A stretch of 64,000 nucleotides of DNA from positions 1 through 64,000 of IMG/VR virus record IMGVR_UViG_3300013132_000026. One strand, written 5' to 3'. Below, piece after piece: positions 1-64,000 of this stretch. The DNA comes from a virus. Each line of letters starts with the position of its first letter. Positions within the stretch are counted from its first letter, which is position 1. The position numbers and the translations under genes are program-made. The notes under the pieces were generated by a model. That model worked only from the letters and a program-made list of their open reading frames with translations, was not told the origin of the DNA and did no database searches.

Positions 1-920
1 GACCCGACGACTCTCGCGCCGCCTTTAATCGTGGATGGTATGAACTGCGCGATGGCAACTTCCGCCTCGGCCACCAACTGCTGCGCCGTGGTCGTAAGGT
101 AGGAGTGTTTGGCAACAGCAAGCCCAACACGCCCCAGCCAGAGTGGAACGGCAAGCCCTGTGCTACGCTGCTCATGTACCTTGAAGGCGGACTAGGGGAC
201 CAGATTCAGCAGCTAGGCTATATCCGCAATGTCCGCCAAACGGAAACAGCCGACATCATTGTTTCCTGCTCAGGCGAGCTAGTGCGCTTTGTCCACGACG
301 CCAATCTTTGTTCGGCGGTGGTGCAGCACGGCGCGGAATACGGCGTTTACCACGACTGCTGGATGGCTGGTATGTCAGCTCCGGCATACATGAACTTATC
401 CAAAGAGATGATTCATGGCGACCCGTACCTCGACAAGATCCCATATGTCCGCCAGTCCAAGAAGCTGCGGGTGGGTTTACGTTGGTCGGGCAACAAGCAG
501 TTTGAGGCCCAGCACCATAAGCTATTCCCAGCACCCCTATTCTTTGATGCCGTCAAGCGGGACGACGTAGAGTTCATTAGCCTGCAACGGGACGCCGACT
601 TGGAATACAAGCCCGATTGGGTGCAAACGATACCCCTTGATACATGGTCTGATACCCAAGCCGCCGTCAGCACCTGCGACCTCGTAATCTCGTCCTGCAC
701 GTCCGTTTCGCACCTTTCTGCGGCAATGGGCGTGCCAACGTGGGTTGTCATTCCTGTAATGGGGTATTATCTGTATGCGGAACCCGGTCCCAAGACGCCC
801 TACTACAACTCTATGCGGCTGTTTCGCCAGCAGAAGTATGGCGATTGGTCGTATCCATTTGGACAAATCAAACAAGAACTGCTTACTTTAGCAGAAAATC
901 ACCAAAGTATTAAAATATAA
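1..920 (+). CDS. TPR + GT9-like (GT-B fold) glycosyltransferase, 5' truncated by the window edge
   Basis: Frame is open from position 3 (PDDSRAAFNRGWYELR...). Motifs EGGLGDQIQ, RVGLRWSGN, FISLQ and DLVISSCTSVSHLSAAMGVPTW are typical of TPR/heptosyltransferase-like proteins. Confidence 0.8.
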   Translation, partial: PDDSRAAFNRGWYELRDGNFRLGHQLLRRGRKVGVFGNSKPNTPQPEWNGKPCATLLMYLEGGLGDQIQQLGYIRNVRQTETADIIVSCSGELVRFVHDANLCSAVVQHGAEYGVYHDCWMAGMSAPAYMNLSKEMIHGDPYLDKIPYVRQSKKLRVGLRWSGNKQFEAQHHKLFPAPLFFDAVKRDDVEFISLQRDADLEYKPDWVQTIPLDTWSDTQAAVSTCDLVISSCTSVSHLSAAMGVPTWVVIPVMGYYLYAEPGPKTPYYNSMRLFRQQKYGDWSYPFGQIKQELLTLAENHQSIKI

Positions 921-949
921 TTTCGTAGAGATTTCGAGTATTTTTAATG

Positions 950-955
950 TGTAAA
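950..955 (+). promoter_or_regulatory. Candidate late-promoter motif (G)TGTAAA
   Basis: GTGTAAATAAAG lies 7 nt upstream of ATG 963. The same motif recurs before about 10 structural/lysis genes. Confidence 0.55.
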
Positions 956-962
956 TAAAGCT

Positions 963-1412
963 ATGAACTATGTATATGTAGAAGACGGCGAAATCATTGA
1001 AGGGCCGCGAGGATTGCCAAGGTCTTGGCGCAATATTTCTGGTTTAAATTTGCTCGACAATGACTCGCTCAAGAGTCTAGGATGGCTACCCGTTCGACTA
1101 GAAGAAGGAACGCCAGATGAAAAGTTTGTTGGGTCTACATTCACTATCCGAGAAAATGAAGTTGCAGAAACTAAACAGTGGAGAAAATATACAGTTGAAG
1201 AAAAACAAGAGATTGAAGTCCAAAAGGCAAAACAAACGAGATCGGAACGCAATCAAAAGCTTAAAGATTCCGATTGGACGCAAGTTCTCGACGCGCCATT
1301 AAACGAACAGGGTAAAAATTCTTGGACCGTTTATCGCCAAGCTTTGCGCGACGTTCCTTCGCAACAAGGTTTTCCTTGGAACGTAACTTGGCCAACGCTC
1401 CCATCCTCATAA
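963..1412 (+). CDS. Phage tail fibre assembly/chaperone protein
   Basis: C-terminal R.ERNQKLKDSDWTQ..D...W..YRQALRDVPSQQGFPWNVTWP signature. Confidence 0.8.
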   Translation: MNYVYVEDGEIIEGPRGLPRSWRNISGLNLLDNDSLKSLGWLPVRLEEGTPDEKFVGSTFTIRENEVAETKQWRKYTVEEKQEIEVQKAKQTRSERNQKLKDSDWTQVLDAPLNEQGKNSWTVYRQALRDVPSQQGFPWNVTWPTLPSS

Positions 1413-1439
1413 CCTTCAATATCACGGGATTCAGCCTTC

Positions 1440-1465
1440 AAAGCCCTCATTTTGGGGGCTTTTTT
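1440..1465 (+). terminator. Rho-independent terminator
   Basis: AAAGCCCTC-attt-TGGGGGCTTT hairpin followed by a T run, just after stop 1412. Confidence 0.75.
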
Positions 1466-1532
1466 ATTTAATTTATCGCAGCTATACTTACAATTTTAGA
1501 TGTAAAGTATACTAAGGTCAACGGGCTTTAAC

Positions 1533-2177
1533 ATGGGCAAATATTATCTAGGTCTACAGTCTGGCACACAAACGAATTTTTCGGTTGTGGATGCTACTGG
1601 AGTAATCAGTGACCTAGACCTTTCTGGCCTATACCTGAGCGCAACGGGAAAAGCCGCAGATGCGGAGCTTTTGGACGGTTTGGACGGTACATATTACCGC
1701 AATGCCGCGAACCTTACAGGAACGCTTTTTGTCGAAATTACGGGAACCGTACCCAACTCTGAAAAGCTTAACGGCCAATCTGGATCTTACTACCGCGATA
1801 TCACGAATATTACGGGTGCTTTAACTACTGGCTCTTCACTCTTATATGGCGACGGATCGGGCAGATTTGCCAACGCTACGATAGGAAGTGGCCTTTTGTT
1901 CACTGGAGGCGTTTTACACGCTACTGGTGGGGCAAACTTAACTGGCGGCGCGAACATCTTGGTAACGAGTACCGGATCGGGCAATATCACAATTTCAACA
2001 ACAACTGGAGCCTACAGCGGGACGTTCTCGGGAATGTTCACTGGAGTTTTCTTAACTAGACAAGTATACAATGAAGATATCACGATTCCGAGTGGCTTCA
2101 ATGGACTATTAGTCGGTCCAGTCGGCATTAACTCAAACTCTTCAGTTGAAGCTGGAGGCTACTTAGTTGTAATTTAA
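1533..2177 (+). CDS. Tail fibre-like virion protein, S/T-G rich
   Basis: ADAELLDGLDGTYYRNAANLTGT fibre repeats; C-terminal ITIPSGFNGLLVGPV...LVVI motif common in phage fibre islands; TGTAAA upstream at 1501. Confidence 0.65.
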   Translation: MGKYYLGLQSGTQTNFSVVDATGVISDLDLSGLYLSATGKAADAELLDGLDGTYYRNAANLTGTLFVEITGTVPNSEKLNGQSGSYYRDITNITGALTTGSSLLYGDGSGRFANATIGSGLLFTGGVLHATGGANLTGGANILVTSTGSGNITISTTTGAYSGTFSGMFTGVFLTRQVYNEDITIPSGFNGLLVGPVGINSNSSVEAGGYLVVI

Positions 2178-2178
2178 A

Positions 2179-2985
2179 ATGAGCGTTTTAAAAGTAAATA
2201 ATATTCAACCATTTACGAGCGGCGCAACAGTGACGTTCGGGCAAGTATCTTTCCCCAGTGGCGTCGTTGGCGCTTTAAATGCAACTACATTAGACAGTCA
2301 ATCGGGCGCGTATTATCGCGATGCTGCAAACTTAACGGGTACGATCAACGCAACACAGCTTAACAGTCAACCAGATTCTTATTATTTAAATTTAGCAAAT
2401 GTTACTGGTACTTTGCCAGTATCAAAAGGCGGAAGCGGGGCGACAACTTTAAGTGGGATTTTAAAAGGAAATGGAACTGACGCTTTTTCGGCGGCTACGG
2501 CAGGCACAGATTATGTCGTCTCCTCATCTCCAACTGTTTTCACAGCAACTCAAACATTTAGTGGAACTACAAGTGGCATTTCAATGGTTCTTAATGACGC
2601 CGCAGAAGTTGTTACTGTAACTGGAGTTGCTGCGGGCAGCACAATTAATTATGATGTAACAACTCAGTCCGTATTGTATTATACATCAAATGCAACTGGC
2701 AACTGGACAACAAATTTCCGCGCTTCGTCTGGAACTAGCTTGAACACGGCTTTGGCGATTGGTCAAAGTGCGACGGTAGTTTTTCTTGTGACTAACGGAA
2801 GCACAGCCTATTACAACTCAAGCGTGCAGGTTGACGGAACGACTAGTGGCGTCAGCACTAAATGGCAAGGAGGCACAGCTCCGACGGCGGGCAACGCATC
2901 AAGCATTGACGCTTACTCGTATACGGCCATAAAAACTGCAAACGCGACATTTACAGTTCTAGCGTCGCAAACTCGGTTTGCCTAA
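2179..2985 (+). CDS. Tail fibre-like virion protein
   Basis: N-terminal MSVLKVNNIQP; YYxxAANLTG repeats; LPVSKGGSGATT; C-terminal KWQGGTAPT...DAYSY domain. Confidence 0.65.
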   Translation: MSVLKVNNIQPFTSGATVTFGQVSFPSGVVGALNATTLDSQSGAYYRDAANLTGTINATQLNSQPDSYYLNLANVTGTLPVSKGGSGATTLSGILKGNGTDAFSAATAGTDYVVSSSPTVFTATQTFSGTTSGISMVLNDAAEVVTVTGVAAGSTINYDVTTQSVLYYTSNATGNWTTNFRASSGTSLNTALAIGQSATVVFLVTNGSTAYYNSSVQVDGTTSGVSTKWQGGTAPTAGNASSIDAYSYTAIKTANATFTVLASQTRFA

Positions 2986-2986
2986 A

Positions 2987-3958
2987 ATGCCACTACTGCA
3001 AACTACAGCATCTGCATCTGCGCGCGGCTTTGGCTTCCTAGCTCGCAGCGCCGTGCCACTTGAGGTGAGCTATCTTGTCGTAGCTGGCGGAGGCGGAGCC
3101 GGTTCTGGCATGGGTGGCGGCGGCGGTGCTGGCGGGTTCAGGACGGCAACAGGATTCATAGTCTTTCGCGGAACGACGTACACTGTCACGGTAGGAGCAG
3201 GTGGAGCGGGAGCCTCAGCTGGTTTAGGAAACGTCGGATTTAGCGGAGGCGACTCAGTTTTCTCAACGATCACTTCAACAGGCGGTGGTCGCAGCGGTGC
3301 ATTCATCACAGCTGGCGCGTCAGGAGGTAGCGGCGGTGGTGGAGGTCAAGCACCGTCTGGAAGCGCCGGAGGAGCAGGCAACACGCCATCAACAAGTCCA
3401 TCGCAAGGAAGCAGCGGCGGAAATGGAACATCTGACTATGCTGCTACCGGAGGCGGTGGCGGGTCCGCTGGTGTTGGTCCCAACGGTGTAACAAATTCGG
3501 CAGGATTTGTTGGGGATGTTTATACAGTCTATGCGACCAGTGGCAGCGGTGGAGCAAAAACTGATAGCAACTACAGCGGCGGTAATGTAGTTTACTCAGG
3601 CGGCGGTGGTGGAGGAGCAAGAACCGATAGCAGTTCTACGCCGGGAGCTGAGTACGCTTACTATGGCACACAAGGCGCCGCCGCCCCCGGTGTCGGTTCT
3701 GGTTCTATAGGATCGAATAGTTCTTCTTACAATGCAGGGAGTCAAAACGGTCTTGCAAATCAAGGAATGGGCGGTGGCGGCGGTGGATACGACAGTATCG
3801 GCGGAGCTGGTCAAGGTGGCAATGGTGGATCTGGCCGCGTCGTAATCATTTATCCAGACACCTTTGACGCTGCGGCAACCTACAGCGGAGCAACTTATAC
3901 GGTATCTGGAGGCTTTCGTCGTTACGTCTTCGACTCATCCGGTTCAATTCGTTTCTAA
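2987..3958 (+). CDS. Glycine-rich domain virion/fibre protein
   Basis: ATG at 2987 follows the upstream stop; YLVVAGGGG...GGGGAGG...YTVTVGAGG...GGNGGSGRVVIIYP glycine-rich signature. Confidence 0.75.
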   Translation: MPLLQTTASASARGFGFLARSAVPLEVSYLVVAGGGGAGSGMGGGGGAGGFRTATGFIVFRGTTYTVTVGAGGAGASAGLGNVGFSGGDSVFSTITSTGGGRSGAFITAGASGGSGGGGGQAPSGSAGGAGNTPSTSPSQGSSGGNGTSDYAATGGGGGSAGVGPNGVTNSAGFVGDVYTVYATSGSGGAKTDSNYSGGNVVYSGGGGGGARTDSSSTPGAEYAYYGTQGAAAPGVGSGSIGSNSSSYNAGSQNGLANQGMGGGGGGYDSIGGAGQGGNGGSGRVVIIYPDTFDAAATYSGATYTVSGGFRRYVFDSSGSIRF

Positions 3959-3959
3959 C

Positions 3960-4316
3960 ATGGCCCACTTCGCAAAAGTTGAAAACGGAATCGTAACAAA
4001 CGTGATCGTAGCGGATCAGGAAGTTATTGATTCTGGAATTTTTGGTCATGACTGGGTTCAGACGTCATACAATACGATAGGCGGGCAACATCCAGAAGGC
4101 AGGCCGCTCCGTAAGAATTTCGCATCTGTTGGGTTTTCATACGATGCAACGCGCGACGCCTTCATACCTCCGCAGCCTTTTCCGTCTTGGACACTTAACG
4201 AAAACACTTGCTTGTGGGAACCACCGATTGCGTATCCTATAGGAGGTCCGCTGCACCATTGGGACGAAGAATCTCAATCTTGGATCAAAATTCCTTTCCC
4301 GTCTGTAAGCCAATAA
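3960..4316 (+). CDS. Conserved phage protein that typically follows Gly-rich fibre genes (chaperone-like)
   Basis: MAHFAKVENGIVTNVIV...WVQTSYNT...LRKNFAS.G..YD..RDAFIPPQPFPSWTLNE.TC.WEPP; true start at ATG 3960. Confidence 0.7.
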   Translation: MAHFAKVENGIVTNVIVADQEVIDSGIFGHDWVQTSYNTIGGQHPEGRPLRKNFASVGFSYDATRDAFIPPQPFPSWTLNENTCLWEPPIAYPIGGPLHHWDEESQSWIKIPFPSVSQ

Positions 4317-4319
4317 ATC

Positions 4320-4469
4320 ATGGCAACTCTATCGAACACCATCAAGCCGACCAATGTTCTGACAGCGACCAGCACCGCGTGGGTGTCCTACCGCCAAGCC
4401 CTCCGCGACGTTCCTTCGCAACAAGGTTTTCCTTGGAGCGTTGTCTGGCCAACTGAACCAAATTCTTAA
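4320..4469 (+). pseudogene. 49-aa chimeric remnant ORF (fibre-like N-terminus fused to the chaperone C-terminus)
   Basis: Translates to MATLSNTIKPTNVLTATSTAWVSYRQALRDVPSQQGFPWSVVWPTEPNS. The 3' half is a near copy of 1323-1397. Confidence 0.55.
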
Positions 4470-4479
4470 TTTCTAAACT

Positions 4480-5190
4480 GTGAGCGCACTAAGAACAGAT
4501 AGCATAGTTCCATTCACAAGCGGAATCGCAATTTCGTTTGGATTATCTTCGTTCCCCGAAGGCATATCTGGCGCATTGAACGCTACTAGCCTCGGCGGTG
4601 AATCTGGGTCGTATTATCTGAACTATGCGAATTTCACTGGCACGCCACAAGTTTCTGGGTCGTTCACTGGCACTTTAAGTGGCACAGCTTCGAATGCCGA
4701 TTTCTTGGATGGCCTTGATAGCACATATTTCAGAGACGGCGCGAACTTGACGGGTACGATTAATGCAACACAGCTTGATGGTCAAACTTCGGCATACTAC
4801 AGAAACGCTGCAAATCTTTCAGGTACAGCGCAGCTTTCTGGTTCGTTTACTGGTTCTTTTTCGGGCAACTTAACTGGTACAGCATCTAACGCAGACTTCT
4901 TAGATAATCTCGACAGCACTTATTTCCGCAATGCCGCGAACTTAACTGGCACGGCGAGCTTATCTGGCACATTTTCGGGCGTGTTTCGCTCTAACGCCAG
5001 CACAACTGGCAGTGCATCGATTAACTTGCCGCACGGAACCGCGCCAACATCGCCCGTTAACGGCGACCTTTGGACAACAAACTCGGGCCTTTACGTTCAG
5101 ATTAGCGGATCATCAATCGGTCCATTGACCACTGGCGCTGGTGGCGGCGCAGACGAATTTGCGAGAACAATTGCCCTTATCGGACTGTAA
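4480..5190 (+). CDS. Tail fibre-like protein with internal repeats
   Basis: GTG start; N-terminus paralogous to 2179..2985; NADFLD.LDSTYFR..ANLTGT repeats; C-terminal APTSPVNGDLW. Confidence 0.65.
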   Translation: MSALRTDSIVPFTSGIAISFGLSSFPEGISGALNATSLGGESGSYYLNYANFTGTPQVSGSFTGTLSGTASNADFLDGLDSTYFRDGANLTGTINATQLDGQTSAYYRNAANLSGTAQLSGSFTGSFSGNLTGTASNADFLDNLDSTYFRNAANLTGTASLSGTFSGVFRSNASTTGSASINLPHGTAPTSPVNGDLWTTNSGLYVQISGSSIGPLTTGAGGGADEFARTIALIGL

Positions 5191-5224
5191 TGTAAAAAAC
5201 CAAACCAATTTATAATATAAACAA

Positions 5225-6601
5225 ATGGCCGCGAGTAAAGAAGGTTTAATCGACAATATCAACTGCAAACTAACTGCGGGTGGACTTACGGATATGCAAG
5301 CTTCGCAGCTTGCGGGCGCGGCGCAAGCTTTGTGCTGCTCGTCATTTTATGCGGTTGCTTGTGCGGCTTGTTTGCCAAATGCGGCGCTGAATAAGGGAAG
5401 GTTCGTTTACGTTCAAGACACTGGAAGATATACATATAGTAATGGGACAAGTTGGACAAATGAGTTTTGTTCTGCTATAACAGTGGCAAATTTATGGGCA
5501 TGGGGAAATAATGGCAGCGGTCAGCTTGGAACCGGAACAACAACAAGCGCCGCCTCACCAACGACAACTGCTGGCGGCGGCACTAATTGGTGTCAAATTT
5601 CTACGGCCAGAGGTCCAACTTATAATTTCTCAGCTGGCGTAAAGACAGACGGGACTTTATGGACTTGGGGATACAATACATACGGATCGCTAGGTGACGG
5701 AACAACCACGAATCGGTCTTCGCCAGGAACAGTTGCAGGAGGCGGAAGTACTTGGTGCCTAGTAAAATTAGGAGGCCTCTCCTCGGCAGCAGTCAAGACG
5801 GACGGAACTCTTTGGACTTGGGGATATAATGGCAATGGAATATTGGGAACGGGAACAACCACGGCTCGGTCTTCGCCAGGAACGGTTGCTGGAGGTGGCA
5901 CAACTTGGAAAGATGTTTCATTAGGCGGCGGACTTTTCATTTTCAACCATGCAATGGCAGTAAAGACCGATGGAACTTTATGGACTTGGGGAATAAATGG
6001 ATATGGTCAGCTTGGAACTGGAAATACTACAGCAAGATCTTCTCCTGGCACTGTAGCTGGAGGAGGCTCAACTTGGTGTGGTGTGGCCACGACAAACCAT
6101 TACTCGGCAGCGGTCAAGACGGACGGTACGCTATGGACGTGGGGAACTAACGGATATGGTCAGCTTGGAGACGGAACAACGACGAGTCGTTCATCGCCAG
6201 GAACAACTGCTGGTGGAGGTAATACTTGGTGCGCAGTTTCAGCTGGGCAGCTATATGTGGCTGCTTTAAAAACTGATGGTACGCTATGGACTTGGGGAAA
6301 TAACGGATATGGTCAGCTTGGAGACGGAACAACGACAAGCCGTAGATCGCCAGGAACTACGGCTGGAGGCGGAACAACTTGGTGTCTTATTTGCGCTGCC
6401 GAATGTGCTATGGGTGCCGTTAAAACAGACGGAAGTCTTTGGTTATGGGGACAAAATTGTTGCGATAAATTTGGAGACGGATCATCATCAAATCGCTGTT
6501 CTCCAGTCTCTTTGGCCGCTCCATCTGGAACTTCTGGGTGGAAATCTGTAGCTCCTAGTCGTCAGTTTACTATGGGCATAGCAAACCCAACTGGATTCTA
6601 A
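5225..6601 (+). CDS. RCC1/BLIP-II beta-propeller repeat protein 1 (putative receptor-binding or decoration protein)
   Basis: About 7 repeats of [41 protein letters not shown]. Confidence 0.85.
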
Positions 6602-6612
6602 TATTTAATTTC

Positions 6613-7932
6613 ATGAACGTCTCAAATTTAGAGTTAATTCTTGTTCAAAAAATTAGCAATTCAACTTCAACGTTGGATACGCTGATTTACTCTAAAGCTT
6701 TGCAAGAATTGAAGACTGGTACAATTACAGTTGTAAATACAACTGCCGATTTGCCGAATCCAAACACAGCTTTCATTGGACATTTGTTTTACGAAAAGAC
6801 TACCGAGGCAATGTATATTGTTGACAAGTTAGGCTATGCAAAAAAAATACCGATAGAAAGAAGTTTATACACTTGGGGAAATAACGGATATGGTCAGCTT
6901 GGAGACGGAACAACGACGAGTCGTTCATCGCCAGGAACAGTGGCTGGACCTAAAGCGGACTGGATTGCGGTAAGTTCTGGGCGTGTTGTAACGGCTGCGA
7001 TTAAAATTGACGGTACGCTATGGACTTGGGGGGGTAATAATGTCGGCCAATTAGGAGACGGAACAACGACGAGTCGTTCCTCACCAGGAACAGTGGCTGG
7101 AGGCGGAAGTACTTGGTGCTCGGCTTCTTCTGGTCACTGTCATACCGCTGCCGTTAAAAGCGATGGAACTTTATGGACTTGGGGATACAATTCATGGGGA
7201 ATGCTAGGTGACGGAACAACGACAAGCCGTAGATCGCCAGGAACTACGGCTGGAGGCGGAACAACTTGGTGCGCCGTAAGTGCTGGTCGTTGTTATACCG
7301 CTGCCGTTAGAACCGATGGTACGCTATGGACTTGGGGAGTAAATGGATATGGTCAGCTTGGAGACGGAACAACAACGGCTCGGTCTTCGCCAGGAACAGT
7401 TGCAGGAGCTGGAACAACTTGGTGCTTGGCTTCTTCTGGTTTCTTTCATACCGCTGCCGTTAAAAGCGATGGAACTTTATGGACTTGGGGAAATAATGGC
7501 AACGGTCGCTTAGGAGATGGAACAACCACGAATCGGTCTTCGCCAGGAACAGTTGCAGGAGCTGGAACAACTTGGTGTGGTGTGGCCACGACAAACCATT
7601 ACTCGGCAGCGGTCAAGACGGACGGTACGCTATGGACGTGGGGATACAATGCATACGGATCGCTAGGTGACGGAACAGTCACGGCTCGGTCTTCGCCAGG
7701 AACTACGGCTGGAGGCGGAACAACTTGGTGCGCCGTAAGTGCTGGTCGTTGTTATACCGCTGCCGTTAAAACCGATGGTACGCTATGGACTTGGGGAATA
7801 AATGGATATGGTCAACTTGGAACTGGAAATACGACACAGCGTTCATCGCCAGGAACAGTGGCTGGAGGAGGAACAACTTGGAGTAAAGTGAGTGCTGGAT
7901 ACTTTCATACTGCCGCGATTGGACCTCTCTAA
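6613..7932 (+). CDS. RCC1/BLIP-II beta-propeller repeat protein 2
   Basis: About 7 RCC1 repeats after an ~85-aa N-terminal domain. Confidence 0.85.
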   Translation: MNVSNLELILVQKISNSTSTLDTLIYSKALQELKTGTITVVNTTADLPNPNTAFIGHLFYEKTTEAMYIVDKLGYAKKIPIERSLYTWGNNGYGQLGDGTTTSRSSPGTVAGPKADWIAVSSGRVVTAAIKIDGTLWTWGGNNVGQLGDGTTTSRSSPGTVAGGGSTWCSASSGHCHTAAVKSDGTLWTWGYNSWGMLGDGTTTSRRSPGTTAGGGTTWCAVSAGRCYTAAVRTDGTLWTWGVNGYGQLGDGTTTARSSPGTVAGAGTTWCLASSGFFHTAAVKSDGTLWTWGNNGNGRLGDGTTTNRSSPGTVAGAGTTWCGVATTNHYSAAVKTDGTLWTWGYNAYGSLGDGTVTARSSPGTTAGGGTTWCAVSAGRCYTAAVKTDGTLWTWGINGYGQLGTGNTTQRSSPGTVAGGGTTWSKVSAGYFHTAAIGPL

Positions 7933-7941
7933 TTTTTCTTT

Positions 7942-8568
7942 ATGTACGTCTTATCTTATAAAAACAGAGTCATCGCGGGACCGAGGGACTGGAACGCTGG
8001 AATGTTCACCTACGCTCTTGAGAGCGTCGGGATTCAAAAGCCAGTGCCGAGCGTCGCGCCAGCGGAGCTTCCGCTCACGATCAACGCAGATGCTAAAATT
8101 AGCGAATGCACGCTCGTTTATCCCGAGTATAATAAAAAAATCCAATATATTCACGGGCCATTCTGGGACTTTTCCAAGGACGTTACTGTTGGCACGTTCG
8201 AAGTTAAAGAAACGCCGCTCGAACTCATTCAGAACGACTTGAAGGCAATCGTTGCTGCCGAACGTTACAAGAATGAAACGGCAGGCACAAAGACGACCAT
8301 TCAAAACAAAGAAGTTACCATCGACACGACTCGCGGAGCGCGAGACATCTTTGCGCAAAAGTATTTGTTGATGACCGATAACGAAACTGTTAACTGGAAG
8401 TTTCCAGAGGGCTGGCTCACGCTCACAAAGCCCGAATTGGGCCAAATTGTGAATGCGGCAGTTGCGCACATTCAAAGCAAATTCGATTGGGAAAAGAACA
8501 AGAGTGCCGAGATTAACGCCGCTACAACTGGCGCACAACTCGACGCGATTGTATTAACAGAAGAGTAA
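7942..8568 (+). CDS. Tail fibre chaperone-like protein (DUF4376-like C-terminus)
   Basis: [11 protein letters not shown]...IDTTR...VNWK...W.TLT..EL..I..A...HIQ..F.WE.....I.AA pattern. Confidence 0.65.
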
Positions 8569-8576
8569 ACTTTAAA

Positions 8577-9938
8577 ATGGCGCTTCTTAACACAGGATGT
8601 TTAATCTCAACGATTCAGGCAGACGTGACCGGAATAACAACTGGTTATGCGGCGGAATGCTTTGCGGTGCTTGCTGCTGCCGTTGATAGCGCAACGCAAG
8701 ACCGTTGCGTTACTGTACCAACGAGCGGTTCGTTGCCGAGCCTTTATCCTACGCAAACAATTCCGCAAGGCCAAGTGATGTTTGTGGAGGATGTGGGCGT
8801 TCCTGTAATCGCGGCGAGTGGAAAGTGGATAGGGTTCGACCAGAGAGCGTTTAGATATGACTTCCCAACAAAAACATTATATACTTGGGGGTGCGGTAAT
8901 GCGCTTGGAGTCGGAGCTAATACAAGTCGATCCTCACCTGGAACAACGGTTGGCAATATCGTAACTTGGAGTTCTGTATCTGCTGGGCAAGATGCAGCCG
9001 CTGGAATTAAAACTGACGGTACATTATGGACTTGGGGCGTTGGAAATTATGGCATGCTGGGAAATGGAGCGGGGTATACGACAAATTCTCCAGGAACAAC
9101 TGCTGGAGGCGGAACTAACTGGTGTCGAATTTCAGTAGGAAGCGCTCATATGGCAGGCATCAAAACTGATGGCACCCTATGGACTTGGGGATATAATGGC
9201 AGTGGTCAGTTAGGAACTGGAAATACAACATCTCGTAACTCTCCTGGTACAGTCGCTGGAGGTGGATCAACGTGGTGTCAGGTTTCGGCGGCAAGAGCTT
9301 ACACTGTAGCTGTAAAAACAGATGGTACATTTTGGAGTTGGGGGGCAAATGGATATGGTCAACTCGGGAACGCGACAAATACAAATCGATCATCGCCTGG
9401 GACTCTCTCTGGAGGTGGAACTATATGGTGCAAGGCTATTGCTAGTAGTATGTCGTGTCATACCGCTGGATTAAAAACAGACGGGACAATTTGCACTTGG
9501 GGGGCGGGTGGATATGGAAGATTGGGAGGTGGCTCAACAGCTAACATAAACGCACCAAGCGCTGTTTCTGGAGGCGGAACAACTTGGTGCGATGCAGCTG
9601 TAGGATCTAATTTCACTGTGGCGTTAAAAAGCGATAATACTCTTTGGACTTGGGGACATAATGGATATGGAACATTGGGAACGGGAACAACCACGAATCG
9701 GTCTTCGCCAGGAACAGTGGCTGGAGGCGGAAGTACTTGGTGCTCGGCTTCTTCTGGTCTCTCGCATACCGCTGCCGTTAAAACCGATGGAACTTTATGG
9801 ACTTGGGGCTGCAATGGCAACGGTCGCTTAGGAGATGGTACAACAACTAATAGATCGTCTCCTGGCACAACAGCGGGCGGAGGTACGACTTGGAGTGCAG
9901 TTGGCGCTGGTCAACTTTATTCTCTAGGCTTAAGATAA
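8577..9938 (+). CDS. RCC1/BLIP-II beta-propeller repeat protein 3
   Basis: About 7 RCC1 repeats. Confidence 0.85.
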
Positions 9939-9972
9939 TATTAAAATTCTGTTTCGTACCATATAATATGGT

Positions 9973-10503
9973 ATGAACTTCCTCTGCATCGAAAACTTTT
10001 CTGGAGAAACGTTATCGCAAGTTATTCGCGATCTTCAGTTCAAAGACAAAGATCTCGGCCAAGAAATCGACTGTTTCAATTTTGTTGACCCGAGTTACGA
10101 AGAAATCTTCTCGGGCATTTTGCGCCAAAAAGTATCTTTACCAAAACACTGGGGGTTCTTCCGCAAAGCGAATTCCACGATTCATTTCGAGACTCACTCT
10201 GGACGAAGTTTATTCGCCGCTGTTCTCGCGCTAGACAGTCTTGTATTTACGAGCTACAAGCATAAAAAGCTTGGCGCAAGAACCGTTTATTGCCTCCCAC
10301 CAGAATCGGTTCCCGCCTTTATTCAAGAAAATTCTAACGTTCCCGAAAATTGGGACGTTGAGAATCGAATCGCGATTCCACAAGGTTCACTTTTCTTTTA
10401 CGAGCCTTGGTATTGGCACACTTTTTCAAACGGAACTGCGCAACACTTTCTTGTTGAAAGACCCTCTGAAACCAATAAAATTGATGAAACACCAAAAGCA
10501 TGA
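9973..10503 (+). CDS. Putative 2OG-Fe(II) oxygenase/cupin-fold protein
   Basis: IHFE (HxE) and a distal WYWH; spacing fits a double-stranded beta-helix oxygenase. Confidence 0.5.
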   Translation: MNFLCIENFSGETLSQVIRDLQFKDKDLGQEIDCFNFVDPSYEEIFSGILRQKVSLPKHWGFFRKANSTIHFETHSGRSLFAAVLALDSLVFTSYKHKKLGARTVYCLPPESVPAFIQENSNVPENWDVENRIAIPQGSLFFYEPWYWHTFSNGTAQHFLVERPSETNKIDETPKA

Positions 10504-11048
10504 AACTAAACATTGGTTCTGGCGGCATCAAACTCGATGGATTCGTTACTTGTGATTACGATCTTCTCGCAAAGCCAGATTATTTATTTAATCTGGAAAA
10601 AGACCCTTTCCCATTTACTGACAATTCAGTAGAACTCGTTGTTGCGAGTCACATCTTCGAGCATCTTGGCGAAGGTTATTTTCACTGCTTAAAAGAGCTT
10701 TATCGCGTTTGTAAGCACGGCGCGATCATTGACGTTACGGTTCCGCATCATCGCAACGATTATTTCTTCGATGATCCGACGCACCGCAGGCCAATCACAG
10801 TTGGCGGCTTGCGCCTTTTCAGCAAGAAGCACAATGCGCTGTGCAAAGCTCAAGGCGCGGCATCTTCTAGACTCGGAGACTACTTTGACGTAGATTTTGA
10901 GATCTTAGAGTTCCATCACGATCCGATGCCACAATATAGATCCGTGTTCGAAGGAAAGCCTCGCGAAGAAGTTGAGCGCTATATCTTTGAGCATAGCAAT
11001 GTACTCGAACAGTTGAACATTAAGCTTGTTGTTATCAAGCAACCATGA
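10500..11048 (+). CDS. Class I SAM-dependent methyltransferase (type 11-like)
   Basis: KLNIGSG, PFTDNSV, SHIFEHL, ELYRVCKHG, DPTH motifs. Confidence 0.85.
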   Translation: MKLNIGSGGIKLDGFVTCDYDLLAKPDYLFNLEKDPFPFTDNSVELVVASHIFEHLGEGYFHCLKELYRVCKHGAIIDVTVPHHRNDYFFDDPTHRRPITVGGLRLFSKKHNALCKAQGAASSRLGDYFDVDFEILEFHHDPMPQYRSVFEGKPREEVERYIFEHSNVLEQLNIKLVVIKQP

Positions 11049-12379
11049 GCGATATCTCGCACATCAGACAAACTGTTCTCGATTTGATCGCGAAAGAAAA
11101 ACGAAAGACAGTTTTTGAAATCATCGACTTTTACTACGCCAAGGCTAAGACTTTAGCCGAGTTCGATGTTCTCGGAGAGTTGTCTTTAAAGGCCGAGTAT
11201 CACGAAGTATATTTGCAGTGCGCAGAAGCGGCGTATTCTTGCGCGAGTACAAGCGAGCAAATTGCCGCTGCTCGCACGAACCTCTATCAAGCTTACAATC
11301 GTCTCAATTATCCAGAGAAGGCTCTGTTTTATATCGATCTTCACTATAAGCGCGACCCAGACAACTTCGAAGGATTGATGAACAAGGCATTTAACCTTGC
11401 GTTATTGGGTCAGAGAAAAGAATCGGAAACGATTTTGGAAGGCTTGAGAGCAAGAAGCGCCGAAGATGCTGAAAACTTGCGATACTCTCTTTCGGGTAAA
11501 ATGCTTCGTTCTGGCGAAACTGCCGATGGAATCATCAACTTTATCGACACGTTCAAGCCTAGAAGCAAGCTGTTTGAGGATAGCTTCAACATGAAAAAGT
11601 GGGTCGGCGGTCCACAGCCTGGCCGCACAATCTTCGTTAACGGCGAAGGCGGCGTTGGCGACGAGATTATTAACATTCGCTTCTTCAAGCATCTCAAAGA
11701 TCTTGGAATGAATCCAGTCTTGTACTCTTGCTGGTCAATGTATCGCCCAGATATTGTTGACGTGTTTCGCCGTCACGGTCACGAAGTTATCTCGGAAACG
11801 TATTCTATCGACAAGACTGCACTGTGGACAAATATGATGCCGCTGCCCGGTTATCTTGGCCTCGAAGAAAAAGATCTTTGGTACGGTCCATACCTCACGC
11901 CAAAGCGCGATCCGAAGAATCGCCTCGAAAGCAAGAAGTTTAAAATTGGTATTAAAGCTAACGGTAACCCGTACTTTTCTCAGGACATTTATCGGCGCAT
12001 TCCAATCGATCAAATCATTGAAGCCTTGTCCGAGTTCAAGGATATCGAAATCTACTTCTTTGATAAAGAGCAAGCTCACTCAAAGTGCATCAATATGAAA
12101 GACAAGTTGAACTCTTGGGACGATACGCTCGACTACATTGACCAAATGGACGTGATCTTAAGCTCTTGTACGAGCCTCGTTCACGCTGCTGGAGCAATCG
12201 GCAAAACAACTATCGTTATGACGCCGATTGCCGAGTATTATGTTTGGACAAGCACGCGCACGAACAATAGCACGCCTTGGTATGGAGATAACTTCTATGT
12301 TGCGAAACAAGAGAAGCTGCGCTCTTGGGCAGAACCGTTACAAAAAGCTAAAGAAATTATAAAGGGACTAATCGGATGA
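11045..12379 (+). CDS. TPR + GT9-like glycosyltransferase
   Basis: Helical TPR N-terminus; EGGVGDEII; DVILSSCTSLVHAAGAIGK; TPWYG. Paralog of the gene at 1..920. Confidence 0.8.
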   Translation: MSDISHIRQTVLDLIAKEKRKTVFEIIDFYYAKAKTLAEFDVLGELSLKAEYHEVYLQCAEAAYSCASTSEQIAAARTNLYQAYNRLNYPEKALFYIDLHYKRDPDNFEGLMNKAFNLALLGQRKESETILEGLRARSAEDAENLRYSLSGKMLRSGETADGIINFIDTFKPRSKLFEDSFNMKKWVGGPQPGRTIFVNGEGGVGDEIINIRFFKHLKDLGMNPVLYSCWSMYRPDIVDVFRRHGHEVISETYSIDKTALWTNMMPLPGYLGLEEKDLWYGPYLTPKRDPKNRLESKKFKIGIKANGNPYFSQDIYRRIPIDQIIEALSEFKDIEIYFFDKEQAHSKCINMKDKLNSWDDTLDYIDQMDVILSSCTSLVHAAGAIGKTTIVMTPIAEYYVWTSTRTNNSTPWYGDNFYVAKQEKLRSWAEPLQKAKEIIKGLIG

Positions 12380-13035
12380 AATTTGAATACTGGTTTCCAA
12401 CTGTTCTCGCCGTTCATCACGCCGAGGACAATTGCAGAAATGCAACTAAAGAAAAGATCTCGAAGTGGATCGAAAGCGGCGAGCACACAAAGTACCTCGA
12501 AGCTTGCCGCGAAGATAACTTGACAACGAGTTATTTTAAATGGCACGACACTCTCGGAGACTTGAAGCTAACAGAGTTACACGCCGAGATCTTAGCTCAA
12601 ACGGCAAAGTTCATTGAGCATATGGGTTTACATCTTGAAACTAAGAACCTCAAAGTAGACTCTTGGATCAATTTCTTTTACCCGAATCAAACAGAACATC
12701 AGCACAACCATTACGGCAACTTCATTTCGGGCGTTTACTACGTTACTGGCAACGAGAAATCGGGCGCTTTTAGATTCTTCGATCCTGCCGTTCAAAAAAC
12801 AATGTGGCGCGGTCAGTATTTATCGAATTCGGCACAGTCGATTGTTAACTTAACGAGCGGTCAGTATCTCCCAGAAGACGGCAAAATGATCTTGTTTCCT
12901 AGCTGGTTAGAGCACTCGGTGTTGAAAAACACGTCGGACGAACCTAGAATCTCGATAGCATTCAATATCAATTTAAAGAATCAAAATGAAAAAGACGTAT
13001 CACATGATCACTGGTCTCCCGCGTTCGGGATCTAG
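12376..13035 (+). CDS. Putative 2OG-Fe(II) oxygenase (TIGR02466-like)
   Basis: SWIN...HNH..NFISGVYYV...F.DP...G.MILFPSWLEHSV..N.SDEPRISIAFNI. Confidence 0.85.
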   Translation: MKFEYWFPTVLAVHHAEDNCRNATKEKISKWIESGEHTKYLEACREDNLTTSYFKWHDTLGDLKLTELHAEILAQTAKFIEHMGLHLETKNLKVDSWINFFYPNQTEHQHNHYGNFISGVYYVTGNEKSGAFRFFDPAVQKTMWRGQYLSNSAQSIVNLTSGQYLPEDGKMILFPSWLEHSVLKNTSDEPRISIAFNINLKNQNEKDVSHDHWSPAFGI

Positions 13036-13759
13036 TTTGTTGACCGCGATTCTAAAGCAGAACCCACGCTTTCACTCTTCGATCACGGACGGATTTGCCG
13101 CTTCTATTCCAAAGGCTTTGGAAGCTTGCCAAGGAGCGCCCGGTATGCGTTCCGAGTTTCCAGACCAACGCAAGCGCGATCTTGTTGAGGCAATGTTCGA
13201 TGGCTTCTACAAGTGCGTAGACAAGGAAGTTGTTTTCAACACTAGCCGAGGCTGGACGTATCTCACGTCGATTGTTAAAGATCTTTATCCAAACTCGAAG
13301 ATGCTCGTTTGCGTTCGCGACATCAAGTGGATCTTAGACAGCTTTGAACTCGCCTTTCGCAGAAACCCTTACACGGTGAATAGCGTATCGTTCGGTGGTT
13401 TGAGCGGTAGCGTTTACTCTCGCGCAGATTCGTTTATGAGCGACGACGGCATCGTTGGCTTCGCTTACAACGGTTTGAAGCAAGGCATCACTAGCGGCGA
13501 GAAGAAGAGTTTGATGCTCGTTGAGTACGATCAGCTCTGCAAGAACCCGAAGGGCATGATGACTGCGATCTATAACTTCATTGGAGAGCCGCAGTTCGAG
13601 CACGACTTCAACAACGTTCAAATGTCTTGGGACGAGTACGACGCAGAGATCGGCATTAAGCTGCACAATGTTCGCAAAAAGATCAAATATACTCAGCGCG
13701 AAACGATTCTCCCTCCTGACCTTATTCACAAGTATTCGGGCTTAGAAGTTTGGCGTTAA
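12986..13759 (+). CDS. Sulfotransferase family protein
   Basis: 5'-PSB loop GLPRSGSSLL..IL.QNP; 3'-PB motif VRD...IL.S; VEYDQLCKNP. Confidence 0.85.
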   Translation: MKKTYHMITGLPRSGSSLLTAILKQNPRFHSSITDGFAASIPKALEACQGAPGMRSEFPDQRKRDLVEAMFDGFYKCVDKEVVFNTSRGWTYLTSIVKDLYPNSKMLVCVRDIKWILDSFELAFRRNPYTVNSVSFGGLSGSVYSRADSFMSDDGIVGFAYNGLKQGITSGEKKSLMLVEYDQLCKNPKGMMTAIYNFIGEPQFEHDFNNVQMSWDEYDAEIGIKLHNVRKKIKYTQRETILPPDLIHKYSGLEVWR

Positions 13760-14127
13760 TGCAAGAACGCACGTTCAGAGAATGCGGCGAGTGTTACGCT
13801 TGCTGTGATGGTCACTTGTTCGCTAATGCTCACGGCAACAAGTTCGGTGCTGGCTGCGCTTGTGCTTTTTTAGTAAACAAGAAATGCTCCGTTTACGAGA
13901 ACCGACCCGATGTTTGCCGCAAATATCAGTGCGCTTGGACGCAGCATCTTCTCGACGTGGATATGCGCCCAGACAAGTGCGGCATCATGGTTTCCGTAGA
14001 GATTGACGCTAATAAAAAGCAGTATCTCAAAGTGATGCAGATCAAAGAATTTGTAGGCTACGAGGTTTACAAAAAACTTGACGAATGCGCGAAAAAACTT
14101 CATACCTATTGGATTAAAGCTTCATGA
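13759..14127 (+). CDS. YkgJ-family cysteine-cluster (Fe-S/Zn) protein
   Basis: CGECYACC...C.FL...CSVYENRPDVCRKYQC; ATG overlaps the upstream stop. Confidence 0.75.
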   Translation: MQERTFRECGECYACCDGHLFANAHGNKFGAGCACAFLVNKKCSVYENRPDVCRKYQCAWTQHLLDVDMRPDKCGIMVSVEIDANKKQYLKVMQIKEFVGYEVYKKLDECAKKLHTYWIKAS

Positions 14128-15053
14128 ACACAACTTTCATTATTAGTGGCGGCGCGGGTCGAGTAATTGCAGCAGTTCCAGCGTTAGAGAAGTATGCGCG
14201 GCTAAATCCAAATGACGATTTCAAAGTTCTCGTTTATGGATGGGAGAGTTTGTTCTGGAGCCACCCAGTTTTACAAAGCCGCACGTTCTCGATTCATCAG
14301 AAAGGAACGTTCGAAGTTAGTATCAAAAATAATCGTGTCGTTTGTCCTGAGCCTTACTACGTTCATGACTACTACAATCAGAAGATTTCTTTAGCGCAAG
14401 CCTTTGACGCCGAGATCAACAAAACATCTGACTATTCTGATTTAACGCCGCCGAAGCTTTATATCTCGACTCTTGAGCGTAACTCGGCTCTTAGAATCGT
14501 GCGCGAGACTAGCAAGGAACGCGCAAAAACGCTCGTTATTCAGCCGTATGGTAGTGGGATGGGCATTTTGAATAATCGCCCGTTTGATTCGAGTCATCGT
14601 AGCTTGGACGTGGACGCCTATTTAAAAATCGTTAAGCGCTTATCCGAGAAGAATCGCGACCTTTCGATCATTTACTTTGGCGACCAAAACTATCGCCACC
14701 CTGCCGATGACGTGTCCGTAGACCTTAAGCCTTACGGTCCCGATCTTCGCGCATACTTGTCTTTGATTGCAGTTAGCGATTACTTTTTGGGTTGCGATAG
14801 CGTTGGGCAACACATGGCTCGCGCCCTTAACAAGAACGGAATGGTCTTAATGGGATCGACCGACGAAACTAACGTTTCTTACCCAGACTATTTTACGATC
14901 TATCGCAAAAAGGGTCACGTTCCAACTTACAGTCCGATTCGTCTCTCTGGTTTAGATTGCGAGTTTGCCGACAGATTAAATGACGGCATCATGAACTTCA
15001 ACGACGAAGAGATAGAAGAGATTTGCGATACGGTAAACGCGAGCCTCTATTAA
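14124..15053 (+). CDS. GT9-like glycosyltransferase
   Basis: GGAGRVIAAVPAL; VIQPYG; DYFLGCDSVGQHMARALNK. Confidence 0.75.
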   Translation: MNTTFIISGGAGRVIAAVPALEKYARLNPNDDFKVLVYGWESLFWSHPVLQSRTFSIHQKGTFEVSIKNNRVVCPEPYYVHDYYNQKISLAQAFDAEINKTSDYSDLTPPKLYISTLERNSALRIVRETSKERAKTLVIQPYGSGMGILNNRPFDSSHRSLDVDAYLKIVKRLSEKNRDLSIIYFGDQNYRHPADDVSVDLKPYGPDLRAYLSLIAVSDYFLGCDSVGQHMARALNKNGMVLMGSTDETNVSYPDYFTIYRKKGHVPTYSPIRLSGLDCEFADRLNDGIMNFNDEEIEEICDTVNASLY

Positions 15054-15093
15054 CAAAAAACCCCCGAATTTCTTCGGGGGTCTTTTTTTGTTT
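15054..15093. terminator. Bidirectional intrinsic terminator between convergent genes
   Basis: A6-CCCCCGAA-tttc-TTCGGGGG-TC-T7. Confidence 0.85.
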
Positions 15094-15105
15094 CTACAGT
15101 CTGTC

Positions 15106-16233
15106 TTAGTTCGTAGTCGCAACGAACACGCCGTTAACCGTGTCCTGTGGCGCACCGATCTGGGTCGTGTACACAAGGTCAACCGTCTTGTTGTCACCGA
15201 TGGCGCTTGAGTGATTTTCACTTACAAGCTTCGCACCCTTGACTTGATAAATGATCTTGTTGTTGCCAGCGGGGTCTTTGAAGGTGAACTTGAGGGTCTT
15301 CGTTTCGTCGTTAGAAACGAGGAGGTCAAGATTACCCGACTGCTTAAGGTCGGCAAGAATCGCGGAAACGTTCACCGTTACTTCGATTGGGAAGTCGATA
15401 ACCTTCGCGAAGCCGAAGCGTGAGCCGAGGCGCTGGAGGGTTGTACGACCAACTGGGATTTCAATCGAGAACGACTGAATGTGAGCCGCAGTGTTGCCAG
15501 AATCGGCACCCGTTGGGAAGTCAGCGAGAACAGGGTCAGCGAGTTCGAGCGTGATGTCGCCTGGGCGCAGAGCGGAGATACCGATTGCACCGCTGTTTGG
15601 CGCAGGAAGCTGGAACTGGTTATCGCCAGTTGCGCTGGTTTCGACCGTAAGAGACGGCAGAGTGCCAGAGCTACCTTCAACAACGTTAATGTTCAGACCT
15701 TCTACCGAAACCGAAACCGTTGGAAGACCACCTACAGCAGCTTCTACCGAGTAATTCGTGATAAAGCCGTTACCGATGGTGATCGTGCTGGCGGCAGCGC
15801 CAGTGAACGAAGCGTCGGTTGAGCTTACGCCGTTAGCGTCGTTACCTTCAGGGGAGGTAAAGATGTGGAAGTTACGACCAGAAAGGGTCGCAGTGTCCGA
15901 GGTTTGGGTCGCATCGATAAGGCCCGAAATGAACGAGCGGGTCGTTCCGAGACCAGTACCTACCGAGAAACCGAGGGCCGTTTCGTTATTACCAGTGTGC
16001 AGGTAATAAGTCATATCCATCGTGACGGTGGGTGGTTCAAGGATGATAGCGTCAATACGAGCAAGGTTGCCGAATTGATTAACGTCCTGACGAGCGACAG
16101 AGAAGCCGTAGTTGGCCGACTGTACGCGGTGGAGCTGCTTGATGTTGCCGCTTGGGTGGGTCGCCGTTGGAATGAGCGTCCCGTCGCTCACAAAAAGAGC
16201 TTCGGATTGGTAGATTACTCTATTTCTTGCCAT
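15106..16233 (-). CDS. Putative major tail tube protein
   Basis: Beta-rich two-domain protein in the tail module with its own TGTAAA motif (16258-16263) and terminator. Paralogous to 26850..27620 and 28585..29742. Confidence 0.65.
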   Translation of the reverse strand: MARNRVIYQSEALFVSDGTLIPTATHPSGNIKQLHRVQSANYGFSVARQDVNQFGNLARIDAIILEPPTVTMDMTYYLHTGNNETALGFSVGTGLGTTRSFISGLIDATQTSDTATLSGRNFHIFTSPEGNDANGVSSTDASFTGAAASTITIGNGFITNYSVEAAVGGLPTVSVSVEGLNINVVEGSSGTLPSLTVETSATGDNQFQLPAPNSGAIGISALRPGDITLELADPVLADFPTGADSGNTAAHIQSFSIEIPVGRTTLQRLGSRFGFAKVIDFPIEVTVNVSAILADLKQSGNLDLLVSNDETKTLKFTFKDPAGNNKIIYQVKGAKLVSENHSSAIGDNKTVDLVYTTQIGAPQDTVNGVFVATTN

Positions 16234-16287
16234 AAGTTAGAAGAAGGTTTTAAATACTTTACATTTATTTGGGGCAGAATGGAATAT

Positions 16288-17133
16288 TTACGCCCTTGGA
16301 TATCGATAATTAATAACCTCAAAATCTAGGAACCCGATGTACGAACGGGCCGACCCGCGAGAGTCCTTGAACTTCGAAACTGTCACGTCATCAATAAATA
16401 GCTCAACGCTAGGGTCTGGGTTCGTGTAGTAGTCATCGAACGAGAACGGCGGGGTCTTGATGTCGCCGAACTCGTTGATCGGGTAGCTGCCAAAGTCCTT
16501 TTGCTTGAAAACGCGGTTCTTAGAGTCGGCAAAGATCGACAATACCCCGTCTAACGAGTAGGGGTCGTCCGCAAACACGATAGACCGCATCATTGAGCGC
16601 GTCTCGTCTTCGCCGCCGAAAGAAAACGGCGTGTTTTCGAACGAATCGGACATGATATAAATCGCGGGCAAAGTCTGATCGTAAGGCGGCAAATAAGTTG
16701 CACCGCTCCAAGGAAACTTCTTTTGCGAGGACAAGTTCTTCTCGATGACCAGATCTTCCTCGTTTTCGTTCGAGAGATAAACGTTGAAGTCCTTGACCGA
16801 GAAGCTGCCCGTTACTGCTGCGCCCGTAGCTACGCCTGCGCCCGTAGCGAGCACGCGACCGTTCAAAAAGTCGATCTTCAGTGCGCTCGACCTTGGCGTA
16901 AAAGTCGAATTGATAAAGACGCCACTAGGAATCGTTGCGCCCGTGATAGTCGAGTCGTAAACCCACTGGCGATATTGCGTGCCGAAAGCTTTATAGGTTG
17001 AAGGCAAACGAGCGTCTTGGTTATAGTAAAACCGCCCAGTTTGATTCGTGTATGCTTCGCCTTTTTGCAAAAGGTAGTGGTCGAGCCACAGTGCGAAGGA
17101 CGTTGTTACGTTATGCTGATATTGCGGTTTCAT
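16288..17133 (-). CDS. Putative tail completion/terminator (neck) protein
   Basis: Lies directly upstream of the tube gene; LPAIYI...PFSFGG pattern; synteny-based call. Confidence 0.45.
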   Translation of the reverse strand: MKPQYQHNVTTSFALWLDHYLLQKGEAYTNQTGRFYYNQDARLPSTYKAFGTQYRQWVYDSTITGATIPSGVFINSTFTPRSSALKIDFLNGRVLATGAGVATGAAVTGSFSVKDFNVYLSNENEEDLVIEKNLSSQKKFPWSGATYLPPYDQTLPAIYIMSDSFENTPFSFGGEDETRSMMRSIVFADDPYSLDGVLSIFADSKNRVFKQKDFGSYPINEFGDIKTPPFSFDDYYTNPDPSVELFIDDVTVSKFKDSRGSARSYIGFLDFEVINYRYPRA

Positions 17134-17722
17134 CTAAATTTGAGAATTCCTTTTGGTACTTGGCTAAGATCGCGCTAATGTATTTTACATTTTTAAATCG
17201 GGTTTTTCCGCGAATTTTACCTTGTTGCGTTTGAATTGCGGTTCCCGAGCGAGAGTTTTTCAACGATGTTCTTTGATCGTAGAGGTACTGACCGATACCA
17301 GAAATGCCCGTTTCGATACCTCGCGCCCAGCTTCTGCCCGAAGCCCACGGCATCGGTGAAACTTCCCAAACGTCCTCGCGTGCTGGCATGAAGATCGTCC
17401 AGTTCGCGCCATCTGGAACGGTCCCAACAAACTGAAGCGCTGTCTTTTCGAACAAATCTAAAATTGGCTGAATCGGCTCGTCACCATCGTAAAAGCCGAT
17501 GTAAGAAAATAAATTGCCGTATCCGCCAAGAGTGCCGCTAGTGTTCGGAGAAGATGGGCCAGCTAAAATTTCTTTTGTGATTGGATGATCAAGGAACTCT
17601 CGGATCATTCTCCGCTTGATTGCATTGAAGCGTGCAGTAACTTGCTTCTCGAAAGATCTGCGAATGATTTCGCCAGATTCGCGAGCGATCAATGCTTCAA
17701 CACCACGGGGAAGTCTTGCCAT
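17111..17722 (-). CDS. Putative neck/tail-joining protein
   Basis: Synteny in the head-tail junction block; basic C-terminus. Confidence 0.4.
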   Translation of the reverse strand: MARLPRGVEALIARESGEIIRRSFEKQVTARFNAIKRRMIREFLDHPITKEILAGPSSPNTSGTLGGYGNLFSYIGFYDGDEPIQPILDLFEKTALQFVGTVPDGANWTIFMPAREDVWEVSPMPWASGRSWARGIETGISGIGQYLYDQRTSLKNSRSGTAIQTQQGKIRGKTRFKNVKYISAILAKYQKEFSNLDETAISA

Positions 17723-17723
17723 T

Positions 17724-18179
17724 TTATTCGTTAATCGGAGTCAAGAGAAACGAGTAGTATCTTGGGCCAAACATTCCGTTTGGTTTGTAATCTGAGACGA
17801 ACTGGTAGCGGCGACCATCAAACTCGACTTTGCGAGCTTCTTTCAGGTAAGGCCATGCAGCTGCGTCAACTTTAACCTTAACTGTTCCTGCGGGATACAA
17901 CATTCGTGTCTGATTAGTTGATCCGGGGTACATGGGCTTGTCGTTAGACAAGTATCTAATCTTTGCCTTAAACGTGTAGGACTTTGTAGTGTACGTTGGT
18001 TCGTTAACGGCACGGGAATCGTCTGCTCCATAGAATGCATTGTAGCTACTAGAAGTTGTTAGAATCGTCATTTCTGGATTCATGATAACAGTAATGGTTC
18101 GTTGAAACGTCTCGAAAACGTCATCAAAAATACTGTTAATGTAGGATTTTTGAGAATCAGAAATGTATGAGGTTGGCAT
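17724..18179 (-). CDS. Putative head-closure/head-tail adaptor protein
   Basis: Small beta protein ending VEFDGRRY.F; GTGTAAA 7 nt upstream on the minus strand. Confidence 0.45.
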   Translation of the reverse strand: MPTSYISDSQKSYINSIFDDVFETFQRTITVIMNPEMTILTTSSSYNAFYGADDSRAVNEPTYTTKSYTFKAKIRYLSNDKPMYPGSTNQTRMLYPAGTVKVKVDAAAWPYLKEARKVEFDGRRYQFVSDYKPNGMFGPRYYSFLLTPINE

Positions 18180-18232
18180 ATTTTTCTTTACACTTTTTAT
18201 CTCTAATTTATTATATAGTAAGGCAAAAGGTT

Positions 18233-18529
18233 ATGACGGGCAAAGAATACCTGAACGACAGGGTTAAGGTCAACACCTCTGATTTATTCAAGAGGATGTT
18301 AATGATTTTGGAAGACATTAAGCATGAACATGATAGGCAATTTGCAAAATTGCTAGAAGCTGCGCCCGAAAGCTTCAAACCAGTTGTCTCCCAAGCTAAC
18401 TATCTAGATGACGAAAAAGCCGCATATTTGCGGAAACGTATCTTAGATGTTGGCAACGAACTGCTTAGAAAACTAGCTTCTGAGCTAGAGCAAGTTCGCG
18501 TCGAATTTCACCATACATTTAAACAATAA
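18233..18529 (+). CDS. Hypothetical protein
   Basis: ATG 18233; helical ORF leading the TMP operon. Confidence 0.6.
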   Translation: MTGKEYLNDRVKVNTSDLFKRMLMILEDIKHEHDRQFAKLLEAAPESFKPVVSQANYLDDEKAAYLRKRILDVGNELLRKLASELEQVRVEFHHTFKQ

Positions 18530-18530
18530 C

Positions 18531-19277
18531 ATGAAAGAACTCTATAGTTTCACCGTAAATCTCGAAAAAGAAGTCGAAAAGACCGAGACTAAAGAAGAGG
18601 ACGGCAAGACGATCACCGTTACCCAAAAGGTAAAGGAAGAGGTTCCCGTGAAGCTAATCATCAAGCAGCCTTCGCGAAAGAATATCGAAGACGCCGATCT
18701 TCAGTATAGCATCGAGATGTCCTCGTGCATTAAGAAGGGTATTTTGACGCGAGGGATGTTAATGAAGAAATACGCCGATACGGGCGGCGTTCTTACCGAG
18801 AGTGACGCTCAAGAGATGCTCAAGATCTACGGAACTATTGCGGGTTTAGAACAGGAGTATGTGAGTATGGTAGCGCGCACTGAAAATCGCGACAAAGAAA
18901 ATGAAACGCGCATTCTTGAGAAGATTATGGCAGGGAAGCAGCGGCTAATGCAACTAGAGTCGTCGTATTCGAATTTGATTTCAAACACTGCCGATATGAT
19001 TGCGGTCAATAATGTTATTCGCTGGTATTGTTTGACTCTTATTCACAAGCAAACTCTGCCAGACGGTCAGATCGAGCCAATGTTCCCCGGTTATACTCTC
19101 GAAGATAAGATCGAGACGCTACACAAGCTCGATGAAGAAGAAGATCCGCTGTATAAAAAAACTTACAAGAAATTGGCTAGCTTTGTAGCTTTCTGGTATT
19201 ATAGCAAGAATGCGACTCGCGAAGACTTTGACGCTTTAAACAAAGACATTGAAGAAGGACAATTCACTAGCGAGTAA
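18531..19277 (+). CDS. Putative tail assembly chaperone
   Basis: Charged helical protein two genes upstream of the TMP; synteny. Confidence 0.45.
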   Translation: MKELYSFTVNLEKEVEKTETKEEDGKTITVTQKVKEEVPVKLIIKQPSRKNIEDADLQYSIEMSSCIKKGILTRGMLMKKYADTGGVLTESDAQEMLKIYGTIAGLEQEYVSMVARTENRDKENETRILEKIMAGKQRLMQLESSYSNLISNTADMIAVNNVIRWYCLTLIHKQTLPDGQIEPMFPGYTLEDKIETLHKLDEEEDPLYKKTYKKLASFVAFWYYSKNATREDFDALNKDIEEGQFTSE

Positions 19278-20241
19278 GCTTTTCCTACTGTTTTATGAAA
19301 TATCGAAAGGTTTCGCAAAAAGAGATTTTTGCGGAAAAGATATTTACATCAAACATCTAGGAGTTAACGAAAAATCGTTTTTCGACTATCGTTATCAAGA
19401 GTTTTTAAAGCACGCTAAAGATGCTGGAATTCCGACTGAAGAAGAGGCTCTGAAAAAAGCCAGTGAAGAAGGTTTTTGGACAGACTCTGACGAGAAGGAA
19501 ATCGAGACGACAAAAAGCTATATTGATCGCCTCATAGGTACGAGAAAAAGTCTTTTTCGGCAACTTGAGATTAAAGAGATCAACGAGCAAATAACTGCCG
19601 AAAGAGAGAAGTTACACAAAAAAATTCAACAGCGGCGCGAAGTCCTCGGTAAGACCGCTGAAGAATATGCGAGCAACAGGTCAAATGACTATATCATTTA
19701 CCAAAGCTTGTACAAAGACGAGAGTTTAAAAGAGCGTCTATTTTCGAAAGAAGATTTCGAGGAAATCACTTACGAAGACCTTATTCGTTATATTTTGTTT
19801 TATAACGAGTATATGACCGAGATCGAAGACCTGAATTTACAGAAGATCGTTTTGGCCGACTTCTTTCAGGTCTACTTCTTAGTTTTGGAGCAACCGATTC
19901 AATTCTTCGGTAAGCCGATGATCGAACTGAGCGACTTACAAGTTCGATTAATCGTTTACGGCAAGATCTTTAAGAACATATTCGAGACAACACAGAACAT
20001 TCCAGACAACATTCGTCAAGATCCAGAGGCGTTGTTGCAATACGTCGATAAGACAAAGGCCAAAGAGCGTTTCGACTCGAAGAAAAAGACTAATGAAAAT
20101 GCTAGCGCCGAGATGGTATTCGGCGCAACAAAGGAAGAATTGCCACAAGGAGCCGAAAAAGGCAAATCGCTCAATAAAATCATGCGCGAGAAGAAGGTTA
20201 TGAATATGGAGGAGCTAATGAAATTACATGGTGAGGAGTAA
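19249..20241 (+). CDS. Putative tail assembly chaperone / pre-TMP protein
   Basis: TTG start overlapping the previous gene; coiled-coil; immediately precedes the TMP. Confidence 0.45.
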   Translation: MKKDNSLASKLFLLFYEISKGFAKRDFCGKDIYIKHLGVNEKSFFDYRYQEFLKHAKDAGIPTEEEALKKASEEGFWTDSDEKEIETTKSYIDRLIGTRKSLFRQLEIKEINEQITAEREKLHKKIQQRREVLGKTAEEYASNRSNDYIIYQSLYKDESLKERLFSKEDFEEITYEDLIRYILFYNEYMTEIEDLNLQKIVLADFFQVYFLVLEQPIQFFGKPMIELSDLQVRLIVYGKIFKNIFETTQNIPDNIRQDPEALLQYVDKTKAKERFDSKKKTNENASAEMVFGATKEELPQGAEKGKSLNKIMREKKVMNMEELMKLHGEE

Positions 20242-20274
20242 CTTTTGGGTGTAAATAACTCAAAAGGTTAAAGA

Positions 20275-23200
20275 ATGGCAAAAGGAATCCAAGTACCCGT
20301 AACGCAGACTGGGCTAAGTCAGTCTATTAATCAAGCCGTTAAGAAAGTAGGGCCGATTAATGTACCGATTAACGTCAATCCCAATGCGTTCAAGAACCTT
20401 TCACAGCCACTTGGTAGAATCACGGGTCTTGCCAGCGAGTTTGAAAAGTCAATTGCGGCGTCTAATGCGCGTGTTATCGCATTCGGCGCGTCAGTAGGTA
20501 TCATCAATGGCTTTCAGAACGCCCTTTCTCAACTTGTAAAAACGGGCATTGAAGTTCAAAAAACTCTTGCCGATATTTCTGCTATCAGTGGGGCAACTGG
20601 CGTTGAGCTTTCTAAGCTCGCAGATGGTATTTTCGATGTTGCCAAAAATACGGGTCAGTCATTCAAAACGGCATCTGAAGCTGCACTAGAGTTTTCTCGC
20701 CAAGGTTTGGCGTTAGAAGAAACGATCAAGAGAACAAACGATGCGTTAACACTGAGCCGCTTTACTGGTTTAAGCGCAGCCGATTCGGTAGATACTCTAA
20801 CTGCCGCATTTAACTCGTTCCAAGAGTCTGGAGTCACTACGGCAGAAATTCTGAATAAGTTAGTCGCAGTTGACTCGGCTTATGCAGTTTCTGCTGCTGA
20901 CCTTGCAAAAGCTATTTCTCGCGTAGGTTCAGTAGGTATCGAGGCTGGCGTTTCGCTAGATGAACTTAATGCTGCGGTAACGGCAGTTCAGCAGAGAACT
21001 GCGCGTGGTGGTGCAGTTATTGGTAACGCATTCAAGACGATTTTTACAAACCTTAGATCCGAGAATGCGATCAAGGCTTTGCGCGATATTGGAGTAGAGT
21101 CTCTTGACCTTCAGGGAAATTTAAAGCCTTCGCTACAAGTTATTAAAGAACTTGCGGTCGCCGTGCAAGGTTTAGGAGAGGGTGAACGTGTTCAGATTTT
21201 AGAAACGATCGCTAGTAAGTACAACATTAACATTTTGTCTGCACTTATTGGCGATTTGACGGATAAGCAGAGTGCATTTACTGGAGCGCTGGAAAAGAGC
21301 GCCAATGCAGCGTCAGAAGCTTACGATAGACAAAAGCAGTTAAACGAAACTTTGGCGGCGGCGATTAACAATACGACCGTTTCCGTAACGCAACTTTTCA
21401 ACAAGCTCTCAGAAATTGGAGTAAACGAAAATCTAACTGCGCTGCTGAAGTTTGTAAACGATTTACTATCTGGTTTCAATAAGCTGCTCGACTCTGAAAG
21501 CGTCGGCGGAAACATTGCGAAGGGTTTGATCAAGGGCATCAGCGATGTATTTTTCACCGTTGGTCTTCCAATCATTGCGGCCATCTTCGTAAAACTGACT
21601 CGCGATATTGCTCAGTTCGGTATCGAGTCTTTAAAAACTATTCTCGGAATCAATCAACAGGTGCGCGAGCGTCAGGCTCTTGAACAAGCCGTAGTAAATA
21701 CGCTAATTAAAGATCAGCAAGTAATGGCTACGATTCTTGCTCTGAGTGGAGACAGGGCAAAGCAAGAGCAGTATTTACTTAATGTTTACAATCAGCAGAT
21801 TGCCGCACTACAAAAGGTTCAGAGCATCGCACAATCTGTTGCTCCTGCTCTTCAAGGCGCTGGACTTAGCGCGACATCTGGTCAAGTTCGCAGACGCGCA
21901 GCTGGTGGTTATCTGCCAAGTCAAGAAGCCTCCGATGTTCGTCGCGGTGTTGGCGGCGCAAGTCCATCCTCAAAAGTAGTTTCGATTCCAAATTTCGCAT
22001 TTGGCGGCGGTAAGCACGGGACAATGATCGCCAATACGAGCGAGTATATTGTTCCTAATTTTGCGAACGGTGGGTCGGCAATCTTTAATCCTGATATGGT
22101 TAAGGCTTATGGATTGCCAGCGGGAGCCAAGAAGATCAATGCGTCTGGCGGCTATGTCCCGAATTTTGCTAGATATGTTTATGATGCTGACCGTATCGTA
22201 GCAGATAAAAATGCCTTATTAAAGGCAATTTTAGCTTCTAGAGCGAAAAAGAATTTGATTGTCGGACCAGCCGGAGCCGGTAAAAGTACTTATGGCGGAG
22301 GGCTTGGATCGTTCATAACGAACGTTGCTCAACTAGGCGATGCTACTGAAATTGATATTTTATCTAGCGCGGGCAGAACAAAGGAGGGGGGATTTTCGAA
22401 AAATTTCCAAGAACTTGTAAACGCCGTAAACGTTTCTGGAGGCAAAGTTTCTTATCTATATGCTAGTAATATGGATATCCTTTCTCGCCGCTATGGAAGA
22501 ACAGAAAATGCTATTCAAGAAGGAGATTTGAGAAGTAAAAAGCAAATTGTAGGCACAATTTATGCGCCATTAAATCAATTTGACTTTATTTCAAAGATGA
22601 AAGGAAGTTCTAAAAACTTCCAGATGACTCGCGGATCTGGCGGCTTTATTCCAAATTTTGTAAATGAGCTACCCGGTAAAACGCCTGCATATAGTCAGCC
22701 AAAAACTAAACCAAAAGGTTCTAATTTAGATTCAGTTACAGTAGACGCAAGATGGTCGGGAGGAGCAGTTATGCTTTTGCCGTCCAGCAAGCAAAGACAG
22801 AAATTTTTAAAGCAAGGATACAGTACAGCGCCAAGTGCAAACGTAAGCAAAAAGGAAGTTCTACCTGATGGGAGAAGAATTTCGGGTGTTCTTTTTGATG
22901 CTTTCGCTGTAATACCAAGTGAATTAAAAAGTAGAAGTGGACAAGAAATTGCAAATATTGAAGAACGAGTTAAAAAGGTTGTTTATCAAACTGGATCTGA
23001 AATAATAGCAGATTTTGATCCACTACAAAGACCGCAAGTAGGAGCAGATGAGTTTGCAAGAGTATATGATAAAAAAGGTGGTGCCGCTGGTGCCGCATCC
23101 GCAGTTGCTGGATCGATTTTTGAAGCTGCCGTTGACTATGCATTAAATCCACAAAAAGCAACGAATGTACAAAGTACGCTCGATGTTCCTAGGTTATCAC

Positions 23201-26200
23201 CAGAATTAATTAAAGCCTTTGGAATTACCACTCCTTATGGAACATCGTCTGGAGGCGATTATAAAATTAGTGCCGAGAGAGCACAAGCGTTTGCAGACCA
23301 AATTATTAGAAATAAAGTGTATCAGCCGCCAGCTCCAAAAGCTGCTGCGTCTACTGGTTACGTTCCAAATTTTGCGAAACAATCGGCGCTTTCTGATGCT
23401 ATCGGACGTGAAATTGGCGCTGGAGTTAATCCAAGCCAAATCCGAGTCACGCAAGACGGAAGACTCAGAAACTCGCAAAATCCAAATGGCCTTGCAGTAA
23501 TCAACACAAGAGACGAGCCAAACGGAAAAGTTCCAAACTTTGCCAGAGAAAGATATGCCGCTGGAGAAATTGTAAATGGGAAAAAGGTTGGTGGACAGTT
23601 TAAACCAGCATCGGCAGCTTCTGGTCGGACCGCGAGTGCAACTACGCCACTAACAGATCAAACTGCAAAATTGTTTTTGGCATTTTCTGGACTAACTCTT
23701 GTTTCTTCGACTCTACAATCAACATTCAAAGATACTGAATCTAGTATAGCTAAATTCGCCACTGCAACATCTAATGTTGTTCAAACGCTTTCAAGTGGTG
23801 CGCTGCTTGGTAATTTAGTGCAGCAAACTGGATTGTCTGGTTTGGCTAAAAGAGGAGGTGTTCTTGGAAGTGTTGGACGTATAGCTGGAAATGCTGGAAT
23901 AATTGGCGCAATCGGTGGCGCTGGTATAGGTATTTATCAAGAAATTCAGGCAGCAAGAGAAGCGGAACGTCAACGACCAATTTTAGCTGGAGAAGAAGGA
24001 GCTGGTCGTAGAATCGCAGATATCGCCGCTCAAGAAACCAATCCTGAGTCAATCAGAGAACAGCTACTTAAAGATTTCCAAGCTGGACAAGCAGAATTTG
24101 AAAGAATTCAAGCTCAATTACAACAAGGAAGCGAAAGAGCTGCGGCGGCTCGGCTTAATGTCGCCGCTTTTGGAACTGGTGGAGAATTCGACCCACAGCT
24201 TCAAGAAAATGTAAAATTTTTAGAAGAAAGAAAAAAACTGGAAGAAGAGCTTAATACTTTACTGGGAGGTCAGCAAAAATTTTTGCAACAAATTGGAGCA
24301 ACGACAAATGATATAGAAAATGCTGCCAAGAGAAAAGAAAAATTAGAAAAAGAAGCGAATACCGAAGCTGAAAGACGCATAAATCTAGAGCAGGCTTTTG
24401 AAAAAATTGCTTTATCTATTTTAAAGGGCGATAATGAACGTTTGAAAGCGCGTGCGCAAATTGCCGCGCAAGATATTAAAAATGCAGCCAATCTTAATAG
24501 TTTTCAAAAACAAGAATTAGAGTTTAATAGAAAAATTCAAGACTTTGAAGAAGAGTCAACGCAGAAGCAAAGAGACCTTTTAAATTTAACTGTTCAGCAG
24601 TTAATTAAGGGCGGAAGTTTAGCGAGCGTAACTGAAGAACAAGCGAATAGGCTCAAGCAGATACTTGAAAGTGGAACAGAAATTGCCGATAACTCGCAAT
24701 TAATTGCAGATCTTGGAATTAAAAATGCAACTGTAGTTAATGAAGAAATTGAAAAAGTATCGAACAAAATAGCTTTGCAAAAGGAAGAGACTCGTGGGCT
24801 AATAGAGCGTTTTTCAATTACTCAAAGAGCCTCAATTGAGGCGTCTAAACAGTTAGGTTTTATTGAAGCTCAAACAAGAGCTTTAAATGCTCAAGCTGAA
24901 ACTGCAAGGGAAATTGAAATAATAGAAGCTAAAAGAAGTCGCTTAAGATCGGGAAAGGCTCAAGAATTAAATATTGAAAATATAAGATCAGGTATAGCGA
25001 CAAGAGGCATAGCTTCTCCGACGCAAACTAGACAGCTTCTAGAAGCTGAAAAAAATCTTAATTTTGTAACTAAAAGAAATAATGTAGAAGAAACTTATAG
25101 GCGCTCTCAAGAAGAAGGCTTTAACGCTTTAAGAAATGCATATATTGAACAAGTAAATGGTTCTGAATTCATATCTGACGCAGAGCAAAAACGGGCGGAA
25201 AGTTTATTGCAATCAGCTAAAACAGCAGAAGATTTACAAAAGATTTATGCTGCATTTGACCCTAGTTTTTCTGGAATTGGGACAAACGAAAATCGAGCAT
25301 TAGAATATCAATTGTCTTTATTTGAACAGTCAAAAGCTATATTAGAAGAAAGAAAAAAAATAATAGACGCTAATATAAGTTTATCGAAAGAGGAAAGAGA
25401 CCTCGAAATTCAAAAGCTAAATATTGAAATTAAGCGCAGAGATCGCGTATTAGAAATTGCGAAAATCAGAGAAAGCTCTAGGCTAAAAGCTGGGGTTGCT
25501 ACCGCGCTTGACGACTTAGAGGCTGAATCAGAAAACTTTTATGAAACACTCGGCAACAGAACTACAATAGCTTTTAGGGATGGCTTAACAGACGCATTGA
25601 GTGCGGCTATTTCTCAAACTGACGATCTTGGTGATGCGCTGCAAAATGTTGCGCGTAATTTCTTGCAGACGATTCAGCAGGCATTTTTGCAACAAGCTTC
25701 GGGGCAAATTGTGCAGTTAATCGGAAAGAGCTTCAATTTTGCCAATGGTGGAATCGTAAAAAAATACGCTGGAGGCGGAAAGGTAGTTGGAGGAAGCGGC
25801 TATAAAGATGACGTTCCAGCGATGCTCACAAGCGGAGAGTTTGTGATGAGAAAGTCTGCCGTGCAGAAGTATGGCATGGAAAATCTTGAAAGAATGAACA
25901 ACGGCGGGATCTTCCTGCCCGGTGTTCGTGGCGCTGGTGCAATCTCTGGCTACGGCGACATCACAAAGTTCGCAAAGCAGACAACTACTAGCGGCGCAAC
26001 AGACGTTATGATGGGCGGCGCGTCTTCGGCATTCATTAACCTTGAAGATCAAAGCGCAAGGCTTTCTCGTTTTGGACTTCTAAACGAAGATACGATTAAT
26101 CAAGAAATTAGAGCGGCACAAGAACAGGGCTTAAATCTTATTAGAGAAAGAGAAGCTTATAGAACGGCACAGAGAAAAGCGTTCCAGCAACAGCTGGTTA

Positions 26201-26850
26201 GCACTTTAGCTTCTGCCGCAATAAGCTTCGGAGTTGGAAAATTGACCGCTCCAAAGGTAACGGGCCTTCCCGCATCTTTATCAAAAACAGGAACTCCATT
26301 TGCTGCAAACGCTGGCCCAGCATCATTTGGCAATGTCGCTTTATTAAAGGGCGCTCCAATTAAATTTAGTGGCGGAATTGGTTCATTTATGAATCCAGTT
26401 GGCGCAAAGCCAATTCCATTTCGTGCTTATGGTGGATTGATGCGCCGCTACGCTGCTGGAGGTCCAACTGACGACATTCCTGCTCTATTGATGGGCGGCG
26501 AATATGTCATGAGCCGTCAATCGACGCGCAAATACGGCAAGCAGTTCTTCGATGCGATGAACCAAGGTAGAGCGCCAAGATTCGCAGAAGGCGGGGTGGT
26601 CGGTGGAGCTAACGGAACTGAACTTGGGGATAAGTTTGACAAGCTCTCTACCAAACTCGAAACGACCGCAGCTTCGAACATTAGCATCAACATTAATGTC
26701 ACGAACGGCGGATCGTCAGAAACTCAAACTCAAGGCGACACGAATCGCGGCGGCATCGATTACAAGAAGATGGGCGATCAGATTCGCCAAGTTGTTATCC
26801 AAACGATCAACGAAGAAAAACGCCTCGGTGGTTCACTGAGAAGTAGATAA
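20275..26850 (+). CDS. Tape measure protein (TP901-like core) with inserted enzyme-like modules
   Basis: N-terminal TMP core (EFSRQG...LNKLVAVD...RGGAVIGNAFKTIF); long coiled-coil; two C-terminal DDxPAxLxxGExVM repeats and FAxGG motifs; internal GPAGAGKST. Confidence 0.9.
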   Translation: MAKGIQVPVTQTGLSQSINQAVKKVGPINVPINVNPNAFKNLSQPLGRITGLASEFEKSIAASNARVIAFGASVGIINGFQNALSQLVKTGIEVQKTLADISAISGATGVELSKLADGIFDVAKNTGQSFKTASEAALEFSRQGLALEETIKRTNDALTLSRFTGLSAADSVDTLTAAFNSFQESGVTTAEILNKLVAVDSAYAVSAADLAKAISRVGSVGIEAGVSLDELNAAVTAVQQRTARGGAVIGNAFKTIFTNLRSENAIKALRDIGVESLDLQGNLKPSLQVIKELAVAVQGLGEGERVQILETIASKYNINILSALIGDLTDKQSAFTGALEKSANAASEAYDRQKQLNETLAAAINNTTVSVTQLFNKLSEIGVNENLTALLKFVNDLLSGFNKLLDSESVGGNIAKGLIKGISDVFFTVGLPIIAAIFVKLTRDIAQFGIESLKTILGINQQVRERQALEQAVVNTLIKDQQVMATILALSGDRAKQEQYLLNVYNQQIAALQKVQSIAQSVAPALQGAGLSATSGQVRRRAAGGYLPSQEASDVRRGVGGASPSSKVVSIPNFAFGGGKHGTMIANTSEYIVPNFANGGSAIFNPDMVKAYGLPAGAKKINASGGYVPNFARYVYDADRIVADKNALLKAILASRAKKNLIVGPAGAGKSTYGGGLGSFITNVAQLGDATEIDILSSAGRTKEGGFSKNFQELVNAVNVSGGKVSYLYASNMDILSRRYGRTENAIQEGDLRSKKQIVGTIYAPLNQFDFISKMKGSSKNFQMTRGSGGFIPNFVNELPGKTPAYSQPKTKPKGSNLDSVTVDARWSGGAVMLLPSSKQRQKFLKQGYSTAPSANVSKKEVLPDGRRISGVLFDAFAVIPSELKSRSGQEIANIEERVKKVVYQTGSEIIADFDPLQRPQVGADEFARVYDKKGGAAGAASAVAGSIFEAAVDYALNPQKATNVQSTLDVPRLSPELIKAFGITTPYGTSSGGDYKISAERAQAFADQIIRNKVYQPPAPKAAASTGYVPNFAKQSALSDAIGREIGAGVNPSQIRVTQDGRLRNSQNPNGLAVINTRDEPNGKVPNFARERYAAGEIVNGKKVGGQFKPASAASGRTASATTPLTDQTAKLFLAFSGLTLVSSTLQSTFKDTESSIAKFATATSNVVQTLSSGALLGNLVQQTGLSGLAKRGGVLGSVGRIAGNAGIIGAIGGAGIGIYQEIQAAREAERQRPILAGEEGAGRRIADIAAQETNPESIREQLLKDFQAGQAEFERIQAQLQQGSERAAAARLNVAAFGTGGEFDPQLQENVKFLEERKKLEEELNTLLGGQQKFLQQIGATTNDIENAAKRKEKLEKEANTEAERRINLEQAFEKIALSILKGDNERLKARAQIAAQDIKNAANLNSFQKQELEFNRKIQDFEEESTQKQRDLLNLTVQQLIKGGSLASVTEEQANRLKQILESGTEIADNSQLIADLGIKNATVVNEEIEKVSNKIALQKEETRGLIERFSITQRASIEASKQLGFIEAQTRALNAQAETAREIEIIEAKRSRLRSGKAQELNIENIRSGIATRGIASPTQTRQLLEAEKNLNFVTKRNNVEETYRRSQEEGFNALRNAYIEQVNGSEFISDAEQKRAESLLQSAKTAEDLQKIYAAFDPSFSGIGTNENRALEYQLSLFEQSKAILEERKKIIDANISLSKEERDLEIQKLNIEIKRRDRVLEIAKIRESSRLKAGVATALDDLEAESENFYETLGNRTTIAFRDGLTDALSAAISQTDDLGDALQNVARNFLQTIQQAFLQQASGQIVQLIGKSFNFANGGIVKKYAGGGKVVGGSGYKDDVPAMLTSGEFVMRKSAVQKYGMENLERMNNGGIFLPGVRGAGAISGYGDITKFAKQTTTSGATDVMMGGASSAFINLEDQSARLSRFGLLNEDTINQEIRAAQEQGLNLIREREAYRTAQRKAFQQQLVSTLASAAISFGVGKLTAPKVTGLPASLSKTGTPFAANAGPASFGNVALLKGAPIKFSGGIGSFMNPVGAKPIPFRAYGGLMRRYAAGGPTDDIPALLMGGEYVMSRQSTRKYGKQFFDAMNQGRAPRFAEGGVVGGANGTELGDKFDKLSTKLETTAASNISININVTNGGSSETQTQGDTNRGGIDYKKMGDQIRQVVIQTINEEKRLGGSLRSR

Positions 26851-27620
26851 TGAAATCATCGATCTCAAATTATGAAAACAGTCTATATCTCAGTGGCCTC
26901 AAGATCTTTGGGGTCACAGATACAAACTTTGGCTACTCGCTTCCCGTTGAGCACATCAACGTAATCGGCAATTCAAAGTTCGCGACGTTCACGAACGGCG
27001 CACCACAGTCGTCACTCAGCGTTCAAAAATACCTTTCGAAAGACGACTTTTTGCTGAGAATGACTGGCGAAGGTCCGATTAGCGGCGGCTTATTCTACAA
27101 TAATAAGAATTTTTCCTTTCGTTCAGCTTATTTGAATTCTTATTCGGTATCGTGCGCAGTTGGCAACTTCCCGAATCTTAGCGCAGACTTTTCCGTATTT
27201 GGCGACATTGGTACAGGATTGGCCCAGTCAACGTCGGGTGAAACGGGCAAACTAAGCGTCATTAGACCCGCCGATATCCTCATCGAATGCGATGGTAGCG
27301 GGTCGAACCGAATCGAGGCGTTTACCTACTCTCTTGAGTGCGCCAGACAAGCTTTCTATCATCCAACGGGTTCGGCTCCGATGGACGTGGTGACTCAAAA
27401 GCCATTCCGAGTAACGGCGCAGTTCACGATTGCGATAGATGACTACGAATCGAAAAGACTTTTCGATTATGTTGTAGATTCGAATAAAAGAAACGTTAGT
27501 ATAACAGTAGGTTCGTTAGCTACGTTTACAATGGCAAATATGGAGCTTCTCAGCGAAACGGTCAACAGCACAGCAACGGACGACCTTGTGCTGACGCTTA
27601 ACTATCAAGGATTCATCTAA
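26850..27620 (+). CDS. Tail tip protein, tube-fold paralog
   Basis: YLNSYSVSCAVGNFP, IRPADI and IEAFTYSL align by eye with the major tube protein. Confidence 0.55.
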   Translation: MKSSISNYENSLYLSGLKIFGVTDTNFGYSLPVEHINVIGNSKFATFTNGAPQSSLSVQKYLSKDDFLLRMTGEGPISGGLFYNNKNFSFRSAYLNSYSVSCAVGNFPNLSADFSVFGDIGTGLAQSTSGETGKLSVIRPADILIECDGSGSNRIEAFTYSLECARQAFYHPTGSAPMDVVTQKPFRVTAQFTIAIDDYESKRLFDYVVDSNKRNVSITVGSLATFTMANMELLSETVNSTATDDLVLTLNYQGFI

Positions 27621-28585
27621 TGTCATTCCTTTACGATAGAGACCAAAACGTAACTGGAACGATTCCGCCGTCGTTCACTTTCAAACCGTCTTACGGAACG
27701 ACCGTTTCGTTCAACGCTGACCTTTCGCAGTACGAGACGACCGACAATTATATCTATACGATGCCAAAGGGCGCGAATCATTTGCAACTAGAGTTTGCGA
27801 TGAATTTCGACAACAGAAAAGAAGAAGAGGCGCGTCAGATCTTAGGTTTCTTCGAAAGCTTGAACGGCACTGGCTACTTTCAGTATACGGACCCAGCGGG
27901 CATCTACAAACCGATCAATTTGTTCACGAACGACTTTACAAATTCGTTCGACAAAAATGATTTGCACTCGATCACCGCAAATCTGAATTCGGACCAGTTT
28001 TCAAGTCTGCTCAACTGGAACAATCCTTTTTTAGCTCAAACCGCCAATGTTAAAGGGGACTGGGCTACTAGCACCTCTTATCTCGAATACGACGTAGTGA
28101 GATACACGGGAAACGCAACATATCCAAGTAACACGGGCAACCTATACGACTCATTTTACTACTGCACTGGAGACCACACTTCAGACGCGAGCTTCAGCGC
28201 GTCAAATATGAACAACGATAAGTGGACTCGCGACTTCTTCTTCCAGCCAACTTACTCGTCGCAAATCCAAAAAGAGACCGCAGTTGTAAAAACGCAGCTA
28301 CCTTACTCGTACACGAAGCGCACAGACTTTGGCCTGCACTCGAACACGATAAAGTCTTTCAATCTAGAGTTCAAGGGAGTTTCGGATAAGGAAGCGCGAT
28401 GCATCTTGCACTTCTTGATCTCGAAACAGGGTTTTCGCCGCTTTCAATACAAGTTCCCAAAGATCTACAATCAGAACAAATACTTCTTCGCGACAACTTG
28501 GTCGCACACGATGGTTTACAAGGACGTTAACGATATTTCGATAACGATTCGCGAAGACCCGTTAGGCGTTAGGAAATCATACTAA
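27620..28585 (+). CDS. Minor tail (distal tail, lambda gpM-like) protein with a duplicated domain
   Basis: Two copies of F.F.P.Y...G.....F.L.F.....EAR.IL.F...G...FQY..P.IY flank a W..STSY.EYDVVRY insert. Confidence 0.6.
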   Translation: MSFLYDRDQNVTGTIPPSFTFKPSYGTTVSFNADLSQYETTDNYIYTMPKGANHLQLEFAMNFDNRKEEEARQILGFFESLNGTGYFQYTDPAGIYKPINLFTNDFTNSFDKNDLHSITANLNSDQFSSLLNWNNPFLAQTANVKGDWATSTSYLEYDVVRYTGNATYPSNTGNLYDSFYYCTGDHTSDASFSASNMNNDKWTRDFFFQPTYSSQIQKETAVVKTQLPYSYTKRTDFGLHSNTIKSFNLEFKGVSDKEARCILHFLISKQGFRRFQYKFPKIYNQNKYFFATTWSHTMVYKDVNDISITIREDPLGVRKSY

Positions 28586-29742
28586 TGAGACAAGCAATTT
28601 CATATGAAATGCAGATGATGTTCGTTGGCTCCAGCGGAGCCTTCGTAGCTGCACAAAATACTGGACAAAAGATATCTCGCTTAGACTTTATCCAGTCATA
28701 TGACTTTTCTTTCGATGTAGATCGTCAAGCATTGAAACAAATTGGGTCAAATGCTTTTGCTTCGCGTCAAACGCAACTTGCTCCCGACGTTTCTTTGAAC
28801 GTGTCTTATCTGTTAAATGACGGGTGGAACGAAAAGCACTTGGGTCTAGAGTTTGTTAGTGGCTCTTACTCGAATCCATTAACTTCTGTATTTGCAAATA
28901 CTGGAGATAGAAATTTTTATGTTTTAATTGCGCAAGATCAGTACCAAGATGCGAACGCCGACACTTCGGCGCAAGATTATAATGTTCTCGGCATCGGTAA
29001 TGCGTTCATTACAAATTACGAGATTTCGCTATCTGTTGGAGGTCTAGCTTCGGCCACTTGTTCGTTTGTTGGGGCGAACGCAAGCATTACGAACTATTCG
29101 AATGACCGTTACGTTCCTGCGGTTAATGTTGGCAATACGGGCGAAACGGCAGAGATGGATGACGTGAGATACGGAATCGACTTCTTGGACAACTCGCGCT
29201 CTTCGCGCTACATCACTGGTTTCAAAGACGTGTTTGATAGCGGGTGCTCTTACAATGGTTGCACGATCTCAGCAACGCCAACGTTAGTATCGGGCATGAG
29301 GCTCGGCTTTGACTTTGATAACTTTCAGTCTGTTAGCGTGTCTATTCCACTGGAAAGAAAAGCCTTGTATGGTTTTGGCAGTAACTATCCAACAACGCGC
29401 AAGATTCAGATTCCAGTAGTCGCGGCCTTATCTATCGATTCGATAGTTGACTCGTTCCAAGCCGAAAACTTGGCAAATACATTCAAGAGCGAAGACGTGG
29501 CGATCAGCGGCTACGATTTTGATGTCTTGTTTAAAAACTCAAGAGGCGTGGAAAAGTTTGGACTTAAAGTCCAAAATGCACGCTTAGACTCGTATTCGCT
29601 CGGAGCGCAAATCGGAGATAGAACTTCGGTTCAAACTTCTTGGTCTTTCGAGATCACTCCAACGACTGGAATACTAGTTTCTGGATCGTTTGGAACGCCA
29701 ACTTTAAGTTCAATTTATATTAACGAGTCAATCAACCCTTAA
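28585..29742 (+). CDS. Tail tube paralog (tail tip)
   Basis: Co-linear similarity to 15106..16233 (IGNAFITNYEISLSVGG vs IGNGFITNYSVEAAVGG; QIGDRTSV vs AIGDNKTV). Confidence 0.65.
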   Translation: MRQAISYEMQMMFVGSSGAFVAAQNTGQKISRLDFIQSYDFSFDVDRQALKQIGSNAFASRQTQLAPDVSLNVSYLLNDGWNEKHLGLEFVSGSYSNPLTSVFANTGDRNFYVLIAQDQYQDANADTSAQDYNVLGIGNAFITNYEISLSVGGLASATCSFVGANASITNYSNDRYVPAVNVGNTGETAEMDDVRYGIDFLDNSRSSRYITGFKDVFDSGCSYNGCTISATPTLVSGMRLGFDFDNFQSVSVSIPLERKALYGFGSNYPTTRKIQIPVVAALSIDSIVDSFQAENLANTFKSEDVAISGYDFDVLFKNSRGVEKFGLKVQNARLDSYSLGAQIGDRTSVQTSWSFEITPTTGILVSGSFGTPTLSSIYINESINP

Positions 29743-29757
29743 TGTAAAGTATATAGA

Positions 29758-32700
29758 ATGAGCAAAAGAATTTCAGACGTTACAGAGGCAACGCGGATCG
29801 ACTCGAACGATCAGATCTTGTTCTTGCAAGCTTCTTCTAAGAAAACCAAAAGAATCTCAAGAGATAACTTTGCCAAGAGCCCCGGTTTCGGTGGAGCTAT
29901 TCCTGAACTTTCTGGAGACATTGAAGCTCCAGCTACGCCAACTGGACTCGCAGTAACTACTGCGTCTGAAATCATGCCAGATGGCACCGAGCGTGTCATT
30001 ATTCGTGCCAAGATCACGCCAAATACAGAAGAAGATTTAGAGTCGTATAGTTGGTATCTTAGACGTGCAAGCGGGACTCCAACGTTCGATGGCAGCGGCG
30101 TTTTGACTGGCTATTCGGTCGCTCAGGTTTTTACTCCAGTACTGGAGTCGATGCCAGCAGAAGGTAGTATTGGCACAGATGGCAAAGTAACTAAAGAGTG
30201 GACGGTAGTTGCGAATAGTTATTACGAAGTTCGAGTTGCTGCTTTAGATACAGATGGAAATTTTTCTGATTACACGCAACTCAATAACACGAATGTAATC
30301 TTGTCATCAAAAGACTCGGTTGCGCCAAATGCGCCAACAAGCGTCGCTGCGACATCTGCAATTAGATCTGTATTTTTGACTTGGGTTAATCCAGCCGATA
30401 AAGATTTGGCTTATGTTAGAGTTTTTAGACCAACAAATGTAACCAATGCCTATAACATTGTTTCGGCAACAAGAAGCGCTACAACAGTAACGATTACAAC
30501 AGCAACTGCGCATGGATACGCCAATGGAAATTCCGCAACGGTTGTGGGATTATCTGGGACCGTAAATCCAAACGGTTCAAAGACGGTTACGGTCGTAAAC
30601 TCGACGCAGTTTACATACACGATAGCTTCTGCTATCGGATCTGAAACGTATGCCATAACTAATGGAACAACGACATTAACGTCTAATGTTTTTTCTGTCT
30701 TTGATGGCTACGCAGATGCTTTTACCGACACTAGCACAGAACAGGGAAAGACTTATAGCTACTGGTTAACTGCCGTAGACTATTCTGGAAATGAAAGCAC
30801 TTATCCTTCGAATGTTGGTAGAACAACACCCGGTACTGTAGAAACGACCGACGTAAAAGATTTTGCCATCAATGCAACCAAGATGTACAACAATACGATT
30901 GTACTCGAAGGTGATTCTTGGACGAGCAATACTGGTACATATACTATTTCTTGGAACAGCCATTTTCTGTATTATCACGGAGTAAAGTATACTGTCGCAT
31001 CTGGAAGCTTAACTGCGTCTTCTGAAGTTGCTGGGGCTAGAACTGCGTATGTTTACGCTACGATTCCAGTTTCTGGATCAACAATCACTTATAGCACATT
31101 TGTAGTTACTGGCACCACTTATCCAAATGATTATCCAGTCTTAACCGACTCGATGTTCATGATCGCTACAAATGTTAATGGCGCTTATGACTTAGCTTGG
31201 AACGCTATTGCAAATGCGGTAATTGGTTCGGCGTATATCAAAAACGCGGCGATCGATAGCGCGAAGATCAGAGAAGTTATTGCTGACAGAATTTCAACTG
31301 GAACAATTGATGCTAAAACACTAACGATCACTGGCGGCGGCGTTATCAAGAGCGCGGGCGTAACTAACTTCAGTTCAGGTCAAGGCTTTTATCTCGAAGG
31401 TACATCTTCGGGAACAACTTCTAGGTTTGGCGTTGGCGACTTAAGTGGCTCCGGTTCTTTCGTAAAGTTTGACGTTAACACGCTAACTGTTCAGGGAACG
31501 CTTCAAGCGACCGCTGGTCACTTCGGCGGCGCAACTGGCGTCACAATCAACGCTTCTGGTTTAACAGTATCGACTACTGGTATAATCAATTCTACTGGCA
31601 CCAACTATAATTCTGGAACAACTCAATTCGATGGAACGGGCGGTTTCTTCTTGGGAAGAGTTGGAGGCGCGTATCAATTTTTTGTTGGGTACACAGCAGC
31701 AGATAAATTCATTCGATGGAACGGAACCGACCTGACCGTTCGCGGAACGATCAATGCCACCGCTGGCTACTTTGGGTCTTCGGCTAGCGTTGTTGCGGTA
31801 GACTCTTCTGGTTTGACAGTTTCAACGTCTGGAAGAATCAACGCTTCCGGCGTAACTTACAATTCTGGAACTACTGCTTTTGATGGTAATGGATTTTTCT
31901 TAGGTTATGCTGGTGCCGCTTATCAGTTTTTTACTGGAAGTGTCGCAAGCGGAAAGTTCATACGTTGGAACGGAACCGACTTAACTGTTCAGGGAACGCT
32001 TCAAGCGACCGCTGGTCACTTCGGCGGCGCCGATGGCGTCACAATCAACGCTTCTGGTTTGACAGTTTCAACGTCTGGAAGAATCAATGGAAACGTTAAC
32101 TATAACGTTTCCTTTTCTCCTCCATTTGGAGGTGGCGACAGCAAGGGCTTTTTCTTAGGTTATGCTGGTGGCGCTTATCAATTTTTTATTGGACATGGTG
32201 GCGCGTCGCCTGGTCAATACCTATATTGGAACGGAACTTCCTTATCTATTACTGGAGAAATTAGAGCGATATCTGGTTATATCGGAGGGACGACTAGTGG
32301 CTGGGAAATTACTTCGGGAACGATATCAAATTATAACGCAGCAAGCGGAAGAACTACTACGCTAACCTCTGATGCTAAAATCGCAATATCAAATCCGCTG
32401 AGTACTATGACGCTAGACAATTCTTCTAATCAGGGAAGCATTACTATCAGCGGAACATATCCAGCGGTTCTTACCGCTGGCGTAGCAAATAGCGTTTTAA
32501 CGCTTGGATCTGGAACAGCTAGATCTATCTTAAATCAAACTTCTGGTTTGTTTTTGGATGACGATGGAGTAGGAACTAGAAAAGTAACAATTAATACTAC
32601 CTCGCCAGTAGAGCTTAGACGAGATGGATTATTTTTAGGGGTAGGTACTGGTAAAAAGATTGTCGTCGGATCGAGTACATATTCTAGCATTCAAGATATC

Positions 32701-33294
32701 ACAACTAGTGGATTTGCCATAAATGTAAAAGATGCTATAGTTGAAGTCGTCTCGACTATCCCAGACAATACTGGTCTTCTTAACCAAGGGCTAGAAACTT
32801 ACAGAATGCGCGGGAACCCAACTACCGCAAACAATGAAATTTATTTGCGACAATATTTTAATCGTCATACGTTCGGTAGTACTTGGGATGGCGTTGGCAT
32901 CAGATTCCAGCATCATGTTTATCAAAGCTTATATGGATTTATAGAGTTTAATTCGGCAATAGGAGTTGCTGGAAGAGACACAGATAAGTCTGTTGCTATT
33001 GGCAGCGGAGTCGATGAAAGACTAAGAATTAATCCTTTGTCCGTAAATATCAAAGATGTTAATCTGCGTATTTATAGCGGATCGACTCAATCGTGTAGAA
33101 TTGACTACACTAATGGAGACTACTATATTCTTGGCAATAAGATTATTAGCGCAAGAAGAACGGGCTGGACCGCCGCGACTGGGACCGCAACAAGAACGTC
33201 TTTCGACACATCAACTGTAACTACAGCGCAGCTGGCAGAGCGCGTCAAAGCTCTACTAGACGATCTAATCGCCCACGGATTAGTCGGAGCTTAA
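29758..33294 (+). CDS. Central tail fibre / host-specificity protein
   Basis: FN3-like domains (PATPTGLAV, APNAPTSV, YWLTAVDYSGNES); AYIKNAAIDSAKI; three ~80-aa beta repeats; conserved fibre C-terminus. Confidence 0.75.
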   Translation: MSKRISDVTEATRIDSNDQILFLQASSKKTKRISRDNFAKSPGFGGAIPELSGDIEAPATPTGLAVTTASEIMPDGTERVIIRAKITPNTEEDLESYSWYLRRASGTPTFDGSGVLTGYSVAQVFTPVLESMPAEGSIGTDGKVTKEWTVVANSYYEVRVAALDTDGNFSDYTQLNNTNVILSSKDSVAPNAPTSVAATSAIRSVFLTWVNPADKDLAYVRVFRPTNVTNAYNIVSATRSATTVTITTATAHGYANGNSATVVGLSGTVNPNGSKTVTVVNSTQFTYTIASAIGSETYAITNGTTTLTSNVFSVFDGYADAFTDTSTEQGKTYSYWLTAVDYSGNESTYPSNVGRTTPGTVETTDVKDFAINATKMYNNTIVLEGDSWTSNTGTYTISWNSHFLYYHGVKYTVASGSLTASSEVAGARTAYVYATIPVSGSTITYSTFVVTGTTYPNDYPVLTDSMFMIATNVNGAYDLAWNAIANAVIGSAYIKNAAIDSAKIREVIADRISTGTIDAKTLTITGGGVIKSAGVTNFSSGQGFYLEGTSSGTTSRFGVGDLSGSGSFVKFDVNTLTVQGTLQATAGHFGGATGVTINASGLTVSTTGIINSTGTNYNSGTTQFDGTGGFFLGRVGGAYQFFVGYTAADKFIRWNGTDLTVRGTINATAGYFGSSASVVAVDSSGLTVSTSGRINASGVTYNSGTTAFDGNGFFLGYAGAAYQFFTGSVASGKFIRWNGTDLTVQGTLQATAGHFGGADGVTINASGLTVSTSGRINGNVNYNVSFSPPFGGGDSKGFFLGYAGGAYQFFIGHGGASPGQYLYWNGTSLSITGEIRAISGYIGGTTSGWEITSGTISNYNAASGRTTTLTSDAKIAISNPLSTMTLDNSSNQGSITISGTYPAVLTAGVANSVLTLGSGTARSILNQTSGLFLDDDGVGTRKVTINTTSPVELRRDGLFLGVGTGKKIVVGSSTYSSIQDITTSGFAINVKDAIVEVVSTIPDNTGLLNQGLETYRMRGNPTTANNEIYLRQYFNRHTFGSTWDGVGIRFQHHVYQSLYGFIEFNSAIGVAGRDTDKSVAIGSGVDERLRINPLSVNIKDVNLRIYSGSTQSCRIDYTNGDYYILGNKIISARRTGWTAATGTATRTSFDTSTVTTAQLAERVKALLDDLIAHGLVGA
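31484..32240 (+). repeat. Three tandem ~80-aa repeats in the fibre gene with exact DNA blocks
   Basis: For example taactgttcagggaacgcttcaagcgaccgctggtcacttcggcggcgc occurs at ~31484 and ~31982. Confidence 0.85.
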
Positions 33295-33671
33295 TAGTCT
33301 ACTTTGATATGCTTCGACTCGAACTTCTTCTTTTGTTCGGGATGCTTCGCGCCTTTTCTGCTATCCGAGTATTCTTTGAAGAACTTGTCTTTGACGGGAT
33401 CGCTGCCGCCGTTTTTGTCTGCGCGTTTTTCACTCAGTTCTTTGCTCTTGTCTAGCAAATCGCCCATCGATCCCTTCTTGTTGCGCGTTGCGTCTAAGAA
33501 TGCTTGTGGGTTATTCGGGTCTATTTGCGAGTCTGTTGACGCATTGGGGATAGAGAACACTCTGTTCCACTTTAGCCCGTTTTCGTCGGTATATGAGTGG
33601 TCCTCGTTCATTGTTTGAACGATATCGACTCGCTCGCCAGTCTCGGGATGCTCGTAAGTGTAAATAGGCAT
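33291..33671 (-). CDS. FmdB-like zinc-ribbon-derived small protein (cysteines absent)
   Basis: MPIYTYEHPETGERVDIVQTM...W.RVFS.P. Confidence 0.55.
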   Translation of the reverse strand: MPIYTYEHPETGERVDIVQTMNEDHSYTDENGLKWNRVFSIPNASTDSQIDPNNPQAFLDATRNKKGSMGDLLDKSKELSEKRADKNGGSDPVKDKFFKEYSDSRKGAKHPEQKKKFESKHIKVDY

Positions 33672-33684
33672 ATAAAATGATAAT

Positions 33685-33716
33685 AAAAAAGGCGCTTTTT
33701 CAAGCGCCTTTGTTTT
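33685..33716. terminator. Intrinsic terminator after Hsp20 (minus strand; possibly bidirectional)
   Basis: A6-GGCGCTT-tttc-AAGCGCC-TTTGTTTTT. Confidence 0.75.
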
Positions 33717-34159
33717 TAGTCGATTCGAACTTTGCGGGGTTTGGCCGCTTCCTTGAATGGAATCCTAATAGTTAGGACCTCTTCGCGAAGCGTAGAATTG
33801 ATCTGATCAAGATCGTAGTCTTGAAGAAGAGTGAGCCTGAAGTGAATCGGCTTCGTCTTCTGGTTGTCCATATCTACAACAACGTCTCCACCGTTAGGCT
33901 CAACAGAAACGTCGATCTGAGAAGCTTTAAAGTCGGGAGCAAAAAGCTTCAGAACGAATTCTTTGTCGTCAGCAGTTTGCTGAAGAATCGTTGGTTGTGG
34001 GTCAATGTCGATCTTACTGAACTGAGACTCGCTCGTTAGCGTGCCTGCCGCCAATTCAAGCAAATCAGCGAATCTACCGCCATAAGAGCTATAAGTCGAA
34101 TACGAATAGACGTTAGGATTAAATGTAACTTTTGGATTTGATATTGTGAATAGTTGCAT
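33716..34159 (-). CDS. Small heat shock protein (Hsp20/alpha-crystallin)
   Basis: FVLKLFAPDFKASQIDVSVE...DLDQINSTLREEVLTIRIP...KPRKVRI, with a C-terminal V/I-x-I motif. Confidence 0.75.
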   Translation of the reverse strand: MQLFTISNPKVTFNPNVYSYSTYSSYGGRFADLLELAAGTLTSESQFSKIDIDPQPTILQQTADDKEFVLKLFAPDFKASQIDVSVEPNGGDVVVDMDNQKTKPIHFRLTLLQDYDLDQINSTLREEVLTIRIPFKEAAKPRKVRID

Positions 34160-34187
34160 ATTGCGCCATAGTTGGCTTTTATTCTAT

Positions 34188-34204
34188 TGCACGCTGCGTG
34201 CCAA
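34188..34204 (-). promoter_or_regulatory. sigma54 (-24/-12) promoter for Hsp20
   Basis: Minus strand reads TTGGCACGCAGCGTGCA: GG-N10-GC with TGGCACG. Confidence 0.65.
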
Positions 34205-34205
34205 A

Positions 34206-34221
34206 TTTTCCCTAGGGAAAA
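34206..34221. promoter_or_regulatory. Perfect 16-bp palindrome, candidate operator
   Basis: TTTTCCCTAGGGAAAA directly upstream of the -24 element. Confidence 0.45.
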
Positions 34222-34224
34222 CGT

Positions 34225-35322
34225 CTAAACCTTTGCCAGAACGTCTCTTATATGAGTCAAAGTGTTCGCGTAAGTGAGTTTTTGACCCAACGCAACGCCA
34301 GCGTCGTTCTTCTTACCAGATAAGGTAAGCTCAACAGCCTTTTCGATAGCAGCTACGGCAGCATCGTCCGAGAAATCGTAAATGTTGCCTTGGTTAAAGT
34401 CGGAACCTTTCTTGAAGAAAGTCCCGTCATAAGCCTCGATTTTGCCCGTTGACTCAACGAGGATAGAGTTATCCTTGGTCGCCCAGTCTTTGTGGCTCGT
34501 AGCGTTCAGTACGATGCTCCACTTGCCAAGGCAAGTTGCGTTGAACGCAGGAAGACCCCAACCTTCTGCGCCGCTAAGACCAGAGAGGTCAATATCGGCA
34601 GAGTTAATGATGTCGTTGACTTCGGCGTTCGTCGCGACGAAAGGCAGGAAGTTGATATTTGAAGCGAGGCTCTTGTAGCCCATTACCATCTTCTTCATCA
34701 GTTCCTTGTCGAGAAACGGATTCATAACCGAGCAACTAAGTTGGAACTTTGGATTGTTGCCGTACTTCTTTGCCCAGAGCTTAATGATCTTGTCCGTATG
34801 CTTGCGCTTTTCGAACTTGCCCATCAGCAAGAAGTGAGTCTTTCCCTCAAGATACTTTTTATTCGTTTTAAAGAAACTCGGATCGAAACCAAGCGGAGCA
34901 GAGTACACGTTAGCGCACCCGTTGCTTACGAACGAGTCTCTAGCATACGAGCTAGAGAAGATCGTCGCGTCTTGAAGCGCAACTATTGCATTTTCTACAA
35001 CAGTTGGCTGATCGAGTTCATAAAACGAAAACAGTACTTGCTTTTTCGTGAGACGCTTCTCGGCTCCGTTAATGTGCCAAAGCTTCAAAGACACTGCATC
35101 CTTAGAAAGATCTCTGTACCGATTGTCGATTAGACTTTTGATCCAATCGACAAACTCGGCGTCTTTCTTATCGAACGCAGACAGGTCTACGTTCGAGATC
35201 GGAAAGTACGAAACCTTAAAGGACGAGTCGCTTTGCTGGAGCTTGTAAAGCTCTTTGAGAATGTTATACGCAACATTCCCAAACGACACTTGGTTTAACG
35301 GAGCTTCGAAGACAACGTGCAT
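34225..35322 (-). CDS. GT4-like (GT-B) glycosyltransferase
   Basis: GKFEKRKH; SGAEGWGLPAFNATCLGK. Confidence 0.8.
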   Translation of the reverse strand: MHVVFEAPLNQVSFGNVAYNILKELYKLQQSDSSFKVSYFPISNVDLSAFDKKDAEFVDWIKSLIDNRYRDLSKDAVSLKLWHINGAEKRLTKKQVLFSFYELDQPTVVENAIVALQDATIFSSSYARDSFVSNGCANVYSAPLGFDPSFFKTNKKYLEGKTHFLLMGKFEKRKHTDKIIKLWAKKYGNNPKFQLSCSVMNPFLDKELMKKMVMGYKSLASNINFLPFVATNAEVNDIINSADIDLSGLSGAEGWGLPAFNATCLGKWSIVLNATSHKDWATKDNSILVESTGKIEAYDGTFFKKGSDFNQGNIYDFSDDAAVAAIEKAVELTLSGKKNDAGVALGQKLTYANTLTHIRDVLAKV

Positions 35323-35798
35323 TAGATTGGAATTTCTTCGTCGTTAGACTCTTCCTGCTGACGTGGAGCGGGCTTTGCCTTTTGATAAGTTGGCTTGGCT
35401 GGAGCCGAGGAAAACTTATTCGTGTTGGCAGCGGGTCGCGCCGCAGGGCGTGCAGCTTGAGCAACGTCTTCTTCGCCTTGAGCCTCGTCCTTACGCTTGC
35501 TTCCGATGAAGCTGACACGCTCGGCAACAACGAGAATCTTCGAACGCTTCTCGCCGTTCTTTTCCCAAGTGTCTTGCTTGAGACGACCAGTTACTGCAAC
35601 TGCACTACCCTTCTTGACATAGTTCGTGACGAAGTCCGCTTGCTTTTCCCAAGCATCGACATCGATATAAACCGTTTCCTTGTCGTTGATTGGATTGTTA
35701 ATGGCGAGGCGAATCGTCGCGATGGCCTTTCCTGTCAAAGTCGATCTCGCTTCTGGGTCCGAGACGACGTTTCCTGCTAGTACTACTACATTAATCAT
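35322..35798 (-). CDS. ssb: Single-stranded DNA-binding protein
   Basis: NVVVLAGN..DPE.R; KKGS.V.V.GRL.Q..WE; acidic tail EEIPI. Confidence 0.95.
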   Translation of the reverse strand: MINVVVLAGNVVSDPEARSTLTGKAIATIRLAINNPINDKETVYIDVDAWEKQADFVTNYVKKGSAVAVTGRLKQDTWEKNGEKRSKILVVAERVSFIGSKRKDEAQGEEDVAQAARPAARPAANTNKFSSAPAKPTYQKAKPAPRQQEESNDEEIPI

Positions 35799-36372
35799 GA
35801 TGTTTTTGATAGTTTTTTTTCAGAGTTTTGAATGCTGAATTGTGGATATTGATACATCCTTGAATCGATAAGTCAAGTTCTTTTGCGATTTTTCTCCAAG
35901 GCGTGGGCTTTTTCTTGCCGTTTAAATAACGTAACCGAAAAATCTTTTCGATACGTTTGTCGTCAAAACACGCGAGTTCTTTAAAAATTTCTTTTAAAAC
36001 TTTTTGGTCAGATGTTTCCGTGTTCTCGGAAGTTTCAAACGCGCAGTCGAAACCGTCTTCCATTGGAAGGTGCCGCTTCTTGTTCGAAGAGTTCAAACAC
36101 AACCAACGAGTATGGTTTCCAAGGTAAGTTGAGAATTTGATGTTACGTTTCTCGTCGAACGATTTGACTGCGTCAAAAATATGAGACTCGCGCCCATTGA
36201 TAAGATCGTGAAAATTATCGATAGAAGTTTCTCTCGGGGCATAATTGTGGACCATCTGCAAGTAGATGCCCGAATGGCGATTTACAATCTCTTTAAAACA
36301 AAGACTGTCGCCGTTGTGACGGACCTCCTCGATCAAATCGAGGTCGTTCATTTGTTCGGGCATCAACTTCAT
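35791..36372 (-). CDS. Phage sigma70-family sigma factor (regions 2 and 4)
   Basis: IFDAVKSFDEKRNIKFSTY (region 2); IFRLRY...PWRKIAKELDLSIQGCINIHNSAFKTLK (region 4 HTH). Confidence 0.85.
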   Translation of the reverse strand: MKLMPEQMNDLDLIEEVRHNGDSLCFKEIVNRHSGIYLQMVHNYAPRETSIDNFHDLINGRESHIFDAVKSFDEKRNIKFSTYLGNHTRWLCLNSSNKKRHLPMEDGFDCAFETSENTETSDQKVLKEIFKELACFDDKRIEKIFRLRYLNGKKKPTPWRKIAKELDLSIQGCINIHNSAFKTLKKNYQKHHD

Positions 36373-36884
36373 GCGCCTGTGCTACCGAAGCCCGCCTTTC
36401 CGCGAAGAGACTCATCGAGACTTTCGGCTACAAAAAGTTTGGGTTTTACCGCTGGCATAAACACAAGCTGACCAATCTTGTCGCCCATTTTGTAAATCTT
36501 ATCGAACTCTGGAACAGTCTTGCCGAAGTACCTAAAGCGCAGTTTAATCGAACCTCTGTAACCGCTGTCGATTACCCCCACAGAGTTCGTCAAGGCTAGC
36601 TGATAATTGCTGATGCTCGACCTCGGGAAAACAAGAGAGAAACAATTAGTTGGAGGTTGGATTACAACGCCCGTATCGTACTCGATGTACATGGGCTTTA
36701 AGCTCTTCGATTTTCTATCGTAAATCAGATGAGGAATCGTTGAGGCTACGAGATCCCAACCAACATCGCCTTCTGCTGGGGCGATCAGGTTGTTTTCAAA
36801 GCCATTTTTGAGAACTTTGAACGCTGGAGACGGGTAAGAATTTTGCTTTCCTGCTTGCTTCGAAACGTAGAGATTTTCTTCCAT
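36369..36884 (-). CDS. dut: Trimeric dUTPase
   Basis: GDVGWDL, PRSS, NSVGVIDSGYRG, KIGQL, RGKAGFGSTG. Start placed at ATG 36884, downstream of a promoter. Confidence 0.9.
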   Translation of the reverse strand: MEENLYVSKQAGKQNSYPSPAFKVLKNGFENNLIAPAEGDVGWDLVASTIPHLIYDRKSKSLKPMYIEYDTGVVIQPPTNCFSLVFPRSSISNYQLALTNSVGVIDSGYRGSIKLRFRYFGKTVPEFDKIYKMGDKIGQLVFMPAVKPKLFVAESLDESLRGKAGFGSTGA

Positions 36885-36890
36885 GACCGC

Positions 36891-36920
36891 AGAGTAGATC
36901 AACATAATCGAACTTGTCAA
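36891..36920 (-). promoter_or_regulatory. sigma70-type promoter giving leaderless dut mRNA
   Basis: TTGACA-N18-TACTCT, with ATG 6 nt downstream. Confidence 0.6.
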
Positions 36921-36949
36921 TGGTTTTTCCACAAGGTCACGCGAAGCGT

Positions 36950-37086
36950 AATTTAAAACCGATAGGTTTTAAATTTAAGGATAGGGATAGGGTGAGCGGA
37001 GCGGTTGGGGGATAATAGGGGGGAGAGTCCGAGAGGGGGGAAAGAAGGGGGAAGGAGAGGAGAGAGGGAAAGGGAAAGGAAGGGGG
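36950..37086. other. Inverted repeat plus G-rich polypurine tract (candidate origin or structured DNA)
   Basis: AATTTAAAACC-gata-GGTTTTAAATT, then nine G-runs of 3 or more; 37031-37086 is entirely purine. Confidence 0.5.
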
Positions 37087-37142
37087 TTTTTCTGCCGAAC
37101 AAAATTCTATTTGTTTTTTGCATTTTTCGTGTAAAAATTAGT

Positions 37143-37463
37143 ATGTCTGATGACAAAGATCTTCTAAAACTTTTCCTCGAAAGCGGATGGATGGTATCGA
37201 TAATCGGAGCCGCAGGAATGATCGCCAGACTAGTTTCAAACCCGCTCAAAAAGGCCAATTGCATGGACTATTTCCGCAAGATCTTTGTTGCCTCGGTTAC
37301 TTCAACAATTGCTTGGTTTATCGTTGAGCAGATTGAGATTAGCTCGATCACGAAAGCCATAACTTATGGCGTGGTTGGCGTCGTAAGTCCAGAGATCATC
37401 GATGCCTTGATTAATCTTGCGAAGGGCGTTTCAAAAGATCCGATCAAAATCATCAAAAAGTAA
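37143..37463 (+). CDS. Putative holin (three hydrophobic segments)
   Basis: ATG 37143 lies 7 nt after GTGTAAA; three TM-like stretches; basic C-terminus. Confidence 0.55.
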   Translation: MSDDKDLLKLFLESGWMVSIIGAAGMIARLVSNPLKKANCMDYFRKIFVASVTSTIAWFIVEQIEISSITKAITYGVVGVVSPEIIDALINLAKGVSKDPIKIIKK

Positions 37464-38101
37464 TGTCTCCAAAGATTAAAATACTATTACTTGGACTTAT
37501 AGGTTTGGTATTTTCAGCATACGGTTACGTTCTGTCGGAAAGAACCGTCGAAAACTTCCAAAAATCGGAGCAATGTTTCAAAAATGTAACATACCAACTC
37601 AGTCCGATGTTCGACGCACACACATTGCTGATCGTTGACTCTCACGTTAAAACTGCCCACGGACTAATGTCGTTCGAGGATTTTTGCAAAAACATGGAAG
37701 CGGCAGAAACTACGATCAAAAAAACTTTAAAGAGCTATGAGAAAAATCTCGACTCAGAGACTGAAAAAGAAATGTTTTTAAGTCTTGAGCAACGTTGCGA
37801 AGAGACATTCGATTATGTCAAAAATGTGAAGAAAATTTGCCAAGAAAAGAGCAAAGAAAAGATCGAGGAGCTTATTTCGAACGGCGAACTTTACAAAAAT
37901 ACGGACCCGACATTAGATCTTATTAATGAGGCACTAGAAAAGGAACTTTTACTATCATCCGATTACAATTCTCGCTCGATCAAATCGCTCAAAAACTTCG
38001 AGAAGTTTATAACGATGTTTATGGGTTTTTCAATCGTTTTGTCGGCAGCGGCATTCTTCCCTATAAAAGCCGAGAAAAAGATCAAAAGACGTGTAAAATA
38101 A
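37463..38101 (+). CDS. Membrane protein with two TM segments and a helical extracytoplasmic domain
   Basis: Hydrophobic N- and C-terminal segments flank a charged helical region. Confidence 0.55.
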   Translation: MSPKIKILLLGLIGLVFSAYGYVLSERTVENFQKSEQCFKNVTYQLSPMFDAHTLLIVDSHVKTAHGLMSFEDFCKNMEAAETTIKKTLKSYEKNLDSETEKEMFLSLEQRCEETFDYVKNVKKICQEKSKEKIEELISNGELYKNTDPTLDLINEALEKELLLSSDYNSRSIKSLKNFEKFITMFMGFSIVLSAAAFFPIKAEKKIKRRVK

Positions 38102-38106
38102 CTTAT

Positions 38107-39342
38107 ATGGAACTCGATTTTTCTGAACAAATCTTAGCGAAGAAGCGCCCAGGTCCCAAAAGCTCTGCTCAAACACCAGCCAAACCAGAAGACAGACTGA
38201 AGGGTTCGCCAAAGAACCAGCCTGGCTCCGCTGGCACAAAGCCAGATGCTAAAGAAAAAGCCCAGAAAGCCTTAGAGCGCAAAGACGAAAAGAAAGTCGT
38301 AAAGGCAGCTATCACGTTCAGCGATAAGGTAACAAAAGCTCTGAAGAATAAAGTTCAGCAGCATAACGAAAAACACTCTCGCAAAGTAACGCTTTCACAG
38401 CTTAAGAAAGTATATCGTCGCGGTGCAGGAGCCTTCTCTGCGTCAAGCAGGCCCGGTAAAAGCCGTGGACAGTGGGCAATGGCTCGCGTCAATACTTTTC
38501 TAAGGATGATGGCTGGCGGCAAAGTTAAGGATGCTTACCGTGCCGCTGATCAAGACATCGCAAAAGCCAGCGATAACAACGTCAAAACTCTATCGCAAAA
38601 GTCACTGACATCAATCGACTTTGATGAATATGAGTTGGTTATCGCTGCTTCCGATTTAGTAAAGTCGAACGTCTCGCTCGCAGAAATGGACGAGATGTAC
38701 GAATCAGAAGACGAAGAAGAGTATAACGAAATGTCAGAGGCCGAAAAGAAAACTCTGAACAAGCCGTTTCGCCTTCCTTCTGGTTCAAAGAAGAAGTTCG
38801 GCGTTTACGTTAAGAACGAGAACGGCAACGTCGTTAAGGTAACGTTTGGCGATCCAAACATGGATATCAAGCGCGACGATCCAGAACGCCGCAAGAACTT
38901 CCGTGCTCGCCATCAGTGTGACACGAACCCCGGTCCAAAGTGGAAAGCCCGTTACTGGTCATGCAGAATGTGGGAAGCTGGTAAGTCTGTTACTCAAGTA
39001 ACCAAAGGATCTTACGCAGAGTACATGATGCAGATGGACGAAGTCTACAGTCAAGAAGACTTGATGAAAGAAAATCCATCTTTGAAAGATGTTCCAGAAA
39101 TGGACGAGAATATGGAGGAGATCAAAGAGTACTCAGAAGAGTCTATCGAGATGTCTATTGGCTCACTTTCGTCTGTTAAGATGAAGGCCGAAGAACTCGT
39201 TATGGCGATCCAGTCCAATCAGAAAATTGCTATTGGCGCAACTGAGCCTTGGGTAGCTTCAAAGATCACACTGATCGACGACTACATCAACAGCATCTAC
39301 AATTACCTCATGTTCTCCGAAAAGGGAGAAAAAGAGGATTAA
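38107..39342 (+). CDS. Multi-domain basic/acidic phage protein (probable virion internal protein)
   Basis: LKKVYRRGAGAF..S.RPG...QWAMARVN domain; KKFGVYVKN..GNVVKVTFGDPNM...RKNFRARH.C....ARYWSC domain; PWVASKIT C-terminus; late motif upstream. Confidence 0.55.
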   Translation: MELDFSEQILAKKRPGPKSSAQTPAKPEDRLKGSPKNQPGSAGTKPDAKEKAQKALERKDEKKVVKAAITFSDKVTKALKNKVQQHNEKHSRKVTLSQLKKVYRRGAGAFSASSRPGKSRGQWAMARVNTFLRMMAGGKVKDAYRAADQDIAKASDNNVKTLSQKSLTSIDFDEYELVIAASDLVKSNVSLAEMDEMYESEDEEEYNEMSEAEKKTLNKPFRLPSGSKKKFGVYVKNENGNVVKVTFGDPNMDIKRDDPERRKNFRARHQCDTNPGPKWKARYWSCRMWEAGKSVTQVTKGSYAEYMMQMDEVYSQEDLMKENPSLKDVPEMDENMEEIKEYSEESIEMSIGSLSSVKMKAEELVMAIQSNQKIAIGATEPWVASKITLIDDYINSIYNYLMFSEKGEKED

Positions 39343-39381
39343 TTTTTAGAATATCGCGAGTCATACCCTAAAATCTCGGGT

Positions 39382-40383
39382 ATGACTTACGATCAAATTG
39401 CTCTAGTCCCTCGATATTTTGACGGGTATAGCAGGTCCGACTTGGATGTCGAGACCGAGTTTTTAGGCTATACGTTCAAGCTTCCGGTAGTTCCGGCGAA
39501 CATGAGTTCCGTAGTCGGCGTCGATACTTGCCGCTACTTGGCCAACAACGGGTATTTTTACATCATGCATAGGTTCTTGCATGAAGACGATGGATGGATC
39601 AAGTTCGTGCGGACGGCTAATAAAGAAAATTGGCCGATTATTAGCGTTAGCGTCGGAGTTTCAAACGATGAGCTTGCGCTAATCAAGCGAGTCATTGACG
39701 AACAGCTTCGAATCGATTTTGTTACTATCGATATCGCTCATGGTCACTGCGCATTGATGCAGCGAGCAATCGAGTTCATCAAGAAGACGATGCCCGATGT
39801 TAAGATCATTGCTGGCAACGTTTGCACTTCAGATGGCGCGTTCGATCTTTACAAGTGGGGCGCAGACTGTGTTAAAGTTGGCATCGCTCAAGGTGGCGCT
39901 TGCTCCACTTACGGAAAGACTGGATTCGGACTCGGTATGCCAGAGACGCTAGATACGATCTTTAGCCGAGGTGAGATTTTTCCGATCATCGCTGATGGTG
40001 GAGTCAGAACAAACGGAGATATCGCCAAGGCAATCGCTCTCGCTGGCGAGTCGATGAGATATGCCCATGAAGGCGTTGGCGCGAAAGATCTAACCTATTA
40101 TCCTCCAATTTTGGTTATGGCTGGATCTATTTTTGCAGCCTGCACAGATTCTCCAACCTTCGAAAATGAATCGGGCGAAAAGCTTTATTATGGTTCAGCT
40201 TCGAGAACGCAGAAAGGCCACTCGAAGAATGTCGAAGGCTTTGAAGTTTGGATTCCAAATAACGGAATGACGCTCGAAGAGAAGCTCGAAGAAATCAAAC
40301 AAGATCTTCAGAGTGCAGTTTCGTATTCTGGCGGGACAAGTCTGGAGTCATTAAAGACAACTCCAAATTCATTTTCTAGATAG
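39382..40383 (+). CDS. guaC: GMP reductase (IMPDH/GMPR family)
   Basis: PVVPANM, YIMHRF, TIDIAHGH, IAGNV, VKVGIAQGGACST, IIADGGVR.NGDIAKA, DLQSAVSYSGG. Confidence 0.85.
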   Translation: MTYDQIALVPRYFDGYSRSDLDVETEFLGYTFKLPVVPANMSSVVGVDTCRYLANNGYFYIMHRFLHEDDGWIKFVRTANKENWPIISVSVGVSNDELALIKRVIDEQLRIDFVTIDIAHGHCALMQRAIEFIKKTMPDVKIIAGNVCTSDGAFDLYKWGADCVKVGIAQGGACSTYGKTGFGLGMPETLDTIFSRGEIFPIIADGGVRTNGDIAKAIALAGESMRYAHEGVGAKDLTYYPPILVMAGSIFAACTDSPTFENESGEKLYYGSASRTQKGHSKNVEGFEVWIPNNGMTLEEKLEEIKQDLQSAVSYSGGTSLESLKTTPNSFSR

Positions 40384-40955
40384 TGAATATAATTCAAATA
40401 GGCTGCAATAATTGTGACGATCACGTCTTTGAGTTCGTCTCTCAAAACAAAGATAAAATTACCAACTTTTTGGTGATTGACGCTATGCCCAAGTGCGTAG
40501 AAATAGCAAAAGATAAATATTTTTTTTTGGGCGAAAAGCTAATTGCAATTAATTGCGCCGTTGGTATCGAAAACAGAATCTTACAATTCTTTTATCCAGA
40601 AAATGACGAAACATCGCCCCACGCTTCGATACTTAGTTTCCATGTAAAAAATCACAGACACCCAAATCTAAAGTCTTTTTACGTTCCGTGTTTAAACATA
40701 AACAACATCGTCGATATTTTTGACAATGGAGTCGATAGACTTTACGTCGATATGGAAGGTCTTGATGTAGTCACTCTGCTTTCTTTAGATTACAATAACT
40801 GTAAACCCAAGTACATAGAATACGAGTTCTATCATTCAGACGGGTCTTTTTCTAGCGGTAAAAATCATGCACAGCTAGTCGATCTTTTAAGGAATCACGG
40901 ATACAGCATAAGGAAATCTAGCGAATATAATGCGGTAGCAGAATATAATTCATGA
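40383..40955 (+). CDS. FkbM-family methyltransferase
   Basis: IIQIGCN; INCAVG; LYVDMEGLD; P.YIEYE. Confidence 0.75.
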   Translation: MNIIQIGCNNCDDHVFEFVSQNKDKITNFLVIDAMPKCVEIAKDKYFFLGEKLIAINCAVGIENRILQFFYPENDETSPHASILSFHVKNHRHPNLKSFYVPCLNINNIVDIFDNGVDRLYVDMEGLDVVTLLSLDYNNCKPKYIEYEFYHSDGSFSSGKNHAQLVDLLRNHGYSIRKSSEYNAVAEYNS

Positions 40956-41653
40956 AATTTGGATCTAAAACTGGAGGACTCGGAGATATCCTTCTGCTTA
41001 CATCTGTTTGTAAATATTTCCCAAACAGGTTCACAATTCAACTGCCCAAAGAAAAGGAGCGGTTCAAGATCCTATTTACCGGACTAGCTCAAGTAGAAAT
41101 CTGTGACCAAAACGAAATTCAGCCACTTCTAGATATTGGAACTGGACATTACGCAACAAGAAAGCTTCGAAACTTTTTTGGCGAAGCTGCGGACGGAATG
41201 AACAATCGACCTCTCGTTCTTCACTCGAATCCAGAAGATGAAAAGTGGGCTTACGAGTTTTTAAAAAAGATTGGCCCAGCAGCGGTATTTGTCCCGACCT
41301 GTTCAAAAGAGTGGGCTGCGGTGCGGAATCTTCCAAAGAAGGCTATCGATTTTTCCATCGATCAAATCAAATCCACTGGATCTACGCCAATCGTTTGTCA
41401 ATCATCGAGCAATAGAATCGAGACATCTGAAATCGAACTAGTCGATTTAGACTTGTCTAAATACATTTCTCTGCTGCGCCAAACTGGTGGATACTGTGGA
41501 GCGAATACTGGCGATGAACATTTAGCCGCCGCAGTTGGCTGCATGACATACGTTTTTCAACCTAGGGACGGCAAAGGCTTCTTCGCGTCTGAGTGGAACT
41601 ACGACCACCCCTGTTCAGCTTACTATATTTGGGATGATAACATTACCAGTTGA
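40952..41653 (+). CDS. GT9-like glycosyltransferase
   Basis: GGLGDILLLTSV; YCGANTGDEHLAAAVG. Confidence 0.7.
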   Translation: MKFGSKTGGLGDILLLTSVCKYFPNRFTIQLPKEKERFKILFTGLAQVEICDQNEIQPLLDIGTGHYATRKLRNFFGEAADGMNNRPLVLHSNPEDEKWAYEFLKKIGPAAVFVPTCSKEWAAVRNLPKKAIDFSIDQIKSTGSTPIVCQSSSNRIETSEIELVDLDLSKYISLLRQTGGYCGANTGDEHLAAAVGCMTYVFQPRDGKGFFASEWNYDHPCSAYYIWDDNITS

Positions 41654-41978
41654 TGAGGGCTACGCCTACGATTACTTGGCTATATTGCAAATAAAGGTAA
41701 ACAAGAATGTTGCAAATAGCGGCAATGCTTTTACGCAATGTTACGATCACATCGTGAATGAAGTGGGGACCGATCTGCATTCTCGAATCTGCCGTTCATC
41801 AGAGTTCTTTGCTTTAATACAAGCAAACGAAAAGACTTTCGATTGCGTTGAACGCGCTAGATACGGCGAGATTTCAGCTAAGGAGGTCGATGAAGCAAAT
41901 ATGGGAAGATATCGGTGCAAAGTTAATCTACAAAAGAAATTCTTTCCATTATCTAACGTCACAGAGCAAAAAAGTTGA
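41634..41978 (+). CDS. Conserved hypothetical protein associated with glycosyltransferase loci
   Basis: I.LPVDEG..YD.L.IL.IK...L...N...N..R...K motif. Confidence 0.55.
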   Translation: MITLPVDEGYAYDYLAILQIKVNKNVANSGNAFTQCYDHIVNEVGTDLHSRICRSSEFFALIQANEKTFDCVERARYGEISAKEVDEANMGRYRCKVNLQKKFFPLSNVTEQKS

Positions 41979-42008
41979 ATTAGTTTCTTAAATAAAATCT
42001 TCAAAAAA

Positions 42009-43043
42009 ATGAAAAACGTAATTATTACTGGCGTCACGGGTCAGGATGGCAGTTTAATGGTAGACTTTCTTCTCAAGAACACGACGTACAATATTTATGG
42101 TGCGGTTCGTAGACTCAGCGTTTCGAATCACACGAACATCAGCCATGTAACGAACGAACGTTTCAAGCTGATCGATCTCGATATCACAGATCCGCAAAGC
42201 GTCGAGATTGCAATCGAGAAATACAAACCAGACTATTTCGTCAATTTCGCCGCCAATTCTTTTGTTGGTTCTAGTTGGCAAATGCCAGCTAACCATATGC
42301 ACACGAATTGTCTCGCGGTAATGTATCAACTCGAAGCAATTCGAAAGTTCGCGCCCGCTTGCCGCTACTACAACGCTGGTTCTTCCGAAGAGTTTGGTGA
42401 TGTTCTTTCTGTTCCTCAGAATGAAACGCATCCACTTCGTCCACGCAGTCCATATGGCGCATCTAAAGCTGCTGCTCGCCATATCGTAAAAGTTTGGCGC
42501 GAGTCATATAATGTTTTCGCAGTTCAAGGCTGGCTATTTAACCACGAAGGAGTTCGCAGGGGCAAGGAGTTTGTTACTCGAAAAATCACTACTAATGTTG
42601 CTCGTCTCCGCAAAGAGCTTCGCGATGGGCAAAAGGTAAATCCGCTCAGTCTTGGAAACTTGAGCGCAAAGCGCGACTGGAGCGACGCAGAAGACTTTGT
42701 AGAGGGTGTTTGGCTTATGCTTAATAACTCGACACCCAAGGAGTACGTTCTTTCCTCAAATGAAACCCACACGGTTCGTGAGTTTGTAACGTTATCTTTC
42801 AAGGCTGCTAATATTGAAGGATACTGGGAAGGTGAGGCTGGATCGCTCGAAGAAAAGTTCATTCACCTTGGAACAAAGCAGGCACTCGTAGTTGTTGATC
42901 CAAAGTTCTTCCGCCCAGCAGAAGTCGAGATCTTGCTCGGTGATTCTACATTTGCCCGCAGAGATCTGAATTGGGTTCCGCGCATCTCATTCCAGCAGCT
43001 TGTCACGAAGATGACAGAGAGCGACTTGAAGAATAATCCATGA
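42009..43043 (+). CDS. gmd: GDP-mannose 4,6-dehydratase
   Basis: ITGVTGQDGS; SSEEFG; PRSPYGASK; LFNHEG.RRG.EFVTRKI; LGNL.AKRDW; FRPAEVE.LLGD. Confidence 0.95.
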   Translation: MKNVIITGVTGQDGSLMVDFLLKNTTYNIYGAVRRLSVSNHTNISHVTNERFKLIDLDITDPQSVEIAIEKYKPDYFVNFAANSFVGSSWQMPANHMHTNCLAVMYQLEAIRKFAPACRYYNAGSSEEFGDVLSVPQNETHPLRPRSPYGASKAAARHIVKVWRESYNVFAVQGWLFNHEGVRRGKEFVTRKITTNVARLRKELRDGQKVNPLSLGNLSAKRDWSDAEDFVEGVWLMLNNSTPKEYVLSSNETHTVREFVTLSFKAANIEGYWEGEAGSLEEKFIHLGTKQALVVVDPKFFRPAEVEILLGDSTFARRDLNWVPRISFQQLVTKMTESDLKNNP

Positions 43044-43969
43044 ACAAGTTTCTTAAGTATTGCTTGTTCAATGAGTTAGATACTCGAAGAATCGATCCAC
43101 CGAGAGATCCATTCTCGGTAAAGCTTTACAAGAACGAAGCGCACTTTTCTCTGCGTGACTCGCAGCTAAAGGTCGAGCGTCGGCACGAAAACGTTGATCC
43201 GATGCGATTTAACTTCTTTGTAGACTTCACGCAGCAGACGATCAAACATCTTAACCTTCAAAATCTTAACTTTGGCTTTATAGTTAATTTTAATGACGGA
43301 CCAGAGAACGAGGCCACAGAGACCCGCTTTTGCTTTGCCAGACCTAGAAACAGCCCCCATATCTGCGTTCCTGACTCTCATATAAGCCGATTATCGTCGA
43401 TTTGTGAGGCTATCCCATCTTGGGATATACCCTTTGACGAAAAGCTCGATAAAATGCTCTTTATAGGGTCAGATACGGGTCGAAAGTACCCAGACGGTAC
43501 TGTTCAGCGGGTAAACTTCTGTAAACGCTACCAAAACAGCGAAGAGATCGTTGCTAAGATCAATAACTTCGTTGAACAGCCATTCGACGCCTGCATCTAT
43601 GGCGAAACCGAGTCGATTCGCGATCAACTCAAGTACAAATACTTGTTAAACATTAACGGCAACACAACGTCTTGGGAGCGGCTAATCTGGATCATGAAGT
43701 CAAATTCGTTCTGCGTCTTTTTAAAGCCGCCTGCCCACCAAAATGAGATTTCTTGGTACTACCACTGTTTCGAGCTTCTTCAGCCATTCATTTATATCGA
43801 TGAGCTTGGCGCGGATAACTTTATGGCAGTCGCAAAAGACTTGGAGCCGCAAATCTCTCTGCTGAAAGACTTTCAGAGAAGCTACGCAGAAATGCTCGGA
43901 AAGATCGACTTTCACGCTCATTACTACGCTCAAGTGTTAGTGAACTACAACGCCCTACTTAAAACATGA
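43040..43969 (+). CDS. GT90/CAP10-like glycosyltransferase
   Basis: PFDEK.DK..F.GS.TG; DQLKYKYLLNINGNTTSWERL...SNS. Confidence 0.7.
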   Translation: MNKFLKYCLFNELDTRRIDPPRDPFSVKLYKNEAHFSLRDSQLKVERRHENVDPMRFNFFVDFTQQTIKHLNLQNLNFGFIVNFNDGPENEATETRFCFARPRNSPHICVPDSHISRLSSICEAIPSWDIPFDEKLDKMLFIGSDTGRKYPDGTVQRVNFCKRYQNSEEIVAKINNFVEQPFDACIYGETESIRDQLKYKYLLNINGNTTSWERLIWIMKSNSFCVFLKPPAHQNEISWYYHCFELLQPFIYIDELGADNFMAVAKDLEPQISLLKDFQRSYAEMLGKIDFHAHYYAQVLVNYNALLKT

Positions 43970-44193
43970 ACTCATTCATCGTAATTATACTCGTATCTTT
44001 CGGAGCACTGATGTTTCTCCTCGGCTACTTCTTTCCGTTTCGTATGCGAAAGTTTAAGCCAGAAAAGAAAACTACCAACTCGGATGCGGTTTACTACGTT
44101 GTAAATATTAACTCTACAGATTACGCTTTTACGTTCGAACAGCTTGACGTTGCCGAAAAACGTGCTAAGAAGCTCGACATAGACGTATTCTAA
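43966..44193 (+). CDS. Small membrane-anchored protein
   Basis: N-terminal hydrophobic helix. Confidence 0.55.
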   Translation: MNSFIVIILVSFGALMFLLGYFFPFRMRKFKPEKKTTNSDAVYYVVNINSTDYAFTFEQLDVAEKRAKKLDIDVF

Positions 44194-44819
44194 TGAGCAA
44201 TCAAAACACAGTTGAACTTATCGGTTTCTATGGCGATGACCTAACGCACGCTTGCTCTGCTTGGACATCAACGAGCAGAGAAGTTACTCCAGAGAAGAAG
44301 AGCCGCATTGGTTCGCTTCTTAAAATGCTCGCGGAGAATGGACACCACACTCCATTCGAAAAGTCTTCACTTCACTTCCTAATTAAGACGGATATCGCTA
44401 GTCATGTGCATTTAATCAAGCACCGGGTTGGCGTATCGGTGAACGGCGAGTCTGCTCGCTACAAAGAGATCAAGGAAGACAACTTTTTGCTGCCCGAAGA
44501 TTGGCCCGTAGAGTGGCGCGACATCATGAAAGCGTACACTGAGCGTGGCCTCGATCTTTATCACAAGTGCGTCGAAGATCTTGTTAAGAATCACGGTTTT
44601 GATCGTAAGCGGGCCAAAGAGTCGGCTCGATTCTTCCGACCGTACAATACACAGATCACGTCCGACGTTATGTTCAACTGGCGTTCATTTTATCACTTTT
44701 TAAACCTGAGAAACAAGCCTGACGCTCAAAAAGAGATCCGAGACATCGCAAGTCAGATGCTAGAGCTAGTAAAACAAACAAATAAGTTTCCACTTACAAT
44801 CGAGGCATTTGGAGTGTAA
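44193..44819 (+). CDS. thyX: FAD-dependent thymidylate synthase
   Basis: H.TPFE; KHRVGVSVNGESARY (ThyX motif); KESAR; LRNKPDAQKEIR. Confidence 0.95.
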   Translation: MSNQNTVELIGFYGDDLTHACSAWTSTSREVTPEKKSRIGSLLKMLAENGHHTPFEKSSLHFLIKTDIASHVHLIKHRVGVSVNGESARYKEIKEDNFLLPEDWPVEWRDIMKAYTERGLDLYHKCVEDLVKNHGFDRKRAKESARFFRPYNTQITSDVMFNWRSFYHFLNLRNKPDAQKEIRDIASQMLELVKQTNKFPLTIEAFGV

Positions 44820-44831
44820 ATATGAGTAACG

Positions 44832-45263
44832 ATGCCTACGGAACTTCTCAGCTTATTCGGTGGAGCCGCTACGGGCTTCATTTTCCGTATCATCGCAGTT
44901 AAGGCTCAAGAAAGCCGCGCTCGCTTCGACCGAATGATGCGAGCTATCGACAAGAGCGACGAGTCGGCAGACAGAGCCGCGAAAAGAGACTTAGACGGTG
45001 GGAAAATCGTAAGGCAGTTTATTGTAATTGCCGTAATATTTTCTATCGTCATTTCTCCGTTTGTGATGGCTTTGTTGGACATCCCAACCTATCTGGAAGT
45101 CGATTACCAAGAAGGCGGCGGTCTTTTTGGTCTTCTCGGGTCTAAAACGAACAAAGCTTTCGTTGAGATCGCTGGCAATTTGATCACTTCCGAGATCAGA
45201 CAGTGCTTGATCGCCATTACTGGCTTTTACTTCGGATCTGCATCCGCTTCGAACAAGTCATAA
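44832..45263 (+). CDS. Membrane protein (holin-like)
   Basis: Hydrophobic segments; C-terminal I.GFYFG; GTGTAAA upstream. Confidence 0.45.
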   Translation: MPTELLSLFGGAATGFIFRIIAVKAQESRARFDRMMRAIDKSDESADRAAKRDLDGGKIVRQFIVIAVIFSIVISPFVMALLDIPTYLEVDYQEGGGLFGLLGSKTNKAFVEIAGNLITSEIRQCLIAITGFYFGSASASNKS

Positions 45264-45305
45264 AAGACTTGACATTCTCAACGGTTCCTGTTCTGATCTA
45301 TTCGC

Positions 45306-45635
45306 ATGAAAGCGAAGATCAATAGGAAATCTATCTTAGAGAATCTCTTAAAAGCCCCAGAAGGGGCCGACGCTAATTTCTGGAAGCGCGAGATGACTTT
45401 TCTCAAGCGTCTTGAGAAGAAGTATGGCCTCGCATTTTTGAAGCAATTCGTTCCAAATAAGAAGGTTCCGACGTTGGCATTCTTTTACGCCGATTGGCAG
45501 CAGAAGTTGCTTGAAACCGAGTCGAAGGAGTTTTACTATAAAAACCTTCACAAAGCTGACTTGTCTAAGGTGGACAAAGTTGGAGAGGATGCTGAAGTTA
45601 AACCCAAGAAAACTATTAAAGGATTTTTATCATGA
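45306..45635 (+). CDS. Hypothetical protein
   Basis: ORF downstream of TTGACA at 45269; translationally coupled to recA. Confidence 0.6.
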   Translation: MKAKINRKSILENLLKAPEGADANFWKREMTFLKRLEKKYGLAFLKQFVPNKKVPTLAFFYADWQQKLLETESKEFYYKNLHKADLSKVDKVGEDAEVKPKKTIKGFLS

Positions 45636-46780
45636 GCCGCAAAGCAAAAGAAGAAGAAAAAGACGACACAATCTCATCAAAGAGCATTTTAGGTTCTTTC
45701 TTAAAGAACAACAAAGAGGACCATTACAATTTCGAGAACGTAGTAAACTATCGCGTATCGACTGGTTCGCTTAATCTAGATATGCAGACAGACGGAGGTC
45801 TTGGGCCGGGTCTGCACCGATTCGTTGGATTTACAGAAGGAGGCAAAACTTCTGCCGCTCTTCAAGTTATGCTTAACTTTTTGAAGACGGTCCCAAAAGG
45901 CAAAGGTTTTTACGTCAAAGCAGAAGGACGCCTTTCCGATGAGATGATGAAGCGTTCGGGCATAAAGTTTGTATTTGATGCCGACGAGTGGGAAGATGGA
46001 ACGTGCTTCGTATTCGAATCGAACATCTACGAAACTGTTGTAGACGCAATGCGCCAACTTGTTCAGTTTAACGAAGAGGAGAACAAGTATATGTTTATCC
46101 TAGATTCTGTTGACGGTCTAATCACGAAGGGCGATTTGGCTAAGACTTTCGAAGACTCTACAAAGGTAGCTGGCGGCGCAGTTATCGCGGCCAACTTCAT
46201 GAAGCGTATGTCCATCGGGCTGTCGAAGCGCGGCCACATGGCAATCTTTATTTCTCAGGTCCGTAGCGACATTAAGCTCGATCCGTACTCAGCGGCTCCG
46301 ATTCGCCAAACTTCAGCAACTGGCGGCAACGCTCTGCTTCACTTCTCGAACTTCATCTTTGAATTCGAACCACGATTCGAGGGCGACGTAATACTTAAAG
46401 ACCCCTCGATCAAGAAAGCCGATCCAGTTAAGAATCCGATCATCGGTCATATGTGCAAGATTTACATCAAGAAGAGTCCAAACGAAAAGAGCAAGACTCG
46501 TTTCTCGTACCCAATTAAGTATGGCAGAAGTGATGGTCGATCCATTTGGGTCGAGAAGGAAATCGTAGAGATGCTGCTCCTTTGGGAACTCGTCACAAAG
46601 GCTGGAGCTTGGTACAACATTACCGACGACTTAGCCGCGCTCTTGAAGGAAAACGGTCTTTCCATGCCCGAAAAGTTTCAGGGAGAGAATGCCCTGTTCT
46701 CACATATCGAGTCTGATCAAAAACTTGTAAGCTTCTTGCACAAATACTTCGTTGAAGAGATCGCGAGCAAACGGGAATGA
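45632..46780 (+). CDS. recA: RecA/UvsX-like recombinase
   Basis: STGSLNLD..GG; Walker A GFTEGGKT; ILDSV; ISQVR; TGGNALLH; K.GAWY. Confidence 0.9.
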   Translation: MSRKAKEEEKDDTISSKSILGSFLKNNKEDHYNFENVVNYRVSTGSLNLDMQTDGGLGPGLHRFVGFTEGGKTSAALQVMLNFLKTVPKGKGFYVKAEGRLSDEMMKRSGIKFVFDADEWEDGTCFVFESNIYETVVDAMRQLVQFNEEENKYMFILDSVDGLITKGDLAKTFEDSTKVAGGAVIAANFMKRMSIGLSKRGHMAIFISQVRSDIKLDPYSAAPIRQTSATGGNALLHFSNFIFEFEPRFEGDVILKDPSIKKADPVKNPIIGHMCKIYIKKSPNEKSKTRFSYPIKYGRSDGRSIWVEKEIVEMLLLWELVTKAGAWYNITDDLAALLKENGLSMPEKFQGENALFSHIESDQKLVSFLHKYFVEEIASKRE

Positions 46781-47187
46781 AATTTAAAACCATCAATGGC
46801 AAAGAGCGTTTCTTAAAAAACGCAAAGAATTATGCTGTGAAATGGGACAAAGGCTGCAGAAGCAAAATCCAGTTTCGCGTAAAGCAGTTTCTTTATCCTT
46901 ATTGGAAGCACGACATTGTGTTCGAAGAGTTGCGCATCGTAGGCACGCGCCTATCTTTGGACCTTTACAACGCCAACAAGAAGGTCGCCATTGAGGTTCA
47001 GGGCAAGCAGCACCAGACTTATAATGAATTTTTTCACGGGAATGATCGCCAAAAATGGCTATCGCAACTCAGAAGAGACGATCTTAAGTTGAATTTCTGC
47101 TTGACAAACGGTATTAAGCTCATAGAGATCTACGAAGACGACGAACTGTCGCTAGACTTGTTCGCCAAATATGGACTCATCTTATGA
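46777..47187 (+). CDS. PD-(D/E)xK endonuclease (Vsr/DUF559-like)
   Basis: LDLY....VAIEVQGKQH...RDDLK..FC..NGIKLIEI. Confidence 0.75.
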   Translation: MKFKTINGKERFLKNAKNYAVKWDKGCRSKIQFRVKQFLYPYWKHDIVFEELRIVGTRLSLDLYNANKKVAIEVQGKQHQTYNEFFHGNDRQKWLSQLRRDDLKLNFCLTNGIKLIEIYEDDELSLDLFAKYGLIL

Positions 47188-47432
47188 ACGAACCAACTGA
47201 AGAAAAACCAAAGGACTTTGTTTTCCCAACAGAACTCATCGAGCAAATCTATGAGCTTTCTGGCGGGGCAGAAACTTACAAAGGTGTAGTAGTTTGCGTG
47301 TGCTCTTCGAAAGGAACGCCGCAAATCTATACGCGATTCGAATCGGTTCTCACTTCTCTTGGCATGAAAAAAGCCTTGGAGCAGTGGCTGGTCAACGAAG
47401 ATAACAAGCTCACAGAACAAGAATCCGAATAA
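47184..47432 (+). CDS. Hypothetical protein
   Basis: Coupled ORF between the nuclease and the helicase. Confidence 0.6.
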   Translation: MNEPTEEKPKDFVFPTELIEQIYELSGGAETYKGVVVCVCSSKGTPQIYTRFESVLTSLGMKKALEQWLVNEDNKLTEQESE

Positions 47433-48952
47433 TGCTCTACTCTCTAGAAGTCGAAAAGCAATTTCTCGCTGGACTAATTCAGCATCCAGAAACTTACGCA
47501 GAGATTTGCGACTTTATCTCCGAGTCAGATTTTTATTCTGACGATACGGTAGTTCACAAGACGATCTACCATATCGTAAAAAAATGTATCGAAGCGAGCG
47601 ATAAAGTCGATGAGATCATTATCGCGCAGCGAATCAAAGAAATCGGAATCTCATTCAAGGATAACATCGACATCTTTGACTATCTTCGCTCGCTTGCTGT
47701 TCGCAAGACGAACAAGAACACGGCAGTAATGGCCGCGAAGGAAGTGAAGAAGTATTCGATTCGCCGCTCGATTCACTCGTCAGCTCTTGAGGTTGCCGAG
47801 AAGATGAAGAAGATGGCTCCCGACTCTTCGTATCAAACGATCATCGACGAAGCGGACACAACATTCAATAAGATCATCAATATTTATGAGAACAACGAAG
47901 AAAAGCCAATCAACATCTTTGAAGAGATGGAGAGCGTCATTGAAGAACGCGGTAATAACCCCGTTACTGAGTTTGGTCTCATGGGGCCGTTTCCCACTAT
48001 TAATAAGGTTTACGGCTCTCTTCTCCGCCCCGGTAATATTACAGTTATTGTCGCCCGATCTGGCGTAGGTAAGACGCTTCTTGCCCTTAACTACACGACG
48101 AAGGTATCGGCTCAGTACGATGTTCCCGTTCTTCACTTCGATAACGGCGAAATGAGCAAAGAGGAAGTGATCATGCGTCAATGCGCCGCATTGAGTCACG
48201 TTCCGATGCATCTTCTCGAAACTGGTCTCTGGCGTAAAGCTGGTGACGATGTTGTTCAGCGCGTGCGCTCAACGTGGGCGAAGATCAAGAATCTCAAGTT
48301 TTATTATTACAACGTTGGCGGCATGACAACCGATCAGATGATCAATAATCTGAAGCGGTTCTACTACTCGAAGATTGGTCGCGGGAACAAGCTCATCTTT
48401 AGCTTCGACTACATCAAGCCGTCTGCCGATGCGGACGGTAATCGTCCAGAGTGGCAAGTGATCGGTGATATGTTGAATAAGTTCAAGAAGACGATTCAGC
48501 GCGACACCGTTCAAGATCAAAAGCCGATGATCACGATGTTCTCATCTATTCAGTCGAATAGAGGCGGCATCACAACAAATAGAAACTCGGACTCGATTAA
48601 TGACGACGAGAGTATCGTGTCGATGTCTGACCGCATCACCCACTACTGTTCGCACATGGCGATTCTTCGCCCAAAGACAGCGGACGAGCAACAGGAAGAG
48701 GGCGCGGCATTCGGGTCTCACAAGCTTATCTTCGTTAAGAGCCGCTTCTTAGGCTCCGACGTTGCAGGCGCACTTCAGCTAGTTAGAATTCAAGACGGTT
48801 CACTTAAAAAGAATTTTATCAATCTTCAATTCCACAACTTCGATATTGAAGAGCGCGGTGACTTGCGAGACATTGTAAATTCAGTAGACACAGGTCAAAC
48901 AACGCTTAGAAGAAACCACGATGCGGACGATGTCCCAAACTTCAACAGTTGA
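47432..48952 (+). CDS. dnaB: Replicative DnaB-like helicase
   Basis: N-terminal EKQFLAGLI..P; Walker A ARSGVGKT; GEMS; FDYI; Q.NR; K.R. Confidence 0.9.
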   Translation: MLYSLEVEKQFLAGLIQHPETYAEICDFISESDFYSDDTVVHKTIYHIVKKCIEASDKVDEIIIAQRIKEIGISFKDNIDIFDYLRSLAVRKTNKNTAVMAAKEVKKYSIRRSIHSSALEVAEKMKKMAPDSSYQTIIDEADTTFNKIINIYENNEEKPINIFEEMESVIEERGNNPVTEFGLMGPFPTINKVYGSLLRPGNITVIVARSGVGKTLLALNYTTKVSAQYDVPVLHFDNGEMSKEEVIMRQCAALSHVPMHLLETGLWRKAGDDVVQRVRSTWAKIKNLKFYYYNVGGMTTDQMINNLKRFYYSKIGRGNKLIFSFDYIKPSADADGNRPEWQVIGDMLNKFKKTIQRDTVQDQKPMITMFSSIQSNRGGITTNRNSDSINDDESIVSMSDRITHYCSHMAILRPKTADEQQEEGAAFGSHKLIFVKSRFLGSDVAGALQLVRIQDGSLKKNFINLQFHNFDIEERGDLRDIVNSVDTGQTTLRRNHDADDVPNFNS

Positions 48953-50006
48953 TCCGTTGATCCTCAAAGGGTCACTAGAGTCTATGGGCTACAAGCTCAA
49001 AGACTATGGCAGTTATTGGCGAGCTTGCGCGATTTATCGTGGAGGAGATAACACAACTGCGCTCAAGATCTACAAGAACAGCGGCGTCTGGACCGACTAC
49101 GCTCAAGGCAGCACAAAGAGCTATCCGTTTCAGCGTCTCGTTGAGCTTACGCTAGATACCAAGGAATCGCACATCATAAATAAGTATGTAAAGTTCGATC
49201 CTCAGAATATAATACACGCCGAAGTAAAAGAGAGAATCGAAATGGAAAAGATCTACCCAGAATCGCTTTTAGACAATCTTTTGCCGCATCTTGACTTTTA
49301 TCAGAAGAAAAAGATCTCAGACGCGACGCTTCAGTTTTATAAGTGTGGGTATGCGACTGGCGGTCAAATGTTCAAGCGCATCGTTTTTCCGATTTACAAT
49401 CAGTACGGTCAGATTCACGGTTTTTCTGGTCGCGCACCGCTTTGGCAGAAGAGCGACGAGTTTCCAAAATGGAAGCACCTTGGAAAGCGGGCAAACTGGG
49501 TCTATCCGCTATACATGAAACGCAACGGAATCGAAGAAGTCCGCGAATCCATAGAGAAGTCTAAGCGCGTATTTATCGTCGAAAGTATTGGCGACAGCAT
49601 GGCTCTTTTCGAAAACGGCTATAAAAATAACCTTGCCACGTTTGGCTTGGGAGTTTCTTCGAAATTCTGCTCCGCGCTGCTTTCTTTGGACGTTGATAAA
49701 ATTACTATTGCTTACAACAACGATTCGTCTTCCGAGATAAATCACGGTCTTGTCTCTGCCTGTAAAGCCTATTTGCAGCTTTTATCCGTTTTCGACCCGT
49801 CGAAACTCGAAATTAGACTCCCGCCAAGAAATGACTTTTCGGATCTTTTTCTAGAAGAGGGTTGCCACGAAGTTTTTCAAGAATGGCTCAAGAAAGAAAT
49901 TCGCCAAGCCGATCAGATAAATGCTATTTTAGAAATAGCTGTTGCAAATAAATTCCCCGACAATTTAGTCGAAAGGGCAAAAAAGTTAGTAGAAGACATT
50001 GGATAA
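48930..50006 (+). CDS. dnaG: DnaG-like primase (TOPRIM)
   Basis: RIVFPI.N..G.I.GFSGR; PKWKH; FIVESIGD; FG; AYNND; NDF. Confidence 0.85.
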   Translation: MSQTSTVDPLILKGSLESMGYKLKDYGSYWRACAIYRGGDNTTALKIYKNSGVWTDYAQGSTKSYPFQRLVELTLDTKESHIINKYVKFDPQNIIHAEVKERIEMEKIYPESLLDNLLPHLDFYQKKKISDATLQFYKCGYATGGQMFKRIVFPIYNQYGQIHGFSGRAPLWQKSDEFPKWKHLGKRANWVYPLYMKRNGIEEVRESIEKSKRVFIVESIGDSMALFENGYKNNLATFGLGVSSKFCSALLSLDVDKITIAYNNDSSSEINHGLVSACKAYLQLLSVFDPSKLEIRLPPRNDFSDLFLEEGCHEVFQEWLKKEIRQADQINAILEIAVANKFPDNLVERAKKLVEDIG

Positions 50007-51027
50007 ACCTAAACACACGGCACTTTCCGCTAGCAGAATCAAAACATTAGAAAAATGCAGTTGGTCATATTGGTGCTCTTATGTTCTCAAGTTGCCCGAT
50101 AAGGCGAACGACGGCTCGTCTCGCGGAAACGTTGTCCACTTGGTCCTTGAAATGCTTGCTAAAAAAAATCGTAAGCAATACGTTAACGATATCTTATTCG
50201 CGAAGAATATTTTTTGCGTTCCGTCGATCAAGAAGCTCACTTTAAAGCACGCCAGAAAGCATAATGTTTCCGATCAAGAGAACATTGAGCTAATCAAGCA
50301 AATGACGCTGACCGCCCTAGAGCATGACTTCTGGGGTAAGGGTAACGGTAAAGTTCTGCAAGATTTGCAAGAAAGAACTTTCGATATTGACATTTCAGAA
50401 GAAAATAAAAGCTATCGTTTAAGGGGTTTTATTGACCGCCAGTTCATGTACGAAGACGGATCATCGGTTGTTCGCGATTACAAGACTAGCAAAGCGGTAT
50501 TTAGCGGCAAAGATGCCGATGACAATCTTCAGCATTTTATTTATACTCTTGCGTCTAAAAAGCTCGATCCAAAATACGAGGTTGCTATGGAATTTTTATT
50601 TCTAAAATTCGACCTGCAGAAGAAAAAGGGCGGCGGCTTGTTGAAGATGGAGCCTCTATCGGAAAAAGACCTTTCCGATTTTGAGCTTCACCTTACAGAA
50701 GTGCAAAAAGTAATTGACAACTTTTCCGAGAGGGACGCTTATTCAAATTTTGCTGCCGACAAACCAATGCCTTCTGATGGTTCATTTTCTGGGAAATTGT
50801 CTTGCGGCTTCGCGAAATACAAAGGTCAGCTAAAGAAAGACGGCAATCCAATGTGGCATTGCCCCTACAAGTTTGATTTTATTTACTACGCTCTTCGAGA
50901 CAAAGAAAATAAAATTGTAAAAACTGCATTTGGAGAAGACGCTGGAGATCTTTTTAAAGGTATGCCAGAGGGCTTTAAGGTCACAAAAGAGCAGTATGCT
51001 GGTTGTCCAGCGCATCAAAAGACTTGA
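49999..51027 (+). CDS. PD-(D/E)xK Cas4/AddB-like exonuclease
   Basis: LSASRIKT..KC; G.VVH.VLE; LRGFID; DYKT; Q..IY; C-terminal cysteines. Confidence 0.85.
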   Translation: MDKPKHTALSASRIKTLEKCSWSYWCSYVLKLPDKANDGSSRGNVVHLVLEMLAKKNRKQYVNDILFAKNIFCVPSIKKLTLKHARKHNVSDQENIELIKQMTLTALEHDFWGKGNGKVLQDLQERTFDIDISEENKSYRLRGFIDRQFMYEDGSSVVRDYKTSKAVFSGKDADDNLQHFIYTLASKKLDPKYEVAMEFLFLKFDLQKKKGGGLLKMEPLSEKDLSDFELHLTEVQKVIDNFSERDAYSNFAADKPMPSDGSFSGKLSCGFAKYKGQLKKDGNPMWHCPYKFDFIYYALRDKENKIVKTAFGEDAGDLFKGMPEGFKVTKEQYAGCPAHQKT

Positions 51028-51057
51028 CAAGTCTCGTTCTCTTGTTATTTATGAGTA

Positions 51058-51795
51058 ATGGTCCCTTTATTCAAGTCTCACTTTTCCGTGGGGAAAAGCA
51101 TTTTAACTCTGGCTGAACCAGAAAAGCAAAAGCCAGACGGTCCAGACAGTATTATTTCCATCGCAATCGAGAACGGATTAAAAGAAATCTATCTCGTAGA
51201 AGACTCGCTGACTGGCTTTTTGACGGCTTTCAAATCGTGCAAAGCGCACGATATTCATCTCAAGTTCGGGTTAAGAATTTCTGTTTGCAACTCGTATGAT
51301 TCAGTAGAGACTTCTAGTCACAAAGTCGTTTTGTTTGCCTTGAACGACAACGGGTTCAAGGACTTGAATAAGATTTACACGCACGCCTTCGTTCATCACG
51401 AAGGCACGATTTCTAACGATGATATTGTAGCCAAATTAACGGAGAACGTGCTTGTTGCAATTCCGTTTTACGACTCGTACATCTGGAATAATATGTATAG
51501 CTTTTCAGACTGTATGCCGAGCTTTAATGCGCACGTTTATTTTGTGGAAGACAACAATCTTCCGTTCGATAAGCTTACCGCCGATTTTATCCGTTCGAAA
51601 CAAAACAAATCTTCCATTGTAGAAGCCAAGTCGATCTACTATTATAAGAGAGACGACTTTGACGCTTGGATAACGTACAAGATCGCTTGCAATCGACGCA
51701 TGGGCAAATCGCAGACCTTGTCTGCGCCAGAGATCAATGGGTGCGGAAGCCGCGAGTTCTGCTTCGAATCTTGGGCTCAGAGAAGCTATGAATAA
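51058..51795 (+). CDS. Stand-alone PHP domain of DNA polymerase III alpha
   Basis: PLFKSHFS.GKSIL; GF..AFK.C....I..KFG; VLFA.N..GFKDL.KI. Confidence 0.8.
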   Translation: MVPLFKSHFSVGKSILTLAEPEKQKPDGPDSIISIAIENGLKEIYLVEDSLTGFLTAFKSCKAHDIHLKFGLRISVCNSYDSVETSSHKVVLFALNDNGFKDLNKIYTHAFVHHEGTISNDDIVAKLTENVLVAIPFYDSYIWNNMYSFSDCMPSFNAHVYFVEDNNLPFDKLTADFIRSKQNKSSIVEAKSIYYYKRDDFDAWITYKIACNRRMGKSQTLSAPEINGCGSREFCFESWAQRSYE

Positions 51796-52414
51796 TCTTT
51801 TAAAACAGAAAATTAACCAAAAGTTTGTTGTCTTCGATACAGAAACCGAAGGACTGTCTTTGACCTCTTCGCGTCCTTGGCAACTTTCTTGGATCGTTTG
51901 TCAAGGCGATCAAATTTTAGAGAGACACGACGAGTTTGTGAAATACGATGATTTGAACGTTTCAGAGGATGCGGCTAAAGTTACAGGATTTAATTTTGCA
52001 AATTACTCTGCAAAAGCAAAAGACCCGATGGATGTTTGGAGAAAGTTTGCCAAGTATCTTTACGATGACCAGTACATTTTCGTCGGGCATAATATTCTCA
52101 ACTTCGATATTTACATCCTCAATACAATGATGCGCGGGCTTGGACTTAAAAATGATTGGCGTTTCGTGTCAAGAATGATCGATACCCGTTCTCTTGCCGT
52201 TGCAATGTTTAAGAAGATCAAGCGAAACGGCGATTTGATTCCTTGGCAAATTAAGCTTATTAACGTTCGCGAAAAAGGGCTAAAGGCTAGTCAAGGATTC
52301 CTTTTGAAGCATTTTGCCGTTGATCACGATCCGTCGAAACTGCACAACGCTCTGTACGACATTGAAATGAATTATATTTTATTCAGAAAACTTATCGCGG
52401 AGGTCGAAGTATGA
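51788..52414 (+). CDS. DEDDh 3'-5' exonuclease (Pol III epsilon-like)
   Basis: VFDTETEGL; VGHNILNFD; IDT; LHNALYD. Confidence 0.9.
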   Translation: MNNLLKQKINQKFVVFDTETEGLSLTSSRPWQLSWIVCQGDQILERHDEFVKYDDLNVSEDAAKVTGFNFANYSAKAKDPMDVWRKFAKYLYDDQYIFVGHNILNFDIYILNTMMRGLGLKNDWRFVSRMIDTRSLAVAMFKKIKRNGDLIPWQIKLINVREKGLKASQGFLLKHFAVDHDPSKLHNALYDIEMNYILFRKLIAEVEV

Positions 52415-54981
52415 GTCTTTTGCTCGAAACATTCAAAAGATACGAACATCCAGTACCGCCCGGCGTTCGACTCCCAGAAATTAAAATCGACGCCAAATAC
52501 TACGAAACACTTGGCATAGACAGTACTGTTTCTAATTTTGAGTTCTTGCGTCAACTTTGTTTGCGTGCAGTTGTCGCTAAAGGAATCGATAAACTTCCAA
52601 ATAAAAAAGAATACTACGAGCGAGCCAAGATGGAACTTGCCGTATTCAACGAACTCGGCTTCGTTGACTATATTTTGCTTAATTGGGACATTCTGAAATA
52701 CGCCCACGAAAACAATATCCCGACTGGGTACGGTCGCGGCTCTGCCGCTGGATCTCTGATTCTTTATTTACTTTCGGTCACTAACGTTGACCCAATCAAA
52801 AACGGCTTGTTCTTTGAGCGTTTCGTGTCCAAGAGTCGCGCAAAGAAGATCGTTGTTGATGGAATTACTTATCTCGATGGTTCGCTGATGCCAGATGTTG
52901 ATAACGATATCGAATTTTCTAAGCGTCACGAAGTTATCAATTATATCAAGACGAAGTACTCCGGTAAGACTTGCAAAATTCTTACCATGAACACGCTAAC
53001 TGGTAAACTATGCATCAAAGAGTGCGCGAAGATTATCGCCGAGATGAGCGAAGACGAAGTAAATGCGATTAGCGACGTTATTCCGAAACAGTTCGGCAAA
53101 GTATTCCCTCTCAAGGATGCCTATGACCAAAGCGAACAATTCAAAGCTTTTTGCGACAAGAATACCAAGGTATTCAAAATAGCAAAGAAAATCGAAGGGC
53201 TAAATAAAAATACGGGCGTTCACCCGTCTGGCATTTCGATTTCTTACTACGATAACGAAGAGATTATGCCTTTGCAAAAGACTGGCGACGGAGAAGTTGT
53301 GTCGGCTTACGACATGAACAATATTTCCGAGATCACCGTAAAGTTCGATATTCTTGGTCTCAGAACACTTACAGTCGTTTATGATACTTGCCAACGTCTC
53401 GGCTTAGACTTCAAGAATCTCGATTTCGATAAACCTGCTACTTACAAGTTCCTTCAAGACTTGCAGAATCCAAAGGGCTTGTTTCAAATTGAGGCGAATA
53501 CGAACTTCCATGTCTGCCGCAAAGTGAAGCCTCGCAATATGCTTGAACTTGCTTGTGTTCTTTCTCTTGCTCGACCGGGCGCTTTGGACTTCGTAGAACA
53601 GTATGCTCGTTACGTTGAGACTAATCAACTCCAATCAGTCCATCCATTTTTTGATGATATTTTGAGCGTAACTGGAGGTATCCCGATCTTTCAAGAACAG
53701 TTGATGAAAATGGTTGTTAAGGTTGGATTCACGCTCGATGAAGCAGAAACTGTTCGCCGTATCGTTGGCAAAAAGAAGGTTAGCGAAATGCCCGCTTGGC
53801 AAGAAAAAATTCGCAATAAAGTTGCCGAGAACGATCTAGAATCTCAAGTGGCGGACGTTCTTTGGAAGGTAGCTGAAGATAGCGCGAACTATTCGTTTTG
53901 CGCCGCCCATGCCTTTTCCTACGGAACCCTAAGCGCATTAACAACTTACCTAAAATTTAATCATCCAAAAGAATTTTTCTTAGCTCTCTTAAAGTCTTCA
54001 AAGCACGAACCAGATCCGCACGAAGAGATCGAGACGATCTCTCAGGAACTCAGTTTCTTCGGTATCCGACTGCTTCCTCCCGACTTAGCAAAGTCTCACG
54101 CAGATTTTGAGATCGAGGGAGATAATATCCGATTCGGATTGAACGCGATTAAGGGCGTATCAGATAAGGTTCTTGAAAACCTTCTTACGTTTCGAGAAGC
54201 CGAGTTTAAAAACAAAATTGATTGTTTCGACGGGGCGAAAGAAGCTGGCGTAAATATCGGAGTTTTATCTTCTTTGATTCAAGCAGGAACGTTATCGAGC
54301 TTTAGTGAAAAGCGCTGCCGTCTCGTTCTTGAGGCTCAGAGCTACAATATTCTTACCGATAGAGAAAAGCGGAATGTTAAGCTTGTCGCTGATAAATATC
54401 AACACGACGCTCTAACTGCGATTTCAGAAATGGCGAAAGCTAAGGCTGTCGGCGACGACAATAAGCCGTTCATGACTGAAAAACGCTTTAATACATTTAA
54501 AACCAAATACGAGTCTTACAAAAAGATTTATGACATGAACAAGCAATACGAGAAGTTCGCCAATTGGTTTTTCGAAAAGCGATTGCTTGGCTACAGCTAC
54601 ACTTACAAGCTTAAAGAAGTTTTTCATCAAGACGAGCACGAACGACTATTCACGACTTACGAAGTTTCTCAAGCCCAAGTTCGAGATGCTGTAAAAATGG
54701 TTGGAGTCGTAAAAGAGGCTCGTAAAAAAGTGAGCAGAGCAGGCAGACCTTACTTATTGGTTAAAATTGCTGACGAGTACGGTCAAACCGTATGCCGTCT
54801 AACCGATGGCGGTCGCGACGACAAGTTTACGATGTACTACGAAGGAGGAGGCAAAACTCCAAAAGAAGACGATATCGTTGTCGTCTACGGCTCTAAAGCC
54901 GAGGACTCTATTTTCTTAAATGGCTTGACAATACTTTCGGAAAGGATCTATACTAAGCTATCGCAGATCGAATCTGTGTAA
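52411..54981 (+). CDS. dnaE: DNA polymerase III alpha, catalytic part lacking the PHP domain
   Basis: GRGSAAGS; FERF; PDVDND; GVHPSG; KFDILGL; FQEQ; IRFGL..IKG; C-terminal OB fold. Confidence 0.92.
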   Translation: MSLLLETFKRYEHPVPPGVRLPEIKIDAKYYETLGIDSTVSNFEFLRQLCLRAVVAKGIDKLPNKKEYYERAKMELAVFNELGFVDYILLNWDILKYAHENNIPTGYGRGSAAGSLILYLLSVTNVDPIKNGLFFERFVSKSRAKKIVVDGITYLDGSLMPDVDNDIEFSKRHEVINYIKTKYSGKTCKILTMNTLTGKLCIKECAKIIAEMSEDEVNAISDVIPKQFGKVFPLKDAYDQSEQFKAFCDKNTKVFKIAKKIEGLNKNTGVHPSGISISYYDNEEIMPLQKTGDGEVVSAYDMNNISEITVKFDILGLRTLTVVYDTCQRLGLDFKNLDFDKPATYKFLQDLQNPKGLFQIEANTNFHVCRKVKPRNMLELACVLSLARPGALDFVEQYARYVETNQLQSVHPFFDDILSVTGGIPIFQEQLMKMVVKVGFTLDEAETVRRIVGKKKVSEMPAWQEKIRNKVAENDLESQVADVLWKVAEDSANYSFCAAHAFSYGTLSALTTYLKFNHPKEFFLALLKSSKHEPDPHEEIETISQELSFFGIRLLPPDLAKSHADFEIEGDNIRFGLNAIKGVSDKVLENLLTFREAEFKNKIDCFDGAKEAGVNIGVLSSLIQAGTLSSFSEKRCRLVLEAQSYNILTDREKRNVKLVADKYQHDALTAISEMAKAKAVGDDNKPFMTEKRFNTFKTKYESYKKIYDMNKQYEKFANWFFEKRLLGYSYTYKLKEVFHQDEHERLFTTYEVSQAQVRDAVKMVGVVKEARKKVSRAGRPYLLVKIADEYGQTVCRLTDGGRDDKFTMYYEGGGKTPKEDDIVVVYGSKAEDSIFLNGLTILSERIYTKLSQIESV
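54925..54954 (+). promoter_or_regulatory. sigma70-type promoter inside the dnaE 3' end, upstream of the Clp ATPase
   Basis: TTGACA-N18-TATACT. Confidence 0.55.
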
Positions 54982-54983
54982 AA

Positions 54984-57398
54984 ATGAATAAAGTGCAACA
55001 AATCAACTTCACTCCTAGGGCAACGCGGGCGCTAGAAATCTCCAAGCAGCGCTGTTTGGAGAATAACTATCATGAGATTACCGAAGACTTTTTGCTCCAC
55101 GCAATTTTGTTTTCCGAATCAATGATTGTTAATACGGTGTTTAGCGCCTTAAATATTCATACTAAACAAGTTGTGATTGCGCTATCGAAGACACTTCCGT
55201 CAAATAAAAAGAAACTGCCAAGCTCAGATATTCCGTTTGGTTCCGTCTCTGCCGAGGTTATTAAAAACTCTCAAATTATTTCTGAAGCGTTTAAGCAAAA
55301 CTATACTGGCGTAGAGCATATCTTTTTATCGCTTTTGAGGCACTCTGAACTTGTAAAAAAGTTCTTAAAAAAGAACTCGATTGACGTTGGCTTCTTGACA
55401 GATAAAACGGAAAAAGAGTGCGAACTCATTTCGAATCCGATTAAAAAGCCCGCGCCGCCTCAGTCTGACAGAACTAGCAACGAAAGCTTAATTTCATCTC
55501 ACTGCGTAGACTACAATGAAAAAGCTTCCAAGGGAGAATTTGACCATATATCTTTTCGCGAAAAAGAAGTCGAGCAGATGTTTGAAATCCTTTGTCGCAA
55601 GCAAAAGCGGAATCCGATGCTTATCGGAGATGCTGGAGTAGGCAAGAGTGCCGTTGTAGGGCTAATCGCAAAAAACATCATTTCGTGCAATTGCACAGAG
55701 TTTCTTTTGAATAAGAAGGTTTTATCTCTTGATCTTGGGGCTCTTATCTCTGGCACAAGGCTTCGCGGCGAGTTTGAAGAGAAGCTTGTAAAAATTATGA
55801 CGGAAATCAAAGCTATGGGCAATGTAATTTTGTTCATTGACGAGATTCATAATATTATTGGACTCGGCAATGACGCGGGTCAAATGGACGGAGCGAATAT
55901 CCTAAAGTCCTATTTTACTGCCGAAGACCTTTCGTTTATCGGGGCGACAACGCAACAAGAATACGACAAGTACTTTGCGAAAGACTCGGCTATGTCTCGG
56001 CGCTTCGAGAACGTCTTTGTTCGTGAGCCAACTAAAGACGAGACTTTCGGCATTTTGAAGAACGTGAAATCATTCTATCAGACGTTCCATATGATCGAGT
56101 ATCCAAATTCGGTCCTGATGAACATCGTTAATGTTTGCGATAAGTATATGCCAAATAGACGCTTCCCAGATAAGGCTATTGATCTTCTCGATCAGATCGG
56201 AGCTAAAGTTAAAATTCGAGGTTTTGCGCGTCCAGACGAAATTAAAAACATTGAAAAACTAATCATTCAATTCGAAAAGTTTGCTCCCGATGACGTGAAG
56301 AAAAACCACTTGCCTAACTTAATAAGAGATTACGAATCAAAATACAATGTCTGGGTAGAAGCCGCTAAGGAAAAAAAGGTTCGAGCGAAGAAGAAAGACG
56401 TTTACAAGGCTTTGTCAGATAAGCTCGGCAAAGTCATTGACTCAAATTCTGACAACGACGGAATCAAGAATATTTACAGCAACCTGCAAAAGCACGTCTT
56501 TGGACAAGACAAGGCTTTAAAGAAGATTTCCGATTGTATCTTGCGTTCATCATTTGGCTTGTCAAAGAATAGTCGCCCGCTTGGGAATTTTATGTTTATT
56601 GGCCCAACTGGCTCAGGAAAGAGTCATTTGGCTCGAACGCTAGCGAAACAGGCTTTCGGGAGCGATTCTAATCTTTGCGTAATAGATATGTCAGAGTTTA
56701 TGGAAAGTCATTCGGTTTCGAAACTGATTGGCGCTCCCCCCGGTTACGTTGGGTGTAATCAAGTAAGTGTTTTAACCGCTCATTTAACTCGCCACCCATC
56801 GTCAGTATTTCTTTTTGACGAAATCGAGAAAGCTCACCCAGACATAGTTAATGTTTTGCTCCAGATCATGGATAGCGGACAACTCACAACTTCTGACGGG
56901 GAAAAGCTTTCGTTTAAAAATTCAATCATCATTATGACCGGAAACGTTGGCTATCAAATCAACGATAATAAACGAATGGGTTTTATGGCGACTGCTCAAT
57001 CAACGCCTACAAAAGATACTGTTCTAGAAAGCTTAAAGAAGTTCTTCCGCCCAGAATTCTTGGCCCGCTTAAATGATATTGTTATTTTCGACGAACTTAG
57101 CGAAGAATCGCTGATCAAAGTGGTCGAATCCGAGTTTTCCCAGATTCAAGCATCGCTGCTTGAGAGCGGAACGAAAGTTTCTTTCTCGCCGGAAGTTATC
57201 GACTTTATTTTGCAGAAAACAAAAGATTCTAGCACGGGAGCAAGAAAAATCGTTTTTTACGTCGAAAATGAGATCAAAACCAAAATTGTAGACATCTTGC
57301 GGGCAAATACATACAATAAAATCAAGATCTCCATTAAAGACGGAGAGTTGACCATCAATGGAAAAACGAAGAAACTTCTTGCGACACACAGTATCTAG
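54984..57398 (+). CDS. ClpA/B/C-family Hsp100 AAA+ ATPase
   Basis: Clp-N repeats; GDAGVGKS, LFIDEIH, GATT..EY, RRF, PDKAIDLLD; second NBD GPTGSGKS, LIGAPPGYVG, FDEIEKAHPD, FRPEFLARL. Confidence 0.92.
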   Translation: MNKVQQINFTPRATRALEISKQRCLENNYHEITEDFLLHAILFSESMIVNTVFSALNIHTKQVVIALSKTLPSNKKKLPSSDIPFGSVSAEVIKNSQIISEAFKQNYTGVEHIFLSLLRHSELVKKFLKKNSIDVGFLTDKTEKECELISNPIKKPAPPQSDRTSNESLISSHCVDYNEKASKGEFDHISFREKEVEQMFEILCRKQKRNPMLIGDAGVGKSAVVGLIAKNIISCNCTEFLLNKKVLSLDLGALISGTRLRGEFEEKLVKIMTEIKAMGNVILFIDEIHNIIGLGNDAGQMDGANILKSYFTAEDLSFIGATTQQEYDKYFAKDSAMSRRFENVFVREPTKDETFGILKNVKSFYQTFHMIEYPNSVLMNIVNVCDKYMPNRRFPDKAIDLLDQIGAKVKIRGFARPDEIKNIEKLIIQFEKFAPDDVKKNHLPNLIRDYESKYNVWVEAAKEKKVRAKKKDVYKALSDKLGKVIDSNSDNDGIKNIYSNLQKHVFGQDKALKKISDCILRSSFGLSKNSRPLGNFMFIGPTGSGKSHLARTLAKQAFGSDSNLCVIDMSEFMESHSVSKLIGAPPGYVGCNQVSVLTAHLTRHPSSVFLFDEIEKAHPDIVNVLLQIMDSGQLTTSDGEKLSFKNSIIIMTGNVGYQINDNKRMGFMATAQSTPTKDTVLESLKKFFRPEFLARLNDIVIFDELSEESLIKVVESEFSQIQASLLESGTKVSFSPEVIDFILQKTKDSSTGARKIVFYVENEIKTKIVDILRANTYNKIKISIKDGELTINGKTKKLLATHSI

Positions 57399-58341
57399 CA
57401 CAACTCTCCTGCCAGTTGAGCAGGAGATGCTAGACTCTGTATGCGAGAAGATCGAAGCGGAGCTTGAGGCTCCGATCTCAAGGAAAACACGCACGGCTAG
57501 TGAGGTTTTGTACGATCGATACGATCTGACTTCTGGCAAAGATTCGTATGTTCTGAAGGTCAACCTGTCTCCAGATACTCCAAATTTCTGGAGAGAGCTT
57601 CGCGAAAATCATTTTTCGTTTCACCCAGAAATCGTGGCGTCATCATTTGATGACGATTTCACTTTTTACTGTTATAAGACGACAAAGACATTCTCGGCGT
57701 CTAGCTTGACCGAGTTTCTGCTATCTAAGCGGCTTGGACTACAACACAAGATCGCAGAAGTCTTGAACGAGACTCATGCGATTAAGCTTTCGGACGTTGA
57801 TCAAACAACGGAAGTATTTCGCTCAATGCTGCCGATAGAAGCTGGCGCGTCAGTATCTTCGTTCCCGTTAGCTCACTTGTTTCTGCAGTGCAAACAGATA
57901 TTTGCGAAGCTGTACAAGCCAACGACTGATCTTGGCCTTTGCCACTTTGATGTTTCACCGCGAAATCTCTTGTACAATAATAGTGATTTTAAATTAATAA
58001 ATTTTGAGTATGCGGCGAATGCGAACGTCTATATCAACACGCTCTTAGTCAAAGAGACGCTAAACGGATCGGACGAGAGCTTCAACGATCTTTTGTCCGA
58101 CATGACAATCGACAAAACGAAGCTCGTTAAGTATCTTGATGCCGCAGAGATTTTTACATTCTGTTATTTTAATTCTAAGATTCTCGCAGAGTACTTGACT
58201 TTCGGGACTAGAAACGAACAGCTTTTGAGGTACTGGGTTCAGAAATCCGAGGCGATTTATAAAAATATCAAACAGAAGTTTTTTCTTCAAAAACCTATTG
58301 ACAAATCCATAGACGCCTTTTATGATGCTTGGAGACAATAA
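57358..58341 (+). CDS. APH/choline kinase-fold protein (possibly degenerate)
   Basis: YVLKV; LCHFDVSPRNLL; LINFEYA. Confidence 0.65.
   Translation: MEKRRNFLRHTVSSTTLLPVEQEMLDSVCEKIEAELEAPISRKTRTASEVLYDRYDLTSGKDSYVLKVNLSPDTPNFWRELRENHFSFHPEIVASSFDDDFTFYCYKTTKTFSASSLTEFLLSKRLGLQHKIAEVLNETHAIKLSDVDQTTEVFRSMLPIEAGASVSSFPLAHLFLQCKQIFAKLYKPTTDLGLCHFDVSPRNLLYNNSDFKLINFEYAANANVYINTLLVKETLNGSDESFNDLLSDMTIDKTKLVKYLDAAEIFTFCYFNSKILAEYLTFGTRNEQLLRYWVQKSEAIYKNIKQKFFLQKPIDKSIDAFYDAWRQ
58298..58326 (+). promoter_or_regulatory. Strong sigma70-type promoter
   Basis: TTGACA-N17-TATGAT upstream of ATG 58355. Confidence 0.7.
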
Positions 58342-58354
58342 GTCATATCAAAAC

Positions 58355-58570
58355 ATGAGTACCAATACAAATCGTGCTATCAACGCTATTCGCGGCACTT
58401 CAGGTCGTTACTTCGGCCTTCGCACCACAACGGAAACGGTCAATGCTCGCCTCCTGAGCGAAACTCCATCAACGATTCTCGTTGAAGATCGCAACGCTGG
58501 TCGCGTTCGTCGTTTCCGGAAGTCCAGCATCCGTAATGTTACCTTCGAGGGTTGCAGTTACAACCGTTAA
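58355..58570 (+). CDS. Small basic protein (SH3-like beta barrel), monocistronic
   Basis: Has its own promoter and terminator; 71 aa, Arg-rich. Confidence 0.6.
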   Translation: MSTNTNRAINAIRGTSGRYFGLRTTTETVNARLLSETPSTILVEDRNAGRVRRFRKSSIRNVTFEGCSYNR

Positions 58571-58590
58571 TTAGCGCAGTGGTCATCACT

Positions 58591-58619
58591 AAAGCCCACG
58601 GGAAACCGTGGGCTTTTTT
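58591..58619 (+). terminator. Rho-independent terminator
   Basis: AAAGCCCACGG-gaaa-CCGTGGGCTTT-TTT. Confidence 0.9.
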
Positions 58620-58635
58620 GTGTAAATATACTTAT

Positions 58636-58848
58636 ATGCCAATCCCAACACCAAAGCCCGATCAAGAAGAGTCCGAGTTTATCGGCTCTTGTATGTCTTC
58701 TAAGTCAATGAACGAAGACTACCCAAATCAGAAGCAACGCTATGCGATTTGCATCTCCCAGTTTAACCGTAAAAAGAAGAAGAACGAAGGATCAATGGAC
58801 GCTGTAAAGTGGGATGAAAAAGACGTTTCTCGCGTTATCATAGAGTAA
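58636..58848 (+). CDS. Small conserved phage protein (MPIP.P...E.EFI..CM...YP..KQR.AIC)
   Basis: ATG 58636 lies 9 nt after GTGTAAA. Confidence 0.6.
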   Translation: MPIPTPKPDQEESEFIGSCMSSKSMNEDYPNQKQRYAICISQFNRKKKKNEGSMDAVKWDEKDVSRVIIE

Positions 58849-58849
58849 C

Positions 58850-59185
58850 ATGACCGCATACAATTGGACGTTCCCCTCTTTTGATTGCTATCCAGTTCAA
58901 TCTGGTTTGGCAGACGTAGTTGCTATGGTTCACTGGCAAATTCGAGCCGTTGAATCTGGCTCTAATGGAACAATATATATCTCTGAGGCTGGCGCAGGAA
59001 CTTCGCTTCCAGCAGTTAATCCAGAAGACTTTATTCCGTTCGATCAGCTCACTACGGGAGAGGCTGCGTCTTGGGTAATTCAGCTTGAGAACATTACTGG
59101 CACGAACGGAGTATATGAGAGACTTGCCTTAGATATCGAAAATCAGAAGAATCCACCGATTATAAAAAAGACTCTCGTTAGCTAA
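58850..59185 (+). CDS. Fibre-associated small phage protein
   Basis: Y.W.....D......GLADVV..VHW...FIPFDQLT....WV...I...KNP pattern. Confidence 0.55.
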   Translation: MTAYNWTFPSFDCYPVQSGLADVVAMVHWQIRAVESGSNGTIYISEAGAGTSLPAVNPEDFIPFDQLTTGEAASWVIQLENITGTNGVYERLALDIENQKNPPIIKKTLVS

Positions 59186-59239
59186 TACTTTAGTTTAAAA
59201 AATATTAGGGCGCGTTATCATCTCTAAACCAGATGATAT

Positions 59240-59701
59240 ATGCGCCTTAAATTTTATAAGCCCAACAAGTCAAACACTGGAACAGCATTATCTTTTAATG
59301 TTGTTCAGCGTCAAAAAGAGGGAGACGATAAGGGTCTCGACCTCTATGTTAGTTTTGTAAAGCAAGCTTCTTGGAACGAACAGAGTCGTAAAGGCTCATT
59401 TGCCGAGAACGCAAAGAATCCAGAAAAGACAGCTTCGCTAAAGCTGAACGAGACAGAAGCGGCGACGATCATTCGCGCTATTCGTCTCGGCACGAAGTTC
59501 TCGACAGTTCATGCGTATCAAGGCGCGACAACGTCGATCATGTTTGGCCCGTATCAAAAGAAGAACGGCGACCATGCGTTTTCGTTCTCTATCAAGAAGG
59601 GTGAACAGTCTTTTTTGATCGGCTTCGAACTCGGAGAGGGCGAGCTTGTCGCTCAGTTCCTTGAGAATTATTTGGCTCAATCGTTCGCCGTATCAGAATG
59701 A
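59240..59701 (+). CDS. Putative ssDNA-binding (PC4/Whirly-like) protein
   Basis: FYKPNK.NTG.A.SF; KQASWN....GSF; KL...E motifs seen in phage ssDNA-binding-like proteins. Confidence 0.4.
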   Translation: MRLKFYKPNKSNTGTALSFNVVQRQKEGDDKGLDLYVSFVKQASWNEQSRKGSFAENAKNPEKTASLKLNETEAATIIRAIRLGTKFSTVHAYQGATTSIMFGPYQKKNGDHAFSFSIKKGEQSFLIGFELGEGELVAQFLENYLAQSFAVSE

Positions 59702-61599
59702 AAAAAACTGTAGTTCTCCACAGCAACCATAGTCGCATCTTTACAGGATTCGGCAAGAACATGAAGAATGTTCTTTTGTATTTGCACAAGACTGGCAAGT
59801 ACAATTTAATCGAGTTCGCCAACACAAAGCACAAAGATGCTCCCGAGCTACAAACGCTGCCTTGGAAAGCCGTTGGGACACTACCAGATCAAGCTCAACT
59901 TGCTCAGATTCAGTCCGATCAAAACAAGCTCCGCACCGCTACATACGGTCACTACGAGATTGACAATCTAATCAAAGAGTACAAGCCAGACTTCTATATC
60001 GGCATCGAAGATATTTGGGCTCTGTCTCCGCTTGCCGAAAAGAAGTGGTGGAACAAGAACTGCATGATTTGGACGACGCTCGACTCGACTCCGCTATATC
60101 ATGAGGCGATCAAGATCATCCCAAAGGTTAATCATTACTACGCTTGGGCTTCTTTTGCTGGTAAAGAAGTAGAGCGTTTAGGTCATCCGAAGGGTTCGAT
60201 CAAGACGCTACGAGGAGCCACCGAAACTTCTTCATTCTTTGCTCTGTCAAACGAAGAGAAGAAAGCGTTGAGAAAAGAGTTTGGATTGAACGACGAGTTC
60301 ATTATCGGTTTCGTGTTCCGCAATCAGCTCCGAAAGAGCGTTCCGAATCTTCTTCAAGGGTTCAAGCAATTCAAAGAAAAGAATCCAGCGTCTAAGGCGA
60401 AGCTCTTGTTGCATACGCACTGGAGCGAAGGCTGGGATATCGTAAAGCTGATGAAAGATAATGGCGTCAGTCCGAGTGATGTTCTCACAACTTACTTTTG
60501 TAAGAAATGCAAGCAGTACGAGGTTAAGCCATTTAGAGGCCAAAAGATCGCGTGTCGTTTCTGCGACGGCAAAGATACTGTTGAGACCACCAATATCACG
60601 AACGGAGTAAGCGAGCAGCAGCTGAACGAGATCTACAATTTGATGGATGTTTACTGTCATCCATTCACTAGCGGCGGGCAAGAGATTCCCGTAACCGAAG
60701 CGAAGCTGACTGAACTCGTTACTCTAGTAACAAACTATTCTTGCGGCGAAGATTTTTGCACCGAAGAGAGCGGCGGTATGGCGTTGAGTTGGAAGCCGTA
60801 CTTTGAACCGGGCACTAACTTCACAAAGGCTACCACGCTTCCAGAATCAATCGCTGATAAGCTTGAGCGTGTCTATAAAATGTCCCTTTCGAAGCGGCAA
60901 GAGGTGGGCAAGCGGGCAAGACAATTCGTTCTAGACAACCTCTCTGCTGAAGTAATTGGTCGCAAGCTAGAAGAGATCATCGACAATTCGGGTAAAGTTG
61001 ACTGGAACTACGAGTCCGCTTTCGAAGCTCGTAATCCTAAATATGAACCAGCCGACAATCCAAATGATGTTGAGTGGCTGATTGATATTTATAAAAATGT
61101 GCTGCGCATGACCGTCGATGCTAATGATGACGGCTTAAAGGGATGGATGTCTCAGTTAAAGAACGGAATCAGTCGCGAACAAATTCTCGACTTTTTCAGA
61201 AATACGGCAGTCAAGGAAAACAACGAAAATGCCAAAGTAGATTTCAATGACTTGCTCGACAAAGACGACAAAGGTCGGCGCATCTTGTTTGTTCTGCCTC
61301 AAAGTGCTGGCGACGTGTTTATGGCAACGTCGCTATTGCCATCGATCAAACGTGTTTACCCAGACTACAACATCTACTTCGCGACGAAGCCAGAATTTTT
61401 TGAGATCTTAGACTGCAACCCCTACATTCATAAGCGGCTAGTGTTTAGTCCATTCATGGAAAACTTATTGAGCATGGAAGGTCATGCTGGAGGCGAAGGA
61501 TATTTCGACATCACGTTTATCCCGCACATTGGAACACAAAAGATGTTCGACTATCAGCATAACGGCAAAGACATCCTCGAATACCAAACGATCCTTTAA
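59698..61599 (+). CDS. GT4-like glycosyltransferase with a CxxC..CxxC insert, fused to a GT9 N-terminal half
   Basis: TGFG; RNQLRKS.P.L; EIYNLMDVYCHPFTSGGQEIP..EA; CKKC...CRFC; C-terminal SAGDVFMATSLLPSIK..YP...FAT......NPYI. Confidence 0.8.
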   Translation: MKKTVVLHSNHSRIFTGFGKNMKNVLLYLHKTGKYNLIEFANTKHKDAPELQTLPWKAVGTLPDQAQLAQIQSDQNKLRTATYGHYEIDNLIKEYKPDFYIGIEDIWALSPLAEKKWWNKNCMIWTTLDSTPLYHEAIKIIPKVNHYYAWASFAGKEVERLGHPKGSIKTLRGATETSSFFALSNEEKKALRKEFGLNDEFIIGFVFRNQLRKSVPNLLQGFKQFKEKNPASKAKLLLHTHWSEGWDIVKLMKDNGVSPSDVLTTYFCKKCKQYEVKPFRGQKIACRFCDGKDTVETTNITNGVSEQQLNEIYNLMDVYCHPFTSGGQEIPVTEAKLTELVTLVTNYSCGEDFCTEESGGMALSWKPYFEPGTNFTKATTLPESIADKLERVYKMSLSKRQEVGKRARQFVLDNLSAEVIGRKLEEIIDNSGKVDWNYESAFEARNPKYEPADNPNDVEWLIDIYKNVLRMTVDANDDGLKGWMSQLKNGISREQILDFFRNTAVKENNENAKVDFNDLLDKDDKGRRILFVLPQSAGDVFMATSLLPSIKRVYPDYNIYFATKPEFFEILDCNPYIHKRLVFSPFMENLLSMEGHAGGEGYFDITFIPHIGTQKMFDYQHNGKDILEYQTIL

Positions 61600-61600
61600 T

Positions 61601-62785
61601 ATGCATTTACTAGACAGATATGCCTTATCTTGCGGCGTCAAAGCTGAAAAGCCATTCATTGACGAAGCTTACTATCCACTATCGGAGGATAACTACATCG
61701 TTTTCCAAACGAGCGGCAAAGGAAACTCTCGCCAGTACGATTACTGGTCGAAGGTATTTAATCTGATTCGCGAGTACGCGACCGACTACAAGATCATTCA
61801 CGTTGGATTACCCTCGGACCAAACAGTTGGTGGCGTAGACATTGATCTTCGCGGCAGAACTTCGATCAAGCAGTTGGCTTACGTTATCAAGAACTGCAAG
61901 ATGTACCTCGGAGTTGACAGTTTATCGACGCACCTTGCTGGTTTTTATGATAAAAAAATCGTGTCTCTGTACTCGTATAGTTACGCTCAAAACTGTGGCC
62001 CAGTTTTTGGCTCGCCCGAGAACAAGACGCTAATCGAGGTAGACTGGAAGAAGCATGGCAAGCCCTCGTTCTCGTTCAACGAAAAGGAAAAGAAGATCAA
62101 TACGATCTATCCCGAAGTCATTGCTCGCGCTGCGCTCAAGCAACTTGGCGTAGACAACGATTTAGATAAGTTCAACACGATTCATATCGGAGAGCTTTAC
62201 CACTCTCCAACTATTGAAATCATTCCAAACAACCTTCAGATCCACTCAATCGTAAAGGATAAAGTTTGTAACGTTCGAATGGACCTTTTCTTTGGTGAGG
62301 ACGTTTTACTTTCTCTCGCGAGATACGCTTCTATCAATATCATTACTGATCGAGAGATCTCACTTGAAAAGATTTTGCAAATCAAGCAAAAGATTGTTGG
62401 CTTCACGATTGTTGCGAACGATTCAATTTCAATCGCTTACCTTTCCGAGTTGAAAACTCTCGGTATTAAAGTTTCTCTAATAGCTCCAGACGGGCCAGAC
62501 TGGTCTCGTTTGTGTGCGAAATTCTTCGACTTTTGTCTTGACAAGGAGGATATCATCACTAAAAACGATGTAGAAAATGCAGATCAGATCGACGACACTT
62601 GCGTGTTCTCTTCGGAAAAAATCATACTTTCCGATGGAAAAGTGTATTCCAGCAAAATAGCATGGAAAAGCAATTCTCCGAAAACATCGAGAACAACAAA
62701 GGTTGTAGATCACCCAGATTTCTGGGAGGAAAGCGAGCATTTTCATATCTTCAAAGATGAGCGACCAACAAACTCCAATTATTGA
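61601..62785 (+). CDS. GT9 C-terminal half plus an additional domain
   Basis: RQYDYW..V; DLRGRTSIKQLAYVIKNC.MYLGVDSL.THLA; start at ATG 61601. Confidence 0.75.
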   Translation: MHLLDRYALSCGVKAEKPFIDEAYYPLSEDNYIVFQTSGKGNSRQYDYWSKVFNLIREYATDYKIIHVGLPSDQTVGGVDIDLRGRTSIKQLAYVIKNCKMYLGVDSLSTHLAGFYDKKIVSLYSYSYAQNCGPVFGSPENKTLIEVDWKKHGKPSFSFNEKEKKINTIYPEVIARAALKQLGVDNDLDKFNTIHIGELYHSPTIEIIPNNLQIHSIVKDKVCNVRMDLFFGEDVLLSLARYASINIITDREISLEKILQIKQKIVGFTIVANDSISIAYLSELKTLGIKVSLIAPDGPDWSRLCAKFFDFCLDKEDIITKNDVENADQIDDTCVFSSEKIILSDGKVYSSKIAWKSNSPKTSRTTKVVDHPDFWEESEHFHIFKDERPTNSNY

Positions 62786-63542
62786 CGTAAAGGCTGACAC
62801 GAAGCCACAAAATTCAAGCTTACGCGACGAGCGAGGGCTTTTAAAAGGAATAGATTACATCCTTAATAAGGACGGGACAGTAAACTGGCGAGCAATGATC
62901 AACCCCGCTCACCTCTATCCAAATAAGGATTGGTTTAATCGCCGCAATCTTCCGACCCCAGAGACGAGCGAAGGATTGCGAGACGAACAGCTTTTGATTA
63001 GGCTCGGAGGAATCAAGGAACTGGCAAAGCTTCGTGGATTCGAATGCGTTGACTTCGACTTGCTTAAGCTTGAGCGAGATTACGTTGTTTCGAAATGTAC
63101 GATTAGCTGGATTCGTAATTTTGAGTGCACGTCCGAAGAGTTCTTTTGCTTCATTAAGAATTCCGACGTTGCGAACGCCACGACCGAAAATACTGACGGT
63201 TTCGGGCAAAAGTTTCTAGAGACTATCGCGGCTAACCGCTCGTTTGTTCGAGCCGTTCGTAACTTTCTTGGCATTCATATCGTTGGGGAAGATGAGATTG
63301 CGAAGAGTGGCAGCGGAGGCAAGACTCAAACGGCTGACGGGTCTGCTGACGTTACTCCACAAGCCGTGCTGTCAAAGAAGTTCCAAGAAGTGATCGGCGG
63401 CGAGTTTCCCGATTTCCGTGAGTGGCTCCGCACGCTCTGGAAGGAAGAAACGTATCGCAACGAAGAAGCGAAGAACTGGAACTCTTGGTCCGACGTGCCA
63501 AGCAAGGAAGCTCGCACGTTACTCAAGCACCTCAAGTTATGA
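62757..63542 (+). CDS. Putative single-strand annealing protein (Rad52/Sak/RecT-like)
   Basis: LGGIKELA..RG; A.A...N....FLETIA.NR.FVRAVRNFLGI...EDEI. Confidence 0.5.
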   Translation: MSDQQTPIIDVKADTKPQNSSLRDERGLLKGIDYILNKDGTVNWRAMINPAHLYPNKDWFNRRNLPTPETSEGLRDEQLLIRLGGIKELAKLRGFECVDFDLLKLERDYVVSKCTISWIRNFECTSEEFFCFIKNSDVANATTENTDGFGQKFLETIAANRSFVRAVRNFLGIHIVGEDEIAKSGSGGKTQTADGSADVTPQAVLSKKFQEVIGGEFPDFREWLRTLWKEETYRNEEAKNWNSWSDVPSKEARTLLKHLKL

Positions 63543-64000
63543 TCAAGAGGATTGAAAAAGTAACAGAGCTTCGCGAGGTTCTCGATCAGATGGAAAAGTC
63601 TGACCGTTTAGATCTCGTTCTGAAGACTCACAAGCACGTTGCGGGAGATTGGGACTTGCCTCACTTAAAGAGTGAGCTTTCGCATCTCCTGCTTTCTTTC
63701 CGAGACAACGCCGTTGTCTACGTTTACTTTCGCGACGGCAAGCCAAACTCGATCTTTGCGGGACTGATCTCGCAAGATTGGGCTTGCGGCAAAACGGGAC
63801 TCAATGAAATCATTTGGGTCACAACTGGTAAGTCTTTTCTCGATGGAGTTATTGTTTTACAAGAAATCGAGAAACTAGTGGCACAGAGAGGTTTAGATTA
63901 CTTGTCGTGCCACTGGATGTGTAACGGCGGCGATCCGCGAGTGCAGATGTTCTATATGAACAACGGCTTTCGTCTCGATACACTTACCTTTGTAAAGAAT
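63539..64000 (+). CDS. GNAT-family N-acetyltransferase-like protein, runs off the window edge
   Basis: ATGA overlap; MIKRIEK...EIIWV...G..VLQEIEK....G...V..FY..NGFR. Not in the ORF track because it has no stop codon in the window. Confidence 0.65.
   Translation, partial: MIKRIEKVTELREVLDQMEKSDRLDLVLKTHKHVAGDWDLPHLKSELSHLLLSFRDNAVVYVYFRDGKPNSIFAGLISQDWACGKTGLNEIIWVTTGKSFLDGVIVLQEIEKLVAQRGLDYLSCHWMCNGGDPRVQMFYMNNGFRLDTLTFVKN

Follow-up and report, generated by a model that had tools for sequence, protein, structure and literature searches.

The DNA analysed here, which we call the window, is a stretch of 64,000 nucleotides (positions 1 to 64,000 of IMG/VR record IMGVR_UViG_3300013132_000026) from an uncultured tailed phage of lake water with a lambda-like order of tail-tip genes. 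At 20275..26850 on the plus strand it holds a gene for a tape measure protein of 2191 aa, recognized from the open reading frame list, its translation and its PF10145 and PHROG matches. Against Pfam at E up to 1 the protein matches PF10145 (PhageMin_Tail) alone, at 95.2 bits (cut-off 33.2) over aa 123-312 (20641..21210, plus strand) within a conserved N core of aa 1-540, and no peptidoglycan hydrolase domain appeared in that search. The PF10145 match was also recovered when the whole genome was searched, and ten PHROG tape-measure families match at E 1e-15 or better. The gene sits between two conserved ORFs of 248 and 330 aa that overlap by 29 nt (18531..20241, plus strand) and the tail-tip genes; a minor tail protein gene (PF05939, 27620-28585) lies 3' of it. 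The two upstream ORFs, which match neither Pfam nor PHROG families, are by position candidates for tail assembly chaperones.

Between the N core and a hydrophobic, coiled-coil C half the protein carries an array of modules fenced by a short peptide with the consensus A-A-x-G-[YF]-[IV]-P-N-F-A, for which the logo was built from 446 unique motif windows. Six [IV]PNF[AV] motifs lie in aa 572-1090 (PNF at 572, 594, 629, 793, 1031 and 1087), whereas composition predicts 0.14 PNF. A six-frame scan of the 127,126-base genome (frames of at least 80 aa) found [IVL]PN[FY] at the six array sites and at one more, unrelated place, DVPNFNS at 48932. A half motif, AAGGYLP (21898..21918, plus strand), which keeps the upstream half and lacks NFA, is retained in the alignment consensus. 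The first three motifs form a triple-motif region (21970..22170, plus strand; P572, P594 and P629, with spacers of 13 and 26 aa) that is 64-96% identical among homologs and ends in PNF 3, ASGGYVPNFA (22141-22170). There follow, on the same strand, PNF 4, GSGGFIPNFV (22633..22662), PNF 5, ASTGYVPNFA (23347..23376), and PNF 6, DEPNGKVPNFA (23515..23544); one contig (run X4) carries other sequence from 23547 on. The first-pass annotation of this DNA had placed AAGGYLP, ASGGYVPNFA, GSGGFIPNFV, ASTGYVPNFA and GKVPNFA (ending at 23544) exactly. Our literature search did not find a publication describing the PNF motif system.

The same annotation saw two globular inserts of about 155 and 230 aa between the full motifs; they measure 154 and 228 aa and are independently folding domains, M0 and M1 being modelled confidently by AF2 while all six motifs, the triple-motif region included, fall in linker segments with pLDDT below 50. 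Module M0 (22171..22632, plus strand) contains a Walker A loop, GPAGAGKST (22264-22290), and its pLDDT over aa 630-788 is mostly 75-89, dropping to 65-70 in some 10-residue blocks. In VIA its top rows are P-loop kinases throughout, at Z 7.3-6.0 (UMP kinase 1ukz at 7.3, rmsd 3.6 over 124 aligned residues; adenylate kinase at 7.3; polynucleotide kinase 4gp6 at 7.1; zeta toxin 6epg at 6.9), a range in which, according to the tool, matches below 8 are often due to chance. The best Foldseek match, at E 0.007, is again an adenylate kinase, Atlas neighbours at 0.77-0.81 serve as leads only, and no Pfam family reaches its cut-off (the best, AAA_30, scores 18.6 bits against 27). With a Z of about 7 and the Walker A loop, M0 is a candidate for a P-loop kinase-like module.

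Module M1 (22663..23346, plus strand; AF2 model with pLDDT mostly 75-91) matches no known fold: the best hits were at E 0.48 in Foldseek against the PDB, E 0.024 against BFVD, and Z 4.6 in a wide and 3.9 in a Foldseek-list VIA search. Its conserved positions are G..FE (23110-23139), D (23176-23190) and D-x-K (23251-23271); in the alignment E950 is invariant and D970 nearly so, and D-x-K 994-996 was read from the consensus. The conserved E, D and D-x-K offered a PD-(D/E)xK nuclease as a lead, but no nuclease appeared in the fold searches. A phmmer search of 1.84 billion representatives returned five matches to M1, all in proteins of 1486-2307 aa, three of which had been recovered before as relatives of the window's tape measure protein; in that search M1 had no relative beyond proteins of this kind. 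The suggestion that both inserts look enzymatic fits M0 and not M1. Module M2 (23377..23514, plus strand) is a conserved small module of 46 aa, defined from the alignment and AF2 (pLDDT 64-75), with 53-100% identity across homologs. M0 is 74-79% identical and the N core of the same proteins 70-86%, whereas M1, at 25-56%, diverges much faster. Scans of the modules for anti-host families matched none.

Downstream of the array, the C-terminal half opens with segments that are hydrophobic and rich in glycine (aa 1131-1149 and 1194-1221; 23665..23937, plus strand, from the translation) and that, to judge by other tape measure proteins, may have a role at the membrane. The AT-richness that had been noticed by eye in the inserts and the region after them is real, yet GC3 is low across the whole centre of the gene rather than in the inserts alone: it is 0.40 in the N core, 0.42 in the triple-motif region, 0.29 in M0, 0.21 in M1, 0.36 in M2, 0.20-0.21 over aa 1095-1710 and 0.42 at the C end.

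Relatives gain, lose, replace and reorder whole modules, with breakpoints on the motif peptide. Among 8000 scored candidates 714 were hits at E ≤0.001, and in the 120 matches listed every protein was 1463-3144 aa long with 3-9 PNF. The 121 related proteins compared have 47 module orders: 33 share the order of the window protein, 19 have that order minus M0, and 17 place M1 ahead of M0. The backbones nearest to ours (P0051, with an N core 98% identical, and P0009, P0011 and P0012, at 95%) lack exactly M0 and one motif. This supports the earlier expectation that the motifs would be conserved while the modules between them differ in number and identity, and their order varies as well. At the DNA level, window positions 14475-22166 are 98.1% identical to the closest relative (L009), and the identity breaks off within the codon for the Phe of PNF 3; at the single L009 junction the 5' side of PNF 3 passes, within the 10-nt TCTGGCGGCT common to PNF 3 and PNF 4, into 13 nt that match PNF 4 exactly, and identity (96%) resumes at 26425, inside IPFRAYGG. 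In tape measure ORFs from 24 sequences the homology blocks have 690 internal ends, of which 266 fall no more than 15 nt from a PN[FY], compared with 19.7 ± 4.4 for random positions, and in the array zone alone the figures are 266 of 472 and 39.6 ± 6.1.

Exchange breakpoints do, then, coincide with the motif, and the idea that PNF motifs serve as recombination junctions holds to that extent. It does not account for how the peptide is kept. In 137 motifs all four Pro, both Asn, both Phe and all four Ala codons are used, and the 15-nt cores come in 75 distinct forms for 21 peptides; distinct motif 30-mers share a mean DNA identity of just 60%, while P-N-[FY] is fixed, and Asn is retained in 395 of 401 loose-pattern matches with a recognisable motif ending. 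Since the motif is kept as a peptide while every synonymous codon is used, DNA homology alone is an insufficient explanation, and judging from these sequences the motif is under selection as peptide, not as DNA.

A clue to what the peptide does may come from the C-terminal end of the protein, which carries two repeat units. Unit 1 (25729..25923, plus strand) reads SFNFANGG ... DDVPAMLTSGEFVM ... KYG ... MNNGGIFLPG, and unit 2 (26413..26595, plus strand) reads IPFRAYGG ... DDIPALLMGGEYVM ... KYG ... MNQGRAPRFAEGG; hhalign relates the two with 99.5% probability, and the C-terminal repeat ends in APRFAEGG. The triple-motif region resembles these units weakly (hhalign E 0.008 and 0.03, probability below 5%), which is not significant. 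Profiles of the units match lambda gpH at 732-777 (E 1e-5) and 750-785 (E 6e-5) and Douge gp16 at 955-1033 and 1411-1461, and do not match T5 pb2.

T5 pb2 is cut after R1127, which is followed by AEGG (PMC10038345); in the AY543070 sequence the site is NANSFVPR|AEGG. SFVPR|AEGG resembles G[YF][IV]PNFA and is closer still to APRFAEGG of the window protein, a likeness that was spotted by eye ahead of scoring. Over motif positions -6 to 0, the matrix has its top match in the 1219-aa pb2 at 1120-1126 (NANSFVP), one residue before the cut, a weak match of 6.7 bits that was equalled by 95 of 1000 shuffles; the full 10-residue matrix ranks the site only third, and the sole match of the motif HMM, at 1118-1126, has a domain E of 1.3. 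Like the protein proposed here, pb2 is a tape measure protein processed in tail assembly, with a cut that separates an enzyme domain, but it has one site in place of an array, R for the near-invariant N and no F, and the domain released is a muralytic metallopeptidase (PMC10038345). By analogy, this resemblance is only circumstantial evidence for cleavage at the PNF motif.

Lambda gpH is likewise cut, to gpH* and gpHC (PMC12617516, PMC10721106), with about 14 kDa removed from a Gly-rich region, one account giving both site and protease as unidentified (PMC12617516). The match to our C-terminal repeat unit overlaps that region, and the two phages have a similar tail-tip order with a PF05939 gene downstream; cutting at 731-734 would give a piece of 12.5-12.8 kDa. 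On the other side, gpH has no module array, its C-terminal region lacks PNF, and its best matrix match (SFGGMIP, aa 103-109) is not in the C-terminal cleavage region. Cleavage of gpH may nonetheless be connected with the repeat unit of the window protein.

We tentatively favour the view, with a confidence that falls just short of even, that the motif-fenced array is a polyprotein in which the peptide is a processing site and the modules are released as cargo. The peptide would act at the protein level, most likely being cut just after P-N, and the PNF motif would repeat, in several copies, the junction closing a C-terminal repeat unit that many tape measure proteins have. In the window protein this junction is APRFAEGG, and the one that would correspond to it in T5 pb2 (FVPR|AEGG) is cut. 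The polyprotein would be built into the tail as a single chain and would exit before the DNA, which is the usual behaviour of tape measure proteins (PMC12617516), and M0, M1 and M2 would be freed in a few copies per virion, M0 as a small kinase-like enzyme that uses ATP and could work only in a cytoplasm. Packaging in the tail lumen, injection and an anti-host action, which the first-pass annotation proposed for the inserts, would be putative. Folded domains of 150-600 aa would probably be hard to fit in the lumen of the tail tube, which counts against the polyprotein, and a stretch of ten conserved residues exceeds what a protease site would be expected to need and would suit a binding handle as well.

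Such a handle is a possible, if rather less than probable, explanation: PNF would be an uncut structural linker, a short strand docking each module boundary to a conserved partner (the tail tube lumen, assembly chaperones or neighbouring chains), which would let varied modules thread one tail, and the modules would stay in cis and act during envelope crossing or assembly. Ten residues that are conserved as peptide could well form a binding epitope, the AF2 model shows the motifs as exposed linkers, and in 23 of 23 related loci the gene has the conserved ORF pair beside it at the chaperone position; the account of a polymerase fused to the P23-45 tape measure protein, in its available part, mentions no processing of that protein (PMC10770324). 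However, locus L008, whose tape measure protein has no PNF, also carries homologs of these ORFs directly ahead of the gene, so they are not specific to the motif, and a handle explains neither why Pro-Asn is near-invariant nor why the motif resembles the T5 cut site.

Going further than the polyprotein itself, P-N-F may be a general siphophage maturation site that names the gpH site of lambda and serves a swappable enzyme kit, a reading that we regard as doubtful. The cut would fall on the C-terminal side of the residue next after Pro, as at R1127 of T5, and would perhaps be autocatalytic by way of the near-invariant Asn. Self-cleavage at Asn-X occurs in the capsids of nodaviruses and tetraviruses and in FlhB/YscU. 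If this were true, lambda's 50-year-old gpH to gpH* cut would be placed near aa 731-737, and a true polyprotein would bring 3-6 copies of each enzyme into the cytoplasm of the host before the DNA arrives.

It is unlikely that the modules are not delivered at all and instead act in the producing cell at tail assembly, for example in ATP-using quality control, or merely fill tail length. The ATP that M0 would need is presumably present in the producing cell too, and the module scans gave no anti-host family, but M0 is conserved like the N core and still dispensable in near-identical backbones, which fits an accessory better; the fast divergence of M1 is what we would expect of parts that meet variable host factors, and tape measure proteins exit the tail sooner than the DNA does (PMC12617516). 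Least likely, and in our view improbable, is that the motif DNA is chiefly a recombination hotspot whose short repeats drive illegitimate or homologous exchange of cassettes and whose peptide has no function, as the breakpoints on the motif, the direct repeat TCTGGCGGCT flanking M0 and the L009 junction, a chimera of both copies, might suggest, for the motif is conserved as peptide with a retained Asn and diverged as DNA, and selection for intact modules would likewise leave breakpoints at module edges.

Besides T5 pb2 and lambda gpH, three more known systems come close in parts to the polyprotein that we favour. The P23-45 virion RNA polymerase, gp96, is fused to a tape measure protein and transcribes pre-early genes (PMC10770324); it too is a non-muralytic enzyme on a tape measure protein that acts early in the host cytoplasm, but it is a single N-terminal fusion, with no module exchange described in the available part of that account (PMC10770324). 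In the 5002 residues of gp96 we found no PNF, P[NR]F, [YF]AxGG or GE[FY][IV], and no profile match below E 0.04. The polyvalent proteins of phages and conjugative elements, reportedly described by Iyer, Burroughs, Anand, de Souza and Aravind in 2017, are said to be giant virion-borne chains of varied enzyme domains that presumably enter together with the DNA, and reportedly often include a processing peptidase. They are like the relatives of the window protein in carrying several unrelated modules; they are not known to share a peptide at their domain junctions or to serve as tape measure proteins. The window protein matched none of the domains known from them, and no peptidase domain was found in the six homologs scanned for domains. 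Tape measure proteins of the TP901-1 type may embed cell-wall hydrolase domains, with mycobacteriophage and staphylococcal examples. The likeness here lies in the PF10145 N core and in relatives with a lysozyme or GH19 domain (P0069, P0076 and P0084), but these domains, at aa 1862-1986, 2111-2163 and 1534-1587, lie far outside the PNF array without PNF flanks, and the window protein has none.

Few phage proteins enter a cell earlier than tape measure proteins, and, if the polyprotein reading is true, a rack of exchangeable pre-made proteins would be a widespread route by which phages act on the host before any expression. The arrays would then be a ready source of enzymes with unknown fold, such as M1, and the junction peptide is a precise candidate for how tape measure proteins get processed. 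If the peptide suffices to fence a module, chosen proteins could be loaded into phage tails.

The longest open reading frame of the window (20275..26850, plus strand) encodes a product of 2191 residues which, by its domain and family matches, is a tape measure protein of the TP901-type family. PF10145 is found at aa 123-312 with 95.2 bits against a Pfam cut-off of 33.2, and ten tape-measure PHROG families match with E values no higher than 1e-15, while a minor tail protein gene (27620-28585, PF05939) lies downstream. Beyond PF10145, Pfam gives no other domain in the protein. Following an N core of 540 residues, the peptide [IV]PNF[AV] occurs six times (PNF 1 to PNF 6, at aa 572, 594, 629, 793, 1031 and 1087), where 0.14 copies would be expected from composition. 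A six-frame scan of the whole genome for [IVL]PN[FY] in long frames returned these six sites and one unrelated site at 48932. Modules M0, M1 and M2 lie between the copies. The first-pass annotation had proposed that this motif fences an effector cassette, and the motif coordinates it gave all proved exact when checked against the translation. Its impression that the inserts are AT-rich holds in that GC3 falls from 0.40-0.42 at both gene ends to 0.20-0.29 from M0 onward, with M2 at 0.36, but the low stretch extends more widely than it had stated, to aa 1710. Across 446 unique windows the motif logo reads A-A-x-G-[YF]-[IV]-P-N-F-A, and among the motif endings found with a looser pattern 395 carry Asn, five Ser and one Arg.

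The window makes up the first half of a virus record of 127,126 bases that CheckV estimates to be 88% complete, and few of the 20 neighbouring ORFs could be named from PHROGs and Pfam. Two plus-strand ORFs (18531-19277 and 19249-20241, overlapping by 29 nt) are candidate tail assembly chaperones by position; neither has a family match, the pair is kept in 23 of 23 related loci, and in some relatives its members abut with no overlap (for example 2561-3376 and 3376-4353 in locus L005). Just upstream of the tail genes, a minus-strand block of four ORFs (15106-18179; 375, 281, 203 and 151 aa) sits within the plus-strand structural genes and matches nothing in Pfam or PHROGs. Three adjacent paralogous plus-strand ORFs (5225-6601, 6613-7932 and 8577-9938; 458, 439 and 453 aa) match 'regulator of chromosome condensation' PHROGs (RCC1-like repeats) at E 4e-41 to 4e-44, and weaker matches to a tail-protein PHROG suggest that they are beta-propeller structural or fibre proteins. 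Beyond the tail-tip genes, a plus-strand ORF (29758-33294) encodes an 1178-aa protein with a match to a 'tail needle' PHROG (E 9e-6) in its final 50 residues; this protein is probably the central fibre.

Of 8000 candidates scored in a search with aa 540-1100, 714 matched with E no higher than 0.001, and the 120 listed of these 714 are all 1463-3144 aa long, each with 3 to 9 PNF copies. When 121 proteins were split at PNF and the pieces clustered by single linkage, they resolved into 33 clusters and 47 architectures. In this count some proteins are truncated where a contig stops, and four of the 'modules', roughly 1000 aa or longer, reflect stray PNF copies far downstream. The window's order (two short spacers, M0, M1, M2) occurs in 33 of the 121 proteins, the same order minus M0 in 19, and M1 ahead of M0 in 17; the remaining architectures hold up to six other modules. 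These 47 architectures bear out the earlier expectation that the motif is kept while the modules between its copies vary in number and identity, and show that their order varies too. In six diverse homologs, Pfam finds PF10145 and no other domain. Lysozyme and GH19 domains do occur in three homologs, far from the array and without flanking PNF, which sets the array apart from muralytic domains of the classic tape-measure kind. Among 50,697 cultured phage records, neither megablast of the gene nor tblastn of aa 536-1142 gave a match, and a scan of prokaryote genomes from 185,579 species with aa 401-632 found no relative and thus no clue to the host. Tape measure proteins with module arrays fenced by a motif were not described in the literature that we searched.

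Structures were predicted for aa 540-800 and aa 785-1100 from alignments of 40 and 41 sequences, respectively. The pLDDT is below 50 at all six motifs and across the triple-motif region (PNF 1-3), mostly 75-89 in M0 (aa 630-788, with some blocks at 65-70), mostly 75-91 in M1 (aa 818-1021) and 64-75 in M2. The predicted structures thus show modules that fold independently, and for M0 and M1 they are confident enough to uphold the proposal of independent folded domains between the motifs. M0 carries a Walker A loop, GPAGAGKST, and its best structural neighbours (VIA) are all P-loop kinases: UMP kinase 1ukz (Z 7.3, rmsd 3.6, 124 residues aligned), an archaeal adenylate kinase (Z 7.3), polynucleotide kinase 4gp6 (Z 7.1) and zeta toxin (Z 6.9). 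Since such Z values are not decisive and M0 reaches no Pfam family at its cut-off (AAA_30, 18.6 against 27 bits), we call the modelled domain only a P-loop kinase-like module; searched separately in Pfam, the modules gave sub-threshold P-loop matches and nothing more. The M1 model is without a recognisable fold, the best E being 0.48 against the PDB (Foldseek) and 0.024 against BFVD, with nothing usable in the ESM Atlas and a best VIA-align Z of 4.6 in a wide search and 3.9 on the Foldseek list. Its conserved residues (G..FE, D and D-x-K) offer a lead towards a PD-(D/E)xK nuclease, to which the fold searches give no support. A phmmer search of M1 against 1.84 billion representatives matched five proteins, 1486-2307 aa in length, of which three had been found before as tape measure relatives. 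Looking for free-standing modules in shorter proteins gave three matches, two with PF10145 and the third a 260-aa piece of a 917-base contig.

M0 is absent from the proteins nearest to the window's in backbone. In P0051, identity to the window's protein is 98% over the N core and 100% over M2; in P0009, P0011 and P0012 it is 95% over the N core and 81-93% over the C end. M0 itself shares 79% identity with the M0 of less related backbones. Alignment of the nearest backbones shows that precisely one module and one motif are missing. In the DNA, window positions 14475-22166 are 98.1% identical to the closest relative, locus L009, and this identity ends within the Phe codon of PNF 3. Identity is found again from 23074 (82%) and from 26425 (96%), the latter point lying within the IPFRAYGG that opens the second of two C-terminal units. 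L009 has a single junction, whose 5' side is the window's PNF 3; the join falls within the shared TCTGGCGGCT, 3' of which 13 more bases equal the window's PNF 4 before the sequence becomes unrelated to the window. Viewed as a whole, 22166-26425 is a mosaic against L009 (98% at the left, none, 82%, 72%, 88%, 96%), and this low-GC3 centre of the gene suggests import from a lower-GC relative. When 24 sequences were compared in every ordered pairing, 266 of the 690 internal ends of homology blocks in the tape measure ORFs lie at most 15 nt from PN[FY] (19.7 +/- 4.4 at random), and in the array zone alone 266 of 472 (39.6 +/- 6.1), although these ends do not count as independent events, and ends will in any case gather at a conserved motif that adjoins variable modules. 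Contig pieces from X4, an independent lake-water sequencing run, cover 21964-22142, 22636-23394 and 23398-23547, and in one contig the 103 bases from 23547 are exchanged for 97 others. These boundaries lie at PNF 3, 4, 5 and 6 and hint weakly at exchange at the motif, weakly because contig ends have many causes; the X4 joints 22659>23104 and 23151>23351 were left out for their short sides (24 and 48). The M0 span, 22166-22636, is uncovered in runs X3-X5 at 90% likeness, a hole that proves nothing. Two other runs, X1 and X2, may themselves be where the window's DNA comes from. Our comparison of related genes shows turnover of modules at the motif.

The C-terminal part of the protein holds two homologous units (25729..25923 and 26413..26595; hhalign probability 99.5%) of the form [FY]AxGG ... 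DD[VI]PAxL..GE[FY]VM ... KYG ... MN. Unit 2 ends in APRFAEGG, and three homologs have LPKFA 25 residues after GEFV. With a family profile, these units match lambda gpH (J02459) and also mycobacteriophage Douge gp16, the latter at two places; LPRFDSGG follows one of the two. The unit profiles match lambda gpH at 732-777 (E 1e-5) and 750-785 (E 6e-5) and find no match in T5 pb2; the triple-motif profile matches neither the T5 nor the lambda tape measure protein, its comparison with the C-terminal units by hhalign is not significant, and the C-terminal 372 aa gave one chance row at best against the PDB (phmmer). According to PMC12617516, those of T5 and lambda are the sole tape measure proteins known to be cleaved, and gpH loses about 14 kDa from its Gly-rich region, neither the site nor the catalyst being known. 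A cut at gpH 731-734 (FHFATGG) would by computation yield 12.5-12.8 kDa. Nearer its N terminus, at aa 103-111, gpH has a PNF-like SFGGMIPMF, its best match to the motif matrix (7.9 bits, reached by 53 of 1000 shuffles).

According to PMC10038345, the T5 protein is cut after R1127, and in the T5 record the site reads NANSFVPR before the cut and AEGGMMYPG after it. A matrix of motif positions -6 to 0 has its best match in T5 pb2 (1219 residues) at 1120-1126, a weak score that 95 of 1000 shuffles reach, for a likeness noticed by eye before scoring; with all 10 motif residues in the matrix the site comes third, and the motif HMM gives a single match, at 1118-1126. Chance would seldom place the end of the top match one residue from the mapped scissile bond (about 5 in 1200, allowing +/-2 residues). 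The T5 site differs from the PNF motif in having R for N and in lacking the F, and its VPR and following AEGG closely resemble the window protein's own APRFAEGG. We read the PNF peptide as what may be the junction at the end of the common C-terminal unit, present here in multiplied form.

The tail would carry the array within the tape measure chain, with cleavage at the motifs while the tail assembles, once it is assembled or at ejection, and the cut is predicted directly after the P-N of the motif. A rival reading keeps the motif uncut, as a docking handle, and leaves the likeness to the T5 cut site unexplained. One candidate reader of the motif is a Lon-like ATP-dependent protease (54984-57398, plus strand, 804 aa; phrog_4871, E 5e-191), of which a 36%-identical copy occurs in the one other PNF-bearing virus record searched and none in the one complete record whose tape measure protein is PNF-free, two records being too few to link protease with motif. 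Another rival has the modules act within the producing cell. M0 would need ATP, which argues for action in a cytoplasm, and two published reports describe tape measure proteins that exit the tail ahead of the DNA to form a trans-envelope conduit (PMC12617516) and an enzyme fused to a tape measure protein that can act in the host cytoplasm (PMC10770324). The codons of 137 motifs from 24 sequences include all four for Pro, both for Asn, both for Phe and all four for Ala, and there are 75 different 15-nt cores for 21 peptide cores, distinct 30-mers being on average 60% identical. Synonymous diversity with a conserved peptide indicates that selection acts on the peptide, and our data show conservation of the motif at this level. 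A further rival takes the motif DNA for purely a recombination hotspot; microhomology may aid exchange, yet it cannot explain why the PNF motif exists.

In its proposed working the protein may be likened to P23-45 gp96 and to polyvalent proteins. Unlike the window's protein, gp96 is without the PNF motif, and polyvalent proteins are not known to share a junction peptide. Cleavage of the array would supply M0, M1 and M2 to the infected cell ahead of any phage gene expression. Among the homologs, M1 is 25-56% identical compared to 36-79% for M0, and such fast divergence of M1 would fit contact with variable host factors.

Follow-up and report, generated by a model that had tools for sequence, protein, structure and literature searches.

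Does the tape measure protein (TMP) of a phage carry a nucleotide-dependent enzyme and, if so, where would such an enzyme act? The locus lies in a window of 64,000 nucleotides (positions 1 to 64,000 of the IMG/VR virus record IMGVR_UViG_3300013132_000026), the whole stretch of DNA analyzed here. An earlier note, made from the sequence alone, had described a P-loop kinase module within the TMP and proposed an injected enzyme modifying nucleotides or RNA ends, as a possible means against defenses based on nucleotide signaling or tRNA cleavage.

The tape measure protein and its layout

The gene has the features of a TMP of the TP901/PhageMin_Tail type: a length of 2191 aa, a position within a block of tail genes and a match to Pfam PF10145 well above the cut-off (95.2 bits against 33.2; E 6.3e-27, aa 123-312). 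Thirteen of its 18 PHROG matches are annotated as 'tail length tape measure protein' (best E 1.8e-42), and it is followed on its 3' side by genes for a minor tail protein (phrog_14) and a tail-needle-like protein. The Pfam search of the whole TMP returned nothing besides PF10145, and thus no HAD or other phosphatase family and no metallopeptidase processing domain. The phage carrying this TMP is from lake water. The features discussed below are collected in Table 1.

Table 1. Features of the TMP gene and its N-proximal module array (window coordinates)
Feature	Position	Strand	Basis or remark
TMP gene	20275..26850	+	One ORF, 2191 aa; PF10145; PHROG matches
Conserved TMP core (PhageMin_Tail), aa 123-312	20641..21210	+	Pfam PF10145
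Hydrophobic segment, aa 421-439	21535..21591	+	Kyte-Doolittle mean 2.05 over 19 aa; upstream of cassette array
Left 25-nt direct repeat, encodes SGGYVPNF	22144..22168	+	PNF codons 22159-22167
P-loop module, aa 633-786	22171..22632	+	Walker A, conservation, AlphaFold2 model, dN/dS
Strand YVYDAD with D637 and D639, candidate metal-binding (Walker B-like) motif	22174..22191	+	AlphaFold2 strand, model residues 12-17; putative role
Walker A GPAGAGKST, aa 664-672	22264..22290	+	Conserved across 142 full-length copies
Arginine-rich lid-like segment RRYGRTENAIQEGDLR, aa 738-753	22486..22533	+	Conserved Arg/Asp residues
Right 25-nt direct repeat, encodes SGGFIPNF	22636..22660	+	PNF codons 22651-22659
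modB, PNF-bounded module, aa 796-1033, fold not matched	22660..23373	+	Invariant residues, AlphaFold2
modC, small conserved module, aa 1034-1095, ends in sixth PNF	23374..23559	+	Relatives
Glycine-rich hydrophobic segment, aa 1203-1221	23881..23937	+	Kyte-Doolittle mean 1.40 over 19 aa; downstream of cassette array

Conservation of the P-loop module

The Walker A motif stands exactly where the earlier note had placed it, and the string that it quoted, KVSYLYASNMDILSRRYGR, occurs in the ORF. The motif by itself proves little because the loose pattern [AG]xxxxGK[ST] is found 8 times among the 27,136 residues of the window's long open frames. Conservation was evaluated over 142 full-length copies of the module, with identities down to ~28%. 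All 142 retain G667, G669 and K670 of the Walker A motif, whose conservation the note had named as a check, and also D637, D639, R742, D751 and R753. Nearly invariant are T672 (140/142) and P665 (139/142) in the Walker A motif and R739 (141/142) and R738 (138/142) in the lid-like segment. The dN/dS ratio of the module was 0.055-0.17 in seven of nine pairs, dS being saturated in the other two. Compared with one relative (P0005), the module is 76% identical, the N-terminus of the TMP 70% and the middle region 28%; judged from such identities, the conservation of the module is equal to or higher than that of the TMP core.

No hhhhD/E strand follows the Walker A motif; an invariant YVYDxD strand lies before it. 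In the predicted structure its DxD motif lies 25 aa ahead of the P-loop strand, inside the same small domain. The residue after strand 2 is an invariant Ser, the position at which some polynucleotide kinases have their catalytic Asp. P-loop kinases carry an Arg-bearing lid after strand 4, and residues R738, R739, R742, D751 and R753 resemble such a lid, at the level of the motif only.

Predicted fold and family assignment

AlphaFold2 predicted a P-loop fold for the module (pLDDT 83, pTM 0.79). Lack of such a fold, or of Walker A conservation in homologues, would have spoken against the earlier note; neither was observed. The beta strand that had been proposed ahead of the Walker A motif is placed at model residues 38-43 and is followed by a loop (44-49) and a helix (50-57); together with four more strands these form the core, where pLDDT is > 90. 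The predicted succession of strand, phosphate loop and helix in a parallel alpha/beta sheet is that of a P-loop NTPase. The lid-like segment was modeled as a helix-loop of lower confidence (pLDDT of 64 for block 121-130), which would fit a mobile lid.

Foldseek comparisons gave TM values of 0.30-0.43 and best E values of 1.9e-3 (PDB) and 1.0e-3 (viral models), with none at E <= 0.001. Every match with a probability of at least ~0.9 was a nucleotide or polynucleotide kinase or a zeta-toxin-like protein. In the range 0.85-0.99, the solved structures were adenylate kinases, AK5, guanylate kinase, mammalian PNKP and Clostridium PNK, and the viral models were zeta-toxin, PNK and guanylate-kinase proteins, whereas ATP synthases, helicases and SRP GTPases received 0.1-0.3 only. 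The best TMq values in the PDB were 0.43 for AK5 (2bwj), 0.38-0.41 for PNKP and 0.39 for guanylate kinase, and TM >= 0.5 was reached for no solved kinase; TMq is lowered by the ~25 disordered flank residues that the model includes. The kinase signal is not background, as the neighboring module modB, equally confident (pLDDT 80) and run alike, gave Foldseek probabilities of <= 0.06. By Foldseek probability, kinases are the top structural class for the predicted model, which resembles them weakly.

Searches against Pfam, NCBIfam and PHROG assigned the module to no family above threshold, the sequence matches being confined to the P-loop, and a profile search of the PDB likewise matched the P-loop only. 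The best Pfam match of the window's module was AAA_30 (18.6 bits, cut-off 27), with no kinase family listed, and the gathering cut-offs of AAA_33, Zeta_toxin, ADK, SKI and AAA_17/18 were not passed. Across 25 members of the family, subthreshold Pfam matches were found to AAA_30 in 24 and to AAA_33 in 9 (best E 0.0029). The adenylate and shikimate kinase models of NCBIfam matched one member each (E 0.002-0.0085), and the subthreshold PHROG matches were of PhoH, clamp-loader and Dda type. The ESM Atlas gave scores of 0.77-0.81, to be taken as leads only; some of the clusters bear AAA_33, SKI or Zeta_toxin. We also aligned the 112-sequence module alignment with hhalign to alignments of four to five sequences for seven P-loop classes from five genomes. 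With 13-33 columns aligned, the scores were 91% for GK, 80% for AAA, 69% for ADK, 53% for AAA_33, 33% for RecA, 14% for MMR_HSR1 and 4% for TMK. As the calibration pairs ADK-AAA and GK-MMR_HSR1 each scored 95%, hhalign was rejected as a classifier of P-loop classes. Judged by its sequence, the module is a putative new P-loop family, recognized by no profile library searched.

The earlier reading of the module as a small P-loop kinase with a lid held in part: kinases are the top Foldseek matches and the Arg and Asp residues are conserved, but TM is low and no kinase family of Pfam is over threshold. A small P-loop kinase with an arginine lid is the best available reading. Like adenylate and guanylate kinases, PNKP, Clostridium PNK and kinases of the zeta-toxin/AAA_33 type, the module has a strand/P-loop/helix core of ~150 aa, an Arg-rich segment where the lid would be and no hhhhDE Walker B. 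It differs from them in the TM values, in matching no family HMM over threshold and in the Ser after strand 2, and further in an extra N-terminal strand-helix unit with the invariant DxD and in being embedded in a virion protein.

An optional cassette between PNF joints

The module is bounded by two PNF motifs, as had been proposed, at aa 629-631 and 793-795. The TMP contains six PNF motifs against 0.14 expected, a number reached in none of 20,000 shuffles; a literature search on PNF in tape measure proteins found nothing relevant. At the DNA level, the two flanking motifs are encoded in direct repeats identical at 21 of 25 nt.

Among the matches listed, 111 of 120 TMP relatives have the module. 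Five TMPs (P0112-P0114, P0116 and P0119) are without exactly the PNF-to-PNF unit, such that the PNF runs directly into modB. Their N-termini are 94-97% identical to that of the window's TMP, apart from a lower value for P0119 (81-97% for the whole group). The DNA of a module-less relative (L100) is identical to the left flank in the window and then continues with the PNF codons of the right repeat at a single junction. Recombination between the two 25-nt repeats would leave just such a junction. The P-loop module thus looks like an optional cassette in the TMP and not a part of the ruler. The claim that a P-loop kinase is not a normal TMP component is borne out by these near-identical TMPs without the domain, and our literature search found no paper describing a P-loop domain of such kind in a TMP. 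One sequencing run (X1) contains the entire window in a single contig and may be its source. In a run of a related high-depth population (X4), contigs end at 22167 and restart at 22636, leaving the module uncovered; no contig spans both PNF junctions, and the run is therefore no evidence of a module-less form.

Stand-alone homologues

Versions of ~150 aa, forming 12 clusters, occur on their own as complete ORFs on phage contigs of up to 84 kb. They start at the first residues of the module and stop at its last, and have no signal sequence. Their neighbors on the phage contigs are terminase, portal and protease genes or small ORFs. Among the sequences collected, 129 TMP-length proteins bear the module, and after clustering of representatives at 50% identity, proteins of at least 900 aa make up 42 of 62 clusters. 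A scan of viral contigs with a stand-alone alignment (A2) yielded 11 relatives that span most of the module at 37-41% identity, plus one match of 28 residues; with a further query (P0171) it yielded no match. Neither tblastn with the module nor megablast with the TMP gene found a match in the INPHARED phage records. Searched with the stand-alone protein P0162, GTDB genome contigs gave 13 loci, all partial, centered on the P-loop and covering no more than 59 query residues, and we rejected these as true homologues.

Proposed function and alternatives

We infer catalysis, the kinase class, delivery into the host, the substrate and the benefit of the module as follows. Residues 633-786 would fold independently into a catalytically intact P-loop phosphotransferase, most probably of the nucleotide/polynucleotide-kinase class, and form one of several units linked by GG(Y/F)(I/V)PNF in the N-proximal TMP. 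Recombination between the short linker-encoding repeats in the DNA may add or remove the cassette, and the measuring of tail length would not need it. The absence of a signal sequence from the free phage protein of ~150 aa points to the cytoplasm as the enzyme's place of action. In its TMP form, the enzyme, a folded domain of 17 kDa, would most likely be carried in the tail and enter the host together with the TMP, immediately before the DNA. Drawing on the ATP of the host, it could there transfer phosphate to a nucleotide, to the end of a nucleic acid or to some other small acceptor and so aid early infection. We give somewhat less than an even chance to this whole reading, an intact but optional cassette of the nucleotide/polynucleotide-kinase class that travels in the tail and is set free in the host for early infection.

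It is unlikely, but deserves some weight, that the module is a P-loop NTPase other than a kinase, a small ATPase or GTPase switch or an AAA-like fragment serving the tail. In that case it could, for instance, time TMP folding, chaperone release or TMP exit, by NTP hydrolysis without phosphotransfer. The subthreshold sequence matches are mostly of AAA type (AAA_30 and the PhoH, clamp-loader and Dda-type PHROGs), AAA scored high in the hhalign comparison, though this did not separate P-loop classes, and AAA+ proteins often have a helix like the one predicted ahead of the P-loop strand. N767-Q-F-D, ~97 residues past K670, is also reminiscent in its spacing of the NKxD motif that GTPases have at a comparable distance from the P-loop Lys. 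We set this GTPase reading aside, as the AlphaFold2 model puts N767-Q-F-D between two helices and not after a strand. Against a non-kinase NTPase, Foldseek ranks ATPases, helicases and SRP GTPases low and kinases high, there is neither a hhhhDE Walker B nor a conserved DxxG, and 154 aa are too few for an AAA+ core. The free homologues occur away from tail genes. Near-identical TMPs do without the module, which therefore does not belong to the tail mechanism. The free homologues can, on the other hand, be taken to mean that a cytoplasmic phage enzyme was fused to the TMP gene and acts late in the producing cell, or is inactive in the virion, rather than being a delivered effector. This, too, we consider improbable, and decidedly so: the homologues are ordinary phage genes without a signal peptide and ATP is on hand in the producing cell, but the fusion is old and widespread, as seen from the number of TMP-length proteins and their share of the clusters, and a soluble enzyme that acts late has no advantage from attachment to a protein fixed in the tail. 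The module is invariably placed within one and the same linker-bounded array, a constancy that suggests selection for its presence in the virion protein.

The more specific proposal that the module is a delivered 5'-polynucleotide kinase that repairs tRNAs after cleavage by anticodon nucleases, in the manner of T4 Pnkp, has a slim chance of being right. Mammalian PNKP, Clostridium thermocellum PNK and viral PNK models do match (TM 0.38-0.44, Foldseek probability 0.85-0.96), but adenylate and guanylate kinases match equally well or better, and Ser, not Asp, follows strand 2. T4 Pnkp has a fused 3'-phosphatase and a partner ligase, whereas Pfam detects no 3'-phosphatase domain attached to the module and the 127-kb record, 88% complete, contains no Rnl2-type RNA ligase (PF09414) and no RtcB (PF01139); the search covered these two families, with controls detected. 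In the absence of such ligases from the record, the RNA-end and tRNA-repair version of the earlier note gains no support. As phages are known to have nucleotide sponges, and as the domain is small, one might think of a noncatalytic binder of nucleotide or phosphate, a sponge for defense-signal nucleotides or a structural plug. We regard this as very improbable, since the invariant Lys and Thr of Walker A, the two strand Asp and the four lid Arg with an Asp over 142 copies form a pattern typical of catalysis. A chance Walker A in a low-complexity TMP, with no real domain behind it, could appeal to the recurrence of the loose motif in the window's long frames; this is refuted by the conservation data, besides which purifying selection, the confident fold and the free homologues stand against it, and we give it practically no credence.

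Enzymes within tape measure proteins

Mycobacteriophage TM4 Tmp carries muralytic motifs and T5 pb2 a peptidase. To our knowledge, the enzymes known inside TMPs until now are cell-wall hydrolases acting outside the cytoplasm. Like the module, these are catalytic domains inside a TMP that are dispensable for its length and vary among relatives. Their substrate is peptidoglycan, outside the cytoplasm, and they act without a cofactor, whereas the module would need nucleotide, which restricts its work to a cytoplasm, and has its place in an array apart from them, in the N-proximal part. In relatives of the present TMP, muralytic domains (lysozyme, chitinase-class and SLT) are found at aa ~2000-2160, far from the cassette array, which is flanked by the hydrophobic segments aa 421-439 and 1203-1221. 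A conserved nucleotide-dependent enzyme in a TMP would imply that part of the protein is still functional on arrival in the host cytoplasm or that the TMP carries early-acting cargo. Both implications bear on the fate of the TMP during genome entry, and the near-identical TMPs with and without the cassette, together with the free homologues, make the question directly testable.

Neighboring modules and a possible delivery array

The second PNF-bounded module, modB, has invariant residues E950, D970, D995 and K997 in 15 sequences. Its model found no structural match in the PDB (best E 0.73), Pfam gave no match, and sequence searches of the Atlas and the PDB were empty. We considered a PD-(D/E)xK nuclease with E950, D970 and D995-x-K997 as its signature, a reading not supported by a confident model without a PDB neighbor.

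As a broader and rather doubtful possibility, the N-proximal TMP could be a plug-in delivery rack of cytoplasm-acting enzymes that pre-empts host defense before phage gene expression, with the PNF linkers as recombination joints and as sites of protein release or docking. Its cargo, exchanged by phages into and out of the tail lumen, would, on the same doubtful footing, include a new family of ATP-dependent P-loop kinases and at least one domain of unmatched fold with an E...D...DxK signature. If this were true, the TMP would double as an injected multi-effector protein. The polyvalent proteins of phages and conjugative elements, as described by Iyer et al. 2017 (PMC5512222), combine several effector-type domains and are thought to be co-delivered with DNA and to act early. 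Like them, the TMP has unrelated effector-type domains within one polypeptide; it differs by having no processing metallopeptidase and no typical anti-restriction or DNA-modification domains by Pfam, by the carrier being a TMP and by the joints being PNF linkers. The terms 'tape measure', 'zeta toxin', 'P-loop kinase' and 'polynucleotide kinase' do not occur in PMC5512222. Similarly, according to another study (PMC13277306), Sle1-type TMP-related effectors of actinobacterial contractile injection systems have a TMP-like scaffold bearing an exchangeable functional domain, which is ejected. Those effectors belong to the cargo of a bacterial injection system and have functional domains of other kinds at the C-terminus, whereas the present module is an internal P-loop cassette in a phage's working TMP.

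In very long TMPs, the PNF linker indicates where domains meet and where recombination takes place, which makes it useful for their annotation. The small module following modB, modC, is found in nearly all TMP-length relatives, with 43-100% identity.

Conservation of the P-loop module

The virus record, whose first 64 kb make up the window, comprises 127,126 bases and is estimated to be 88% complete, and DNA near-identical to the window was found in lake and freshwater metagenome runs. The 2191-aa product is identifiable as a tape measure protein (TMP): TMP families made up 13 of its 18 PHROG matches (best E 1.8e-42), and genes for a minor tail protein and a tail-needle-like protein lie downstream. 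The P-loop module reported within it in the earlier note, its Walker A motif and the two flanking PNF motifs (aa 629-631 and 793-795) were all placed exactly.

Positions of the features discussed (window coordinates unless a contig is named)
Feature	Position (nt)	Strand	TMP residues	Remarks
TMP gene	20275-26850	+		single open frame, 2191 aa
PF10145 domain			123-312	95.2 bits against a cut-off of 33.2 (Pfam)
P-loop module	22171-22632	+	633-786	
Walker A, GPAGAGKST	22264-22290	+		
Direct repeats at module junctions	22144-22168; 22636-22660			25 nt each, 21/25 bases identical
modB	22660-23373		796-1033	PNF-bounded
~60-aa unit (SALSDAIGREIGAGV...GLAVINTRDEPNGKVPNF)	23374-23559		1034-1095	
(D)D(V/I)PA(M/L)L motif, two copies	~25790-25910; ~26480-26600		~1840-1880; ~2070-2110	
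RCC1-like beta-propeller repeat proteins	5225-6601; 6613-7932; 8577-9938	+		three consecutive large proteins, upstream of tail genes
Stand-alone module gene, contig L044	3945-4472	-		among small ORFs, adjoining endonuclease VII and a sigma-factor-like gene
Stand-alone module gene, contig L144	7306-7848	-		44.6-kb viral contig; protease, terminase and portal genes 6-10 kb away

Searching with TMP residues 560-860 retrieved 657 proteins at E ≤ 1e-3, and the module was present in 111 of the 120 matches listed, at 40-79% identity. When 1.84 billion cluster representatives were searched exhaustively with phmmer, 62 proteins scored E ≤ 1e-3, among them 41 with ≤ 1e-10 and 23 with ≤ 1e-30; 42 of the 62 were at least 900 aa long. 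No true homologues were found in 185,579 species-representative genomes or among GenBank phages. Among other relatives, the start position of the module ranges from aa 566 to 1650. Conservation was assessed on 168 proteins, 159 with the module and 142 with a full-length copy. The Walker A motif is conserved among homologues, with G667, G669 and K670 kept in all 142 full-length copies; D637, D639, R742, D751 and R753 were equally invariant, and P665, T672, S697, R738 and R739 each varied in at most four. Against nine close viral contigs, dN was 0.16-0.26 with dS saturated, and dN/dS was 0.055-0.17 in seven of the nine pairs and undefined in two. Conservation of the module equals or exceeds that of the TMP core and lies far above that of the coiled middle; judged from these sequence comparisons, the module is under strong purifying selection.

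An optional cassette bounded by PNF motifs

The TMP contains six PNF motifs (aa 572, 594, 629, 793, 1031 and 1087) against 0.14 expected, a number reached in none of 20,000 shuffles. They form part of a recurrent GG(Y/F)(I/V)PNF(A) sequence, whose six sites (window 21988-23541) stand at every module border and which may act in the protein as a linker, docking or cleavage site; two of its copies make up the 25-nt direct repeats around the P-loop module. The median count of PN[FY] among 134 TMP-size relatives is likewise six per protein. Five relatives in the set (P0112-P0114, P0116 and P0119) lack exactly the module, '...GG(F/Y)IPNF' joining the next module directly. Their N-termini are 81-97% identical to that of the window's TMP (94-97% except P0119) and their linkers 93-96%, which upholds the claim that a P-loop domain is no standard TMP part.

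The viral contig L100, identical to P0116 over residues 1-648, shows no base difference from the left flank in the window as far as TCTGGCGGCT; beyond it, the PNF codons are those found at the right junction of the window (TTTATTCCAAATTT) rather than at the left. Together with the direct repeats, this pattern is recognizable as the footprint of module gain or loss via recombination between linker-coding repeats. In assemblies of related populations, aligned to window 22113-22167 and 22636-23394, breaks coincide exactly with the PNF junctions: L100 ends a few bases past PNF, and contigs from X4, a sequencing run with a related population, stop or start at both junctions. Natural populations of mixed cassette content would be consistent with such breaks, but no single contig spans the gap.

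In modB, the next PNF-bounded module, E950, D970 and D995-x-K997 are invariant across 15 sequences, a signature resembling PD-(D/E)xK nucleases. No sequence match was found in Pfam, Atlas or PDB, and the confident AF2 model had no PDB neighbour; modB may have a new fold or be a highly diverged nuclease. This module is exchangeable, being 24-59% identical or replaced in relatives. The ~60-aa unit that follows occurs in almost every TMP-length relative (43-100% identity) and, unlike the surrounding cassettes, looks like a core TMP part.

Stand-alone homologues

At least 12 clusters consist of stand-alone homologues of 147-159 aa, which start within a few residues of the module start, end at its last strand and contain neither PNF nor a signal sequence. 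These homologues are encoded as complete ORFs: in one case, on a contig of 84 kb, both the start and the stop codon are documented, and a further cluster has 10 members on up to 17 contigs. Genomic context was studied at two loci, on the viral contigs L044 and L144. On L144, the interval from the module gene to the protease, terminase and portal genes holds a sigma-factor-like gene, an unassigned ORF, a nucleotide-sugar epimerase and an ERCC4-type nuclease. Both copies have a small sigma-factor-like gene (PHROG E 1e-4 to 6e-4) within a few kb, a weak but repeated neighbourhood.

The motif '(D)D(V/I)PA(M/L)L..GE(F/Y)VM.(R/K)....KYG......MN.G' appears twice near the TMP C-terminus, and the short module-bearing protein P0140 starts with the same (D)D(V/I)PA(M/L)L motif; the two proteins may therefore share a docking element.

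Predicted fold and family assignment

The AlphaFold2 model of the module, based on the 25-sequence alignment A1, has five strands (mean pLDDT 83, pTM 0.79). The beta strand previously read ahead of Walker A is predicted (model residues 38-43), followed by the Walker A loop and then a helix (50-57). The invariant YVYDxD lies on an additional strand at the N-terminus (12-17), and the invariant arginines fall on a lower-confidence helix-loop (112-134). No PDB structure matched by Foldseek reached E ≤ 0.001 (best 1.9e-3), and the matches with probability of at least ~0.85 were all nucleotide or polynucleotide kinases, namely archaeal adenylate kinases, AK5, guanylate kinases, mammalian PNKP and Clostridium PNK. 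The viral library agreed, with 'AAA domain', zeta-toxin-domain, PNK and guanylate-kinase proteins at TM of about 0.4 and a best E of 1.0e-3. As a control, the modB model (pLDDT 80) put through the same procedure reached a best E of 0.73 and probabilities of at most 0.06.

Every Pfam match to the window's module stayed under its cut-off (best AAA_30, 18.6 bits against 27), no family reached below E 3.4e-4 over the 25 members of A1, and NCBIfam, PHROGs and a PDB profile search, like Pfam, matched the P-loop part alone. Alignment with hhalign to small alignments of ADK, GK, TMK, AAA_33, AAA, a GTPase family and RecA covered only 13-33 columns and could not tell P-loop classes apart, because the calibration pair ADK-AAA scored 95%. 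The module is therefore a P-loop NTP-binding domain of a sequence family not previously described, for which the model weakly supports the kinase class as the best structural home. From the proposal of a small P-loop kinase with a lid, the predicted P-loop fold and kinase-like neighbours stand, whereas the PDB TM-scores of 0.30-0.43 and the lack of any family over cut-off count against the assignment.

Proposed mechanism and alternatives

The module folds independently; TMPs can occur without it, and phages also encode it as a soluble protein. It retains the Walker A Lys and Thr, a pair of Asp residues on a nearby strand and a lid-like segment rich in Arg and Asp. Mg-ATP would be bound by the P-loop and DxD, and the gamma-phosphate would pass to an acceptor bound beneath the arginine lid; this lid, together with the Ser-Gly that follows strand 2, may be nearer to NMP-type kinases than to enzymes requiring a general base. 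As the free form lacks an export signal and the chemistry requires nucleotide, the place of action would be a cytoplasm. The N-proximal PNF-joined array (aa ~560-1095) has a hydrophobic segment on each side (aa 421-439 and 1203-1221) and lies far from the region (aa ~2000-2160) where relatives place lysozyme, chitinase-class or SLT domains. In siphophages the TMP leaves the tail before the DNA, and for this reason the array would follow the membrane-active part of the TMP and arrive in the host just before the genome. The observed module is borne out, and its interpretation in the earlier note as an injected nucleotide- or RNA-end-modifying enzyme possibly countering defences is supported in part.

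A non-kinase NTPase in the service of the tail is unlikely. Foldseek probabilities for ATP synthases and SRP GTPases were 0.1-0.3. That a cytoplasmic enzyme is merely fused to the TMP and acts late, a reading to set beside the soluble homologues, is doubtful to a slightly greater degree. We consider a delivered PNK for tRNA repair improbable: the RNA-repair role gains no support, because searches of the full record found no Rnl2-type ligase or RtcB, Pfam found no phosphatase fused within the TMP, and the 64-kb window has zero tRNA genes. A non-catalytic binder, given the retained catalytic-type residues, seems a shade less probable still. The loose pattern [AG]xxxxGK[ST] occurs eight times across the window's long open frames, and the bare Walker A pattern is no more than chance, whereas the conservation of the module is beyond it; a chance motif is scarcely credible.

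Titles and abstracts from a full-text literature search described no nucleotide-binding or kinase domain in any TMP, and a term search of the polyvalent-protein paper (PMC5512222) returned neither tape measure nor P-loop kinases. According to Smug et al. 2023 (PMC10684548), domain databases cover TMPs poorly and recent mosaicism in TMPs could not be confirmed. The nearest concept is that of Sle1-type TMP-related effectors of injection systems (PMC13277306). Enzymes embedded in TMPs are known; new here would be a nucleotide-dependent, cytoplasm-type class from an undescribed P-loop family.

Other genes in the window

A phage-encoded 804-aa ClpA/ClpB-type double AAA+ chaperone (54984-57398, +; AAA_2 at 185.7 bits, AAA, ClpB_D2-small) directly follows a DNA polymerase III alpha-type polymerase gene (52411-54981). 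The first two RCC1-like proteins were called by Pfam RCC1/WD40_RLD and the third by PHROGs; all three may be fibre or receptor-binding proteins.
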